From an uncultured delta proteobacterium (GTDB lineage: Bacteria; Myxococcota_A; Polyangia; Fen-1088): 64,000 bases of DNA. Every line of letters begins with the position of its first letter. Position 1 is the first letter of the stretch. The DNA is taken from contig CAVYGB010000008.1 in NCBI GenBank assembly GCA_963767925.1, positions 2,240,001 through 2,304,000 on the forward strand, in the 5' to 3' direction. Shown in pieces: positions 1-64,000 of this stretch. The translations under genes and the position numbers were made by a program. The notes beneath the pieces were generated by a model. That model made no database searches. It worked only from the letters and a program-made list of their open reading frames with translations, and was not told where the DNA came from.

Positions 1-526
1 GCCCCAGGTTGCGGAGCGCGTTGGCCGCCTCGAGGCCCAGCAACCCACCCCCGATCACCGTCCCCACGTCGCTGCCGGCTGCGTGGGCCGCGATGGCCGC
101 CAGGTCCTCGATGGTGCGGTAGACGAAGCAGCCGGTCGCCCCCGCCCCCTTGATGGGGGGCACGAAGGGATGAGAGCCGGTCGCCAGGACCAGCTCGTCG
201 TAGGCGAGCTCCTCGCCGCGGGCGGTGCGGACGATCTTGCGGACCGGATCGATGGCCTCGGCCGCTTCGCCGAGGCGCACCTGCACCCCGGCCGCCCGGT
301 AACGGTCGGGGGTGGCCAGCGCCAGATCGGCCGCGGCTTTTCCCTCGAACAGCCCCGACAGGTTGACCCGGTCGTAGGCCAGGCGGGGCTCCTCGGCCAG
401 CACGGTGATGTCGTGGGCCAGCTCGCCGTCCCCGAGGGCGAGGAGGCGCTCGACGAAGTGGTGGCCCACCATTCCGTTCCCGACCACCAGCAGGCTGGAT
501 CTGCGCGACATGGCTTCTGTTTCCAT
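1..526 (-). CDS. nirB: NAD(P)H-dependent nitrite reductase large subunit, N-terminal part (runs off window start)
   Basis: Manual minus-strand translation: LLVVGNGMVGHHFVERL...EEPRLAYDRVNLS...YDELVLATGSHPFVPPI...CFVYRTIEDL...VIGGGLLGLEAANAL, the FAD/NAD-binding N-terminus typical of NirB. Confidence 0.88.
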   Translation of the reverse strand, partial: METEAMSRRSSLLVVGNGMVGHHFVERLLALGDGELAHDITVLAEEPRLAYDRVNLSGLFEGKAAADLALATPDRYRAAGVQVRLGEAAEAIDPVRKIVRTARGEELAYDELVLATGSHPFVPPIKGAGATGCFVYRTIEDLAAIAAHAAGSDVGTVIGGGLLGLEAANALRNLG

Positions 527-627
527 CTGTAAGGCGGTGGCTGTTTCCGCCTGGTTGCCCGTCGGTAAAAAACCGGGAAGCGCCCCGTGTCTTGCTGGCA
601 CTTTTCCCCCGGGCTAAGGTTGCCCAC

Positions 628-2188
628 ATGCGACGCGGCAGATCGCTGGAGACAGGGGGCCGCGGGCGGGCCGGCCGGCGGGTTGCGACCGTGCTGCTCG
701 TGGCGCTCGCCAGCGCGCCGGCCCCCGCCCGGGCCGAGCGCGGCCGTTCCGGCGGCGATCCGGGGAGCCGGATCGCCTGCGCCCTCGCGAGCGTGGCCGA
801 TCGCTCCGTCCCCGGCGGGAACCGGGGACCCTGCAACACCCCCGACGCCGTCGACTACTTCGCGACCGGGTCGGCCGGACGGGGCGTCGTCGTCACGAAC
901 TTCGGGATCCTCCTGCCGGGTGGGCGGGCCTCCTCCTGGCAGGTCGTGTGCGACGACAACTTCGGGCTCGCCCCCGCTCCCCAGGTGCGCTTGCATCCCG
1001 ACGGCCGGGTGTTCGCCGCGAGCAACGAGGGGCTCTACCAGACCACCGACGGGTGCGACTGGTCGCGGGCCACCGTCGACAACGGCGAGGTGGTCACCAG
1101 CATGCGGATCTTCTTCGACGTGGCCTTCGACCGGCAGACACCCGGCCAGATCTTCGGCCTGGGGGAGGTCCCGCGCGAGCTCTGGCGCTCTGGCGATGGC
1201 GGCCGGACCTTCACCCGCCTGCGCACCTTCGAGCCGACGCTGGCCTACCATCGCCTCGTTGTGGCGCCCTCCGACGGGCGCCGCCTTTACCTGTTCGGCC
1301 GCGGCCGGCTGGCCTCCACCCCCTTCGCCCGCTCGGAGGACGGCGGGCAGAGCTTCGAGCTGGGCGATCTGACAGCGGGCCTCGAGCCACCTCCGGCCAC
1401 CGCCTTCGAGTTCGCCGCGGTGGCGCCCGACGACCCGGCGGTTCTGTATTTCTCGGTCATCAACCCCACCGAAGGGGACGAGATTCTGGCGGACCACCGA
1501 CGGCGGCCGGACGGTGTCGAAGTTCCTCCAGCTCGGCGCGGGGGAGGCCTTCGCCGGCTTCGCCTTCGGCGCCAACCCCCAGACCGTGTACGTGGCGGGG
1601 ACCGACCCCTTTCCCCTCTCGAGCGCCGAGCCGCCCGCCCACCTCTATCGCACCCGGGACGGGGGCAAGACCTGGCTGGATCCGGCCCCCTCGGACCCCA
1701 GCAACGGCCCCCGCTACCGCTGCCTGAGCTGGTCGGACAACACGCTCTACGCCTGCGCTGCCGGCGAGCCGGGGGGAGACCTCTTCCTTGTCGGCGCGTC
1801 CTCCGACGACGGCCGGACCTGGGCGCCCGCGGTGCGGCTGGCGGATCTGTCCGGCGCCAAGAGCTGCGTGGCAGCCCAGTGCCTGCAGACCGAGGAGTGG
1901 CTCTGCGAGAACTACTGCTTCTGCGCCCCCGGGGTCGAGCCCAGCACCGGGAGCTGCGTCGACCCGGGCGACGGCGGCGCGCCCGCCGACGCCGCCACCC
2001 GGGACGCGCGCCCGGACGGGGCGGCGGGAGACGCCTGCCTGGGGACCGCTTGCCTCGAGGAGCAGGGCTGCACCTGCCACCTCGGCGACGCCCCCGCGGC
2101 CCCCCCGGCGGCGGCCCCTCTGCTGGTCGTGGGCCTGCTGGCGACGCTCTCGATCATGGGCCGGCGCCGCCGCCATGCCCGACGTTGA
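628..2188 (+). CDS. Secreted BNR/Asp-box beta-propeller protein with C-terminal MYXO-CTERM-like sorting tail (one frameshift ~1490)
   Basis: Joins ORFs 592..2217 and 1514..2188; signal peptide; repeated S/T-x-D-G-G-x-T/S-W/F boxes (SGDGGRTF, SEDGGQSF, TRDGGKTW, SSDDGRTW); ends GCTC...hydrophobic helix...RRRR. Confidence 0.7.
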
Positions 2189-3770
2189 CCGCAGCCACGA
2201 CGCCGACTTTCTCGTGATCGGCAGCGGCTTCGGCGGGGCCGTCAGCGCCCTCCGCCTGGCCGAGAAGGGCTACCGGGTGGTGGTGCTGGAGGCGGGCAAA
2301 CGCTGGCGCGCGGAGGAGTTCCCCCGCACCAACTGGCGGCTCGACAAGTTCCTCTGGCTACCGGCGCTCGGCTGGTACGGCATCCAGCGCATCGCCTGGT
2401 TGCGCGACGTCGTGGTGCTGGCGGGCGCGGGCGTGGGGGGCGGCTCGCTCGTGTACGCCAACACCTTGCTGCGACCGCCCCCCGCGTTCTTCGCCGACCC
2501 GGCCTGGGCCGAGCTCGACGACTGGGCCACCCGGCTCGCGCCCCACTACGACGAGGCGCTGCGCATGCTGGGCGCCACCCCCAGCCGGTTCCTGGGGCCC
2601 GCGGACGAGCACCTGCGCGCCGTCGCCGAGGCGATGGGCCGGGGCGAGACCTTTCACCAGCCCACGGTGGCGGTCTACTTCGGCGAGCCGGGCAAGACGG
2701 TGCCCGATCCGTTCTTCGGCGGCGCCGGCCCCGATCGCACCGGCTGCACCCTGTGCGGCGGCTGCATGGTGGGCTGCCGGCACGGGGCCAAGAACACGCT
2801 CGACCGGAACTACCTGCACCTGGCCGAACGCCTGGGCGCGGTCATCCACCCGCTGACGACCGTCGAGCGCATCGAGCCCCTGCCCGGCCCGGCTCCAGCG
2901 GGCTACCTCGTCACGAGCCGGCGCACCGACCGCCTCCTGCGCCGCGCGGGGCGCCGGCAGTGGCGGGCCCGTCAGGTGGTGCTGGCGGGCGGCGTGCTGG
3001 GGACCGTGCCCCTCCTGCTGCGGGCCCGTGCGCAGGGCTGGCTGCCGGGGCTGTCCTCCCGCCTGGGCGAGGCGGTGCGCACCAACTCCGAGGCGCTGGT
3101 GGGGGCCCTCGCCCGGGGGGGGAGCGCCGACAACAGCCAGGGCATCGCCATCACCTCGGGGTTCTGGCCCGACGCCCACACCCACGTCGAGGTCGTCCGC
3201 TACGGCGCCGGCCAGGACGCGATGGGGCGGCTGGGCACGCTGCTGGCTCCCGGCGGGGGCGGCGCCTGGCGGCGGCGGGCGCGCTGGCTGGCCCGCATCG
3301 TCCGCCACCCCCTGGACTTCCTGCGGACGCTCTGGCCCTGGGGCTGGGCCCGCAAGAGCATCGTGCTCCTCGTCATGCAGTCCCTCGAGAACCGGATGCG
3401 CCTCGCCTTGCGCCGGGGCGGCGCGCTCACCACCCGCAGCGAGGGCCCGGCGCCGCCGCCCTCGTACATCCCCGCCGCCCACCTGGTGGCGCAGCGGATG
3501 GCCGACCGGACCGGCGGCGTCGCCATCGGATCGCTGAACGAGTCGCTGCTCGACATCCCCCTGACCGCCCACATCCTGGGCGGCTGCCCCATGGGCCGCG
3601 ACGCCGGCCAGGGGGTCATCGACCGCGACCACCAGGTCTTCGGGTATCCCGGGCTCTACGTGTGCGACGGCTCGGCGGTGTCCGCCAACCTGGGGGTGAA
3701 TCCGGCGCTCACGATCTGCGCGCTCACCGAACACGCCATGAGCAAGATCCCCCCCGCTGGCCGGCGCTGA
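2175..3770 (+). CDS. GMC oxidoreductase, cholesterol oxidase (ChoD)-like
   Basis: VIGSGFGGAVSALRLAEKG FAD motif, GAGVGGGSLVYAN, CTLCGGCMVGC, TAHILGGC, NLGVNPALTI; ATG 2175 overlaps the end of the upstream gene. Confidence 0.88.
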   Translation: MPDVDRSHDADFLVIGSGFGGAVSALRLAEKGYRVVVLEAGKRWRAEEFPRTNWRLDKFLWLPALGWYGIQRIAWLRDVVVLAGAGVGGGSLVYANTLLRPPPAFFADPAWAELDDWATRLAPHYDEALRMLGATPSRFLGPADEHLRAVAEAMGRGETFHQPTVAVYFGEPGKTVPDPFFGGAGPDRTGCTLCGGCMVGCRHGAKNTLDRNYLHLAERLGAVIHPLTTVERIEPLPGPAPAGYLVTSRRTDRLLRRAGRRQWRARQVVLAGGVLGTVPLLLRARAQGWLPGLSSRLGEAVRTNSEALVGALARGGSADNSQGIAITSGFWPDAHTHVEVVRYGAGQDAMGRLGTLLAPGGGGAWRRRARWLARIVRHPLDFLRTLWPWGWARKSIVLLVMQSLENRMRLALRRGGALTTRSEGPAPPPSYIPAAHLVAQRMADRTGGVAIGSLNESLLDIPLTAHILGGCPMGRDAGQGVIDRDHQVFGYPGLYVCDGSAVSANLGVNPALTICALTEHAMSKIPPAGRR

Positions 3771-3774
3771 CTGG

Positions 3775-6219
3775 CTACTGGACCACCGTACAGGTGGGCA
3801 TACAGAACCCCGTGAAGTTCTCGGCCGACACGTCGTAGGCCGGGGTGCTGTTCTTGAGGGCGTCGGTGTACCAGGGGGCCAAGGTGATGGGCCCCCCGCA
3901 CAGCGACTGCGCTCCACAGTCTGGCAGCACCATGGTCGAGCAGGGCCCGTATTGCTGGCCGAAGGCGAAAGGGTCGGGGGGGATCGCGAAGCCCTTCCAG
4001 TCGGGCGACCCGCAGGCAAACTCGCCGGTGGCGGTGCCGTCCTGGTTGTAGGTGTCGACGCACACCTGCTGGCGGTTGAACAGCCGGGGACAGACCTCGC
4101 GCGCCCCGCTGCCGAAGTCGCTCAGATCGGCGCTGCAGGCCTTGGCGTTGGGCGACCCGCTCTGATTCTTGTCCTGGGTCCGCGGGTCGAGGTCGTTGCC
4201 GTCGTACGGCGGGGGGTTGGCGAATACGCCCGCGGCTGGCACCAGCTTGCCGTCGCCATCGAGATCCTCGAGGACGCCGTTGCAGTTCCGGTCGGCCTGG
4301 AAGAGGAGGTAGTTCAACTTCTGGTTGGGCCGGCCCTGGGCGTCGAAGAGGCTGCAGAACTCCGCGTTGCGGGTGCCTCCCTCGTAGAACTCGGCCAGCA
4401 CCGGCAGGTCCTGGACCGCGCTGCCCGGATGGGCTTCGGGATCGATGTCGTTGCAATCCACCCCGGTGGTGGTCAGGGACTGTCCGGCCAGGGCCAGCTC
4501 CCGGGCCGACGGGAACCCGTCGTTGTCCTTGTCGGCCGCCACGCCGTCGCAGTCCTCGTCGATCAGGTTGCCCTTGACCTCGGTGCCCCCCGGCTTGGAC
4601 TTGCTGTCGTTGTCGTTGCAATCGGGCGCCTTGCCCGAGGCGGCGAACCCGGGGTCGCTGCGGGTGAGGAAGCCGTCGCCGTCGGCGTCGGAGGCCACCC
4701 CGTCGCAGTTCTCGTCCCGGCCATTGCCCGACACCTCGGCCCCCAGGACGGCGGAGCAGGTCATCTTCGTCTGCGGGCAGAACAGGTTCCAGGCCAGATC
4801 GGGCAGCGCGCTCAGGCTGGCCGCCACCTTGGCCACGTCCGGCTGGCCGTCGCAATCGTGGTCCTTGCCCGTACAGATCACCGGCCGGGCGCCCGGATGG
4901 ATGTCCTTGTCGTTGTCGTCGCAGTCTTCACCGGGCTCCAGGGTCGCGCCGGCCTTGGCGTAATAACCGTCTCCGTCCATGTCGACCGGCGGGTCCCGAT
5001 CGGGCGGCGGGTCGGTGATGGACAGCCTGCGGGTGAGGGGGTTGTACTGCAGGATGGTCTCTGGGCAGGTCCCGTCGTAAGAGCCCGGGACGTTCATCGC
5101 GAAATACTGGCGGAAGCGCCTGAACGCGCGGCTGCCGATGACCGACCGGATGCGAACCTCATCGGGGCGACCGGACAGCGCCGCCCGCAGGGTGCAGGTC
5201 CCGAGCGGAGTGCCCGCGCTGGGGCGGGCCATCCGGCAGGAGAACGACCGGCCCGGGACCTCGACCCGCCAGCTCAGCAGGGAGCCGCCCTGGGGGAAGC
5301 CCTTGCTGAGCTTGAGGGTGAACTTCCGGCAGAACCTGCCGATGTTGCGCCGGTTTCCCGTCGCCACCTTGGAGAAGTGCTCGACCTCCCCGACGCAGGC
5401 GAGCTTGCGGGCGCCGCCGGCCGGGGTGGCGTCCGCCACCTTGCAACTCGAGTTCTCCAGCCAGAGGCCGCTCGCCTCGTCGAAGGTGTACATCGCCAGG
5501 ACGTCGCCCACCTGGTGGCTCACGTCGGTGGGCAGATCGAAGGAGACAACCGCCCGCTCACCCGCCGAGAACTGCAAGGGCTTGCCGTCGGCGCCCAGGA
5601 GCTCGACGTGGATCGCCCCGTAGAGCACGAGCGGCTCGGGGCCGTCCGCGCCCACCCCGAAGCCGTCGTCCGAGGTGGTCTCCACCGCCGAGAGGGGATC
5701 GAGCAGGTTCACCACCCGCACGGTCACCGGCCCGTCGTAGGGGCTCCCGTCCTCCTTGAGGAAACCGCGGCCGGGCAAGCGCACCTGCGCCACCGCCAGA
5801 TCGACGTTGCCACCGGTCTCGCTGTCGACGACGACCGAGACCAGCTTGCTGAGCTCGATCGTGAGCGGGGTATAGGAGTTGGAGATCGAGAGGGTCTTGG
5901 TGACCGGGGCGTAGCCCTCGGCCGAGACGGTGGCCACCGTGCTGGCCTCGGTGGATTGCTCGGGCAGCGCCGCCGTACCGTCGGCCAGGGACCGCACGGA
6001 GGACGATCCGAACACGATGCTGGCGTTGGCGATGGGCGCCCCCGCCTGATCGACGACCGCGAGCTGGGGGTTGAAGGCCGTCTTCCCGAACACCTCGGGC
6101 GGGATCTCGGTGCCCTCCCCGCCCTCCGATCCCGGCGGTTTCTGGCTCTTCTGACAGGAGAGAACGAGGCTGCTCGAAGCGAGCAGACCGAGCAGCAACA
6201 CCCGACCAATCACCGACAT
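3775..6219 (-). CDS. Large lipoprotein with N-terminal beta-sandwich domains and C-terminal Asp/Cys-rich putative metal-binding repeats
   Basis: Lipobox-like LVLSC; VEHFS motif; repeats DxDGDG...DCxDND...PG...DxxCDG. Confidence 0.7.
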   Translation of the reverse strand: MSVIGRVLLLGLLASSSLVLSCQKSQKPPGSEGGEGTEIPPEVFGKTAFNPQLAVVDQAGAPIANASIVFGSSSVRSLADGTAALPEQSTEASTVATVSAEGYAPVTKTLSISNSYTPLTIELSKLVSVVVDSETGGNVDLAVAQVRLPGRGFLKEDGSPYDGPVTVRVVNLLDPLSAVETTSDDGFGVGADGPEPLVLYGAIHVELLGADGKPLQFSAGERAVVSFDLPTDVSHQVGDVLAMYTFDEASGLWLENSSCKVADATPAGGARKLACVGEVEHFSKVATGNRRNIGRFCRKFTLKLSKGFPQGGSLLSWRVEVPGRSFSCRMARPSAGTPLGTCTLRAALSGRPDEVRIRSVIGSRAFRRFRQYFAMNVPGSYDGTCPETILQYNPLTRRLSITDPPPDRDPPVDMDGDGYYAKAGATLEPGEDCDDNDKDIHPGARPVICTGKDHDCDGQPDVAKVAASLSALPDLAWNLFCPQTKMTCSAVLGAEVSGNGRDENCDGVASDADGDGFLTRSDPGFAASGKAPDCNDNDSKSKPGGTEVKGNLIDEDCDGVAADKDNDGFPSARELALAGQSLTTTGVDCNDIDPEAHPGSAVQDLPVLAEFYEGGTRNAEFCSLFDAQGRPNQKLNYLLFQADRNCNGVLEDLDGDGKLVPAAGVFANPPPYDGNDLDPRTQDKNQSGSPNAKACSADLSDFGSGAREVCPRLFNRQQVCVDTYNQDGTATGEFACGSPDWKGFAIPPDPFAFGQQYGPCSTMVLPDCGAQSLCGGPITLAPWYTDALKNSTPAYDVSAENFTGFCMPTCTVVQ

Positions 6220-6367
6220 GAGACCTCCTCACCGACGCCGCCCACACGTGAAAAGCGGTCTTCTATTTTTTGCCGGCGGATCGCCGAAGTCAATTTCACA
6301 ATCGTGGTGATCGCGTGTACGCCATTGCGTACTTTCACGCGGCCGCCCCGCCGGCGTCGGCGACGGA

Positions 6368-7099
6368 TCAATCGTGGCGCTGGGAAAAGTTGGGCGCGCC
6401 CGCCAGGCGCGCGGCGAGCTCGAGGAGGCCGATCTCCCCCTGCACGAAGGCGTTGTGGCCTCGCCGCCGACACAGCTCTGGGTCTGCCCCGATAGGTACT
6501 GGGCGAGGGTCCCGGCCACACATGCCGCCACCTCGGGCCGGCCCGCCAGCAAGGTGGCGAGCTCCTCCTGTCCGCTCTCGATCGGAAACAACATCTGCCC
6601 GTCCCCACCGACGGGGTATCCCGAGGCGTCGATCGGCGCCCCGTTTTCCCGATCCCGGTAGCGGCCCCCCTCGTCGAAGTGCTCGAAGGGGAAGCCCATC
6701 GGATCGAAGAAGCGGTGACAGGCGCCGCAGGCCCCCTGGGCATGGGCCGCCTCGAAGCGCTCGCGGGTGGTCCTCCAGCCGGTGCCGGGCGGGGGCAGGT
6801 CGGGCACGACCGGGGGCTGCTGTGGGATCTCCGGGATTGACGAACCCGTCCTTGCTGTCGAGCGGATCGGCGATGTCGAGGGTGAAGGCGTCCTTGGCCT
6901 CGGGGAAGACGTCCCGCCCGGGTCGAAGTGCTCGGCGGGCATTCCGTGGGGGACGAAAAACAGGAGCAGCCGGCGGGGCCGCTCGGCGGGCGCCTGGGCC
7001 AGCGCGCGCCGGGACAGCTCGAGCGCCAGCGGCGCGGGGAGCCCGAGGCCGAGAGCCCGGAGGAAGGTTCCGCTGCAGCGGGCGCGAGCCCCGGCTCAT
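6368..7099 (-). pseudogene. Chimeric remnant: DUF1552-like Tat N-terminus + DUF1587-like fragment + DUF1588/DUF1585-like CxxCH C-terminus
   Basis: Pieces in different frames: TFLRALGLGLPAPLAL...RRLLLFFVPHGMPAEHFDP; DVFPE...DGFVN; TTRERFEAAH...CGACHRFFDPMGFPFEHFDEGGRYR. Confidence 0.6.
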
Positions 7100-7150
7100 G
7101 CCCCCAAGCTTGCACCATCACCGCCGGCGCGGGGAGGCGCGTCCGGTCAA

Positions 7151-8485
7151 TCAGGGCGCCGTGACGGACGGCCGACTGCCCACCGCCAGGGTGGGCACCG
7201 GCGCCGCCGCCGGGAGCTTCAGGCTCAACACGAGCAGCGCCTCGACAACGAGGCCCGCCGCCAGGAAGAGCAGCCCCCGCTCGTAGCTCTGGGAGCTGTC
7301 GCGCAGGAGGCCCATCACGTGAGGGCCCGCCCAGCCGCCCAGATTGCCCACCGAGTTGATGAGCGCGATGCCCGCGGCCGCGGCCGCGCCCCCCAGGAAC
7401 ACGGGGGGGATCGACCAGAAGGGTCCCAGGATGGAGCGCTGCCCCACCTGCGAGAGCATGAAGCTCAGCACGATGAGCGGGACGCTCTTCTGGAACGCCG
7501 CCGCCAGGGCCAGGCCGATGGCGGCGGTCATCGCGCAGGCGGCGACGTGTTTCTTGCGCTCGCCGGTGCGGTCGGAGTGCCGGCCGATCAGCACCATGCC
7601 GACCAGCGCCGCCACGAACGGCAGCGCGGTGATGCCCGCCAGCCGGAGCCCGGAGAACCCCGAGGCCTCTCGCAAGATCTTCGGCAAGAAGAGAAACACG
7701 CCGTAGGTGGCCATGTTGTTGAGAAAGTAGATCGCGCACAGGAGGATCACCTTGGGATCCCGCAAGGCCCCGAACCCGCGGTGGGCCTGCCGGGCGGTGC
7801 GCTCGGCGCGATCGCGCTCCATCTCCCGGACCAGCCACTCGCGATCGTCGGCCGGCAGCCAGTGGGCTTGCTCCGGGCGATCGGTCAGGTACTTGAGGGC
7901 GGCGAACCCCAGCACGACCGCCGGGAGGCCCTCGACGAGGAACAGCCACTGCCAGCCGTGCAGGCCGGCGACTCCGTCGAGCTTGAGCAGCCCCTCCGAG
8001 AGGGGAGCCCCCACCAGCATGGCCACCGGGATGGCCATCATGAAGAGGGCGCCGGTCTTGGCCCGCTCGCGGGCCGGGATCCAGTAGGTGAGAAAGAGGA
8101 TCATCCCCGGAAAGAAGCCGGCCTCGGCCAGGCCCAGGAGCACCCGCATGGAGAAGAAGCTCCACTGCCCCACCACGAACATCATCGCCATCGACACCAG
8201 GCCCCAGACGATCATGATCCGCGCGATCCAGATGCGCGCCCCCACCCGTTCCATGATCAGGTTGCTGGGGATCTCGAAGAGGAAGTAGCCGAGGAAGAAC
8301 AGCCCCGCCCCCTGTCCGTAAACGGCATTGCTCATCCCGAGATCTCTCTGCATCGAGTCGGCGGCGAAGCCGATATTGACGCGATCGATGTACGCAATGA
8401 CGTAACAGATGAAGATGAAGGGGACGAGCCGACCCACGACTCGCTGAAAAACTCGGCGCTCGCGCTCTTCGTTCGGCGAAGTCAT
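7151..8485 (-). CDS. MFS transporter, anion:cation symporter family (TtuB-like)
   Basis: YIDRVNIGFAA, FEIPSNLIMERVGARIWIARIM, GLAEAGFFPG, GWQWLFLVEGLP, INSVGNLGG; ~12 TM helices. Confidence 0.92.
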   Translation of the reverse strand: MTSPNEERERRVFQRVVGRLVPFIFICYVIAYIDRVNIGFAADSMQRDLGMSNAVYGQGAGLFFLGYFLFEIPSNLIMERVGARIWIARIMIVWGLVSMAMMFVVGQWSFFSMRVLLGLAEAGFFPGMILFLTYWIPARERAKTGALFMMAIPVAMLVGAPLSEGLLKLDGVAGLHGWQWLFLVEGLPAVVLGFAALKYLTDRPEQAHWLPADDREWLVREMERDRAERTARQAHRGFGALRDPKVILLCAIYFLNNMATYGVFLFLPKILREASGFSGLRLAGITALPFVAALVGMVLIGRHSDRTGERKKHVAACAMTAAIGLALAAAFQKSVPLIVLSFMLSQVGQRSILGPFWSIPPVFLGGAAAAAGIALINSVGNLGGWAGPHVMGLLRDSSQSYERGLLFLAAGLVVEALLVLSLKLPAAAPVPTLAVGSRPSVTAP

Positions 8486-8577
8486 ACCTGAATCCTCCTC
8501 GCTCGACAGCAGCGCACCCTACCACGGGCCCGGTCTCGCGAATCGAGAAGACGAAACCTGGGATACCATCCGCGGCC

Positions 8578-9621
8578 ATGCCGGCCTACGTCACCTCGCC
8601 CCGCATGCGTTATCGAGAAGAGGAGCTGTGGTTCGCCGCCTCGCTCTACGTCGGAAGCTGGGAGGAGGACTTCCACGAGCTCATGCTGAACGACGACCTG
8701 CGCATGAACGCCTACGAAAGAGCGATCAAGGCGCGGGTGCGACCGGGCATGGCGGTGGCGGACCTGGGAACGGGCACCGGCATCCTGGCGCAGTGGGCGC
8801 TGGAGGCGGGGGCCCGGGTGGTCTACGGGATCGACGTCAGCGCGCCGATCCTGCAACGGGCGGTCGAACGGATCGGCGCGGCTGGCTTCTCCGATCGCTT
8901 CCAGACGTTCGCCGCCCTCTCCTACGACGTGACCCTGCCCGAGCGGGTGGACGTCCTCCTCTCCGAGATCCTGGGAAACCGGGCGGACAACGAGGGGATG
9001 GTCGCCATCCTCAACGACGCCCGCTGGCGGTTCCTCGCCGAGGGTGGCCACATGTTGCCGAGCCGGGCGCGGTCCTGCCTCGTCCCGGTGGCGGCCGCCC
9101 AGGCCCACGCCCAGGTCTGCAGCCGGCAGTGCCAGGGGCTCTCCGATCGCTACGACCTCGACGAGCTGCTGAAGAGCGTCGGCCTGCACAGCCCCTTCCA
9201 GCTCTCCTTCGACGTCATCCTTCCCTCGGCGACCCACCTGGCCGCGCCCCTGCCCGTCGTCGACTTCGCCTTCGCGGGCGAAGACCCCGAGGACTACCGG
9301 CGGGAGCTGTCGTTCCCGGTCGACCGGGCGGGCCCCTTCACCGGCTTCAAGGGCTACTTCACCGCCGACCTGGCGCCGGGGGTGGTCCTCGACATCTCGG
9401 GAGACGACATTGCAGGACGGAAGACGAGCGACTCCTGGAAGCACAGCTACCTGCCGGTCGAGCGCCCGATCGACGTCCGTCCCGGAGACGTCATCGAGCT
9501 GACCTATGCGCGGGCCCGTCCCGCGCGCGAGGACTCCCCCTTCCGCCAGTATTATTCGTGGACCGGCGTCGTACGGCGGGACGGGCGCCCCCTGGCTCGC
9601 TTCGAGAATCAGATGACGTGA
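8578..9621 (+). CDS. SAM-dependent methyltransferase, protein arginine N-methyltransferase (PRMT)-like
   Basis: HELMLNDDLRMNAY, motif I VADLGTGTGIL, VYGID, double-E loop SEILGNRADNE, FLAEGGHMLP, GFKGYF, THW-loop equivalent DSWKH. Confidence 0.8.
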   Translation: MPAYVTSPRMRYREEELWFAASLYVGSWEEDFHELMLNDDLRMNAYERAIKARVRPGMAVADLGTGTGILAQWALEAGARVVYGIDVSAPILQRAVERIGAAGFSDRFQTFAALSYDVTLPERVDVLLSEILGNRADNEGMVAILNDARWRFLAEGGHMLPSRARSCLVPVAAAQAHAQVCSRQCQGLSDRYDLDELLKSVGLHSPFQLSFDVILPSATHLAAPLPVVDFAFAGEDPEDYRRELSFPVDRAGPFTGFKGYFTADLAPGVVLDISGDDIAGRKTSDSWKHSYLPVERPIDVRPGDVIELTYARARPAREDSPFRQYYSWTGVVRRDGRPLARFENQMT

Positions 9622-9839
9622 GCGAGCGGCGCCCGGGACGGGCGGTTCGCTCTTCACCGGCAGCGAACGGGCGGGACCGATTCCCGAAATACCGATTGAC
9701 GGAGAGCCCGGTTCGTTGGAAACGTCGAAAGGCCCCAGGTCAAAGCGAAATCCAGCGGCCTGGCAGGCCTTCCCGTGTGTCCGCGCTTTTCAAATGCTAC
9801 ACACGGGACTCACGAGTTGTGGTTTGTTAGGAGCGAGTC

Positions 9840-11411
9840 ATGACCAAACTTACTGGTCTCGCCAAGGCGATGCTCGGGCTGCTGGTTGGCGGCGCCCTGG
9901 TTGCAGCCGCCTTCACCCATGGGGATCGTCTGAAGGCCCTCATCGGGAGCGTGGGCGGCAAGAAGCCAGCGACGACGGCGTCCCCCGCCCGGGAGCGACC
10001 GCCCGGTCAGATCGTCATCGGGCTGTGCGAGTGGCCCGGGCAGATGCCCTTCGTGATCGCGAACGGGGGCCTCACCACCCAGGCCGGATCGGCCGCGGCC
10101 AGCGAAGGCCTCGACATGAAGATCGTCTTCATCGATGACCCGGTGAAGAAGAACCAGGCCCTCCTCGACGGCACCATCGACGTGGTCTGGTCGACGGTCG
10201 ACGAGATGCCGATCACGATGGCCACCTACCGCACGGCCAACGTGGCGGTGAAGGCGTTCATGCACCTCGACTGGTCCCGGGGCGGTGACGCCTGCGTGGC
10301 CAGCGCCGAGATCAAGTCGGTCGAGGATCTGCTCGGCAAGAAGGCAGCCACCCTCCTCTTTTCGCCCGAGCACACCCTGTTCGAGTTCATGATCACGAAC
10401 TCCCGCCTGACCGCCGCCCAGATGGCGCGGGTGCGCGCCGACGTCAGCTTCTCGCCCGACGATCCGCTGCACGCGCGACGCCTGTTCGTCGAGCGGAAGG
10501 TCGACCTGGCCTGCGTGTGGGAGCCGGACGTGAGCCTGGCCATCACCAGCCGTCCAGGGGCCCATCGCCTCTTCTCGACCGCCGACGCCACCGAGCTGCT
10601 CACCGACGTCCTGCTGGTTCGCCAGGAGCTGCTCGACAGCAAGCCGGCGCTCATCGAGAAGGTCGCGCGGATCTGGTTCGCCGGTGTGGCCAAGGCGGAG
10701 GCCGACCGCCCGGCGGCGGCCCGCTTCATCTCCTCGAACGTCCCGCGCTTTCGGGACGAGCTCGGTCGCGAGCAGACCCTGCGTTCGTTCGAGTGGGTCC
10801 GCTGGTCGGATCTCGCCGAGAACGTGAAGTTCTACGGCCTCGACGGGGGCCGGCCGGCCTTCGATCGCGTCTACAACCAGGCCGACGCGATCTGGATGAA
10901 CTATCCGCAGGCCGAGGTGAAGGACCGCTTCGCCCCCGTGACCTTGCGCGACGATCGGATCATTCGCCGGATCTGGGAGACCACTGGCAAGAAGGCGCCG
11001 ATCGCCCGCAACGAGAAGTACCAGGATGGCACCGCCCTCACCGGGGCCGCCATCTTTGCCAAGCCCGTCTCCATCAACTTTCGCGGTGGCAGCTCCGACC
11101 TCGACGCCGAGGCGATGGCCACCTTGAACAGCGAGCTCTTGCCCCAGCTCGAGATCGCCCGCGGCATGTACCTGCGGATCGAGGGGAACACCGACTCGCA
11201 GGGGTCGGCCAGCTCCAACCTCAAGCTCTCGGAACGACGAGCCAAGTCCATCCTGGAATACCTCGTGTCGCGCGGAATCGAGCGCACGCGCATCATCGCC
11301 CGGGGCAACGGCGCCACCCGGCCCATCGCCAGCAACCGGACCCCGGAGGGGCGCGCGCTCAATCGGCGGACCGAGGTCCTCTTCATCCCCTCGAAGCGTT
11401 CCCCGTCCTGA
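9840..11411 (+). CDS. NMT1/SsuA-type substrate-binding domain fused to C-terminal OmpA-like peptidoglycan-binding domain
   Basis: N-terminal TM/signal; EWPG, DWSRGGD, WEPD, FSTADA; C-terminal IEGNTDSQG...NLKLSERRA...NRRTE; RBS aggag upstream. Confidence 0.82.
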
Positions 11412-11438
11412 CCCGGCCCCGCCCCGCCAGCCAGCGCT

Positions 11439-12383
11439 CTAGAAGAGCGACCAGAGCAGGCTCACAACCAGCGCCCCGGCGATGCCTCCCAGCACGAGAG
11501 GCCGCCACCCGCCGGTGAGCCAGCCGACGCTGGCCTTCGTGGCCGTCGCCGCCCGCACCCTCCAGCCGGGTCGGGAGAAGGCCTGCAAGACGGTCGCGTC
11601 GAGCTTGGCGGGACCGTTCGCGGTGGTCTCCCGGGCGAGGTACTGACCGCCGAAGGTCAACCACTTCGGGGTCGGCGCCGTCACCAGCCTGGGGTCGATG
11701 ACGGTCGAGAGCTCGGTCTCCGTGGTGACCTTCGTGCCGGGGGCCCGGGCGACCGGGGCGGGACGTTTCACCTCGATGATGCCCCGGGCGTTGTCGAGCA
11801 GGGCCGTCGAGATGCTCAACCGCAGGTGCGGGATGCCCTCCTCGTCACTCGGCTCGAGCATCACCGAGTCGAGGGTGCCCTCCCGGATCGTGCCCTCCGC
11901 CTGCTGGACGAAGGTGATACGGACCGGCGAGTGCAGCCGCATGAACGGGAGCCGGGTCGCCAGCCGGACCTCCTCGCCCACCACCGAGGCCTGGCAGCGG
12001 ATGGGGGCGGGCATGCCCTCGAACCAGACATCCACAGGCTGGCGCTCGCCCTCCACGGGGTCGACGAGCTTTCGCAGCAGGTCCAGATCCCGCTTCTCCA
12101 TGTCGAGGAACTCGATCCCCGCGCCGGGGCTGCGCAGGGGGGCCTTCTTGGAGACCTCGCGCACCCAGGCCACCCGCCCCCGCACCGTCCGGGACTGGCG
12201 CGCCAGCGAGAACCGGCAGAATACTTCGCTGCCCGGCTTCGGAAGATCGGCCGCCGAGATGGTGACGAAGACCCCCAGCGGGCTGAGATTTTGCACCCGG
12301 GCCACGACATCATCCAGGCGGCCCGCCGTCTTGAGGAAGATCTTGCTCTGGTAAACGATGCGATGCTGTCGCCTCAGCTCCAT
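11439..12383 (-). CDS. PilZ-domain protein with C-terminal membrane anchor
   Basis: RRQHR (RxxxR) and NLSPLG (NxSxxG) motifs, GRVAWV...GAGIEF; hydrophobic C-terminus. Confidence 0.75.
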   Translation of the reverse strand: MELRRQHRIVYQSKIFLKTAGRLDDVVARVQNLSPLGVFVTISAADLPKPGSEVFCRFSLARQSRTVRGRVAWVREVSKKAPLRSPGAGIEFLDMEKRDLDLLRKLVDPVEGERQPVDVWFEGMPAPIRCQASVVGEEVRLATRLPFMRLHSPVRITFVQQAEGTIREGTLDSVMLEPSDEEGIPHLRLSISTALLDNARGIIEVKRPAPVARAPGTKVTTETELSTVIDPRLVTAPTPKWLTFGGQYLARETTANGPAKLDATVLQAFSRPGWRVRAATATKASVGWLTGGWRPLVLGGIAGALVVSLLWSLF

Positions 12384-13017
12384 CCGGCTCTCTCTCCGAC
12401 TCGTCCAGGGGCGAGAAGGCCCCCCATGATGCCGGAAGTCGGTGGGATGGCAAGGAGGGATACCCGCCTGCGTCGCCGCTGCAATCGGTACCGCCGAGGC
12501 AACTCGGGGGCTATGTCCCGACCGCGGGATTTCACTTGCGTGGGCGGGCGGTTGGCCGACGCCGGGGGTGCAGTTGCCCCTTGCCTTTACCCCTGAGACC
12601 GGTTACGGGTGATCCCAAGGGCCCCTCCCTTGGCAGGCTGTCCGCAGGCCTGCAAAATCAGCGCGGTTCATTGCCGAGTACCCAACGCCGGGGCCCACCA
12701 GGGTCCCCGCGCCCGGGCCAAATTGGGGCAGGATTGGGGGCAAAACAGGCCCCAGATCAGGCCGCAAATCGCCTCAAGTCAGGCAATGACAGACCCGGTC
12801 CTCCCACGATTCTTGGCGGCGCCCGCCGTTACTGATTTTTTCCAGGAACGATACTTGGGAGCTACATGAAACGTGTTCTGCTCCAGCGGGGACGCAGCAT
12901 GATCCAGCTCACAAGACATTCCCAGGTCCGCTCTCAGCCACGCTCCAGTTGCACGCTCGCCGCTCTGTCGCGCGGGCCCGGCACGGAACGCAGCTGAGGG
13001 GCCGGCAAAGGAGCCCA

Positions 13018-13839
13018 ATGCGCCACCGAACGGCCCATACCTCACCCTGGAAGGTGGTCCTTTTCAACCAGTACAACCTGCTGTTCCTGGCGGGAGCGGC
13101 GGCCTTTTCCCTCGCCCTGGCCTCTCGCTGGCCGGTGATCATCGGCGCGGCGGGCGAGGGCCTCTGGCTGTTTGCCGCCCTCACCAGCCGGGGCGTGCGG
13201 CGCTGGGCGATTCGCCACGTGCTCGAACAGGATCGGGCCCACCGGTCCGCCGAGGGCGCCGCGGTCGTGCAAACCCTCGAGGGTGAATATGCCGCCCGCT
13301 GCGAGAGGCTCGAGACCATCGGGTCGGACATCCGCCGGCTGGTCTGGGACCGGGGGCTCGAGAGCGCCCTGTTCGCCGGGGACGAGAACCGTCTCGAGTC
13401 GCTCCTGCTCGGGTTCAGCCGGATGGCCGCCCTGCACCAGCGCCTCTCCCGGTTCGTCGGGACCTCCTCGCCGGGCCAGCTCGAGGAGGAGCTTCTGGGG
13501 CTCGGCCAGTCCCTCTCCAGCGAGAAGAATCCCTCGGTACGGTTCCTCCTCCAGCAGGCCTTGACCATCGCCCAGCGCCGCTTCGATCAACAGGAGCAGC
13601 TCGGCAGTCAGCTCCGCTTGCTGGGCGTGCGAATGGGCACCCTCGAGATGTCGCTCGACTACCTCCGCTCCCAGATCTTCAGCGGTCGATCGAGACAGGA
13701 GGTCTCGGCCGAGATCGCCCAGATGGTCACCAGCCTCGGGTTCCTGATGGAGATGGAGGCCGAGGTGAACACCTCGGTCGAGCGCATCCAACCCAAGGTG
13801 GTGCCCGTCAGCCAGCCCCAGATCGTGCGCGGCTCGTAA
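13018..13839 (+). CDS. Hypothetical membrane protein, two N-terminal TM helices plus long coiled coil
   Basis: ORF 12949..13839 with likely ATG 13018; hydrophobic N-terminus followed by helical Leu/Glu/Gln-rich region. Confidence 0.6.
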   Translation: MRHRTAHTSPWKVVLFNQYNLLFLAGAAAFSLALASRWPVIIGAAGEGLWLFAALTSRGVRRWAIRHVLEQDRAHRSAEGAAVVQTLEGEYAARCERLETIGSDIRRLVWDRGLESALFAGDENRLESLLLGFSRMAALHQRLSRFVGTSSPGQLEEELLGLGQSLSSEKNPSVRFLLQQALTIAQRRFDQQEQLGSQLRLLGVRMGTLEMSLDYLRSQIFSGRSRQEVSAEIAQMVTSLGFLMEMEAEVNTSVERIQPKVVPVSQPQIVRGS

Positions 13840-13844
13840 GACCG

Positions 13845-14633
13845 TCACGGGCCCGGGACCAGGCGATCGTCGGCGATCACGCCTCGGCGCCGCAGCTCAC
13901 GCTTGAGGCCGGCGTACCAGCGGTCGCCCAGGAGGTCGTGCGCCTCGCATTGTCGCGAGATCTCGGCCTGGAGCGCCTCGCTGGGGGACTGGAACATCGA
14001 GCGACAGAGCTGGGGCTCGAGGTTGGACAGCGGCAGGACGTAGCCCTGGACCCCCGGCGTGGTCGCCAGGCAGAGATGCTCCCAGCCCTGGAAGACCGGA
14101 ACCCCGGTCCCGGCTGACACGAGGGCCCGGGTCAGCTCCACCGAGCCGCTGGAGTCCTTGACCCCCACCACGTCTCCCGACCGGCACAGCTCGACGAGGG
14201 TCTCGAGTCCCAGCGCGGTCCCGGCGAGCTTTGGCTCGTTGTAGAGAAAGAGCGGCAGTCCGCTCTCCCGGGCGATGGACCGGTACTGGGCCCGCAGCTC
14301 AACCTCCGAGAGCCCCCGGCCGAAGAGCGGGGGGACCACCACCGCCTCCACAGCCAGCTCCCGGGCCAGTTTGGCCCGCTCGATCACCTCGGCGATGGTC
14401 GGCAACACGATGCCCGCCAGGACCGGCAAACCCCGGGCGAACCGGCGCGTCCAGGTCACCATGTCCCGCCACTGCGCCGCCGACAAGCGCCAGCCTTCGC
14501 CCGAGCTGAGCGCCGGGATCAAGCCGGACGAGGCTGGCCGGACCGATTCGATCAGGCGCTCCACGCTGGCGGCGCAGACCTCTCCGCCGGCAGCCAGGGG
14601 GGTTATCAAAGGGACGATCACATCCTGGTACAC
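13845..14633 (-). CDS. DHDPS/NAL-family class I aldolase, RohR-like retro-aldolase
   Basis: VIVPLITP, LSSGEG, LYNEP (Tyr), VVGVKDSSG (Schiff-base Lys); GTG start 1 nt after the upstream stop. Confidence 0.8.
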   Translation of the reverse strand: MYQDVIVPLITPLAAGGEVCAASVERLIESVRPASSGLIPALSSGEGWRLSAAQWRDMVTWTRRFARGLPVLAGIVLPTIAEVIERAKLARELAVEAVVVPPLFGRGLSEVELRAQYRSIARESGLPLFLYNEPKLAGTALGLETLVELCRSGDVVGVKDSSGSVELTRALVSAGTGVPVFQGWEHLCLATTPGVQGYVLPLSNLEPQLCRSMFQSPSEALQAEISRQCEAHDLLGDRWYAGLKRELRRRGVIADDRLVPGP

Positions 14634-14634
14634 G

Positions 14635-15138
14635 TCAGGCTCCTCCGAAGACGAGGGGAACACGAAGCTGGAGGGCGTTCTGGTAGAGCGCCTCCAGCTC
14701 CCGGGGGAAAGCAACCTCGCCCCGGACCTCCGGCGGCGTGCGGATCGGCAAGTCCACCGCCCCCAGGAGGGTGGGATCGAGGGTGTAGACCAGGGCCCCG
14801 CGCTCGAGGGCCCGCGCCACCAACAGCCGGTGCAGCACCGGGAGGCGCTGCAACCGGCTGTCGGAGGTCGCCAGCCGCAAGGTGCTGTCCTCGTACCCCT
14901 CCCGGCTCAGGCAGCGCAGGCTCTGCAGGCTGTCCATGAACGGGTAGTAGAGATCCTGCACCTCGCGGCTGAATGTCCAGATGATGTCGTCGCAGCGGCC
15001 GACGTGATCCCAGGTCATCAGGATCACGGAATCCCGTCGGCTCGCCACGAAGTTCTTGCACCGGAGCCGCTGGGGCTCGGCGGCCGCGTTCATCCCGAGG
15101 AAGACGCTGTAGTCGATATATTCGCGCTCACTGTCCAT
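14635..15138 (-). CDS. Small DUF6190-like protein, putative RohQ-like cyclodehydratase
   Basis: IDYSVFLGM...RLRCKNF...HVGRCDDIIW...QDLYYPFMD; lies between RohP-like and RohR-like genes, overlapping rohP-like by 11 nt; assignment from recalled family motif plus context. Confidence 0.65.
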   Translation of the reverse strand: MDSEREYIDYSVFLGMNAAAEPQRLRCKNFVASRRDSVILMTWDHVGRCDDIIWTFSREVQDLYYPFMDSLQSLRCLSREGYEDSTLRLATSDSRLQRLPVLHRLLVARALERGALVYTLDPTLLGAVDLPIRTPPEVRGEVAFPRELEALYQNALQLRVPLVFGGA

Positions 15139-16354
15139 ACCGTTGGATCTCCAGCGCGAGCTGCCGCGCGGCCGCCCGGAACATCCTCGGCTCCCGGGCC
15201 AGCGCCACCCGGACGAAGCGGTTGCCCTTGTGGCGCTCGTTCCAGAAGAAGAAGTTCCCCGGCAGGACGTAGACGTCCCGGGCGAGCAGCTTGCGATGGA
15301 AGGTGAGGGCGTCCATGCCGAGCCCCGAGATATCCAGCCAGGCCACGCTGACGTTCACCCGTGGCTTGCAGTCCCGCACCGGCGTGTCGGCCAGGGCCAG
15401 GGCGAGCTCGCTCCGGTTGGTGGTGATGACGTTGCGGACCGAGGCGAACCCGTCGCGCTCCGAGTCACGCAGGTAGCGGGTCAACATGTTCAGAACGAAG
15501 GGCGAGACATTGAGCAGCACGCTGGTGTGGATGTCGTAGATCGCAGGGTACATGTCCCGGCTGCTCATGAGGATGGCGGCCTTGGCGTCCTGGAGCGGCC
15601 AGACCTTGCCGGTGTCCTCGATGACGATGTACGAGACGCCCGACGATTCGAGCAGCTCGTAGACGTCGAACCATTGCGCCGAACCATCCATCAGCGCAAA
15701 CGAGGCGAAGCAACGGTCGATTATCAACAGCTTGCCGTGATCCACGCAAAAACGAACCACCTCCTCGAAGCCGCGACGTCCCTCCGTCAACAGGGTGAAG
15801 CCGGTCGGGTTGTTGGGATCGACGAGGAAGAGCGCGTCGGTCGTCACCTTCTCCCGCAGGTTCTGGTAGATCTTGTCGACGTCGGCGAGGTCGCTCTCCG
15901 GGAGAGAATTCAACGGAATTCGCTGGTTCTTCAACAGATCGTGCAAATTGTCGAAGCAGGGCTCGATCAGCGTGACCGACATCTTCCGTTGCATGAGGTA
16001 CATGGCCGCCACCATGGTCGAGATCGAGGAGGCGTAGGCCAGCAGGGCCCGGCCGGTCTGCAGCGCGGTCGGCTGCCGTTGCAACTCGAAGAACGCGGTA
16101 ATGAAGTCCTGCTCGATGTCCCGCTGCAGGCTACCTTCCGACTCGTACCAGAGGTCGGGGAGGCTCTGGACGATCTGTTGCTGGGTCAGCGATTGCCGCT
16201 GATGGGTGTGGGCGTCGGCGAGGTTGTGGCGCCGGGTGAGAGCGTCGATCTCGTGCTGGGTGATGTCTGCGTGTCGGTCGGCCAGCGGATTGGGAGCAGG
16301 CTTGGAGGGGCGACGGGCAACGGCAGGACGAGAGAAGGAAGAAGATGAGATCAT
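15128..16354 (-). CDS. PLP- and O2-dependent L-arginine oxidase/hydroxylase, RohP/MppP/Ind4 family (closest to RohP)
   Basis: DITQHEIDAL...NLADAHTHQRQS...LPDLWYESE, YASSISTMV, IEPCFDNL, VDPNNPTG, IEDTGKVWP (PLP Lys), HTSVLLNVSPF; AGGAGG 6 nt before ATG 16354. Confidence 0.88.
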   Translation of the reverse strand: MISSSSFSRPAVARRPSKPAPNPLADRHADITQHEIDALTRRHNLADAHTHQRQSLTQQQIVQSLPDLWYESEGSLQRDIEQDFITAFFELQRQPTALQTGRALLAYASSISTMVAAMYLMQRKMSVTLIEPCFDNLHDLLKNQRIPLNSLPESDLADVDKIYQNLREKVTTDALFLVDPNNPTGFTLLTEGRRGFEEVVRFCVDHGKLLIIDRCFASFALMDGSAQWFDVYELLESSGVSYIVIEDTGKVWPLQDAKAAILMSSRDMYPAIYDIHTSVLLNVSPFVLNMLTRYLRDSERDGFASVRNVITTNRSELALALADTPVRDCKPRVNVSVAWLDISGLGMDALTFHRKLLARDVYVLPGNFFFWNERHKGNRFVRVALAREPRMFRAAARQLALEIQRYGQ

Positions 16355-16410
16355 GGAAAGCCTCCTGGGCTGGATGTGAACGGGGGTGCGGCTTTTCCTA
16401 AGCAAGTCTG

Positions 16411-16446
16411 GGTTATAATGCTTCGTATAATCAATTTATGCCACGG
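16411..16446. promoter_or_regulatory. AT-rich element upstream of the rohP-like gene (TTATA-N8-TATAA inverted repeat), likely promoter/operator
   Basis: ggttataatgcttcgtataatcaatttatg, ~60-90 nt upstream of the start, highly atypical for this GC-rich DNA. Confidence 0.45.
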
Positions 16447-16923
16447 AGCGCCTGGGTGTTGGAAGGTTCCAATCGCTGCGGGCGAGCCTGATTCGAGCGT
16501 AGGTGCCTGTACGTAACGTGTGTGAACCATCTACTGCGGGCATCACACGGGTGCTCATGGCCCCGTCGGGGGACCCTCCAGGTGGACCCAACAGCGCCCG
16601 ACATTCCCGGAGTGGGGCACACAACGGTCGACACCTGGGCCCTTGGATCGTCTACCAGAGTCAGGTCCCCCTGCAAAACCGCCGAGCCAATTGTTACCCC
16701 CTACACGTGCAATCAAAACTGAGTCCCCGTGTGGCGATCGCTCGGCCGCTCTCTGTACGTCAGGCCCCGAAGCTGGGCTTTTTCCCCGCCCTCTCTACCG
16801 TCCTGGCGGGAGGCCAGCGTGACGTCGGCTCACCGAGGAAGACACGGCCCTACATATCGCCTCAACGACAATTGCTGAGGACGCCCGACAGGGGACAGCC
16901 CCGAGACGGCGCTCGGCGCGCGG

Positions 16924-17799
16924 TCAGCGGGTGACGAGGGTGCCGACGCCCCTCTCGGTGAACAGCTCGACCACCACGCTATGAGGGGCTCGGCCGTCCA
17001 CGACGTGTACGGCTTCGACCCCGCCCTCGATCGCACGCAGGATGGCCTGGGCCTTGACGGCCATGCCGCCTTTCACCGCGCGCCCCTCCTGCAAGCGGCC
17101 GCCGAGATCGGTCGCCCGCAGCTGGGTCAAGAGCTGCCCGTTCTCGTCGAGGATGCCGGGCACGTCGGTCAGATAGATGAGCTTCTGCGCCTTGAGGGCC
17201 ACCGCGATCTCGGCCGCGGCCACGTCGGCGTTGATGTTGTAGGTGGTCCCGTCGAGGGCGGCGCCGATGGGAGAGACGACGGGGATGTAGCTCTTGTCGA
17301 TGCACATCTCGAGCACGTCCGGGTGGACGGCCTCGACGTCGCCGACCAGGCCGAGGTCGGGTTTACCCGGGCGAGGGGCCTGCTTGCGGGCCTGCAGGAG
17401 CCGCCCGTCTTTACCCGAGAGGCCCATCGCCGAGCCACCCAGCGCCTGGATGAGACCGACGATCTCGCTGTTCACCCGCCCGGTGAGCACCATCTCGACG
17501 ACCTTCATCTCCTCGGGACCGGTGATCCGCTGGCCGTCGACGAACTCGCTCTTCTGCCCCAGTCGCTCGAGGGTGCGGTTGATCTCCGGTCCTCCGCCGT
17601 GGACCACCACCGGCCGCAGGCCGGCCGCCCGCAGCAGCACCACGTCCTGGGCGAAGGCTCGCTTGAGCTCGGGATCCACCATGGCAGCGCCCCCGTATTT
17701 GATGACCGCCCGGGTGCCGGAGAAGCGCTGGATGTAGCGGAGCGCCGAGACCACCAGCTCGCGCTGATTGGCCAGGCTGTCGTCGGAGGTGTCGTTCAT
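16924..17799 (-). CDS. argB: Acetylglutamate kinase
   Basis: VIKYGGAAM, VVVHGGGPEI, FVDGQRIT, GLSGKDG, YNINAD, LTDVPG, GGMAVK, ELFTERGVGT. Confidence 0.96.
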   Translation of the reverse strand: MNDTSDDSLANQRELVVSALRYIQRFSGTRAVIKYGGAAMVDPELKRAFAQDVVLLRAAGLRPVVVHGGGPEINRTLERLGQKSEFVDGQRITGPEEMKVVEMVLTGRVNSEIVGLIQALGGSAMGLSGKDGRLLQARKQAPRPGKPDLGLVGDVEAVHPDVLEMCIDKSYIPVVSPIGAALDGTTYNINADVAAAEIAVALKAQKLIYLTDVPGILDENGQLLTQLRATDLGGRLQEGRAVKGGMAVKAQAILRAIEGGVEAVHVVDGRAPHSVVVELFTERGVGTLVTR

Positions 17800-18893
17800 G
17801 GCAGATGACCCACGAGATCGAGGAGCCCCGAGGTTTCGGGGAGGCCGAACATCAGATTGGCGTTCTGGACCGCCTGGCCGGCGGCGCCCTTGACCAGGTT
17901 GTCCATCGAGGCGAACACGACGGCGATCCGTCGGTCGGCGTCGGCCCTGGCGCCCATCACGACCCGGTTGGTCCCCACCGTGGCGGCCAGGTTGACCTTC
18001 TCGGCATCGGTCTGGCGCAGGAACGGCTTTCCCTCGACGAAGGTGGCCAGGGCCCGCGTGACCGCTGCGTTGGCATCGCCGGCCGCGGCCGCCGAGGTGA
18101 GGCGGGCATAAGCGGTGGCGAGGATCCCCCGGCGCACCGGCAGCAGGTGGGCGGTGAAGACGACCCGCAGGCCCGGGCTCCCTCCCAGGGCCAGGATGCG
18201 CTCGATCTCCGGCGTGTGCTGATGGCGCAGGACCCGGTAGGCCCGGAAGTCGCCGTCCACTTCGGAGAAGGACAGCTCCTCGGTGGCCTTGCGCCCCGCC
18301 CCCGTGGTCCCGCTCTTGGCGTCGATGATGATCGAGCCCGGGTCGACCAGCCCGGCCCGGAGCAAGGGCAACACCGCCAGGGCCGAGACCGTGGGGTAGC
18401 AGCCGGGATTGGAGACGAGGCGGGCGGCGGGCAGCCGCTCGGCCGTCCCGGTCGCCTCGGGCAAGGAGTAGACCGCCTCGCCGAGCAGGCCCGGCTGGCC
18501 ATGGGCGAACCCATACCAGGCCGGGTACTCGGCCGCCGACAACCGGAAGCCGCCCGACAGATCGACGACCCGCGTGCCCGCTGCCAGCGCCCGCGGGGCC
18601 AGCTCGATCGAGGCTTCGGGCGGGGTGCAGAGGAACAGCACCTCGACCTCGCCGAACGCGTTTTTCCCGTCGGCTTGCGAGAGGCAGGTGACCTCGGCGG
18701 CCGGGCCAGGCAAGGCCAGGCGGTCCCCCAGGCTGGCGCCGGCCCACTTGTCCGAGGTCGCCATCACCGGCGCAAACACCGGGTGTCGCGCCAGGATGCG
18801 CACCAGCTCCATCCCGGAGTAGCCAGAGACACCGACGATGCCGGCGCGGATTCGACGCTCACCCACGGACGCCGCGTTCGGCCCTTTGATCAT
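17796..18893 (-). CDS. argC: N-acetyl-gamma-glutamyl-phosphate reductase
   Basis: GIVGVSGYSG, VVDLSGGFR, VSNPGCYPT, DAKSGTTGAGR, HQHTPEI, DNLVKGAAGQAVQNAN; overlaps argB start (ATGA). Confidence 0.96.
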   Translation of the reverse strand: MIKGPNAASVGERRIRAGIVGVSGYSGMELVRILARHPVFAPVMATSDKWAGASLGDRLALPGPAAEVTCLSQADGKNAFGEVEVLFLCTPPEASIELAPRALAAGTRVVDLSGGFRLSAAEYPAWYGFAHGQPGLLGEAVYSLPEATGTAERLPAARLVSNPGCYPTVSALAVLPLLRAGLVDPGSIIIDAKSGTTGAGRKATEELSFSEVDGDFRAYRVLRHQHTPEIERILALGGSPGLRVVFTAHLLPVRRGILATAYARLTSAAAAGDANAAVTRALATFVEGKPFLRQTDAEKVNLAATVGTNRVVMGARADADRRIAVVFASMDNLVKGAAGQAVQNANLMFGLPETSGLLDLVGHLP

Positions 18894-18904
18894 GGCGGGC
18901 AACT

Positions 18905-20125
18905 ATGGCGGCCTTCGCCCGGCCAGACAAGGGGCGACGCCGTCGTGCGACGTCGTGCGCAAGCCCGGACGCTCGCGCCACCATCGCCCGTGTCGCCCGG
19001 CAGTGGGCCTCTCCCCGGCCCGACCCGGGTTATCCTCCACGCGCCTTGCCCCCGGCCTTCCTCGCACTCCTGCTGCTTGGCCAGCAGCCCGTCCTCGCCG
19101 ACGCGCCCTCGCCCGGTTCGCCTGCCGTGCCGGCGCCGGGGCCGGCCCGGGGGATCCTGCCCACCGCGGCGGCGATCGTACCGGGCCTCCTGCTTCACGG
19201 CAGCGGCCACTTCGTAGCAGGAGACCGCCGGACCGCGCTCCGGCTCCTGGCGGCCCAGGGCATAGGGCTGGGCGGCATGGTGGCGGGTCTGGCTGGCCTG
19301 GCGGTGACCGGGGCCTCGCCCCGCTTCGTTTCCCCCATCATCCTGCTCACGGCCGCCGGCGCGGCCCTCTTCACCACCTCCGCCCTCGCCGACCTCTACG
19401 GCGTGCTCGCCCCGCCCGGTGGCACCGGAGCGGCCCCCGCCGATCTCCCCGCCCTGGAAGCAGGCGGAGGCGCCCTGCTGGTGCGGAACCCGGTCTTCCC
19501 CTACCGCTGGCTGGCCGCCGTCACGCTGGACGCCCGCGCCGGCCGCTGGCGCCTGTGGCCGCGGCTGTACGGAACCGCAAACGGCCAGACGGTGCGGGCG
19601 GAGCTGCGGGGCAGTTACCGCCTCACCGGCCTCCGCCCCAGCTCCGTCGACCTCTCGGGCGCCCTGGTGCACCACCGGGAGGGCGGGGACGTGATCCCGT
19701 TCGGCACCACCCTGGCGGAGCTGAGCCTCGACGGGCGCACCCGGCTCGACGCCCTGGCGCCGTCCCTGGCCGGCTCGTTCCTGGACTGGAGCGGCGGACT
19801 GGCCTTCGGCGGCATGTACTTCGGCGGCGCCGTCGACGCGCTCGAGGCCACCGACCTGCTGCTGGCCCGCTTCGGCTTCGGGTTCTTCCTCGGCCGTTCG
19901 AGCGACCCCCGGGGCGAGGTGGTGTTCGGCTACGACCACCGGCACGACGACTTTGCCGGTGGCCTCAAGATGCCCGGTCTCGGCAGCGGCCCCGCGGGGA
20001 GCTTTGGCCTCGAGGCTTCGATCTACGTCCGGCCCCGCTGGGGCCTGCGGGCGGTGGCCCGGGCCGGGTCGGCCCACGTGGTCGGGCTGTCGCTCCTGTA
20101 TCGGCGTCCGCCGGAGGGACGATGA
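18905..20125 (+). CDS. Hypothetical exported/membrane protein with possible C-terminal beta-barrel
   Basis: 406-aa ORF; PGLLLHGSGHF plus TM helices, then alternating beta-strand pattern; start uncertain; ATGA-coupled to next gene. Confidence 0.55.
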   Translation: MAAFARPDKGRRRRATSCASPDARATIARVARQWASPRPDPGYPPRALPPAFLALLLLGQQPVLADAPSPGSPAVPAPGPARGILPTAAAIVPGLLLHGSGHFVAGDRRTALRLLAAQGIGLGGMVAGLAGLAVTGASPRFVSPIILLTAAGAALFTTSALADLYGVLAPPGGTGAAPADLPALEAGGGALLVRNPVFPYRWLAAVTLDARAGRWRLWPRLYGTANGQTVRAELRGSYRLTGLRPSSVDLSGALVHHREGGDVIPFGTTLAELSLDGRTRLDALAPSLAGSFLDWSGGLAFGGMYFGGAVDALEATDLLLARFGFGFFLGRSSDPRGEVVFGYDHRHDDFAGGLKMPGLGSGPAGSFGLEASIYVRPRWGLRAVARAGSAHVVGLSLLYRRPPEGR

Positions 20126-21231
20126 GGGCAAGGCGCAGGCTCACGCTCGTCCTCCAGCTCGGGCTGGCGCTGACCCCCACCGGCTGCCTCGACGTCGCCG
20201 AGGGGCGCGCCCGCCGCGACGAGGCGGTCGGTCGGGCCCGGGCGGGCGGGACCGCGGTCCGGGTGGAAGCGGGCCTGGCCGCGGTCCACGCCATCGGGAC
20301 GCAGGAGCTGCGGCTCTGGGCGCAGGCTCCGGCGCTGGTGTTCGAGCTGACCCGGGCCGACCCCGCCGCACCCCTGACGATCACCGTCCAGAACGCGCTC
20401 CCCGACGCCGCCCTCACCTCCGCCGAGGGACAGGCGCTCCCCCTGCTCCCCGCCGACCCGTCGGAACCGGCCACGGTCCGGAGCTGGCGGCTCGATCAAG
20501 CCGCCGGGCCGAGCCTGCGGCTGCTGCTGGCCGCACCGGACCAGGAGCGCCCGGCGCCCTTCCGCTTCGCCCTCTACGCCGACGTGCAGGAGCGCATCGA
20601 CGACGTGCAGGACCTCTACCGCCGCATGAACGCCGATCCCAGCATCCGCTTCGCGCTCATGAGCGGCGATCTGACCGACATGGGCGCCCGCGATCAGCTG
20701 CTCCGCTTCCAGCGCGAGATGCGCACCCTCGCCTTCCCGGTCTACGCCACCCTCGGCAACCACGAGCTCGGCGCGGCCGGCCCCCCCTTTCACGACCTGT
20801 TCGGCCGGGGCAGCTTCAGCTTCACCTTCCGGGGCGCCCGTTTCACCCTGCTCGACTCGGGCAGCGCCACCCTGGCCCCCCAGGTGTACGACTGGCTGGA
20901 CGGCTGGCTGGCGGCGGGGGCCCGGTCCTTCCACCTCGTCGCCACCCACATCGCGCCGCTCGATCCAGCGGGGACCCGCAACGGCGCCTTCGCCAGCCGC
21001 CTCGAGGCCGGGCTGCTGCTGGGCCGCCTGGCGGCCGGGGGCGTGGACGCGACCATCTACGGGCACGTCCATTCCTATTACGCCTTCGCCAACGCCGGCA
21101 TCCCCGCGTACATCAGCGGCGGCGGCGGCGGCATCCCCGAGCGCCTCGACGGGATCGGCCGCCACTACCTCACGATCGACGTCCATCCGACGACCCAGCA
21201 GCACCAGGTCGCGGTGGTGCGGGTCGACTAG
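20122..21231 (+). CDS. Calcineurin-like metallophosphoesterase lipoprotein
   Basis: Lipobox-like PTGC; ADVQ, GDLTD, GNHE, GHVH motifs. Confidence 0.85.
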   Translation: MRARRRLTLVLQLGLALTPTGCLDVAEGRARRDEAVGRARAGGTAVRVEAGLAAVHAIGTQELRLWAQAPALVFELTRADPAAPLTITVQNALPDAALTSAEGQALPLLPADPSEPATVRSWRLDQAAGPSLRLLLAAPDQERPAPFRFALYADVQERIDDVQDLYRRMNADPSIRFALMSGDLTDMGARDQLLRFQREMRTLAFPVYATLGNHELGAAGPPFHDLFGRGSFSFTFRGARFTLLDSGSATLAPQVYDWLDGWLAAGARSFHLVATHIAPLDPAGTRNGAFASRLEAGLLLGRLAAGGVDATIYGHVHSYYAFANAGIPAYISGGGGGIPERLDGIGRHYLTIDVHPTTQQHQVAVVRVD

Positions 21232-21442
21232 CGCCTCGCGGCAGAAGATCGGTCATGGTTTCGGCGTCGAGGTGCCCCGCCAGCAAGGCGACGACGAGTG
21301 ATACTGGACGTATTTCGAGGAGGAGCAACGCAGCTGGCGGGGATGCATGGCGGCGAAACCATGGCCGAGATTCTGCCGTGAGGCACCAGGGACTGTTTTC
21401 GAAGTAGTCGGGTTCCCTCGCTTCGCTCGGGCCCGACTAGCG

Positions 21443-21874
21443 CTATCCGGTGTGGCCGAAGCCGCCGGCGCCCCGGGTGGTGTCGGACAGCTCCTCGGCC
21501 TCGACAATCTCGGCCCGGGTCACGGGGGCGATCACGAGCTGGGCGATGCGATCGCCGGGAGCAATGGTGTGTGGGGCCTGCCCCAGGTTCACGAGCAGGA
21601 CCACCAGCTCGCCCCGGTAGTCCGCGTCGATGGTCCCGGGAGCGTTCACCACCGTGACACCGTGGCGGCTGGCCAGCCCGGAACGCGGCCGCACCTGCCC
21701 CTCGTGACCGGCAGGCAGCTCCATGGCCAGGCCGGTAGGCACCCCCAGCCGCTCGCCCGGCAGCAGGGTCAGCGGCCCCTCGGCCGCCGACGCCAGATCC
21801 ATCCCCGCCGCCCCCGCCGTCATGTAGCGGGGCAACAGGGCGGCGGGGCGGAGCTTTCGAAACCGGACCGTCAT
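21443..21874 (-). CDS. dut: dUTP diphosphatase
   Basis: [40 protein letters not shown]. Confidence 0.97.
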
Positions 21875-21903
21875 GACGATCGGGTCGGGCGGGGCCCGGT
21901 CGA

Positions 21904-24031
21904 TCAGACCGTCGCGGGGGCGCTGCGGAAGTTGTGGACCACGTCCGGCGTCTTGCCCATCGCCTCGCGCCGGGACAGCCGGATCTTGCCGGTGGCCCGG
22001 TCGATGCCGATCACCTTGACCATCATCTCGTCGCCTTCTTTGCAGACGTCCTGGACCTGGCGCACGCGCTTCTCGTCGAGCTCGCTGATGTGCACGAGTC
22101 CGTCGGTGCCCGGCAGGATCTCCACGAAGGCGCCGAACTCGGCGATGCGTCGGACCACCCCCATGTAGAACTCGCCCACCTCGGGTTCGGTGGTGAGGCC
22201 CTTGATGATGTCGATGGCCTTCTGGGCCATGATGCCGTCGGGCGAGGCTATGTGGACCGTGCCGTCGTCCTCGACGTCGATGGCCACACCGGTCTGGGCG
22301 GTGATGCCCCGGATGGTCTTGCCTCCCGGACCGATGATCTCCCGGATCTGGTCGGGCTTGACCTGGATGGTGAAGATCCGCGGGGCGTACTTGTTCAGCT
22401 CCTCGCGGGAGGTGGTCAGCGCCTCGGCCATCTTGCCGAGGATGTGGACCCGACCTTCGCGGGCCTGGTTGAGCGCCTGCTCAAGGATCTGGCGGGTCAG
22501 CCCCTGGATCTTGATGTCCATCTGGACGGCGCTGATCCCCTTCTTGGTGCCACAGACCTTGAAGTCCATGTCGCCGAGGTGGTCCTCGTCGCCGAGGATG
22601 TCGGAGAGCACCGCGAGGCGATCGCCTTCCTTGATGAGGCCCATGGCGATGCCGGCCACGGGGGTCGTGAGCGGGACCCCGGCGTCCATCAGGGCCAGCG
22701 AGCCGCCGCAGACCGAGGCCATCGACGAGCTGCCGTTGGACTCCAGGATCTCGGACACGACCCGGATCGTGTAGGGGAAGTCGGCCTCCGAGGGTAACAC
22801 CCGGGTCAGGGCGCGCTCGGCGAGGTGGCCGTGGCCGGTCTCGCGCCGGCTGGCCCCGCGCAGCGGCTTGACCTCGCCCGTCGAGAAGGGCGGAAAGTTG
22901 TAGTGGAGCATGAAGCGCTTCTCGATCTCGGCGGTGAGGCCTTCGATGTGTTGCGCGTCCTGCTTGGTCCCCAGGGTGGCGGTGACGAGGGCCTGGGTCT
23001 CGCCCCGGGTGAACAGCGAGGAGCCGTGGGTCCGGGGCAGCACCCCGACCTCACAGCTGATGGCCCGGATGTCGGTGGTGGCCCGGCCGTCGATGCGGCG
23101 CCCGGTGTTGAGCACCAGCTCGCGCAGGTGCTTCTTCTTGGCCGAGTCGAAGGCCTCCTTCAGCTCGGGATCGCGCTCGGGAAACTCGGCCTTGAGGCTC
23201 TCGAGGATCTCGCTGCCCACCGCATCGAGCGCGGCGTAGCGCTCCTGCTTGTCCCGGATCGCCATGGCGGCCTGGATCTTGGGGCCCGCGCTGCCCGACA
23301 CCCGCTCGACGATGATGGGATCTTTGGCCGGCGGCACGAACTCGCGCTTTGGCTTGCCCACCGCGGCCCGCAGCTTCTCCTGCAGATCGATAATAGGCTG
23401 GGCCGCCTTGTGGGCGAACATCAGCGCGTCGATGAGCACGTCTTCGGTGACCTCGGCGGCCCCGCCCTCCACCATGACGATGGCGTCGCGGCTGGCAGCG
23501 ACGACGAGATCGAGCTCCGATTCCTCCCGCTGCTTGAAGGTCGGATTGACCACGTATTGGCCGGCGATCCGCCCGACCCGGACCGCGGCGAAGGGTCCCG
23601 CCCAGGGGATGTCCGAGAGGTGCAAGCGCCATCGAGGCCCCGGTCATGGCGAGGACGTCGGTGGGGTTGTCCTTGTCGGCCGACAGGACGGTGGCGATGA
23701 CCTGGCTGTCGAAGCGCCACCCCTTGGGGAACAGCGGCCGGCAGGGGCGGTCGATGAGGCGGGCGGTGAGCACTTCCTGCTCGGTCAGCCGGCCTTCGCG
23801 CTTGAAGTAGCCGCCCGGGATCTTACCGGCGGCCGACGTCTTCTCGAGGTAGTCGCAGGTCAGCGGCATGAAATCGATGCCGGGACGCACGTTCGACGAA
23901 GCCACGGCGGTGACGAGGACCATCGAGTCGCCGTAGCGGATGACCACCGAGCCGTCGGCCTGCTTGGCCATTCGACCGGTCTCGATCGTGAGCTCTCGGT
24001 CGCCGAAGCCCACTCCTTCGCGTACAAACAT
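21904..24031 (-). CDS. pnp: Polyribonucleotide nucleotidyltransferase (frameshift ~23625)
   Basis: [55 protein letters not shown] and S1 domains; split across two ORFs. Confidence 0.96.
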
Positions 24032-24156
24032 TACAGCACGTCTCCTTGTGCGAAGGCCCCGATACCCCTTCGTCCCTCATCTCGAGGGTCCGCGCGGCAC
24101 CCGCGGCGACCGAACCATCGGGAAAAAGGATGAACGCGGCACCAGGACCGTTGTGG

Positions 24157-24181
24157 AAAAAGGCGTGCCGGGCACCACGCC
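24157..24181 (-). terminator. Intrinsic terminator after rpsO
   Basis: Minus strand GGCGTG-loop-CACGCC followed by TTTTT. Confidence 0.6.
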
Positions 24182-24217
24182 CAGCACGCATATCGAAACG
24201 GTATGACGGCTCGGACG

Positions 24218-24487
24218 CTACTTGCGGATGCCGAGCTCCTGGATGAGCGCGCGGTAGCGCTCGACGTTCGTGCCTTTGAGGTAATCGAGGAGTCGTCGGC
24301 GCTGCCCGACGAGCATCAGGAGACCACGACGCGAGTGGTGGTCTTTGGCGTGCACCCGGAAGTGCTCGGTGAGGTAGTTGATCCTCTCGGAGAGGAGCGC
24401 TATCTGAACCTCGGGCGAGCCCGTATCGCCGGGCCCGCGCGCAAACTTTCTGACCACTTCTGCTTTTCGTACTGCGGCGAGAGCCAT
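24218..24487 (-). CDS. rpsO: 30S ribosomal protein S15
   Basis: [12 protein letters not shown]...[23 protein letters not shown]; 89 aa. Confidence 0.98.
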
Positions 24488-24601
24488 GAACTCACACTCT
24501 TTCTCGTCTTTTCTGTCGTGCTTTCAGCGCTTTAGATTGGGCTACACTTTCCTACAAGAAGGCCATCGAAGTCAACCCACCCGTCGGGAATCCGACCAAC
24601 C

Positions 24602-25531
24602 TCAGAGCTGATCCCGAGCAAAAACCCGCACGGGTTGGGCCCCCTCGGCTGTGACCTCCGCCACGGCCAGCAAGGTCTCGTCGTCCCGCACGACCCGGAC
24701 CCGACCCCGGGTCCCCTCCGGGAGCCCGACGGAGGTAGCCGCCACGCGTTTGCCCTGGACCAGAGCCGCCGCGGCGCTGGCCTCCGCCCGGGCCAGCGGC
24801 AGGTGCGCCAGGGCGAGGTGCAGGGACACCATGGGCAGCGGCTCCCGGCGGTCGATGCGTGCCTCGAGCTCGGGCAGCGTGAGGGCGTCGGCCAGCCGGA
24901 ACGGACCCGAAGCGACGCGACGCAAAGCGGTCAGGTGCGCCAGGGTGCCGACCCCGCGCCCCAGGTCGGCCGCCAGCACACGGACGTAGGTTCCCTTCGA
25001 GCAGCGCAGCCGGAAGCGGGCCGAATCGGGCGGCAGCCAGGCCAGGAGCTCCAGCTCGTGGATCTGGACCTTCCGCGACGAACGTTCGATCTCGATGCCC
25101 TCGCGGGCATAGCTATAAAGAGGCCGGCCCTGGTGCTTGAGCGCCGAGTGCATGGGCGGCACCTGCTCGATCTCGCCCCGCAGCCCCGCGAGGGCCTGGC
25201 CCAGAAGCTCGGCAGACAGGTGATCGGTGGGGGCCGTGCCGACCACGTTCCCGGTGGCGTCGTGGCTGTCGGTGGCCACCCCGAAACGCACGGTGGCCTC
25301 GTATTCCTTGTCGGCGTCGAGGAGGAAGGCAGCCAGCTTCGTGGCTTCGCCCACGCACACGGGAAGAACGCCCGAAGCGAAGGGATCCAGGGTCCCGCCG
25401 TGTCCGCACTTCAGCTTGCGCAGGGAGAGGCCGCTGGCCGCCGGAAGGCCCCGGCACACGAGAGCCGCCACCCGCCTCAAGACGGCAAACGAGGACGGGC
25501 CCTCGGGCTTGTCGACGATCAGCACGCCCAT
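24602..25531 (-). CDS. truB: tRNA pseudouridine(55) synthase
   Basis: VDKPEG, GHGGTLDPFASGVL, QVPPMHSALK, CSKGTYVR. Confidence 0.96.
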   Translation of the reverse strand: MGVLIVDKPEGPSSFAVLRRVAALVCRGLPAASGLSLRKLKCGHGGTLDPFASGVLPVCVGEATKLAAFLLDADKEYEATVRFGVATDSHDATGNVVGTAPTDHLSAELLGQALAGLRGEIEQVPPMHSALKHQGRPLYSYAREGIEIERSSRKVQIHELELLAWLPPDSARFRLRCSKGTYVRVLAADLGRGVGTLAHLTALRRVASGPFRLADALTLPELEARIDRREPLPMVSLHLALAHLPLARAEASAAAALVQGKRVAATSVGLPEGTRGRVRVVRDDETLLAVAEVTAEGAQPVRVFARDQL

Positions 25532-25539
25532 CGCCTGGC

Positions 25540-25971
25540 TCAGCCCTCTGGCTCCCCCTTCCCGGGCGGGAGCTCGCCGGCGGGCGGATCGCCCTCGGGC
25601 GCCGCCGTGGCGGGTGTCTCCCGGGCAACCTCACGCAAGAGGGCGTCCACCTTCTCCTCCTGCTCGAAGACCCGGTCGATCTCGAAGCTCACCGTGGGGA
25701 TGGTGCGCACCGAGAGCTCCTGACCGAGCCGGCGGCGGAGGTAGCCGCTCGCGTGGTCCAGGCCTTTGCGCACCCGCTCGAGCGCGGCGGCGTCGGCGGC
25801 GTGCACGGTGAAGAGCGCGGTGGCCTGGCGCAGGTCCCCGGTGAGCCGCACGTGGGTGATCGTGATGAGGCCCGCGTCCTGCACCCGAGGATCCTTGATC
25901 TCCTGGCGGGTCACGATCTCCCCCAGGATCTCCCGGATCTCCATCGCGAGCCGAGGTACGCGCTCTTTCAT
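25540..25971 (-). CDS. rbfA: Ribosome-binding factor A
   Basis: IKDPRV...ITITHVRLTGDLRQA...ASGYLRRRLG...RTIPTVSFEID; position between infB and truB. Confidence 0.9.
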   Translation of the reverse strand: MKERVPRLAMEIREILGEIVTRQEIKDPRVQDAGLITITHVRLTGDLRQATALFTVHAADAAALERVRKGLDHASGYLRRRLGQELSVRTIPTVSFEIDRVFEQEEKVDALLREVARETPATAAPEGDPPAGELPPGKGEPEG

Positions 25972-25975
25972 TCGC

Positions 25976-26296
25976 CTATCTTGAAGCCGAGATCGTTCTC
26001 GCGCCAAGGCGTCGTTGAAGGTCTGGATCTCCCGCTCGGAGTTCGTCACCTCGGCCTGGGATCGCACGAAGCGGATGATCTCGTCGAGCGCAGACTCGAC
26101 GAAACGCCGCTCGTTGCCCACCACTGCCAGGCCCAGCACGGCGCGCTGCCAGAGGTCGTTGTCCTCGACCTCGGCCGCGGCCACGTTGAACTTCTGGCGC
26201 AGCCGGTCCTTCACCCGGCGCAGGACCATCCGCTTGTCCTTCAGCGAATGGCTGTCGCGGCAAGAACAAGGTGAGGCGCGCGATCCCGACCGTCAC
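25976..26296 (-). CDS. DUF503 (YlxP-like) protein, frameshifted
   Basis: VGIARLTLFLP / SHSLKDKRMVLRRVKDRLRQKFNVAAAEV...DLWQRAVLG across frames. Confidence 0.8.
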   Translation of the reverse strand: MTVGIARLTLFLPRQPFAEGQADGPAPGEGPAAPEVQRGRGRGRGQRPLAARRAGPGSGGQRAAFRRVCARRDHPLRAIPGRGDELRAGDPDLQRRLGARTISASR

Positions 26297-26347
26297 GTCG
26301 ACACTCCCGGGCGCGCTCGGGGCGCTTCGGGCCGCTGACTGCGCGGC

Positions 26348-29227
26348 CTACCGCCGCGGGTCGGCGGCGCCTTGATCGGGGCGTCCAGGGTGGCGGCGAC
26401 GCGTCTCGACCTCGAAGGCCTCGATGATGTCACCCACCTTGATGTCCTGGTATCCCTCGATCGCGAGACCGCACTCGTACCCCTGCGCCACCTCGCTGAC
26501 GTCTTCCTTGAACCGCTTGAGCGAGCCGAAGCTGCCCGTGAAGACGACCACCGAGTCGCGCACCAGGCGAACCTGGGCCTTGCGGCTCATCTTGCCCTCG
26601 GTGACGAAGGAGCCGGCGATGGTGCCGACCTTCGTGATGTTGAAGACCTGGCGGACCTCGACCTTGCCCAGCAGCTTCTCCCGGCTGACCGGGGCCAGCA
26701 TGCCGACCATGGCCTTCTTGACGTCGTCGATGGCGTCGTAGATGACCTGGTAGAGCTTGATCTCGACCCCCTCCTGCTCGCGTCATCTGCTGCGACTTGC
26801 CGGCCGGGCGCACGTTGAAGCCGATGACGATGGCCGCCGAGGCCTTGGCCAGCTGGACGTCGGACTCGGTGATGCCGCCGACGCCGGACTGGATGACGTT
26901 GACCCCCACCGCTGGGCGTGGACAGCGCGCGCAGCGCGGCCGCGATCGCCTCGACCGACCCCTGCACGTCGGCCTTGAGGACGATCTTGACCTCCTTGAC
27001 CTCGCCTTCCCGGATCTTGTCGAGGATGTTCTCGAGCGAGACCCGTCCGGTCGTGGTGGCGGTGGCTTCCTTGCGTGCGGCGCTGATCGCGACGGTGCTC
27101 GACCAGCGACTTGACCGCCTGCTCGTCGGTCACGACGTGGAACAGCTCGCCCGCGTCGGGCACGCCGTCGAGGCCCAGGACCTCGACCGGCGTCGAGGGC
27201 CCTGCCTCGGTGATCTGCTGGCCCTTGTCGCCCAGCATGGCGCGAATCTTGCCCGACACCTCGCCGGCGACCACCAGGTCGCCCACCCGCAAGGTCCCCT
27301 CCTCGACCAGCACGGTCGAGATGGCGCCGCGGGCGCGATCGAGACGCGCCTCGACCACGTGACCGCTGGCTGCCTTCTTGGGGTTGGCCCGCAACTCGAG
27401 GACCTCGGCCTGCAGGGCCAGCATCTCGAGCAGCTTGTCGATGCCCTGCTTGGTCTTGGCCGAGACGTCGACGAAGATGATGTCGCCGCCGAACTCCTCG
27501 GGGACCAGGTTGTGCTCCATCAGCTTGGTGCGGATGGCCTGAGGGTTGGCGCCGGGCTTGTCGACCTTGTTGACCGCCACCACGATCGGCACCTCGGCGG
27601 CGCGGGCGTGGTTGATGGCCTCGATGGTCTGGGGCATCGGCCCGTCGTCGGCCGCCACCACCAGCACGACGATGTCGGTCATCCTGGCGCCGCGGGCACG
27701 CATGGCGGTGAAGGCCTCGTGGCCGGGGGTATCGAGGAAGACGACGTCGCCGCCCGGGGTGTGCACCTTGTAGGCGCCGATGTGCTGGGTGATGCCGCCC
27801 GCCTCGCCGCCCGCCACGTTGGCCTTGCGGATGGCGTCGAGCAGCGAGGTCTTGCCGTGGTCGACGTGGCCCATGACGGTGACCACCGGCGCGCGCGGCA
27901 TCAGATCCTCGGGGTTGTCCGCCGCTTCCTGGGAGATGACCTCTTCCTCGCGGAAGGCGGTCGATTCGATCTGGTAGCCGAAGTCGGTGGCGATGAGGGT
28001 CGCGGTGTCGAGGTCGATGTTCTGGTTGATGGTCACGCCCATCATGCCCAGACCCCAGAGCTTCTTGATGATCTCGTTGCCCTTGACGCCCATGCGCTGG
28101 GCCAGCTCGGACACCGCGATGGCCTCGCCCATCTGGATGACCCGCTTGTGCTCGGCGGGCGTCGTGATCTGGGTCTGCTTGACCTTCTTGCCGGCGGCGA
28201 CGACCTTCTTGCGCGGTGGTCCGCCCGGACGCTGGCCGGGTTGCTGCGGCCCGCGGCCGAAGCGATCCCCGCTGGTGGTGCCCCGGTTCAGCAGACCGGC
28301 GCGCCCCAGGCGACGCAGCTCCTCGTCGCGATCCTTGATCTCGATGCGGGGGACGTTCGGCTGCCCGCGTGGCCCCAGGCCAGGGAGCTGGATGAAGGCG
28401 CCGGTGGCGGCCGAGCCGGTGATGACCGGCTGGGCGATGGTCCGGATGACCGTGCCGGGCTTGTCCCCCTCGGCACTCGCGGCCCGGACGTAGGGGCCGC
28501 CGGGAAGGCTGGCCCGTCCGGCCGACGGTGGGGCCGACGATGGTGACCCGATGGGAGGCCGCGCCGTCGCCGCCGGGGGCGACGTGAGCGGCCGGTTGAC
28601 GACCGGGGGCTGGGTCCGGACCGGCTCGGGCGCCGCGGGCCGTGGCGGTGGCGCCGGAGGTGCAGGTGCAGCCGCCGCCGCGGGCGGGGGCGCCGGCTCG
28701 GTCACGACGGGCTTGCTGGGAGCGGGCGCGGGAGGCGGCGCCGCCACGGGCGGGGGAGCCGGCTCGGGCGGGCGAGCTGCCACCGGGGGCGCTGCCGGCT
28801 CCGGGGCGGGCACCGGCGCGGGTGCCGGAGGAGGGGGCGGCGGCGCCGGAGGCGGCGCCACGGGCGCAGGGGGAGGCGGCGCCGGAGGACGGGCCGCCAC
28901 CTCGGGCTCCCGGACGGGCGGACGAGGCGCCGCCTTGGGAGCGGCCGGGGCCGCCGAGGGAGGGGGTTGTGCGGCAGCGGGAGGCGCCGCGGCCGGGGCC
29001 GGGACAACCGCGCGGGAGCGCCGTCGAATCACGGTGTCGGACAGCCGCTGCTCGATCAGCGTCTCGTGCCGCTCGCGTTCGAGGGCGCGCCGGACGCGTT
29101 CGACGTCGCTGCCTTCCAGGTGTGACATGTGGTTGGCAATGTCGATGCCCATGGACTTGATCTTGTTGACCAGGTCCTTGTTGGAGACGCCAAGGTCCTT
29201 GGCAAGCTCGTAGACGCGCATGCGCAC
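26348..29227 (-). CDS. infB: Translation initiation factor IF-2 (several frameshifts in 3' third)
   Basis: MRVYELAK, Pro/Ala-rich linker, [47 protein letters not shown]...GYECG. Confidence 0.97.
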
Positions 29228-29316
29228 GCCCCCGCCGCCGCCACCATCGGAGGCCGGAATCTCGACGCTCGTAGCCGCTTCCTATCATGAACGCCCCCTT
29301 CTTCCTGGGGTTGGAG

Positions 29317-29601
29317 TTAGCGCGAGGCGAGGACCGCAGCCGTCAGGGCTGCGACGTCGATCGGCGGGATCGAGGTTCGGAACGCCCTGCCGAAGGCACC
29401 GGTCTTGACCGCCGCGCTCACACACAGATCGCTGGGATGCACCCAGGCCCCCCGCCCTCCCGACCAGCCCCGGGCCGGAACCACCAGGAGCGACGCGTCC
29501 GCCCGGGACCGCAGCCCCAGGCGAACCAGCTCCCCCGCCGGACATACCCGGCGGCAACCGACGCAGGTACGCGCCGGGATGTGCGATGGATGCTCCTTCA
29601 A
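29317..29601 (-). CDS. ylxR: YlxR/DUF448 RNA-binding protein
   Basis: PARTCVGCR...ELVR...GRGAWVH; between nusA and infB. Confidence 0.8.
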
Positions 29602-31018
<1,417 letters not shown>

Positions 31019-31026
<8 letters not shown>

Positions 31027-31675
31027 GATGCGCTCCTTGAGGACGACTGTTTGAGCCACCTGGGCGTCGTGGGCCCGGCTCGCCGCCGCCTCCGCCAGCA
31101 CCGCTCGGGCCGGCACCCATGATGGGCTCGGCTTGCTGGCTCCGCCGGAACTCGGCGGCCCAGTCGGGAACCAGGTTGGCCTTGACCACGAGGTCGATGG
31201 GGACGCGGTAGGTGCGCCCATCGGCCTCAATCTCGGCAACTCCGGCCTGGGCCCCGACCAGCGTTCCGGAAAAATTTCGTCGCCCCTCGACCGGCTCGCT
31301 CGTGCGGGCCTTCACCTGCTGGCCAGCGAAGCGGCGGAAGTCCTGCTCGCGCCGCAGGGGGCGGTCCAGACCGGGAGAGCTCACCTCCAGCGCGTAGGTG
31401 TGTGGAATCACGTCGGCAACATCGAGCGCCGCCGAGACGTCCCGGCTCACCCGCTCGCAGTCCTCGAACCCGACCGCGGGGAGCGCAAACAGGGGATCGG
31501 GCGTGCCCGCTCCCGGTAGACGGGGGCCGTCCCCCGGCGTAAAAGGCCGATCGATGTAAACGCGCAGGGACCAACCTCCGCCCTCTCGACCCCACTGCAG
31601 CTCGACCAGATCGAGGCCCGCCCCCGTGATATAGGGTTCGATCAGGTTCCAGAGCTCAGTGATTTCCTTACGCAT
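31019..31675 (-). CDS. rimP: Ribosome maturation factor RimP
   Basis: [30 protein letters not shown]-terminal end may be affected by an indel. Confidence 0.93.
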
Positions 31676-31726
31676 TTTGGTGAGCGGTGCTTTTCTTGTG
31701 ATCTTCTTCCGGGAGGCGTGCTGGGC

Positions 31727-31754
31727 AAAAAAAAGGCGGGCTCGGTGGCCCGCC
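31727..31754 (-). terminator. Terminator-like hairpin in the rimP leader
   Basis: Minus strand GGCGGGC-CACCGA-GCCCGCC-T8, ~50 nt upstream of the rimP start. Confidence 0.7.
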
Positions 31755-31952
31755 CGCTCGTTCGGGGTGTGCCTTTAGGGAACGGGATTTTTACCACGCT
31801 CCGTCGATTGAGGCAAACCAATCCCGGTCGGACGGACCCGAAAAACACTGAGATTGGGCGAGCTTCGGAGGGTGCGGAGAGCGATCGAGAGAGCCCTGCC
31901 GACAGGCCGACGGAAGCGGGCGACGGTTGATTTGCGTGTTAGCTTGCGGGGC

Positions 31953-32774
31953 ATGTTCTTGCGCGTTGCCGCGGTGCAGATGTGCTCTACGGAGGATGTC
32001 CCCCGGAACCTCGCGCTGGCCCGGAAGCTCATCACCGAGGCCGCTGCCGCGGGGGCCGGCCTGATAGGACTTCCCGAGAACTTCGCCTACCTGGGTAGCG
32101 ACCGGGATCACCGCCTGAGCATCGCCGAGTCCCTCTCCGAGAACGAGGAGGGCCCTATCCTGAAGGAGATGCGGGTGGCCGCGCGGGAAAGCCGGGCCTG
32201 GCTGCTGCTCGGGGGGTTTCCCGAAAAGCTCGCCGACGACCCGAAACGGATCGGCAACACGAGCGTCCTGCTGGATCCGGACGGTCAGATCCGGGCCCGT
32301 TACCGGAAGATCCACCTCTTCGACGTCCAGATCCCCGGCGGGCAGCAGTTCCAGGAGTCGGACAGCATCGGGGCCGGCGACGCCCCGGTGGTGGCCGAGA
32401 CCCCCTGGGGTGGGCTGGGGCTCACCATCTGCTACGACCTGCGCTTCCCCGAGCTCTACCGGGAGCTCAGCCGCCGGGGCGCCCGGTTGCTGGCCGTGCC
32501 CTCCGCCTTCACCCGCGAGACCGGGAAGGACCACTGGCACGTCCTGCTGCGGGCCCGGGCCATCGAGAACCAGTCGTACCTGTTCGCCCCGGCCCAGTGG
32601 GGCTTTCACGGGGGCAAACGCGCCAGCTATGGCCACGCCCTGGTTGTCGATCCCTGGGGCGTGGTCATCGCCGAGTGTGGCGAGCACGACGGCTACGCCC
32701 TGGCCTCCATCGATCCGGACTACCAGGATCGGGTGCGCACCAACCTACCCTGCCTTACCCACCGCCGCCTCTGA
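31953..32774 (+). CDS. Carbon-nitrogen hydrolase, Nit1/deaminated-glutathione amidase-like
   Basis: LPENF, YRKIHLFDV, TICYDLRFPE, HWHVLLRARAIENQ, GHALVVDPWG. Confidence 0.92.
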   Translation: MFLRVAAVQMCSTEDVPRNLALARKLITEAAAAGAGLIGLPENFAYLGSDRDHRLSIAESLSENEEGPILKEMRVAARESRAWLLLGGFPEKLADDPKRIGNTSVLLDPDGQIRARYRKIHLFDVQIPGGQQFQESDSIGAGDAPVVAETPWGGLGLTICYDLRFPELYRELSRRGARLLAVPSAFTRETGKDHWHVLLRARAIENQSYLFAPAQWGFHGGKRASYGHALVVDPWGVVIAECGEHDGYALASIDPDYQDRVRTNLPCLTHRRL

Positions 32775-32780
32775 CCCCGG

Positions 32781-33749
32781 TCATTCGGGCGGGGGCGGCA
32801 GGGGCGAAGACGGCGACGGCCGTGTCGGCTCCGGCGGCGCGGGGATCACCAGGGAGGCCAGCGCCGAGAGCACCAGCACGCTGGCCAGCACCCCCAGGGA
32901 GACCGCCACCGGGATCTCGTACCAGCTCTTGATCAGGATCTTGACCCCGATAAAGGCCAGGATGAGGGCGACGCCGATCTTCAGGAAGCGCAGCTTGGCC
33001 ACCAGGCCCTCGACCAGGAAAAACAGGGAGCGCAGGCCCAGGATGGCGAAGATGTTCGACGTGAAGACGATGAACACGTCGGTGGTCACGCCGAAGATCG
33101 CCGGGATCGAGTCGACCGCAAACATGATGTCGCTCATCTCCACGACGAGGAGCACCACCAGCAGGGGGGTGGCCCAGAGGACCCCGTCGCGGCGGACCAA
33201 GAACTTCTGACCCTCGTAGTGCTCGGTCGTGCGCAAGACCCGACGGGCGAGGCGCAGGGCCAGGTTTTTCGTCGGGTCGACCTCGGCGTCCTTCTGCAAG
33301 ATGATCTTGACGGCGGTGTAGACCAGGAAGGCGCCCAGCAGGTACATCACCCAGTGGAAGCGCTGGATGATGACCGCGCCGACGGCGATGAAGACGCCCC
33401 GCGAGACCACCGCGCCGATGATCCCCCAGAACAGCACACGATGAAGGTGCTCCTTCGGAACCCGGAAGTAGCGGAACACCACCAGGAACACGAAGACGTT
33501 GTCGACCGACAGGGCGTATTCCAGCAGCCAGCCCTGCAGGAACTCCGCCGCCCGCACCGCACCCGAGCGGTAGTAGATGAAAGCGTTGAAGCCGAGCGCC
33601 AGGCTGGCCCAGACCGCCGTCCAGGCGGCCGCCTCTTTCATGCGGACGACGTGGGCTTCGCGGTGGAAGATGCCGAGGTCGATGGCCAGCGCCAGGACCA
33701 CGACCACCGCGAAGATGGCCCAGTAGATGGGAGAGCCGACCGAGCTCAT
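32781..33749 (-). CDS. TerC/Alx family membrane protein
   Basis: LEYALSVDNVFVF, VLFWGIIGA, DIMFAVDSIPAI, TSNIFAILGLRSL. Confidence 0.93.
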   Translation of the reverse strand: MSSVGSPIYWAIFAVVVVLALAIDLGIFHREAHVVRMKEAAAWTAVWASLALGFNAFIYYRSGAVRAAEFLQGWLLEYALSVDNVFVFLVVFRYFRVPKEHLHRVLFWGIIGAVVSRGVFIAVGAVIIQRFHWVMYLLGAFLVYTAVKIILQKDAEVDPTKNLALRLARRVLRTTEHYEGQKFLVRRDGVLWATPLLVVLLVVEMSDIMFAVDSIPAIFGVTTDVFIVFTSNIFAILGLRSLFFLVEGLVAKLRFLKIGVALILAFIGVKILIKSWYEIPVAVSLGVLASVLVLSALASLVIPAPPEPTRPSPSSPLPPPPE

Positions 33750-34018
33750 GGCGTGGAGCCTCCTGCCGCCGGCGCGGGCGCTATCTGGACACGACGGACC
33801 GGGGGGGCCCCGCTGGCGTCGCTGGCCCCGGGAGCGGGGGCCGGGCCGACCAGCCCCTGCAGCCCCTGCATCGCCCGCTGCGAGTGGCGCTGGAGGTAGA
33901 TGACGACAATCAGCAGCGCCAGCAGCGAGACCGCCGCCAGGAGCTTGCCCTTGGGGAGAAGCTCGAAAACGCTCTTTTCATTGAACCGGTCTGGGTGTCG
34001 GTCTGGAGGTGCTCGCAC
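33746..34018 (-). CDS. Small hypothetical single-TM protein
   Basis: 3' part of ORF 33746..35134: LLAAVSLLALLIVVIYL TM helix; start uncertain; ATGA overlap with terC-like gene. Confidence 0.45.
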   Translation of the reverse strand: MRAPPDRHPDRFNEKSVFELLPKGKLLAAVSLLALLIVVIYLQRHSQRAMQGLQGLVGPAPAPGASDASGAPPVRRVQIAPAPAAGGSTP

Positions 34019-34020
34019 GT

Positions 34021-35723
34021 TCAAGATCCTGATCGAAAGATCTGCCTGAGGCGCAACCGCGCGCGACGAAAACCACGAAAGGCGTCCACTTCGGGACTGG
34101 CCAGGATGTCGACAACCGTCCCGTCGCCGGGCGCCTGGGCGGCCATCCCGAAGCCGATGGCGTCGGCCACCGTCGTCCCCTGGGCGAGCACGATCTGCAG
34201 GTGCCCTTGCCCGACCTTCCGGGACGACCGGACCTGGAGACCGGGAACCGCCACAACCGGCTCCTGGTTCGAGCTGCCGAAGGGGGCGAGGCGCCCCAGC
34301 TCCTCGGCCTGCCCCAGATCCAGCGCGCCCAGGTCGGCGGTCGCGTCGGCGACGGCCTCCAGCTCGGGGGCGGCGGCCCGGGAATGGGCCAGGGCCTCGG
34401 CCACGAAGGCCTCCCGGAACGCGCCCAGGGACTCCATCTTGACCGTCATGCCGGCCGCTGCAGCGTGCCCACCGAACACCACCAGGTGGTCCTGGCACGC
34501 GGTCAGGGCGGCGTGCAAGTTGAATGCCCCCCACGGTCCGGGCGGACCCCCGCCCCACCCCATCCTTGAAGCCGATCACGACCGCCGGACGGCGGAACCG
34601 GTCGACCAGCTTGGCCGCCACGATGCCGACCACCCCGGGGTGCCAACCCTCGGCCCCCACCACGATGGCCGCCGCGTCGGCCTGCCCCTCCGCCTCGGCA
34701 CAGGCGGCGTTCCAGACCTCCTCTTGCACCCGCTGCCGCTCCCGGTTGACCTCGTCGATCTCGAGGGCCTGGCGGTGGGCCTGCTCGTCGTCCTCGCTGA
34801 GCAGCAGGTCCAGCGCCCGCTGGGCCTGGCCCAGGCGGCCGGGAGCATTCAGGCGGGGTGTGAGACGAAAACAGACCGTGTTGGCGTCGATGGGCGTATT
34901 CGGGTCGAGCTCGGCGATCCCGCCCAGCGCGCGCAGACCGGGACGGCGCCGCGCCCCCAGCTCGCGCAACCCCGCGGTGACGAGGATGCGGTTCTCCTCG
35001 ACCAGCGGCACCAGGTCGGCGAGCGTCCCGAGGGCCACGAGATCGAGGAGCTGGCGCGGGTCGAAGGTCGACGCGGCGGGGTGATTTCCCGCGCGCAGCC
35101 GCGAGCGCAAGGTGGCGGTCAGGTAAAACGCCACCCCACAGGAGGCCAGCCCCTTGAAGCTGAAGTGATCGTCAGGGCGATGGGGGTTGATGAGGGCGAA
35201 GGCCGCCGAGGGGCCGCTCGGGCACCTGGTGGTGGTCGATGACCACCACGTCGACGCCCCGGGCGCGGCTGGCGGCCAGGGCCTCGTGGTCGCTGGTCCC
35301 GCAGTCGGCGGTCAGGACCAGCGTGCAGCCCTCGTCGGCGAACCGGCTGGCCTCGGCCGGGGAGAAGCCATAGCCCGAGAAGCGATCCGCCACCCGGGCC
35401 ACCACGTTGCCGCCCAGCGCCCGCAGGGCCAGCGTCAAGATCGCCGCGCTCGTCACGCCGTCGACGTCGTAGTCGCCGAAGATACCGATCCGCTCGCCGC
35501 GCTGCACGGCGGAGACCAGCCGCTCCACCGCCCGGTCCAGGTCGGCGATGCCCTCGGGCGTGCGCAGGTCTCCCAGCCTCGGGGTGAGGAACCGGGTGGC
35601 GGCCTCGCTGTGCTCGACCCCCCGCCGGAACAGGACCCTCGCCGTGAGGTCCCGCAGCCGGAGCGAGGTCGCGAGGGCCGCGACCCGCCCTTCATCGACC
35701 GGGGGAACGCGCCACCGTGCCAC
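34021..35723 (-). CDS. recJ: ssDNA exonuclease RecJ (frameshifts ~35180 and ~34530)
   Basis: GDYDVDG, TADCG, IDHH, ALGTLADLVPL, PRLNAPGR, HPGVVGIVA, GSAR, GGHAAAAG, LAPFG. Confidence 0.93.
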
Positions 35724-35744
35724 GGGCTGGTTCCCCGGTGGCCT

Positions 35745-37037
35745 CTAGCTGTCGCTATCTTGGTTTTCGTCCTGCTTGCGCCGGACCGGACGACGGCCCT
35801 GCCGCTCGGGGCGGTGGGTCTGCTGCTTCTTCTGGGAGGCGACGTATTTCTCGTTCAGCCAGATCAGCACCGGAATGGAGACGAAGATCGAGGAGTAGGT
35901 CCCCACGACCACGCCGACGTTCATGGCGAAGGCGAAGTCCCGGATGACGCCGGTGCTGAAGATGTTCATCGCCAGCGTCACGAGGAACGACGGTGCAGCC
36001 GGTCAGGATCGTGCGGGTCAAGGTCTCGTTGATCGACTCGTTGACCATGCGCGTCGAACTTGCGATCCCGGTGTTTTGCCGGCGTTCTCCCGGATGCGGT
36101 CGAACACCACGATCGTGTCGTTCATCGAGTAACCCGATGATGGTCAACAGGGCGGCCAGCGTGGTGAGCGAGAACTCCATGTAGGTGACGGCGAAGGCCC
36201 CCACCGTGAGCAAGGCGTCGTGCAGCAGGGCCACCACCGTGCCGGGGCCGTAGCGCAAGTCGAAGCGGAAGGCGATGTAGATGACGATGAGCAGGATCGC
36301 CCCCAGCACCGCCTTGATGCCGTCGTTGCGGAGCTGGGTCCCGGCCTTGGCGCCGACCGAGGAGACGGCCTGGATGATCACGCTCCCGGCGCCCAGCTTG
36401 GCCTCGAGATCCTCCTTGAGCTCGGTGTCGAGGCTGAGCAGGCGTCACCTCGTAGCTGTGGTCTTCGACTCCGCCCGAACTGCTGCACCGGCGCGGGGAC
36501 GACCCCCACTTCCTTGAGGGCATCGGTGAGGGTGGCGACAGCCGCCTCGGGAGCGCCCACCGCCTTGTCGAAGCGCAGGTACACCTTGTCCCCGCCCTCG
36601 GAGTGCTCGAGCCGCACCAGGGTGGCATCGCCGATCTTCTTGGCGCGCAGGGCCGCCTCGGCCTTGGCCCGCTGATCGTCGGTGAGAGGCGTGACCGCTC
36701 CCATCCGGATCATGTAGTCGTTGGCATCTTGACCGGGGGCGCTGTAGTACCGGAACACGTCGGCCCCGTGGTACCCGGCGCTCTCGAGGGCCTCCCGGAT
36801 CTGGGTCGGCTTCGACGTTCTTGCCGAAGCGGGCGATGATCTCCGATCCCCCCGCGAACTCGACGCCGAAGTTGAGCGCCTTGCCCGCGGCCGGGGATGA
36901 CGTAGGCGTTGAGCACCATCATGACCACCGTGAAGATGGACAGGGCGATGGAGATGCCGACCGCCAGCTTGCGCTTGCCCCAGAAATCGATATTCGTTCC
37001 GGGCTTGATGAACTCGATGAACCTGCTGAGTGGCCAT
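35745..37037 (-). CDS. secF: Protein translocase subunit SecF (multiple frameshifts)
   Basis: NFGVEFAGG, YIAFRF, ALLHD, LTIIGYSMNDTIVVFDRIRE, GTYSSIFVS recovered across frames. Confidence 0.9.
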
Positions 37038-37046
37038 CACGCGCTC

Positions 37047-38841
37047 CTAGATCGACAGGGTAGCGGGCGCGGCGCCCCGGCGGCTGACCATGAGGTCGAA
37101 CATCCAGCGGGACATCCACACGGAGGTGAAGAGGTTTGAGATGATGCCAATCAGCAGGGTCACAGCGAAACCACGGATGGGGCCGGAGCCATAGGAATAC
37201 AGCACGACGCCTGCCACGAGGTTGGTCACGTGGGCGTCGAACACCGTCCAGAAGGCGCGGTTGAACCCGGCGTCGACGGCGCTGCGGGGGGATTTGCCCA
37301 GGCGCAGCTCCTCCCGGATGCGCTCGTAGATGACGATGTTGGCGTCCATCGCCATGCCGATCGTGAGCACCAGGCCGGCGATGCCCGGGCAGGGTCAGGG
37401 CCGCCTCGAACGCGGCCAGGATCGCCACCAGGTACACCATGTTGAGGCCCATGGCGATGATCGCGATGAGCCCGGCGCAGCCTGTAGTAGATCAGCATGA
37501 AGAGCACGACCCCGATGCCACCCAGGGTCATGGCGAAGCTGGCCTTGGAGACGGCGTCGTCGCCCAGGGTCTTGCCCACCTTCGTCTCGTGGGTCTTCTG
37601 CAAGGGCGCCGGCAGCGACCCCGAGCGGAGCACCGCCACCAGATCCTTGGCCTCGTTCTGCAGCTGCCAGCGGATCCATCCCCGCACCAAGCGTGATGCG
37701 GCCGCGATCGTTGATCTGCGACTGGATGACCGGCGCGCTCATGACCTTCTCGTCGAGCACGATGGCCATGCGCCGGCCGACGTTCTCGCCGGTCAGCTTG
37801 CCCATCAGGTCACCGCCGCGGCGGTGCATGGTGAAGAGGACCTCGGGGGTTCCCATCTCGGAGAACCCGACCTCGGCGTTGGCCAGGTAGTCCCCGGTGA
37901 CCCCGGCCCGGCGGTGGAGCAGGTAGGTCCGCCAGGTGGCCGGCACCCGGTTGGTGCTGCCGACGCTGCCGGCCGACTCGATCGCCTCGTAGCCGAACTC
38001 GCGGTCGTTGGGGACGGCGAACTCACCTTTGAGGCCAGCGACGAACTGCTCGAGGACGGCCCGCTCCTTGGCCACCAGGTAGATGACCTCCCGCGGGGCG
38101 CCCGTCTTCTCGTCGCGCCAGCTATCGGGCTCGACGGTGATCGGGCTGTCCTTCGGCAGCGTGGCGGCGATCTTGCGCGCGTACTCCGAGGCCTGGTCGT
38201 CGACGATCTTGAACTGGAGCTGAGCGGTGCGGCCGACTGACCGACTTGATGCGCTCGAAGTCCCGCTCCTCGAGGCCGGGCAGCTCGACGACGATGTCGG
38301 TGCCCTTCTTGATGATGGTCGGCTCGGACACGCCGAACTTGTCGACCCGGTCCCGGATGCGCTCGATGCCGATGGTGAGGGCGTTCTCCTCCAGCTCGAC
38401 CACCTGGCTGGGATCGAGCCGGTAGCGGAGCAGCCCCTTGGCCCGATCCGACCCGACCTCGTCCAGCGCGTCGCGGTATTCGGCGAGGACCTCGTTGTCC
38501 AGCTTGCCGACGTCGGCCGGGTTCTTGAACTGGAAGGTAATCTCGTCGCGACCCTCACGGCCGACGGAGAACTCTCGGGTCTTCTTGTGGAGGTTGTCCT
38601 CGAGCGCCGTGGCGATCTGATCGACCCGGTTGGCCACCGCCTTCTCGACGTTGACCGCGTAGACCAGGCGCAGACCGCCGGCCAGATCCAGCCCTTGCTG
38701 GATCCGCTTTTCGAATCCGAGCTTGCGAATGATCGCGGGCCGCTTCTCGGGGTCCGGTATCAGGGTCGGAACCAGATACAGGCATGCGAGCACCGTGACG
38801 ACTCCGTAGAGAGCCGCCTTCCACCACCAGGATCGCTCCAT
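37047..38841 (-). CDS. secD: Protein translocase subunit SecD (multiple frameshifts)
   Basis: GLDLAGG, RVDKFGVSEP, VELPG, AIVLDEKVMSAPVI, LRSGSLPAP, LTIGMAMDANIVIYERIREE. Confidence 0.93.
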
Positions 38842-38858
38842 GCTGCCTCCCTGAAAAC

Positions 38859-39224
38859 CTAGGAGGAGGCGGGGGCTTTGGCGTCGGCTTTTGCCGCTTC
38901 GCCAGTGGGGCGCTGCAGACCGCTTACCGCGCTCCGCAAGATGCGCAACCGAACCCCCTCCTGCACCTGCAAGGTGACCTCGTCGTCCTTGATGCCGCTG
39001 ATCCGGCCGAGCACGCCACCGGTGGTGACGACCTCGTCCCCCTTCTTGAGCTGCCCCAGCATGTGCTGGTGAAGCTTGGCCTTCTTGGCCTGGGGCCGGA
39101 GGATCAGCAGGTAAAAGACCCCGAAGATGAGCAGCAGCGGGACGAAATTCATCAGCCCGCTTCCCGGACCTGCGGCGGGAGTGGCTGGCGCGGATTGCAA
39201 CAGGGTTATAAACACGGCGTTCAC
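38859..39224 (-). CDS. yajC: Preprotein translocase subunit YajC
   Basis: FYLLILRPQ...LKKGDEVVTTGG; directly upstream of secD. Confidence 0.95.
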   Translation of the reverse strand: MNAVFITLLQSAPATPAAGPGSGLMNFVPLLLIFGVFYLLILRPQAKKAKLHQHMLGQLKKGDEVVTTGGVLGRISGIKDDEVTLQVQEGVRLRILRSAVSGLQRPTGEAAKADAKAPASS

Positions 39225-39305
39225 GGGCGGAAACGCATAGCAGAGGGGCTATCCCGCGTCAAGGATGCCGCGGAGGTTTGAGGCCCTGGCGGCGCAGGAT
39301 CGGCC

Positions 39306-40280
39306 CTAGATGTCCTCGTCCGGGAAGGCCAGCACCTCCCGGATGTCGGGCAGGCCCAGGACGAACATCAGCAGGCGGTCGAAGCCGAGGGCGACGCCGC
39401 TGGTGGGCGGCATGTGGGCCAGCGCCGACAGCAGCTTCTCGTCGATCGGGTAGACCGTCCGCCCGCGCTGGCGGCGCGTCTCGCTCTCCTCGACGAACCG
39501 GGCGCGTTGCTCGACCGGGTCGGTGAGCTCCCCGAAGGCGTTGGCCAGCTCGAGGCCGCCCGCGTAGAGCTCGAAGCGCTCGGCCAGGCGGGGGTCCTCG
39601 GGCTTGCGGCGGGCCAGCGCGGCCAGCGGCGCCGGCCAGTCGAACACGAAGGTGGGCCGGCCGCCGGCCAGCGCCGGCTCGATCCGGTCGAGGAAGACCT
39701 GGAAGAAGACGTCGTCCCAGGCGGTCGCCGAGCCCAGGCTCACCCCCGCGGCGCTGGCCTTGGCAGCGAGCGCCGCCGCCGGCTCGTCTCCCTGCAGCTC
39801 GATGCCGGCGAGCTGCGCAAACAGCGCTCGCACCGTGGTCCGCTCGAAGGGCTCCTCCCGCGGGTGGCCCACCGCCGCCGCCACCGCCCGTACCAGCGCC
39901 TCGCAGTCGGCCGCGATGGCCGCCAGGGGCTCGCCGGCCCGGTACCACTCGACGATGGTGAACTCGGGCTGGTGGTGGGGCCCCCGCTCCCCGGCCCGGA
40001 AGGCCCGCGTCACCTGGTAGATCCGCCCGGCCCCCGCCGCCACCAGGCGCTTCATGTGGTACTCGGGCGAGGTGATCAGGAATCGCCCCTCCTCGGCGGC
40101 GATCGCCTCGAGGTGGACCTCCTGGCCGGGCGAGAACACGCGCAGGGGCGTCTCCACCTCGACGAAATCCTGCTCGTCGAAGTAGGCCCGCAAGGCCCGC
40201 AGGGCGCGGCTACGCCGCTGCAGCACCGGCAGGCGGGCGGCCAGCCGGGCGCGCTCCTCGGGTGGGCTGCGTTCGCTCAG
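39306..40280 (-). CDS. epmA: EF-P lysine aminoacylase
   Basis: FVEVETP, LITSPEYHMKRL, FRAGE...HQPEFTIVEWY, ERFELY...ELANAFGELTD, GVALGFDRL; follows efp; start approximate. Confidence 0.9.
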   Translation of the reverse strand: MSERSPPEERARLAARLPVLQRRSRALRALRAYFDEQDFVEVETPLRVFSPGQEVHLEAIAAEEGRFLITSPEYHMKRLVAAGAGRIYQVTRAFRAGERGPHHQPEFTIVEWYRAGEPLAAIAADCEALVRAVAAAVGHPREEPFERTTVRALFAQLAGIELQGDEPAAALAAKASAAGVSLGSATAWDDVFFQVFLDRIEPALAGGRPTFVFDWPAPLAALARRKPEDPRLAERFELYAGGLELANAFGELTDPVEQRARFVEESETRRQRGRTVYPIDEKLLSALAHMPPTSGVALGFDRLLMFVLGLPDIREVLAFPDEDI

Positions 40281-40287
40281 AGGGCGC

Positions 40288-40862
40288 TCAGGCGCGGCCC
40301 ACCCGCTCGAGGTACTGGCCGGTGCGGGTGTCGATCTTGATGGTGTCGCCGACGTTGATGAAGAGCGGCACGTTGACGCTGGCGCCGGTGCTGATGCGGG
40401 CGGGCTTGGTGGTGCCGGTGGCGGTGTCGCCCCGGAAGCCGGGATCGGTGTCGACGATCTTCTGCTCGATGAAGTTCGGCAGGGTGATGCCGACCGCCCG
40501 CCCCTCGAAGAACAGCACGTCGACCAGCACCTGCTCCGGCATGAACAGGGCGTCGTCGCCGACGGTGCTGCCGGGGATCGACACCTGGTCATAGGTGCCG
40601 GTGTCCATGAAGACGTGGGAGTCGGCGTCCTTGTAGAGGTACTGCATCTCCTTGACCTCGACGTCGGCCGACTCCATCCGCTCGCCCGAGCGGATGTTGC
40701 GCTCCACGACGTTGCCGCGTGAGGAGGTTCTTGAACTTGGTGCGGGTGAAGGCGGCGCCCTTGCCCGGCTTGACGAACTGGAACTCCACGACCACCCAGG
40801 GAGAGCCGTCCATCATGATTTTGAGACCCTTGCGGATGTTCTGACGCGTCGTAGGTGGCCAT
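40288..40862 (-). CDS. efp: Elongation factor P (frameshifts ~40843 and ~40718)
   Basis: [51 protein letters not shown]. Confidence 0.95.
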
Positions 40863-40932
40863 GGAAGGGCGGGATTTTATCCGGCGCTCCGCCGCGGTCA
40901 ATAGCGCCGGGGACTCGAGGCCTGCCGAACGG

Positions 40933-43113
40933 TCACTTACGGAGGTGGATGCAGGCGCTGCTGCGTCCCTTGAGCGCGGCCGCGACGCGGGAGTCGCTGG
41001 CCACCGAGGCGGGGCGGTGCCGGCGATCGATGGTCAGGAGCAGGCGGGCCGCCTCGCAGGCGTCGCCGTGCCCCTTGAGCGCCCGGGCCAGGCGGCGGGC
41101 CGCCGTGCGCCGGTCGCCCGCGGCGAGGGCATTGCGGCCCAGGGCGTAAGCGGCCACCGGGCTGCCCTTGCTGGCCCGCCGCTCGAGGTCGGCCTTCCAT
41201 CGCGAGGAGAGCCGCCCTTCCAGGGCCAGGGCGGAGAAGCTCTTGAGGTCGGGGTCGTAGTCCACCGCGGCGGGGCCGAGCCGTCCCAGGGTCGCCGCCA
41301 GCGCTCCCGGACCGCCCTGGGCGAAGGACATGCGGGCGGCCACCAGCCGGGCCTCGGGACCGGGCGGGGTCGACAGCGCGGCCGAGCTGACCTTTTCACC
41401 CCGTCCCAGCGCGATGGCTGCCTCGGCCCAGACCCGGGAAGCGAAGCTGCTGCCGACGTGGTCGCGCACCTTGGCGAGGACCTCGCTGGCGGCGTCGATC
41501 TCCCCGAGCGAGGCGAGGATGAGCGCAGCCTGGGCAGTACCGCGCACGGCGTGCAGCCCCATGACCCCCGAGGCGGCTGCCGCCCGCGCGCTCCGCACGG
41601 CGCCCGGGCGGTCCCCCTCCAGCCGCCCCACCGCGGCGGCCTCCAGCGCGCACGCGGCGCGCAGGGGCGCGTGCGCCCCACCCTGCTCGCGGCAGGCGGT
41701 CCGGGTCGGCGTGCTGTCGACCGGGCGGGAGGCCGCCCGCCCGGCCTCGCCGAGGAGCAGGCGGGCCCGCAGGTCCCCGGGGCGGCTGGCGAGCTGCTTG
41801 TCGAGCTCGGCCGCCGAGGCGGCCGCCTCCCCCGAGTCGATGAGCACGGCGGCGTGGTCGAGCGCGGCGGCGACGAAGGTCGGCGCCGAATCGAGGGCCC
41901 GCTCGAGATCGACGCGGGCTGCGCCCAGCTCGCCCCCCAGGACCTTGACCCGCCCTCCCGCATAGCGGCCCTCGGGACCGGCCGAGCCGGCGGCCAGGGC
42001 GCGCTCGGCGGCGGCGCGGGCCTCGCCCATCCGCCCCTGGGCGGCGGCGGTGATCGCCCGGGCCGCCTCGAAGGTGGCGGTCCGGGTCGGCGTCGGCGGG
42101 CGGACCTTCTCGGCCAGGTCGGCCGCTTGCAGCGCCTCGGTGGCGGCGGAAACGCCCCAGTCAGCGGCCAGCAGGGCGTCGGCCAGGGCGACGATGGCCG
42201 ACAGGTCTCCGTCGCCCGAGATCTCCAGCCCGGCCTCTTTTCCCACCGCCCGCACCTTCTGCAAGCTCTCCGCGCTGCTCTCCAGGATCTGCAGGCGCAG
42301 GGGTTCCGGGTCGACGTTGCGCCGCCGGGTCGAGCTCGGAGCGGGCGGCGAGGAGGACACCTCCGCCACCGGCGGCTCGATCGAGGGCCGCTCGCGCAGG
42401 ACCGCCACCACCAGAGCCACCGCCAGCGTCACGGCGCCGGCCAGGGCCAGGATCCGCACCCAGGACGACTTGAGGCTCTCCGGCTGGTCGATGGGCAGCG
42501 ACTGGACAGCGGGGGTCGGCTCGGCGGCGGGGTCGAAGCGGTTCAGGGGCTCGACAACCGGGGTCCGATCGTCGTCGACCGACCTGCCCGCGCCGTTGAT
42601 GGCCGGTGGGTCCTCGTGCATGCGCTCGGCCAGCCCGCGGGCGTCCTTGACCTGGGTGTGCTCGAAGTCCGAGGAGGGCCGGGGCACCCGCATGAGCGGT
42701 TTTCCGCCAGCCTGCACCAGGAGGTCGGCCACCTTGGTGTCGGCGGGCAGCAGCTCCTCGGCGTATTCGAGCAGCGTCCGGGCCCGCTCCCGCTCGCCCT
42801 CCTGGAGCGCCAGGTCGCCCAGCCAGCGAAACGCGTCACCGTGGTCGGGGTTGGCCTTGGCGGCGCCGATGAGCACCTCCCTGGCCTCGGCCCAGTGGCC
42901 GCGTCCGATCAGGGCGCGGCCGAGGGCCACCTGAGCGGTGACCAGCCGGGGATGGACCAGCAGGCCCTGCCGGCACACCTCCTCCGCCTCGTCGTCGCGG
43001 CCCCGCTCGCACAGGGCATGGGCCAGCGCCACGAACGCGGTGGAGCGTGGGTTCGACCGGGCCACGTTCCGCAAGCGGTCCAGGCCCTCGTCGGTGTCGG
43101 GGTCGGTAGACAC
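40933..43113 (-). CDS. Membrane-anchored tetratricopeptide-repeat protein
   Basis: N-terminal TPR-like (AFVALAHAL...CRQGL...LGRAL), central TM helix, Ala-rich helical repeats. Confidence 0.65.
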   Translation of the reverse strand: MSTDPDTDEGLDRLRNVARSNPRSTAFVALAHALCERGRDDEAEEVCRQGLLVHPRLVTAQVALGRALIGRGHWAEAREVLIGAAKANPDHGDAFRWLGDLALQEGERERARTLLEYAEELLPADTKVADLLVQAGGKPLMRVPRPSSDFEHTQVKDARGLAERMHEDPPAINGAGRSVDDDRTPVVEPLNRFDPAAEPTPAVQSLPIDQPESLKSSWVRILALAGAVTLAVALVVAVLRERPSIEPPVAEVSSSPPAPSSTRRRNVDPEPLRLQILESSAESLQKVRAVGKEAGLEISGDGDLSAIVALADALLAADWGVSAATEALQAADLAEKVRPPTPTRTATFEAARAITAAAQGRMGEARAAAERALAAGSAGPEGRYAGGRVKVLGGELGAARVDLERALDSAPTFVAAALDHAAVLIDSGEAAASAAELDKQLASRPGDLRARLLLGEAGRAASRPVDSTPTRTACREQGGAHAPLRAACALEAAAVGRLEGDRPGAVRSARAAAASGVMGLHAVRGTAQAALILASLGEIDAASEVLAKVRDHVGSSFASRVWAEAAIALGRGEKVSSAALSTPPGPEARLVAARMSFAQGGPGALAATLGRLGPAAVDYDPDLKSFSALALEGRLSSRWKADLERRASKGSPVAAYALGRNALAAGDRRTAARRLARALKGHGDACEAARLLLTIDRRHRPASVASDSRVAAALKGRSSACIHLRK

Positions 43114-43178
43114 CTCGGTCGGATATTACCCGTTTTCGACCGTCTGTCTCCTACCAGCCGAGCGCCCTGCCGCCAGCG

Positions 43179-44412
<1,234 letters not shown>

Positions 44413-44498
44413 GAGCGGCGCCCTTATTACTTGAGCGCGCCTGCCGACGTCAATTCACAGCTACGATACGGCGCCCCGGGACGTTAGGCTGCGCGCCC

Positions 44499-44846
44499 AT
44501 GAACGACGCCCCGCCCTCCCCCGATGACGTCCTGCTCGTGCTCGTCACGGTGCCCGACGCCGAGACCGGCGCCCGGATCGGCCGCGCGCTCGTCGAGGGA
44601 AGGCTGGCCGCATGCGTCAGCCTGCTCCCTGGCCTGCGCTCGATCTACCGCTGGGAAGGTGCGGTGCAGGACGAGCCCGAGGTCCTCTGCCTGATCAAGA
44701 CCCGGCGCGCGCTCTACGAGCCGCTGCGCGAGCGGATCGTGAGCCTCCACCCCTACCAGGTGCCCGAGATCATCGGCGTGGCGCCGGTCGCTGGGAACGC
44801 GCCTTATTTGCGCTGGATCTGGGACTCGACGGCGCCAGCACCCTGA
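44499..44846 (+). CDS. cutA: Divalent-cation tolerance protein CutA
   Basis: LVEGRLAACV, SIYRWEG, IKT, HPYQVPEII. Confidence 0.93.
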   Translation: MNDAPPSPDDVLLVLVTVPDAETGARIGRALVEGRLAACVSLLPGLRSIYRWEGAVQDEPEVLCLIKTRRALYEPLRERIVSLHPYQVPEIIGVAPVAGNAPYLRWIWDSTAPAP

Positions 44847-47430
44847 GCGCCTCGCGAACCGCCGCCTGGACCACCGGCTCGGCCTCCTTCGCCAGGGCCG
44901 CCCGCAAGGTGGCGGCGAGGGCGGGCGCCGAGGTCGGGCTGGCGGTCCCGATCCGTCCGAGGGCCTCCGCGGCCGCCACCCGCACGGTCACGTATTCGTC
45001 GTCGACCAGGCGCTCCTCGAGGGCGGGGATCGCGGCGGGATCGCCCAGCGCGCCCAGCGCGGTCACGGTCTGCTGCCGCCCCATCACCGCCCCGAGGTGA
45101 CCGACGAGGACGGGGGTGGCCCGCCGATCCTCGAGCTTGCCCAGGGCCTCCACGATCGGCCGGCAGACGGCGACCTCCTTGCAGCGGCCCAGCTCCTCGG
45201 CGAGGGCGGGCAAGCCGGCGGCGTTGCCCGCGCGGGCGAGCAGGAGCGCCGCCTGCAGGCGCAGCGCGGGCGGCGATCCCGAAGCAGCCAGGGCGACCAG
45301 CCGCTCGCCGACGGCGGCATCGCCGAGCCGGGCCAGCGCCACCGTGGTCCAGTCGCGCAGGCCGGGTTCGGCCGCGCTCAGGTTGACCCGCAGGGCAGCG
45401 GCGGTGCGGGGCTGGGCGGGCAGCACGGTGGCCAGCAGGCGCGCTGCCTCTTCGCGGATCGGAGCGGGATGTTCGGCCGAGAGCAGGGCGGCCACCGGAT
45501 CCACCGAGGCAGGATCGCCCAGGCGGGCGCGCTCGAGGACGAGCCGATCGGCGCCTCCCGCCGCGGAGCGGGCGAAGCGGGTCTGGTCGGCGACCCAGGC
45601 CTCGAGCTCGCCTCGCAGAGCGGCGACGCGCGCCGGATTTTCGTCGGCCAGGTTCCGCGTCTCGCCGGGATCGGCCCGCAGGTCGTGGTAGGCGCAGAAG
45701 TTCTCCCGGGTCTCGCAGATCAGCTTGTCGGACAGGGAGGCCACCATGCGGGTCTGCTCGAGCTCGGCGAAGGCGTGGCCCAGGCGCGCGGTGGGCGCCG
45801 GCGGCGCGCGCAGCCAGGGTCCCAGGTCGGTCCCCTGCATCCGGACCGGCACCGGGATGTCGAGCAGGCCGAGGACGGTGGGGGCGATGTCGACGAGCTC
45901 GACCGGTCCCGGCACCACCTGGGCGGGCGAGTCCGGGACGGCGATGATGAGCGGCACCCGGATCTGCTCGTCGTAGAGCGAGCTGCCGTGGTAGCGGGAC
46001 TTGTGCTCGTCGAAGGCCTCGCCGTGGTCTGCGGTGACGATGAAGACGGTCCCCGGTCGATGTTTCTCGAAGTAGGCGACGAGGCGGCCGACCGCCGCGT
46101 CGGTGTAGGCGATCTCGCTGTCGTAGCGATCGATGTCCCGGGGGCCGAAGTCGTGGCCGGCCCAGGCCTCGTAGGGCTCGTGGGGCTCGAAGAAATGGAT
46201 CCAGAGAAAGACCCGCCGGGGCCGCTCCTGCTCGAAGAACTCGGCGATCTGCGCCAGCCGGGCGTGGGCGTCGAGGTATTCGACCTTGACGTATTCGAAC
46301 TCGAAGTTGCTCTTCTCGAACTCGCGCAGCTTGTCCGCCTCGACGTAAAACACCGCCTCCGGGTAAAAGGCGGCCGTCTTCCAGCCGTACCGGCGGAGCT
46401 GGAACGGCAAGGCGTCGCTCGACCGTCCTGGCTCCAGCCGGGCCTGGGTCGGGTAATAAAGGCCGGTGAGCATCGAGGTCACCGAAAACGAGGTGTGGGG
46501 CGCCTGGGCGTAGGCCCGCTCGAACCGCACGCCCCGGCGGGCCAGGGCGTCGATGTTGGGCGTGGTGGGCCGGCCGTAGCCGTAAGCGCCGACGTGGTCG
46601 GCGCGGAGCGCGTCCACCGTGATGAGCACGACGTCCGCCTCGCGGCGGATCGGCCCCGGGGCGAGCGGCGCCCCCGCGGCGGCCTCCAGGGAGGCGGAGG
46701 GTCGGGCCAGCGCGCGCCGGGGGGGGCGCAGGGGAGAGGCCCGCACGGCGTGGGCGATGAGGTGGGTCTTCTCGTGGGCGGCGAACAGGAGCAGGTGGCT
46801 GCGCCCGACGATCACGAGCCCCAGGCCAGCGCTGGCGACCGCCAGGACCAGGCCCACCGCCAGGGAACGCCCGGGCTGCCGCCGCGGCGAGCGGGCCAGC
46901 GCCATCCGGAAGGACAGCACGGCCGCCACCACGAGGACCAGCGCCAGGGTGGCGTGGAACCAGGGATAGAGCCGGGGCAGGACGATCCGGTTGGCGAAGA
47001 AGGCGGCCAGCGCCGTCGCCCCCAGCAACCCGGCCCATAGTCGGGCGCTGCGCGCGGGGCGCGCGCCGCTCTCGACCCGCTCGAGGTCAGCCGCCAGTCG
47101 GCCGGCCGCCCAGCCCACGAACGCCAGGCCGGCCAGGAACACGGCCAGGGACAGCAGCGGCCGCCCGGGGATGCGGGCCGCGCGGGTGCCGCCGAACATG
47201 GCCAGGGCGTCGTAAGCCACCACCGGCAAGGCGAGCAGGAGGGCCGCCACCTGGGCGGCGCGACGGGTGAGGACCGGACCGCCCAGGCGGGCGACCGCCG
47301 CGCGCAGGCCGAGGAAGACCAGGGTCGCGACCGCCGCCGCCAGGGCCACACAGCCGAGGCCGACCAGCACCAGGTTGAGATTGGAGAGCCGCCGAGGCAT
47401 CAGGAGGGCGGCCCCGGCGCCGTCCAGCAA
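44770..47430 (-). CDS. Membrane-bound sulfatase/alkaline-phosphatase-superfamily protein with C-terminal HEAT repeats
   Basis: N-terminal TM helices; LITVDALRADH, TPNIDALA, HFFEPH, YDSEI, TADHGE, YHGSSLY; HEAT-like tail; start uncertain. Confidence 0.8.
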   Translation of the reverse strand: MLDGAGAALLMPRRLSNLNLVLVGLGCVALAAAVATLVFLGLRAAVARLGGPVLTRRAAQVAALLLALPVVAYDALAMFGGTRAARIPGRPLLSLAVFLAGLAFVGWAAGRLAADLERVESGARPARSARLWAGLLGATALAAFFANRIVLPRLYPWFHATLALVLVVAAVLSFRMALARSPRRQPGRSLAVGLVLAVASAGLGLVIVGRSHLLLFAAHEKTHLIAHAVRASPLRPPRRALARPSASLEAAAGAPLAPGPIRREADVVLITVDALRADHVGAYGYGRPTTPNIDALARRGVRFERAYAQAPHTSFSVTSMLTGLYYPTQARLEPGRSSDALPFQLRRYGWKTAAFYPEAVFYVEADKLREFEKSNFEFEYVKVEYLDAHARLAQIAEFFEQERPRRVFLWIHFFEPHEPYEAWAGHDFGPRDIDRYDSEIAYTDAAVGRLVAYFEKHRPGTVFIVTADHGEAFDEHKSRYHGSSLYDEQIRVPLIIAVPDSPAQVVPGPVELVDIAPTVLGLLDIPVPVRMQGTDLGPWLRAPPAPTARLGHAFAELEQTRMVASLSDKLICETRENFCAYHDLRADPGETRNLADENPARVAALRGELEAWVADQTRFARSAAGGADRLVLERARLGDPASVDPVAALLSAEHPAPIREEAARLLATVLPAQPRTAAALRVNLSAAEPGLRDWTTVALARLGDAAVGERLVALAASGSPPALRLQAALLLARAGNAAGLPALAEELGRCKEVAVCRPIVEALGKLEDRRATPVLVGHLGAVMGRQQTVTALGALGDPAAIPALEERLVDDEYVTVRVAAAEALGRIGTASPTSAPALAATLRAALAKEAEPVVQAAVREALRVLAPSSPRSSANKARSQRPAPRR

Positions 47431-47462
47431 CCCGGCGGCCGCGCCGCCCAGGAGGGCGGCAG

Positions 47463-48107
47463 CTAGCGGAAGGTGAACCGCAGCTCGTAGTCGCAGATGT
47501 TGAATACGTCGCCCTCTTCGATGCGCTTGTTGTCGATGCGCACGCCGTTGTAGTCGATCCCGTTTGTCGAGCCGAGATCCTTGATGAAGTAGGCGCCGTT
47601 GCGGCGAATCACGGCGGCGTGCTTGCGCGAGATGTTCCCGTCACGGATGGGCAGGTCCGAGGACTTGGACCCCCGTCCGATGATGAACTGTTCCTTGTCG
47701 ACGAGGTACTTCTGGCTCTGGAAGACCAGATAGAGCGCCGGGGCGGCGAGGTTCTCCACCTCCGGAGGCTCCAGGGGGGCCGCCCGGGCCGCCGCCTGGG
47801 GCGCGGGCAACTGGCTGGCCGCGGCCGCACGTACCGGCAGGGCCGACGTGCGCAGCGAGCCCGGCGTTCCCCCCTGCACCGGCCGCCGCGCCGGCGGGGG
47901 CGGAGGCGCTGTCCGCCCGGGGGTCGGGCGGGGACCGTCGTTGTCGGTCGGCAAATAGCCCTTCTCGCGGGCAAAGAACCGCATCGCCTCGTTGACCAGC
48001 TCGTCCACGCCGCGGTCGAGGTCTTCCGACATGCGCTCGAAGCTGTGCCAGAGGGAATCTCGGCAATAAAAATGTCGCAGGGTCTTCCTGTTTGGGTCAG
48101 CCGTCAT
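47463..48107 (-). CDS. FHA-domain protein
   Basis: IIGRG...ISRKHA...DLGSTNG. Confidence 0.9.
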   Translation of the reverse strand: MTADPNRKTLRHFYCRDSLWHSFERMSEDLDRGVDELVNEAMRFFAREKGYLPTDNDGPRPTPGRTAPPPPPARRPVQGGTPGSLRTSALPVRAAAASQLPAPQAAARAAPLEPPEVENLAAPALYLVFQSQKYLVDKEQFIIGRGSKSSDLPIRDGNISRKHAAVIRRNGAYFIKDLGSTNGIDYNGVRIDNKRIEEGDVFNICDYELRFTFR

Positions 48108-48131
48108 CGGATGTCTCGGCGCCCCCCGGCC

Positions 48132-49433
48132 TTACGGTTTACCACCGTCTGCCCGAGTCTGCAGAATTCCCGCGATGCGCGCCGCTTCACGGCCCACCGT
48201 GGCTCCGGCAGGAAACCCACGCACCGTCGCCCGATCGCCGGTCAGCTTGGCCACCTCGGGTCCGTCGGCGGCGGTGCCGACCGCCTCGAACGCCAGCACG
48301 GCGGTCATGCGGGCCAGCGGTGAACGCGAGGTGAGGGACTTGACGATGGCCGGACGGGCCGCGATCCCGACCTTCTGGATGTCCTTGACCAGGAAGTCGA
48401 CGACGTCTTCTCGCTTGTAGGAGGCAGCAGCGGGGAAGGCCTCCAGGGCCGCCGGGATGACGGCCTCCTTGCCGATCGCCACGGCCGTCTCGTAGGCCCG
48501 GTAGCGGACGATCGGATCGGGATCGGTGACGATGACCCGGATGGCGCCTTCGGCCGCCTCCGGTGTCCCCACGTACTCCAGGAGCCCGAACATCTCGTCC
48601 CGCACGGCCTTGTTCGCCCGCTGATCTCCCGCCATGCGCATGGCGAAGTTGACCAGGGCGGGGGTGCGCGGCCCCTGTTGCAGGGCCTGCGCGGCGAGCA
48701 CGGCGTCGCGCTCGTGGCCCTTTTCGACCTTCTCCTGCAAGAACGCCAGGGCGCTCGCGCCGCCCAGCAGGCCGAGCGAGCGCCAGAGCTGGGGGGGCAC
48801 CGAAGGCAGCCCGGCCGCCTTGCCGACCAGGCTCTTTCCCCCGCGCTCGCGGGTCTCGGGATCGCCGACCTTGGCCAGCAGGTCCACCACCCCGAGATAA
48901 GGTGCGTTCGGGTCTTCCAGGATCTGCAGCAACATCGGGCCGGCGGTGGTTCCCACCGCCTGGAGGATCACCTCCACCGAATAGCGGCCTCCCGAGACGC
49001 GTCCCGCCCGCAGCTCCCGGGACAGCGCCGGCAACAGGACGGCGTCGACCAGTGCCTGCTCGGCGGGCGGCAGCTGGGTCCGGAGGGCAAAGAGGGTGTC
49101 GCGGGCCTCCCGGGCCTTGGTGACCTCGGCCGCCTGCACGACCCCCGCCAGCAGGGGGACCAGCTCGGCGGCCACTGCCGTGCGGGCGGCCGGTGTCAGG
49201 CCGGTGAGGGTCCGCTCGGCGGTCTCGGCCTCGCCGATCTCGACCAGAGCCAGCGCGGCCTCCGCCCGCAGCTTGGGCGCCACCGCGCCGTCGGCCAGGG
49301 CGCCCTCGAGCTTGCGGGGGCCCTTGGCGGTCCCCTTCCAGCGCTGGATGTTGCCGGAGTCGACGTTGTCACACGCCAGTCCCAGCGAGACCCACGCCCC
49401 GAGTGTGGCGGCGGCGATGGCCCACCTTTTCAT
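48132..49433 (-). CDS. HEAT/ARM-repeat lipoprotein
   Basis: Lipobox LGLAC; helical repeats (LRAEAALAL, VRYRAYE, ARMTAVLAF). Confidence 0.65.
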   Translation of the reverse strand: MKRWAIAAATLGAWVSLGLACDNVDSGNIQRWKGTAKGPRKLEGALADGAVAPKLRAEAALALVEIGEAETAERTLTGLTPAARTAVAAELVPLLAGVVQAAEVTKAREARDTLFALRTQLPPAEQALVDAVLLPALSRELRAGRVSGGRYSVEVILQAVGTTAGPMLLQILEDPNAPYLGVVDLLAKVGDPETRERGGKSLVGKAAGLPSVPPQLWRSLGLLGGASALAFLQEKVEKGHERDAVLAAQALQQGPRTPALVNFAMRMAGDQRANKAVRDEMFGLLEYVGTPEAAEGAIRVIVTDPDPIVRYRAYETAVAIGKEAVIPAALEAFPAAASYKREDVVDFLVKDIQKVGIAARPAIVKSLTSRSPLARMTAVLAFEAVGTAADGPEVAKLTGDRATVRGFPAGATVGREAARIAGILQTRADGGKP

Positions 49434-49639
49434 GGAAGACGGGCATGTTATCCAGTGGATCTTTTTTCGGTCAAGTTACCCGACGTCCTCGAGCAAGGAA
49501 GTTTGGTTTTCCCCTTCCTCCGCCACCTGACCGCTAACGGGCGGCGGCCGCCGCCGTGGCCCCTCTCCTGGGGGCCCCCTGGTCACGGGGCCCTCGGTTG
49601 CGGGGCCCGGGGGGTTCGGCTAACGTCGGAAGGCCCTTG

Positions 49640-51154
49640 ATGTCCGCCGGCAACGGGCGCTGTCTCCCGATAACGTCCACCGTGGCGCTGGCGGCAGCCC
49701 TCGTCCTGCCGGCCAGCGCGACCGGCAGCCCGCTCGACGATCCTCACATCGGGGGCATCGGCTTTTCCAGCCCGGCCGCTCCCGAGCTGTCTTCCATCTA
49801 CTGGAACCCGGCGGCCGTGGGCCTCGTGACGGGCAACCAGGCCACGGTCGGAGGCACGGGCCGCTTCAGCAGCCTCGGTCTGACCCGCGCTCCCATCGAC
49901 CCGGCCAGCGGGCTGCCCGGTGGCTCGCGGACGTTTTCCCCGGCCAGCGGCCGGAGCCGCCTGCACCCCATCGGGTGGCCGCTCGGTCCAGGGGGGTTCC
50001 TGGGACTCACCGCCTCGGTGGGGACCCGGTTCACCTTTGGCCTGGCCACCTACTCCCCCTTCAACCAGCAGGTCAGCTGGTCGGCGACGCCCGACGGGAG
50101 CGAGCCGGCGCGCTACCACGCCGTCGCCACCGATCTGCGCAATCTGGCGCTGGTGCCTGCCGTCTCCATCCGGCTCGGAAGCGGCGTCCGCTTCGGGGCC
50201 GCCCCCGGGTTCCTGCTCTCGGTGGGCCGGCTGGTTGTCGACCAGGACACCGCCCTCTCGCCCACCGATCCTCCCTCCTGCGCGGGGGCGCCCTGCGGGC
50301 CCGAGAACCCGGCCGCGGCGGCCCGCTACGACGTCTCCTCGGGCTTCGACCTCCTCGACGGCTCGCTCTCGCTGACCGTGGCGGGCGGATTGCACATCGA
50401 TCGCCCGAAGTGGATGTTCGGGGTGGCCTTCATCAGCCGGCCGCTCGGCACCCGCGAGGGGGTCGAGATCAAGGGGCGCGTGACCCAGATCCAGCCCGCG
50501 GCGGCCGCGGTCGGCCCACCCCTGTGCCCGGCCGAGACCACGTCGTGCCTCTGGAGCCAGGCGGTCTACCAGCTCCCGGACACGCTGACCGCCGGGCTCG
50601 ACCTGAGGCTCGCTGAGGGCTGGCTGGTCGGGGGCGTAGTCCGCTGGCTCAACCTCTCCCGCCACGAGGCCATCCGGATCCGGGTGGTCGGCCCGGCCAG
50701 CAGCAGCCTGCGGGCGCTGGCCCTGCCCGAGGAGCTGGTCCTTTACCGGGGGCTGCGCGACGTCTTCGACGTGCGCCTGCGGGCGGTCCATCGCCTGCGC
50801 GACTGGATCGAGATCGGCGCCGTCCTGCGGGGCGAGAGCGCCGCCGTCCGATCCGAGGACCTGTCGGCTGGCTTCGTCGACGGGGCCAAGATCGAGCCCG
50901 CCCTGGCGGTTCGCCTCCGGATTGGCTCCGGCTTCTCCCTGTCGGCGGGGTATGCCTTCACCTTCGTTCCCGGGCGGGAGGTCGACCGCTCGGCCTTCGA
51001 TCCCGGGGTCGAGGGCGCCTGCGTGCAGGTCGGTGGGGACCTCGCCAGCGAGCCTTGCCGCAAGCGCCAGGCGGGGCTGGGCCGCCCGAGCGCCGCCGGC
51101 CGGTACCGCCTCCACACCCACAACATGAGCCTGACGCTCACCGCGCAGCTCTAG
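49640..51154 (+). CDS. FadL/OmpP1-family outer-membrane transporter
   Basis: Signal peptide, SSIYWNPAAVGL hatch motif, FGLATYSPF, QLPDTL, beta-strand pattern. Confidence 0.72.
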   Translation: MSAGNGRCLPITSTVALAAALVLPASATGSPLDDPHIGGIGFSSPAAPELSSIYWNPAAVGLVTGNQATVGGTGRFSSLGLTRAPIDPASGLPGGSRTFSPASGRSRLHPIGWPLGPGGFLGLTASVGTRFTFGLATYSPFNQQVSWSATPDGSEPARYHAVATDLRNLALVPAVSIRLGSGVRFGAAPGFLLSVGRLVVDQDTALSPTDPPSCAGAPCGPENPAAAARYDVSSGFDLLDGSLSLTVAGGLHIDRPKWMFGVAFISRPLGTREGVEIKGRVTQIQPAAAAVGPPLCPAETTSCLWSQAVYQLPDTLTAGLDLRLAEGWLVGGVVRWLNLSRHEAIRIRVVGPASSSLRALALPEELVLYRGLRDVFDVRLRAVHRLRDWIEIGAVLRGESAAVRSEDLSAGFVDGAKIEPALAVRLRIGSGFSLSAGYAFTFVPGREVDRSAFDPGVEGACVQVGGDLASEPCRKRQAGLGRPSAAGRYRLHTHNMSLTLTAQL

Positions 51155-51180
51155 CGGGAATGGTTTAAATAGAGGTGGTC

Positions 51181-52608
51181 ATGGGCAAGACGTCGTCCTT
51201 TGCGGCCCTCTCGCTGGTCGGAGTTTCCTGCGCCAGCGTGGGGTCGCTGCTGGGCACCGGGCGCGACCGGACGCCGCGGCCGAAGGCGGCCCCGGTGGAG
51301 GTCCCCAGCCGCGCACTGGTCAGCGAGGCGCCCCTGGGACCGCTCACCATCCAGAAGTGGCGCTACCGCAACGGGCTCGAGGTGGTCCTGGTCCCCGACC
51401 CGGCCGCCACCAGCGTGGCCTACATGACCTGGTTCCGGGTCGGCTCGCGCGACGAGGACGCGGCCGCCGGCGAGACCGGTCTGGCCCACCTGTTCGAGCA
51501 CCTCATGTTCACCCAGACCCGCAGCGCGAGCGCGCCGGGGGAGTTCGATCGCCGCATGGAGGAGGCGGGCGCCCACACCAACGCCATGACCTACTACGAC
51601 TTCACGGCCTACATCGACGAGCTGCCCGCCAGCGCCTTGCCGCTGACCATCGAGCTCGAGGCCGATCGCATGGTGAACCTGGCGCTGACCGAGCAGCAGG
51701 TCAGCACCGAACGGGACGTCGTGGCCGAGGAGCGGCTCGGCGTCGTCGACGACAGCGTCGACGGAACCCTCGACGAGACGCTTTACGGGCAGGCCTACCA
51801 GCGCCACCCCTACCGCTACCCGGTGATCGGCCGCATGGAGGACATCCAGGCCGTCACCAAGGACAAGGCCACCCACTTTTACCGGACGTATTACGCCCCC
51901 AACAACGCGGTGGTGGTGGTCGCCGGCCGCTTCGAGGTGGAGCCGGTCCTGGAGGGCATCGAGCGCCACTACGGCGCCATCCCCGCCTCGGACACCCTGC
52001 CCGCCTCCGCGATCACCCCCGAGTCGGCCCCGGCGGTGGCGGCGCGAACCGAGATCGCCCGGCCGGTTCCCGCCGACCGCTTCGTGGTCGGCCTGCCCGC
52101 CCCGGCCCTGGCGGCGCCCGACCGGGCCGCCTTCGAAGTGCTCGACGAGATCCTCACGGGTGGGCCCTCGGCCCGGCTCTACCGGCGGCTGGTGGTGCAG
52201 GAGGAGATCGCCTCTTCGGTGGACGGCAGCCCGGCCGCCACCCGGGACCCCGGCCTCTACACCTTGTGGGTGCAGATGCGGCGGGGGCACCGGGCGGAAG
52301 AGGCCGAGGCGCTGCTGACGGCCGAGATGGAGGCCCTGGCCCGGACGCCCCCTTCGGAGGCCGACCTGGCCAAGGCCAAGAACCGGATCGAGACCGGGTT
52401 CTGGCGGGCCCTGGCCTCCAGCGAGGGCAAGGCCACCCAGCTCGGTGAGTTCGAGGTGGTGGCCGGCGACTACCGCAAGCTGCTGGAGCGCCCGGCGGAG
52501 ATCACGCGTGTGACCGCCGCCGACGTCCAGCGCGCCGCCGGGCAATACCTGGCAGGGCGGCCGCGGGTGGTGGTCGTCGCGCGCCCGGCGCCGCCCGCCC
52601 GACCATGA
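51181..52608 (+). CDS. M16B zinc peptidase, catalytic subunit
   Basis: TGLAHLFEHLMF (HxxEH), NAMTYYDFTAY, HPYRYPVIG, YYAPNNA, SARLYRRLV. Confidence 0.93.
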   Translation: MGKTSSFAALSLVGVSCASVGSLLGTGRDRTPRPKAAPVEVPSRALVSEAPLGPLTIQKWRYRNGLEVVLVPDPAATSVAYMTWFRVGSRDEDAAAGETGLAHLFEHLMFTQTRSASAPGEFDRRMEEAGAHTNAMTYYDFTAYIDELPASALPLTIELEADRMVNLALTEQQVSTERDVVAEERLGVVDDSVDGTLDETLYGQAYQRHPYRYPVIGRMEDIQAVTKDKATHFYRTYYAPNNAVVVVAGRFEVEPVLEGIERHYGAIPASDTLPASAITPESAPAVAARTEIARPVPADRFVVGLPAPALAAPDRAAFEVLDEILTGGPSARLYRRLVVQEEIASSVDGSPAATRDPGLYTLWVQMRRGHRAEEAEALLTAEMEALARTPPSEADLAKAKNRIETGFWRALASSEGKATQLGEFEVVAGDYRKLLERPAEITRVTAADVQRAAGQYLAGRPRVVVVARPAPPARP

Positions 52609-53999
52609 GGTCCGACCTTGCACGCCCAGCTACGGTTCTCCTCATGGCGGTAGGCACCCTGCTCTCGAGTCCCACCGTCGAGGCGGGCGCCCGGCAGGGG
52701 ACCGGCCCGGCCGGCGCGCGGGTGCTGGTCGACCAGGCCCCTGCCCTGCCCCTCGTGTGGGTGACGGTCGCCGCCCGGACCGGCTCGGCGGACGATCCCA
52801 AGGGCAAGGAAGGACTGGCCACGTTCGCCGCGGAGCTGGCCCGCCGGGGCGCGGGCGGACGGCCCCGGGCCGCGCTCGACGACGCCCTCGACGGCCTGGG
52901 GGCCACCCTGGCGGTGGACGTGGATCAGGATTCGGTCCGGCTGGCCGGACAGGTGCTGGTGCGCCACCTCGACGCCTTCCTCGATCTGCTGGCCCACGTG
53001 GTCCTGCGGCCCGACTTCCCCGCCGACGAGCTGGAGCGGACGCGCAAGGAGCTCGTCGCCCAGCTCGAGGAGGCGCGCAACGACGACCAGGCGCTGTGCG
53101 CGCGCTTCTTCGAGCGGCGCCTGTACGGCGATCACCCCTACGGCCGGCCCCCCGAAGGGACCGCCAAGAGCCTGGCCCGGCTCCGCCGCGACGACGTCGT
53201 CCGGCAACACGCCCGGGCCTTCGTCGGCCGCAACCTGATCTTCGCCGCGGCCGGCGGCATCACGCTGGAAGACTTCACCGCCCGCCTGCAGAGCCGCTTC
53301 GCCGAGCTGGCGCCCGGGGTCGAAGAGCCGCCGGTCGAGCTGCCTACTCCCCCGCCGCACGAGGGCTGGCGCCTGCAGCTCGTGGACAAGCCCGATCGGC
53401 AGCAGACCCAGATCATGTTCGGCCACCCCACCCTGCCGGCCAGCCATCCCGACCGCATCCCGCTGGCCCTGGCCCTCGCCACCTTCGGCGGCCGGGGGAT
53501 GACGTCCACCCTGATGGACGAGGTGCGCACGAAGCGCGGACTGGCCTATGGGGCGTACATGAGCCTGGCCAGCCGTCGAGGGCCCGGGGCGGTGCGGGGC
53601 TGGGTCTTCACCTCGGTCAAGCGCACGGTGACAACCCTGAAGCTCGTCCTCCGGCTGTATCGGCAGCTCCGCAAGGGGGGCATCGCCGAGGACCGCCTGC
53701 GCTTCTTCCAGGGCTTCGTGGCCGGGACCCACGCCTCCGAGATGGACGATCCCGCGCGCCGGCTGGACGCGCGCGTGACAGCGGAGACGCGCGGCCTGCC
53801 CGGCGACGACATCGACACCTTCGCCGAGCGCATCCGGGCGGTCAGCCCGGCCGAGGTCAAGGGCGCCCTCGCGCGGCACATCGATCCAGAGAACCTGGCC
53901 ATCACCCTGGTTGCCACCTCCGACGTCGTCCGCCCGCTCCTCCTGCGCTCGGGCATCGCCGAGGGGGCCATCGACGTGGTCCCCTTCGACTCGTATTGA
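52605..53999 (+). CDS. M16B peptidase, non-catalytic partner subunit
   Basis: GSADDPKGKEGLA, DHPYGRP, LMDEVRTKRGLAYG; lacks HxxEH; ATGA overlap with previous gene. Confidence 0.88.
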   Translation: MRSDLARPATVLLMAVGTLLSSPTVEAGARQGTGPAGARVLVDQAPALPLVWVTVAARTGSADDPKGKEGLATFAAELARRGAGGRPRAALDDALDGLGATLAVDVDQDSVRLAGQVLVRHLDAFLDLLAHVVLRPDFPADELERTRKELVAQLEEARNDDQALCARFFERRLYGDHPYGRPPEGTAKSLARLRRDDVVRQHARAFVGRNLIFAAAGGITLEDFTARLQSRFAELAPGVEEPPVELPTPPPHEGWRLQLVDKPDRQQTQIMFGHPTLPASHPDRIPLALALATFGGRGMTSTLMDEVRTKRGLAYGAYMSLASRRGPGAVRGWVFTSVKRTVTTLKLVLRLYRQLRKGGIAEDRLRFFQGFVAGTHASEMDDPARRLDARVTAETRGLPGDDIDTFAERIRAVSPAEVKGALARHIDPENLAITLVATSDVVRPLLLRSGIAEGAIDVVPFDSY

Positions 54000-54006
54000 A
54001 GTCCCC

Positions 54007-54816
54007 TCAGGCGCCGGTCAGCGCCCTGCGGGCGGCGGCCGGATCGTTGGTGATGATCGCGTCGACCCCCATGGCCGCCAGGGCACGCAGGCGGGTGGGG
54101 TCGTCGACCGTCCAGGTGTTCACCCGATAGCCGGCCCGGTGCCAGCGCTCGACCCGGTCCGGCTGACACAGAGAGGCCTCGGGGTGCGCGGCGGCCGGCC
54201 GCAACAGGGGCAACGTGAGGGCCCTGGCCAGCTCCAGCGGGCCCCCGGCCTCGAACAGCAGGGCGCAGGGGACCCGCGGCTCGGCGCCCTTCCACAGCCC
54301 CACCGCCCGCGGGTCGAACGAGGACACGATCACGCGGTCTTCTGTCCGGCAGCGCCGGATCGACGTGCGCACCCCCTCGACCAGCCGGGGCAGGTCCCGG
54401 TCGAACAGCCCCCCGCTCTTCAGCTCCACGTTCACGAGGAGCGTGGGCCCAGAGGCCTCGAAGGCCTCGTCAAGCAGGGGGATACCGCCCCCGCCCCGCA
54501 GCCGGACCGTGCGCAGGAACGAAAGGTTCCGGCCCGCCACCCGGTCGGGGCGGTCGGCGAGCCGGCTCAGGTCGTCGTCGTGGAAGACGACAACCTCGCC
54601 GGTCCGGCAGCAGAGCACGTCGAGCTCGACCCCGTCGGCGCGGTCACGCGCTGCGCGTTCGAACGCGGCGAGGGTGTTCTCGGTGGCCTGCGCGCTGGCG
54701 CCCCGGTGGCCGATGATCAAGGGCCGGGGGGCCGGTCCATCCCACCCTGTCTTCCTCCCCGTCGTCCCCGCCGTCGTCCTCCCCGACTTGCCCGCCCCGC
54801 CGTCGTCCCCGTCCAT
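54007..54816 (-). CDS. Glycerophosphodiester phosphodiesterase
   Basis: IIGHRGAS...ENTLAAF, GVELDV, VVFHD, NVELK, SSFD, WTVD, IITNDP. Confidence 0.93.
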   Translation of the reverse strand: MDGDDGGAGKSGRTTAGTTGRKTGWDGPAPRPLIIGHRGASAQATENTLAAFERAARDRADGVELDVLCCRTGEVVVFHDDDLSRLADRPDRVAGRNLSFLRTVRLRGGGGIPLLDEAFEASGPTLLVNVELKSGGLFDRDLPRLVEGVRTSIRRCRTEDRVIVSSFDPRAVGLWKGAEPRVPCALLFEAGGPLELARALTLPLLRPAAAHPEASLCQPDRVERWHRAGYRVNTWTVDDPTRLRALAAMGVDAIITNDPAAARRALTGA

Positions 54817-54883
54817 GGAATCATATATATAGCGCCCGGGCGCATATAGCGTCGGACCGGGGCGGGCGATAGACTTCCACATC

Positions 54884-57278
54884 ATGGCCAGCTCCCTGCG
54901 TAGCCGCGCCCTCCTCGCCCTTCTGCCCACGCTGCTCGCCGGGACCGGGGGCTGTGCCCACCGCCTCGGCGCGTCGGCGCCCGTCAGCGAGCCGGCCCGG
55001 CGGCTGGGCGCCGAAGCGGTGGCCCTGCGCACCGTCACCTGCGAGGAGGACTTCGCCGACGCCCGCCAGGTCTATCGGGCGCTGCCTGCGGGATCTCCCG
55101 AGCGGGGGCTGCTTCGCCGCCAGCTTCTCCGCTACCTGCTGGGGCCGCTCGCCACCATCGACGCGGAGGAGTTTCGCCGGCGGGGTGCCGACCTGGGGGC
55201 CAACGACGACCTGGACCGCATCCTCGCCTCCTTCCGCGACGCCCTCGAGCTCTATGGCCCCGAGGACCTCTGGCCCAAGCGCGGAGGTGGTATCGACGGC
55301 GAGGAGAAGCCCCTGCTGCGCCGATCGGCGGAGCTGGTGGCGGGGCTGTTTGCCTCCCGCGGCTCGGAGACCGAGGTGGTGACCGCGCTGCTGGTCCTGC
55401 ACAGCCTCGAGCCAGACAACAAGGTCTTCCTGGCCCGGCTCAACGAGCTGCTGCCCTGGCTCGAGACCGGGAGCCAGCTCGCCTTGACCGGGAACGGTCT
55501 GCGCAACCTTCCCACCATCACCGACGTGCTGGAGAGCGCGGCCACCGTGTGGCCCGCGCCCGCGGTGGTCGAACGGCTGGCCGAGACCTACATCCAGCGC
55601 CAGGAGCGGCTGTCGACCTTGCTCCGGCGACCGCTCGGCTCGGTGCCCACCCGCGGCGCCATCGGCGAGATGCTCCTCGAGGGCGAGACCGTGCAGACCA
55701 CGGCGGTCAGCGTGGCCTCCCTCTACCTGCGGGCCGGCCAGCTCGACCGCGCGTCCGCCTCGCTGGCCCGGGTGAGCGGGCGCCCGGGCGACGATCCGGA
55801 GCTGCGCCAGCTCGTGAACAACGCCGCCCGCAGCCGGGCGGGGCGGGACGACTACCTGGCCCTGGCTCGCCGGTTCCTGCCCCGCCTCAAGCCGCTGGGC
55901 GGGACCTCCAACGACCGGGTCGACATCGTCGCCGCCCGCGAGCTGCTGATGCTGGCCTCGGCGCGCTGGCCGGAGGATGCCGAGGTGCGCATGCCTGCTG
56001 TCGCGGATCGCCGCCATCATGGGCGATCTCTACCTGTCGTTGCGGCTGCTCGAGGAGTCGCAGCCTCTGCTGGAGAAGTCCCGGGCCAACCGCGAGGAGC
56101 AGGCCACGGTGGCGGCCGAGATGCTGGAGCGCTCGTTCGAGAAGCTGCGCCAGCGCATGGTGGACAACGAGCACCTCGAGCCGGCCACCCGCGAGGCGGA
56201 GGCGCTCCGGCGGCGGTTCGCCGAGACCCGCCAGCGCTTCGGGGAGGATCGCCTGAACGCGCGCGCCACCGACATCGACTACGAGGTGGCCCGGGGCTTG
56301 CTCAACGCCGGCCTGGTCGACCGGGCCGAGTCGCTGCTGGTAAGCGCCTCCAAGGCCGAGGAGCCGCGGGCCGAGATCGCGCTCGAGCTGGCCAAGCTGG
56401 CGACAAAGCGGGGCAACGCCCACCGGGCGGCCGAGATCCTCGAGGGGGCCCTCGAGCAGCACCGGGGCGCCTCACCTGGCCAGGAGACCATCTCCTTCGT
56501 CGAGACCCAGTCCAAGCTGGCCTACGCCCTGGGCAACGCCCACGAGGTGGCCGGCCGGATCGAGCCGGCTCGCCAGGCCTGGCGGACGGCGCTGCGGGGC
56601 TGGGAGCGGCTGATGGCCGAATACCTGCGGCGCAAGGACGGCGCCGAATCGGCCGAGGCGACGATGGAGGTCGGCCGGCTGACCTACCTGCTGGGCCGGC
56701 GTGAGGAGGGGGTGGCCAAGTTCCTCGACGCCATCGAGCAGAACGAGGCCCGCGACCAGAGCTACATCGACGCGCTGGCCTTCCTGGTCCAGCACGGGGA
56801 CGTGGACGCCGCGCTGGACGTCTACCGGCGCACGCTGTCGCGTCCCAGCCGGGTGGTCTCCGAATACGTGAAGGTCTACGCCTCGCTCTGGATGGTGGAC
56901 CTCCTGCGCCGGGCGGGGCGGAGCCCCGAGCCGAGCGCCGAGAGCTTCCTGCGCACGCTGGCCGCGCGCCGGATGCACCTGCGCCCGCAGCGGGTCGTCG
57001 CCTGGTACGTCCAGCTCGCGCGCTACACCCTGGGCCTCATCAGCTACGACCAGCTCCTGGTCCAGGCGGACACCGCCGGCAAGAAGGCCGAGCTGTACTT
57101 CTACGAGGCCATGCGCCGGCTGGCCGACGGCCGCAGCGACGACGCCCACGTGCTGTGGAACAAGGTGCTCGAGACCCGCATGTTCGAGTTCCTCGAGTAC
57201 GACATGGCGTCGCGCTACCTGCGGACCGGGGCCCCCACCCGGGCCACCGCCGAGGCGACCGAGTCCGAGACGATTTGA
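54884..57278 (+). CDS. Large TPR-repeat lipoprotein (frameshift ~55990)
   Basis: Lipobox-like TGGC; ORFs 54884.. and 55977..57278 join; C-terminal ELYFYEA...FLEYDMA resembles an NlpI-type tail. Confidence 0.65.
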
Positions 57279-57287
57279 TCCCCGGGA

Positions 57288-57309
57288 GCGGCCCGCGGGG
57301 GCCGTTTTT
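57288..57309 (+). terminator. Intrinsic terminator after the TPR lipoprotein gene
   Basis: GCGGCCC-GCGG-GGGCCGT followed by T-run, ~10 nt after the stop. Confidence 0.6.
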
Positions 57310-57374
57310 CGAGGTCGAACCGCGACAAATCGTGGTACACCACGGCCCTGTCCGTCAGGATCGTTCGCAGTTTC

Positions 57375-57446
57375 GGTGCCGTGGCCAAGTGGTAAGGCAA
57401 GGGTCTGCAAAACCCTCATTCCCCGGTTCAAATCCGGGCGGCACCT
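57375..57446 (+). tRNA. tRNA-Cys(GCA), CCA not encoded
   Basis: Acceptor GGTGCCG/CGGCACC, D-loop AAGTGGTAA, anticodon arm AGGGT-CTGCAAA-ACCCT, T-loop GGTTCAAATCC, discriminator U. Confidence 0.96.
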
Positions 57447-57474
57447 CCGCCAGCTAGCTGAGTATCGACGCGCT

Positions 57475-58825
57475 TCAGACGTCGGGGTCGAGCGCCCAGG
57501 CCTGCACGAGCCGGCTGGCGTCGCCGCCCAGCCGCTGGAAGTCGGCCAGCATGTCGTCCGCCGGTGAACGGCCGGCGCGGGCGTATTCGAGCAGCGGATC
57601 CAGCAAGCGCCGGTCCTCGGCCCCCTCGGGCAGACGGTCGAGACCCGTCGGCGGCGATCTGACAGAGCTCGACCGCCAGGGAGGCGATGGGCGTTTTCCC
57701 AGACGGGCCGCCAGGCCAGCCCTGGGCACGTCGCGTCGGAGCGCCTCCCGCTCGGGCAGGGTGGCGCGATCGACCAGGGACCAGGCGGCCGCCCGAGCGC
57801 CCGGGTCGTCGAGCAGGCCGCGCCACAGCGCGGGCAGCGCGCCGGCGAAGGCCAGGTTCGCCGCGTCCGCTCCGCGCAGCTCGATGGTCCGCTTGAGCCG
57901 GACCTCCGGAAACACGGTCGAGAGGTGCAGCACCCAGTCGGCCATGGTGGCGCGTTCACCCTGCCAGCCTTCCTTCAGGAACCGCCGGAAGGTCACGCCC
58001 TCCAGCGGCTGGTAGCGGCCGGCCCGGGCGAGAAAGAACATCGGGACGTCGAGGGCCCACTCGCGTAGTCCCGGAAGCCGAACCCGGGCTCGAACACGAA
58101 GGGCAACAGGCCACAGCGGTCCTCGTCCATCTCCAGCCAGACCGCCGCCCGGTAGCTCTTGTACCCGTTGGGACGGCCCTCGCTGATGGGCGACGACGCG
58201 TACAGCGCGGTCACGATCGAGCTCACGCCGACCGCCGTCCGGATCTTGTCCGCCGCCGTCGGCCTCGCTCGAGAAGTCGAGGTTCACCTGCACGGTGGCG
58301 GTGCGCTTCATCATCTCGTGCCCCAGCCGACCGTGACGGGGGCAGATATTCGCGCATGATGTCGTAGCGGCGCTTGGGCAGCCAGGCCACGTCCGAGAGG
58401 CTCCCGAACGGTCGAAAGCCCCCCGTGATGAAGTGAATCCCCAGCTCCTCGGCCACCGGGCGGAGCTGGCGGATGTGGCTGCGCATCATGACGTTACAGG
58501 CGCTGGCGCTCGACAGCGGCGGCCCCGACAGCTCGACCTGCATGCCCGGCTCGAGGGTTATCTCCTCGCCGTTGCGACCGGCGCCGATGAGGTGCTCGCC
58601 CTCGTGAACGCCCGTGTAACCGTGGCTCGTGACGAGCCTGGCCAGGAGCTGGGCGACGCCGTCCGCTCCCTGGTAGGGCACCGGCGCGCCGTCGAGACGG
58701 ACGCCGAGCTTCTCGTGCTCGAGACCGACCAGCCAGTCCGGCTTGGGCCTCGCTGCGGAGGTGAAAAAAGCTACCAGCTCATCGATGCTCGAGAGCGGCT
58801 CGGACGGGGCAGGGGTTTGATTCAT
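57475..58825 (-). CDS. gshA: Glutamate--cysteine ligase, GCS2 (plant/alphaproteobacterial-type), multiple frameshifts
   Basis: VGLEHEK, ITLEPGMQVELSG, PKRRYDIMREYL, MMKRTATVQVNLDFSSEAD, LYASSP, HLSTVFPEVRLKRTIELRGAD. Confidence 0.9.
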
Positions 58826-59055
58826 GCAAGGACCGGATCCAGCCCGCGGCCGGCTGAAAGGGGTCTGTATCTTAGGCGGGGTTTCCTCGGCGCGCCATGG
58901 CGGGGAACCAGGAGGCCAAAACCGTCACCGGAGCGCGCGCGCAGCGCTTCCCTGTCCTGGCGCTCCTCCTGGCGCTCCTCCTGGCGCTACTGGCTGCGAC
59001 CCTGTACTACCTATGCCGCTCGCTTATACTGAGGTACCCGTCACGGAAGGCCGAC

Positions 59056-61054
59056 ATGCCTCGCCTCGCCAACGTTCTCATCTTCGATAGCGACACAAGG
59101 GGGCGGGAGACACTGGTGTACGGGTTCGAGGGGGAAGGCGTGAAGGCAGCCGCCACCGCCGCGGCCGCCGAGGTACCGCCGCTCATCGGTAGCGCACGGC
59201 CCCAGATCCTGATCTTGACGTTGCGGGACAACGGCCCCGCGGGGATCGACCTGGTGCGATCGCTGGCCGACGCGGAGGAGACCCGGGGTCTGCCGCGGCT
59301 GGTGCTCGCCCACGAGGAAGGGTTCCCGGACGACCTTCGCCGCTCGAACAGCTTCATCGCCTTGCCGGCCTTCGTCCGCGACGTCATCACCGCCGCCAAG
59401 CTGCTGACCGGGGGCGCCGCGCCGACCGGGGAAGGCACCGCCGACGGTCAGACCGAGCTGAGCGGCGTGCTCTCCGAGTTTGGCCTTTATTTCATCGTCC
59501 GGACCATGGTCGGGCTGGGGCGCTCCGGCATCGTCCAGGTGGAACGCGGCAACCGGAAGGGGGAGCTGCGCTTCTCGGAGGGGGACGTGGTCTCGGCCCA
59601 GGTGGGCTCGCTGCAGGGGCACGCGGCCCTGCACCAGCTCCTGCTGTGGGAGGAGGCGGCCCTCGAGATCAAGTTCCGACCGGTGGTCCGACTCGGTCAG
59701 TCGCTGCCCGGCGGCGAGGACTTGCTGGACGACTGCGAGCGGTTCCTGCGCGACTTCTCACACGCCACCAAGAACATCGGCCACGCCCAGTCCCTGTTCG
59801 TGCAGGACGCGGAGCGGGTGGCGCGCCTGCTCGACACGATCCCGGCGGAGGTGGTGCCGGTGATGCGACTGTTCGACGGACAGCGCTGTCTGGGCGACGT
59901 CCTCGAGGACAGCCCCTTCCGGGTCTTCGACTCGCTGCGGACGATCACGCGCCTGCTCGACATGGGCATCATCCGGCGCAAGGCCATCGAGCGGCCGACC
60001 ACCGGTCTCGGCCACCTGCGGCGGGGCCGAGGCGACGAGTGGGTGCGCCCGGGGCTGACTGCGGGGGCGGGGCCCGGGACTGGCCCGGGGCCGGTGGAGC
60101 CTGCGGTCCCCACACCCGAGCCCGAAAAGGGCGAGCAAGGCGGGGACGAAGAAGGGGACAACGAGCAGCGGGTTGGCCTGTTCACCCGCCGCCGGGCCTC
60201 GCGGAGGCGCAGTGGCGAGATGCCGATTCCGCCCGTGGTGGCGGCGCCCGGCCTCGCGACGGGTCTCGAGCGGCCTCGGGGCCGGAGCGAAGACGCTGCC
60301 GATCGCGCTTCGGTGGCGGTGGTGGCGCCGCCACCCCCGCGGCAGGTCGGCGGCGCACCGTCGCCGACCAGCATGGCGGTCCACGGCGAGCTGCGGGTGC
60401 CGACCGGGAACCATCCCAGCATCGGCTCCCAGCCCGACGTCCCGAAGGTCGTCATCGACTTCGGGGCGGTCGAGGCGGAGCCGGCCACCGTCGAATCGGC
60501 CGACCCCCAACCGGCCGGGCCGGAACAGCGCCACGCGCTCGGCGGAGCTCCGGACCCCGGGCCGGACGCCGGCTCCGGTGGCGCCCCCTGCCGAGGGGCC
60601 TTCCATCATGCTCGACCCCCGCCTCCTGGCGGAGATGGACGCGTTCGAGCAGGCGCAGTCCCCTCCCCCGCCGGCCCGCCGTCCGGCGAGCCCCTCACCG
60701 GACGCGCCCCCCTCCCAGGCGGGTGGGGTGGTGTCCTTCGTGCACGCCAGCACCCCCCAGGGGCCCGTGCAGCCCCTCCCCCTCAGCGCGGTCCCCACCA
60801 TCGCGGTGGCGCCCGTGGCTCCGGAGGAGGCCCGGCGGTCCCCCGAGCGACCCGCCCTACGCGGCTCGGGCGAGATCGATCCCCTGCCGTCCGACAAGCC
60901 GGTCCGCCGCGCCTCGGGCGAGTTCGATCCCGTCGAGTCCGACTTCTTCGCCCGGGAGGCCGAGCTCTACGAGGAGAACACGCCCGGCGACCGGGACAGC
61001 GGCGAGGTGCCGCCCCCCGGAGCCCACCGCGACGGAGACCGCCGCCCCCGCTAG
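59056..61054 (+). CDS. Receiver-like + DUF4388 (PATAN-like) protein with long disordered C-terminus (frameshift ~60525)
   Basis: VLIFDSD receiver-like start; LSGVLSEFGL...RSGIVQV...GELRFSEGDVVSA...ALHQLLLWEEA. Confidence 0.7.
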
Positions 61055-61057
61055 CGG

Positions 61058-61708
61058 TCAGGCGTTCCCGCCGCCCGACTCCCAGTCCACTTCGGCCCGG
61101 CCCATCGGACCGGCCACCCGCAGGACCAGCCGGCCAGTGGCCGTCCCCAGGAAGCGGCCGTCGGTCTCGCCGGTCGCCCGGGGGAATCGCATGGTGTAGC
61201 TGCGCGAGAAGTCGGTGCGCGTGGGGAAGAACCGCATCTCGTACAGCTCGGGGAGCTTCTCCACGGTCACGCCGTCGGGCGCGATCTCGCCGCCCGTCCT
61301 ATCGGCGAGGGTGATCTTCCAGACCGAGTCCTTCTGCTCGAGATCGTTCCACTCGTAGTCGGTCGACTGCGCGACCACGTGGAATTCGTAGCTGGTGCGC
61401 GCGGCCTGGAACTGGGACTGCTCCAGCGCGCGGCGCTCGGCGTTGCCCAGGCTGTAGGCATCGGCGTATTGCTCGATGTAGGCCTGGCGAAAGTCCCAGC
61501 TCTTGTAGGTGGACCACATCTCGATCACGGTCCCGACGTCGCGAACCAGCTTGCCGTACCGGGTCCAGCGCTGAAACACCTCCGGGTAGTCCTTGGGCGT
61601 GTACTTCCGCGTGACCTCGGCGAAGTCGACTGGCTTGGGCTTGCTCGAGCCACACCCGCCCCCCGCCAGCGCCGCGCCCAGGACGCGCAGCACCGCCCGG
61701 CGCTTCAC
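61058..61708 (-). CDS. Hypothetical lipoprotein
   Basis: GTG overlapping the pyrE stop; KRR...LAGGGC lipobox; globular composition. Confidence 0.7.
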   Translation of the reverse strand: MKRRAVLRVLGAALAGGGCGSSKPKPVDFAEVTRKYTPKDYPEVFQRWTRYGKLVRDVGTVIEMWSTYKSWDFRQAYIEQYADAYSLGNAERRALEQSQFQAARTSYEFHVVAQSTDYEWNDLEQKDSVWKITLADRTGGEIAPDGVTVEKLPELYEMRFFPTRTDFSRSYTMRFPRATGETDGRFLGTATGRLVLRVAGPMGRAEVDWESGGGNA

Positions 61709-62271
61709 GTGAAGTCCCGCTTGCGAAACAGCGTGATCACCGGCGCCTCGGCGGCCAGGGCCTCCCGCCCGCCCTCCTCTCGATCGACGAGCCCCAGGAT
61801 GAGGGAGACCTTCAACCCGAACTCGCGCGCCCGGGCGATGGCCTTGAGGGCCGACCCACCGGTGGTGACCACGTCCTCGAGGATCGCGACGGGCATCCCC
61901 GGCCGCAGGCTCTTGGCCCCCTCGATCCACTGGGAGGTGCCGTGCGCCTTCGCCTCCTTGCGGACGTAGAAGGCGGGCAGCGGCCGGCCGGCGAGGAAGC
62001 TCATGGTGGAGACGGCGGAGGCCAGCGGGTCGGCGCCCATCGTGAGCCCGCCGACCGCCTCGACCTCCGGAGCCTGCTCGGCGATGAGGCGGCCGAACAG
62101 CCAGCCCACGAGGAAGTGCCCTTCCGCGCCGAGGACCGCTTGCTTGCAGTCGATGTAGAAGTTGCTGATGCGGCCCGAGGCCAGCTTCACCTCGCGCTGC
62201 TCGTAAGCGAGGCTCGCCAGCAGCTCGAGCAGCCGCGCCCGATGGCGCTCGAAAACGTCAGAACCGGTCAT
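61705..62271 (-). CDS. pyrE: Orotate phosphoribosyltransferase
   Basis: KLASGRISNFYIDCK, GLTMGADPL, VRKEAKAHGT, ILEDVVTTGGS, VDREEGG. Confidence 0.96.
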   Translation of the reverse strand: MTGSDVFERHRARLLELLASLAYEQREVKLASGRISNFYIDCKQAVLGAEGHFLVGWLFGRLIAEQAPEVEAVGGLTMGADPLASAVSTMSFLAGRPLPAFYVRKEAKAHGTSQWIEGAKSLRPGMPVAILEDVVTTGGSALKAIARAREFGLKVSLILGLVDREEGGREALAAEAPVITLFRKRDFT

Positions 62272-62352
62272 GTCGGGTGCCACCTGCCTGCCCCACGTCG
62301 GGGGCGGCAGCGGTTTTAACACAGCGGCCCGGGACGCGCTGTGACCCGACTG

Positions 62353-63078
62353 TCAGAGCTTGAGGCCGTCGAGCGGATCGTCGTTGATGTCGCGCGGCTT
62401 GCGGATGACCGGCGGCGCCTTGGGAGCGGCAACCGGCTTGGGGGCCTTGAGGCGACGGGCGCGCTCTCGCTCCCGGTCCAGATCCAGCTCGCGCTGCAGC
62501 CGGGCCCGGTCCTCCTCCGACTTGGCGGTCGCCAGCTCGCCCTGCTTGCGGGCCAGCTCGCGCTCGAAGCGCAGCCGCTGCTCCTCCTCGCGGCGCGAGG
62601 ACTGTTGCTCGAAGCGCACGCGCTCTTCGCGCTGGAGCTGTAGCTCGGCCTGAGAGTCGGAGCGCATCTTGAAGACCACGGCGCCCGACAGCGCGAGGAC
62701 GATGGCCACCGCGCCGACGATCGCCTTGACCGGGGAGCGGGCCTTCTGGGCCTGCACCTCGAGGCGCATGCGCTCCTGCTGCAGGCGCATCTCGCCTTCG
62801 ATGCGGGTCCGGCGCTCGGACTCGGCCAGGCGAAACTGCTCGTCCCGATCCCGCTGGACGCGCTCTTCTTCCGTGCGACGGACGCGGTCTTCCTGCTCCC
62901 GCTTCTGGCGTTCGACCTCTTCGCGCGCGCGCCGCTCCTCGTCTTCGCGGGCCCGCCGCTCGTTCTCGAGCTTGACGCGCCGTTCATCATCCTCGCGGCG
63001 GATGCGGTCATCCTCCATCCGCCTCAGCTCTCTCAAGGAGAAGAGGGTCGAGTTCTCCTCACGCTGCTGTTGGGCCAT
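62353..63078 (-). CDS. Charged coiled-coil protein with single TM helix
   Basis: ENSTLFSLRELRRMEDDRI..., E/R-rich helices flanking IVGAVAIVLALSGAVVF, ends DDPLDGLKL. Confidence 0.7.
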   Translation of the reverse strand: MAQQQREENSTLFSLRELRRMEDDRIRREDDERRVKLENERRAREDEERRAREEVERQKREQEDRVRRTEEERVQRDRDEQFRLAESERRTRIEGEMRLQQERMRLEVQAQKARSPVKAIVGAVAIVLALSGAVVFKMRSDSQAELQLQREERVRFEQQSSRREEEQRLRFERELARKQGELATAKSEEDRARLQRELDLDRERERARRLKAPKPVAAPKAPPVIRKPRDINDDPLDGLKL

Positions 63079-63258
63079 GAACGCTCTCTCTCTGCGCCTT
63101 GCGGGCCAACAATTTTAGCACACCGGCTCGGTCGTTCCCGTCGACCCCAGACGGCAACCCACGCCCGATGCGTCTGTGGACGTGGTGCCTACGAGTGCGC
63201 CTCCGTGCTGCCTACGCAGTGCCTGCTCGCGCCCAGGGTCTGTCTGCGGGAGGGCGGC

Positions 63259-63822
63259 CTAGTTGAAGTTGCGGAGAAGCTGGTCGATGGCGTCCGGCTT
63301 GCCAGCGCGGCCCGCCGGGCGCGGGCCGGGGTTCCGTGGGTCGTTCCGGAGGCCGGCCTTGCGGGCTCTGCCTGCAGCGGCCGCCTTGCGGGCGGGCAAC
63401 GAGGTCCGGGCAAACACCCGCTCACCGTTGCGTCGGCCCTTGCCGCGCATACGCGCCAGGCCGGGCTTGCTGGCGAAGCCCCGTTTCATCCGGGGGCCGT
63501 CGGCGGGTGGTCCCTGGCGCCCTGCGGCCCCGCGCGGCGCGGCCGGCTCGGTCTCGGGTCGCCCGGCGCCCTCCGGGGCGGCGGCGGCCGCCGGTTCGGG
63601 CGCACTGGCCGTCGTCTTGGCATTGATGGCGGCGGCCGGCACCTCGGTCGCGGGAGCGGCGGTTGTGGCGGTCTCGCTCGGGCCCACGCGGTGGCGAAGC
63701 AAGAGGGTCGTCACGACGGCGACCTGGACGAGGACCACCGCGCCCGCGATCCACACGCCTTTCATCAACCACGTCGTCTGCCCTGGCAGGTTGAACTTCG
63801 GAAGCATGACATCCCGCTTCAT
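63259..63822 (-). CDS. Hypothetical single-TM protein with basic low-complexity tail
   Basis: TM VWIAGAVVLVQVAVVTTLLL; ends DAIDQLLRNFN; gagagga RBS. Confidence 0.55.
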   Translation of the reverse strand: MKRDVMLPKFNLPGQTTWLMKGVWIAGAVVLVQVAVVTTLLLRHRVGPSETATTAAPATEVPAAAINAKTTASAPEPAAAAAPEGAGRPETEPAAPRGAAGRQGPPADGPRMKRGFASKPGLARMRGKGRRNGERVFARTSLPARKAAAAGRARKAGLRNDPRNPGPRPAGRAGKPDAIDQLLRNFN

Positions 63823-63961
63823 GAAGGGTCCTCTCGGGGCATCGCCCCTGAATCAGTGATGAGCGGACAAGGATAACGTGAGGTAAGCCAACCACCCACC
63901 GCGACCATCCGGGGCCTTCAGCTTCGGATTCTCTGCTCTTTCCGTTATGGTGGACTTCCGG

Positions 63962-64000
63962 ATGGATTACGTCGATCTACACGCTCATTTCCTGCCGGGG
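63962..64000 (+). CDS. Start of PHP-family protein-tyrosine phosphatase (CpsB/CapC-like), partial
   Basis: MDYVDLHAHFLPG matches the DxHxHxLPG N-terminus; only 13 codons visible. Confidence 0.55.
   Translation, partial: MDYVDLHAHFLPG

Follow-up and report, generated by a model that had tools for sequence, protein, structure and literature searches.

The nitroimidazole drugs have their natural parent in azomycin, whose five-gene pathway is known from work on actinomycetes and Pseudomonas. The rohPQRST clusters of Streptomyces eurocidicus, S. cattleya, Kitasatospora azatica and Pseudomonas sp. DF41 have the same rohP-rohQ-rohR order and the same tight gene coupling as a locus that we analysed in a 64,000-nucleotide stretch of DNA (hereafter the window). 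At the S. cavernae rohPQRST locus, rohP and rohQ overlap by 11 nt as they do in the window, and the RohP, RohQ and RohR proteins of the two loci are 58%, 41% and 51% identical, respectively (the last over 259 aa, both RohR proteins having 262 residues). The chemistry is probably shared as far as 2-aminoimidazole. In contrast, neither RohS nor RohT was found at the window locus or in its assembly, a methyltransferase is displaced by 4.2 kb, and the host is apparently a member of the Myxococcota. Judged by these comparisons, the predicted pathway of the window is a shortened form of the known azomycin pathway.

A similar outcome is described in the available text of PMC13133933 for Pseudomonas syringae pv. 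tomato DC3000, whose RohS is inactive in vitro and which makes no azomycin. Its pathway effectively stops before the nitro step, as we infer for the window. However, DC3000 retains the rohS and rohT genes, whereas in the window lineage neither was found and the three-gene state is kept across two species. MppP (enduracididine), MilM (mildiomycin) and Ind4/Plu4 (indolmycin type) have the fold and the first-step L-arginine chemistry in common with RohP, but the DUF6190 cyclodehydratase and the DHDPS-type aldolase that come after RohP in the window do not come after these enzymes.

The window belongs to a 9.3 Mb assembly (G000), which was compared with one congener (G401) and another genome of the same class (G576). 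A myxobacterial host had been proposed from the window, and the assembly appears to fit: 15 matches over the cut-off to the MYXO-CTERM signal (TIGR03901), which we take to be restricted to the phylum Myxococcota, were found in G000, with none in 14 control genomes. GltE was rejected as a taxonomic marker, as it matched 10 of the 14 controls. Parts of the window are contained in soil-metagenome DNA runs (best share 0.31), and none of the runs listed as containing it is an RNA sequencing run.

Three roh genes and their products

The original prediction had described three intact, translationally coupled minus-strand genes with an AGGAGG ribosome-binding site, ending 5 nt from a convergent gene, and had named them rohP, rohQ and rohR. 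The open reading frames agree with this description (Table 1). The rohP and rohQ frames overlap at 15128-15138, 1 nt separates the rohQ stop codon (14635-14637) from the rohR GTG (14631-14633), and the AGGAGG motif is located 7 nt ahead of the rohP ATG. On the plus strand, the convergent ORF stops at 13839, which leaves 5 nt to the end of rohR at 13845. The three frames are real genes, as confirmed by their host-like third-position GC (0.87-0.90 versus 0.89-0.92 in the neighbours) and by family matches far above chance. The GC content dips to 0.60-0.63 over rohP; the dip arises at codon positions 1 and 2, and recent transfer was rejected as its explanation since rohP does not differ from its neighbours in third-position GC.

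Table 1. Positions of the features discussed (window coordinates unless a contig is given)
Feature	Position	Strand	Remarks
rohP (orthologue)	15128..16354	-	408 aa from conserved ATG at 16354; listed ORF 15128-16405
rohQ (orthologue)	14635..15138	-	167 aa, DUF6190
rohR (orthologue)	13845..14633	-	262 aa from GTG at 14633; listed ORF 13845-14714
Operon leader/promoter region	16355..16923	-	569 nt, AGGAGG before ATG
PRMT-like SAM methyltransferase	8578..9621	+	347 aa; 4.2 kb from rohR, three unrelated genes between
Lone HDO (PF14518) of G000	contig C1:75714-76232		followed by a Cupin_2 gene

The product of the first gene matches PDB entry 6c3a, which we take to be S. cattleya RohP although its title reads 'Uncharacterized protein', over residues 18-406 (E 6e-143, 479.6 bits), against 189.1 bits (1.1e-54) for the Plu4-type protein 7n79 and 181.7 bits (1.9e-52) for MppP (5dj1). 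Its best NCBIfam match, MppP TIGR04462, scores 168.9 bits, under the 450-bit cut-off of that family, and its Pfam match is Aminotran_1_2 (2.8e-11). The translation contains DITQHEIDALTRRHNLADAHTHQRQS, EPCFDNL and EDTGKVWP; the lysine of EDTGK is invariant in a seven-sequence alignment and aligns with 6c3a, and the protein has the features of a fold-type I PLP enzyme, including the Schiff-base lysine. The copy in G401 shares 84% identity with it. These data identify the gene as a rohP orthologue, encoding a putative PLP- and O2-dependent L-arginine oxidase/4-hydroxylase. MilM, an enzyme of mildiomycin biosynthesis (PMC12464687), is ~58-60% identical to the window RohP and hence about as close as the actinobacterial RohPs. 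Thus, RohP identity alone does not fix the pathway, and it is mainly rohQ and rohR next to it that support the assignment.

The second product matches Pfam PF19689 (DUF6190) with 172.1 bits (1.4e-50; cut-off 25) and, over residues 7-160, the solved structure 9c5w, entitled 'Cyclodehydratase RohQ' (2e-22). In an alignment of 12 RohQ sequences 14 columns are invariant, and this protein keeps every one of them, which supports its identification as a RohQ orthologue and putative guanidinoacetaldehyde cyclodehydratase. The third product matches the DHDPS family (PF00701; 2.7e-29, 102.3 bits) and is 72% identical to its G401 counterpart. The lysine of its VGVKDSSG motif, presumably the Schiff-base lysine of the DHDPS family, pairs with a lysine of the 3na8 chain in the alignment. 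DapA was rejected as an identity for this protein, which scores 95.1 bits against a dapA equivalog cut-off of 206. Together with the identity to the S. cavernae RohR, this identifies the gene as a rohR orthologue, encoding a putative DHDPS-fold class I retro-aldolase.

The operon has as neighbours argC/argB and genes for an OmpA/NMT1-like protein, a PilZ protein, an MFS transporter, a dUTPase and PNPase. Upstream of rohP, the context of the ATG and the ribosome-binding site are kept in G401, and elsewhere in the leader conservation is limited to short islands. An Rfam scan of 12500-19500 (E up to 1) returned no RNA family, hence no guanidine or other riboswitch, and a scan of 13500-17100 for sigma-70 and terminator consensus sequences gave 0 sites. 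In G401, a DUF1592-family gene on the opposite strand occupies the region upstream of rohP, which precludes co-transcription of the operon with argCB in that genome.

Nitro-forming enzymes and the roh-linked methyltransferase

The original prediction had stated that rohS and rohT are missing and had described RohS as an AurF-like di-iron enzyme. The di-iron part of that description stands, but according to the available text of PMC13133933 RohS is a heme-oxygenase-like di-iron enzyme (HDO, PF14518) rather than AurF-like. Searches were made for both types. A RohS protein query against the G000 assembly gave no orthologue (best E 0.06), and a profile of 12 RohS sequences detected nothing in G000 or G401 at E up to 1. 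As a positive control, the profile returned 1e-122 and 1e-130 in two genomes that had contributed sequences to it; it also scored 1.8e-17 on a further distant protein in the control genomes. The AurF family (PF11583) had no match in the G000 assembly, and a RohT query yielded weak generic Rieske matches there (best 5.9e-4), none near the locus. Overall, G000 and G401 yielded no rohS, rohT or AurF-type N-oxygenase. The absence of rohS from these assemblies agrees with the prediction but is not proven, given completeness scores of 83.8% for G000 and 86% for G401. With no RohS or RohT found, the nitro group of azomycin would not be makeable here by the known route.

One PF14518 protein is encoded in G000 (91.3 bits) and one in G401 (29.6 bits). 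The G000 protein (Table 1) is closest to CADD (1.4e-8) and BesC (5.3e-8) and shares 26% identity with RohS across 128 aa. A PDB search with it gave no match to RohS or SznF, and it was missed by the RohS profile at E up to 1.

The original prediction had not included the methyltransferase gene that lies beyond the operon in the window. Its product matches PrmA, PRMT5_C and Methyltransf_25 in Pfam, among solved structures PRMT6 and PRMT2 come closest to it (about 2e-20), and both glutamates of the loop that we take to be the double-E loop align. It thus combines a PRMT fold and a SAM motif with orthology to a gene found beside rohP or rohT elsewhere. Such orthologues occur next to rohP or rohT, on the same strand, at 18 of the 30 loci that carry rohS/T; full-length matches are 46-58% identical, and two partial matches at contig ends are higher or lower. 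The gene after rohT in G576 is 52% identical to that of the window, and among 401 genomes of the class, matches better than 1e-100 were obtained in G000 and G576 only, the next best being 1.3e-42. In G000, the gene is not adjacent to the roh genes and lies on the opposite strand, and it is missing from G401; it may accordingly be a relic without a role. Alternatively, it could give an N-methyl product.

The nearest described counterpart of this protein is found in streptozotocin biosynthesis, where SznE/StzE methylate a free guanidine in a pathway with SznF, an HDO related to RohS (available text of PMC11705231 and PMC13133933). SznE/StzE thus provide a precedent for the chemistry that the methyltransferase of the window may perform, although its HDO partner is absent from this genome. 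The term 'methyltransferase' does not occur in the open roh papers covered by the analysis.

Distribution and maintenance of the three-gene form

Our collection of related loci comprises 86 members, of which 30 have S and/or T; in all 30, the S/T genes are on the same stretch as rohP and within about 3 kb of it. In the RohP tree, which was midpoint-rooted without an outgroup, the window and G401 form a pair with a support of 100 inside a 37-row clade (SH-aLRT 87), 19 rows of which have S/T. The position of the pair depends on an unresolved fork with a support of 83-87. As the pair sits among S/T-bearing loci, loss of rohS/rohT would be the simplest reading of its position, and on that basis we infer the direction (loss versus never gained).

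A separate metagenome clade with the order P-R-Q is also devoid of rohS/T. Its cassettes, on low-GC contigs beside exporters and recombinases, show the three-gene unit to be self-contained. Nitro-less roh cassettes are thus not unique, with at least two separate lineages lacking rohS/T, that of the window and the P-R-Q clade. Locus L030 was not counted as a P-Q-R locus without S/T since only 496 nt are available upstream; its nearest relatives keep S-T detached, upstream in L029 and after a gap in L040. The third ORF of L053 was rejected as RohQ (hhalign probability 0.3).

No other myxobacterial example had been known to the original prediction. This no longer holds, as G576 has a full rohPQRST cluster with the methyltransferase, and Sorangium sp. 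So ce1128, going by database names, has RohP, RohS and the methyltransferase. The roh genes are rare: 2 of the 89 genomes from the order have them, as do 3 of the 401 sampled from the class. Close relatives of RohP number 23, with 66-88% identity.

G401 has the same three roh genes in the same place and with the same synteny. Between the window and G401, dN/dS is 0.15 for rohP, 0.30 for rohQ and 0.24 for rohR (dS 0.65-0.89), values that resemble those of the flanking arg, OmpA and PilZ genes. The three genes are under purifying selection and are maintained without S/T. That they are kept under selection on their own implies that 2-aminoimidazole would have a use of its own. The insertion site was also sought in other genera: the OmpA-like gene of G482 directly neighbours the convergent gene, with argB/argC not nearby, and G433 holds a distant paralogue only.

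Proposed pathway and alternatives

We propose that rohP, rohQ and rohR convert L-arginine to 2-aminoimidazole and pyruvate and that the pathway ends there, with no azomycin formed; we assign this reading a probability of about 0.62. The roles of RohP, RohR and RohQ are those given in the available text of PMC10724926, which summarises Hedges & Ryan 2019, and the steps are transferred by orthology from the reconstituted Streptomyces/Kitasatospora enzymes. RohP would use L-arginine, PLP and O2 to yield 4-hydroxy-2-ketoarginine with release of H2O2. RohR would cleave this compound by a retro-aldol reaction into pyruvate and guanidinoacetaldehyde, and RohQ would accelerate the cyclodehydration of the latter to 2-aminoimidazole. 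With no RohS N-oxygenase and no Rieske partner RohT, no nitro group would be added, leaving 2-aminoimidazole as the product. Most likely, a methyltransferase-rohPQRST cluster was acquired by an ancestor of the genus, and rohS/rohT were then lost. In the least certain step, the methyltransferase, with its guanidine-binding PRMT fold, may N-methylate arginine or the 2-aminoimidazole ring; a precedent is SznE, a free-arginine guanidino methyltransferase that works with an HDO enzyme (available text of PMC11705231). We suggest only tentatively that a Myxococcota lineage from soil secretes 2-aminoimidazole, perhaps N-methylated by this PRMT-like free-guanidine enzyme, as a deliberate end product.

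In a different scenario, 2-aminoimidazole or guanidinoacetaldehyde would be an intermediate only, which enzymes encoded elsewhere in the genome build into a larger product or decorate beyond methylation. The size of the genome is compatible with this, as are the survival of the methyltransferase nearby and the tailoring that accompanies the roh genes in 18 of the 30 S/T loci. However, no biosynthetic genes were found within about 10 kb of the operon, and the unit is self-contained in the P-R-Q cassettes too, which makes this scenario unlikely. Azomycin itself might still be made if an unlinked N-oxygenase not homologous to RohS performed the six-electron oxidation, be it the lone HDO with its cupin, a Rieske protein or a flavin enzyme. 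The presence of one PF14518 protein in each congener would be in line with this, and the Cupin_2 gene after that of G000 loosely recalls the HDO-plus-cupin make-up of SznF; G000 also encodes several Rieske-domain proteins, and a PrnD-type Rieske is conceivable. Nevertheless, the lone HDO is CADD/BesC-like, escapes the RohS profile and is encoded on another contig, no AurF family member was found, and S/T genes, where present, invariably accompany rohP at close range. We therefore consider continued azomycin production very unlikely.

The operon could also serve growth through O2-dependent breakdown of arginine to pyruvate, with RohQ detoxifying guanidinoacetaldehyde and 2-aminoimidazole as waste. 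Pyruvate is indeed a product of the RohR step (available text of PMC10724926), and the operon adjoins argC-argB in both congeners. However, argCB are biosynthetic genes, and the opposite-strand gene parts them from rohP in G401. Such a route would recover three of the six carbons and one of the four nitrogens of arginine while producing H2O2, and the genes linked to the operon include none for an aldehyde dehydrogenase, guanidino-hydrolase or uptake system. The rarity of the genes in the order and the class is, moreover, a pattern typical of specialised metabolism. A catabolic role thus appears highly improbable to us.

Under the proposed ending at 2-aminoimidazole, the first three steps of the azomycin pathway can be inherited and kept alone. 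If 2-aminoimidazole is in addition a secreted end product, simple 2-aminoimidazoles would form a class of bacterial small molecules that is widespread and has been overlooked, and the five-gene roh cluster would often really be a six-gene one. If the methyltransferase acts on free arginine or on the imidazole ring, some 'azomycin' clusters may yield N-methyl products.

Gene identities and operon layout

The original prediction placed a rohP-rohQ-rohR operon in a myxobacterium. All three ORFs were recovered on the minus strand, with the motifs quoted for the rohP translation. The rohP and rohQ reading frames share 11 nt, rohR begins after a 1-nt gap from the rohQ stop, AGGAGG lies upstream of the rohP ATG, and 5 nt lie between the operon end and the end of a convergent ORF at 13839.

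Positions of the roh-like genes and of a methyltransferase gene in the window, with comparisons to genome G401 (same genus) and genome G576 (same class)
Feature	Position	Strand	Start and length	Identity to G401	dN/dS (vs G401)	Identity to G576
rohP-like	15128-16354	minus	ATG at 16354, 408 aa	84%	0.15	
rohQ-like	14635-15138	minus	167 aa	63%	0.30	
rohR-like	13845-14633	minus	GTG, 262 aa	72%	0.24	
methyltransferase	8578-9621	plus				52% over 345 aa

The PLP enzyme is of the RohP type. It matched PDB entry 6c3a, which we take to be Streptomyces cattleya RohP, with 479.6 bits (E 6e-143), versus 189 bits for 7n79, presumably a Plu4-type desaturase, and 182 bits for MppP. Its top NCBIfam match is the MppP model, at 168.9 bits far under the 450-bit cut-off. 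MilM of Streptomyces rimofaciens (P0118) is as close as 58% identity, and the pathway assignment therefore rests on rohQ and rohR and not on RohP identity alone (PMC12464687). The middle gene is indeed rohQ: its product belongs to Pfam DUF6190 (1.4e-50), matches the solved 'Cyclodehydratase RohQ' 9c5w (2e-22) and retains 14/14 columns invariant among 12 RohQ sequences. The third gene codes for a DHDPS-fold RohR, as predicted; the protein scores under the DapA cut-off, and it is equal in length and 51% identical to RohR of a locus in the actinobacterium Sphaerimonospora cavernae. That locus comprises rohP, rohQ, rohR and then two further genes. One of these matches solved PbrRohS (5e-48), and the other, coding for a small Rieske protein, was taken to be rohT; its counterpart in the metagenome locus L023 matches Pfam Rieske.

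Third-position GC is 0.87-0.90 in the three genes versus 0.89-0.92 in their neighbours. The overall GC dip over rohP thus reflects amino-acid make-up and not recent import of this gene.

Conservation and spread in the class

The congener G401 (9.2 Mb, 870 contigs, 86% complete) has the same order as the window: MFS, OmpA/NMT1-like, PilZ, convergent gene, rohR, rohQ, rohP, DUF1592-family gene (opposite strand), argB and argC. The dS values of the roh genes between the two genomes, 0.65-0.89, fall in a range shared by flanking genes. Given this common order, the dN/dS values of 0.15-0.30 and the flank-like dS, the three genes are vertically inherited and under purifying selection. The argC and argB genes (window 16924-18902, minus; ATGA stop/start overlap, argB ATG at 17799) directly precede the roh operon and share its strand in both genomes, with the DUF1592-family gene intervening in G401.

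These genes are rare. RohP and RohQ queries each matched 2/89 genomes of the order, which is equivalent to the family here. The RohP query matched 3/401 genomes of the class sample (the window's assembly, G401 and G576) and 1/401 of the phylum sample, the window's assembly itself. MYXO-CTERM signals over the cut-off number 15 in this assembly versus 0 in 14 control genomes, which fits a Myxococcota host, to which, to our knowledge, this signal is confined.

G576 (8.5 Mb, another family) harbours a complete rohPQRST cluster of proteobacterial type followed by a PRMT-like methyltransferase gene (G576:C1:42000-61999, at about 6310-11079 of that segment). Its roh proteins are nearest to the gammaproteobacterial type, and hence roh genes entered the class at least twice. 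In database names, the cultured myxobacterium Sorangium sp. So ce1128 has a RohP (P0047), a methyltransferase (P0206) and a RohS relative (P0313), all listed with a 16.27 Mb contig.

Search for nitro-forming genes

The claim that the nitro-forming genes rohS (HDO N-oxygenase, PF14518) and rohT (Rieske protein) are missing held at the scale of the assembly (9.34 Mb, 13 contigs, 83.8% complete, 5.0% contaminated), in which we found no rohS, rohT or AurF-type orthologue. No match to a RohS protein query was better than E 0.06, AurF (PF11583) had no matches, and a RohT query yielded generic Rieske matches only (best 5.9e-4). A 12-sequence RohS profile matched neither this assembly nor G401 at E values up to 1. 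Two control genomes scored 4.7e-122 and 5.6e-130, by construction as their own sequences are included in the profile, and a distant relative was also detected there (1.8e-17). The sole PF14518 protein of the window's assembly resembles CADD (1.4e-8) and BesC (5.3e-8) and shares 26% identity with RohS over 128 aa; G401 has one weak PF14518 match (29.6 bits). Neither rohS nor rohT was found within 18 kb of the G401 roh genes. In the window's assembly, a Cupin_2 gene comes after the PF14518 gene (987-2238, minus, of G000:C1:74214-77732), and DUF3014 and DUF1552 genes flank the pair.

Several housekeeping genes at window 21904-29227 seem cut or fused as ORFs. The PNPase ORF has only 573 aa, without the first RNase PH domain, IF-2 is apparently split (26348-26710 and 26783-29227), and ORF 25540-26229 joins DUF503 and RbfA. 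These may be assembly indel errors, completeness being only 83.8% despite 13 contigs.

We surveyed 86 loci (five species-genome loci, G401 and the best 80 of 137 confirmed metagenome loci), scored for the five roh genes by tblastn. Thirty have rohS and/or rohT, 46 are too short for judgement, and ten lack both given at least 1.5 kb of flank: G401, L030 and eight with the order P-R or P-R-Q. L030 is an unsafe member, with only 496 nt upstream and relatives that have detached S-T genes. In L023 (4245-nt metagenome contig), rohP is directly followed by rohS and rohT (295-2657); rohQ and rohR are absent, including from the remaining 1.6 kb.

After removal of six duplicates and five rows <330 aa from 87, the RohP tree comprised 76 rows (quick IQ-TREE search, SH-aLRT support only, midpoint-rooted, no outgroup). 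The window and G401 proteins form a group with support of 100 and a long stem (0.57), within a 37-row clade (support 87) of which 19 rows have rohS/rohT. The simplest reading of this tree without an outgroup is that rohS and rohT were lost in the window's lineage. All P-R(-Q) loci fall in a separate 20-row clade (support 100), where rohS/rohT occur in none of the 20 rows, six having sufficient flank to judge. These loci have a low GC content (0.40-0.49), with MFS or LysE transporters and serine recombinases or integrases nearby. Members are L050, L053/L055, L071/L072, L073, L087, L098 and 14 shorter metagenome loci; the third ORF (142 aa) of L053 and L073 was rejected as RohQ.

A companion methyltransferase and the predicted pathway

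Orthologues of the methyltransferase adjoin rohP or rohT on the same strand, with 46-58% identity for full-length matches and higher or lower values for two partial ones at contig ends. They occur in 18 of the 30 loci with rohS and/or rohT (three being copies of one sequence), 2/46 loci too short to judge and 0/10 without rohS/rohT. It was found in 0/22 loci of the P-R(-Q) clade, eight of which are among those ten and the rest in the too-short class. In the class sample, 66/401 genomes have a PRMT-like match at 1e-20, a tally that includes a weak paralogue in the unpublished genome G715, with no bearing on the conclusions; matches better than 1e-100 are found in the window's assembly and G576 only, the next best being 1.3e-42 (40% identity). 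The only counterpart in G401 is a paralogue at 33% identity. The syntenic MFS-OmpA gap of that genome contains a weakly similar 29-aa stretch (3272-3355 of locus L019; E 0.041 and 48% identity in a small-scale search), perhaps what is left of a deleted copy. As a conjecture, the window layout could derive from an ancestral methyltransferase-P-Q-R order, like that of L032, L034 and L037, by a single inversion broken between the methyltransferase gene and rohP.

The best solved relatives of the window protein are PRMT6 and PRMT2 (about 2e-20). Two loop glutamates of PRMT structures both align, in what we take to be the guanidine-binding double-E loop. According to PMC11705231, SznE is a free-arginine guanidino methyltransferase, partner of the RohS-like HDO enzyme SznF. 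The roh cluster is spoken of as five genes in PMC13133933 and PMC12713392, from which the word 'methyltransferase' is absent; the enzyme is a previously unremarked companion of the roh pathway. Fused forms were also observed: a Streptomyces protein (P0219) joins the methyltransferase to a Rieske domain, and RohS is joined to one in cyanobacterial and metagenomic proteins (P0257, P0260, P0262, P0314, P0315 and others; P0314 is cyanobacterial). Such fusions are consistent with RohT serving as redox partner for RohS, and with the methyltransferase being part of the same unit.

Close relatives of the window RohP number 23, mostly metagenomic, at 66-88% identity. For four of them, the longest contig equals in size (10871, 9939, 22019 and 3333) that of a methyltransferase relative, an indirect sign of a shared contig. 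None has a size equal to that of a RohS relative (best 120 of 237 RohS matches), versus 13/95 more distant RohP matches in the same comparison. This suggests that the whole window-type RohP clade has the methyltransferase and lacks rohS/rohT.

As summarized from Hedges & Ryan 2019 in PMC10724926, RohP is an arginine oxidase, RohR a retro-aldolase, RohQ a cyclodehydratase producing 2-aminoimidazole, and RohS the N-oxygenase leading to azomycin. By orthology, arginine would be converted to 4-hydroxy-2-ketoarginine, then to pyruvate and guanidinoacetaldehyde, and the latter to 2-aminoimidazole, with no further oxidation. The literature searched yielded no description of roh genes in myxobacteria, as anticipated, or of a nitro-less roh operon, and no mention of DUF6190; papers on both 2-aminoimidazole and myxobacteria were covered through titles and abstract openings. 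A natural parallel, from PMC13133933, is Pseudomonas syringae DC3000, which keeps the roh cluster with an inactive RohS and does not make azomycin. The operon is real and was correctly read as a truncated version of a known pathway; its orthology, gene order, selection and the non-detection of rohS/rohT are observed, and its chemistry is predicted.
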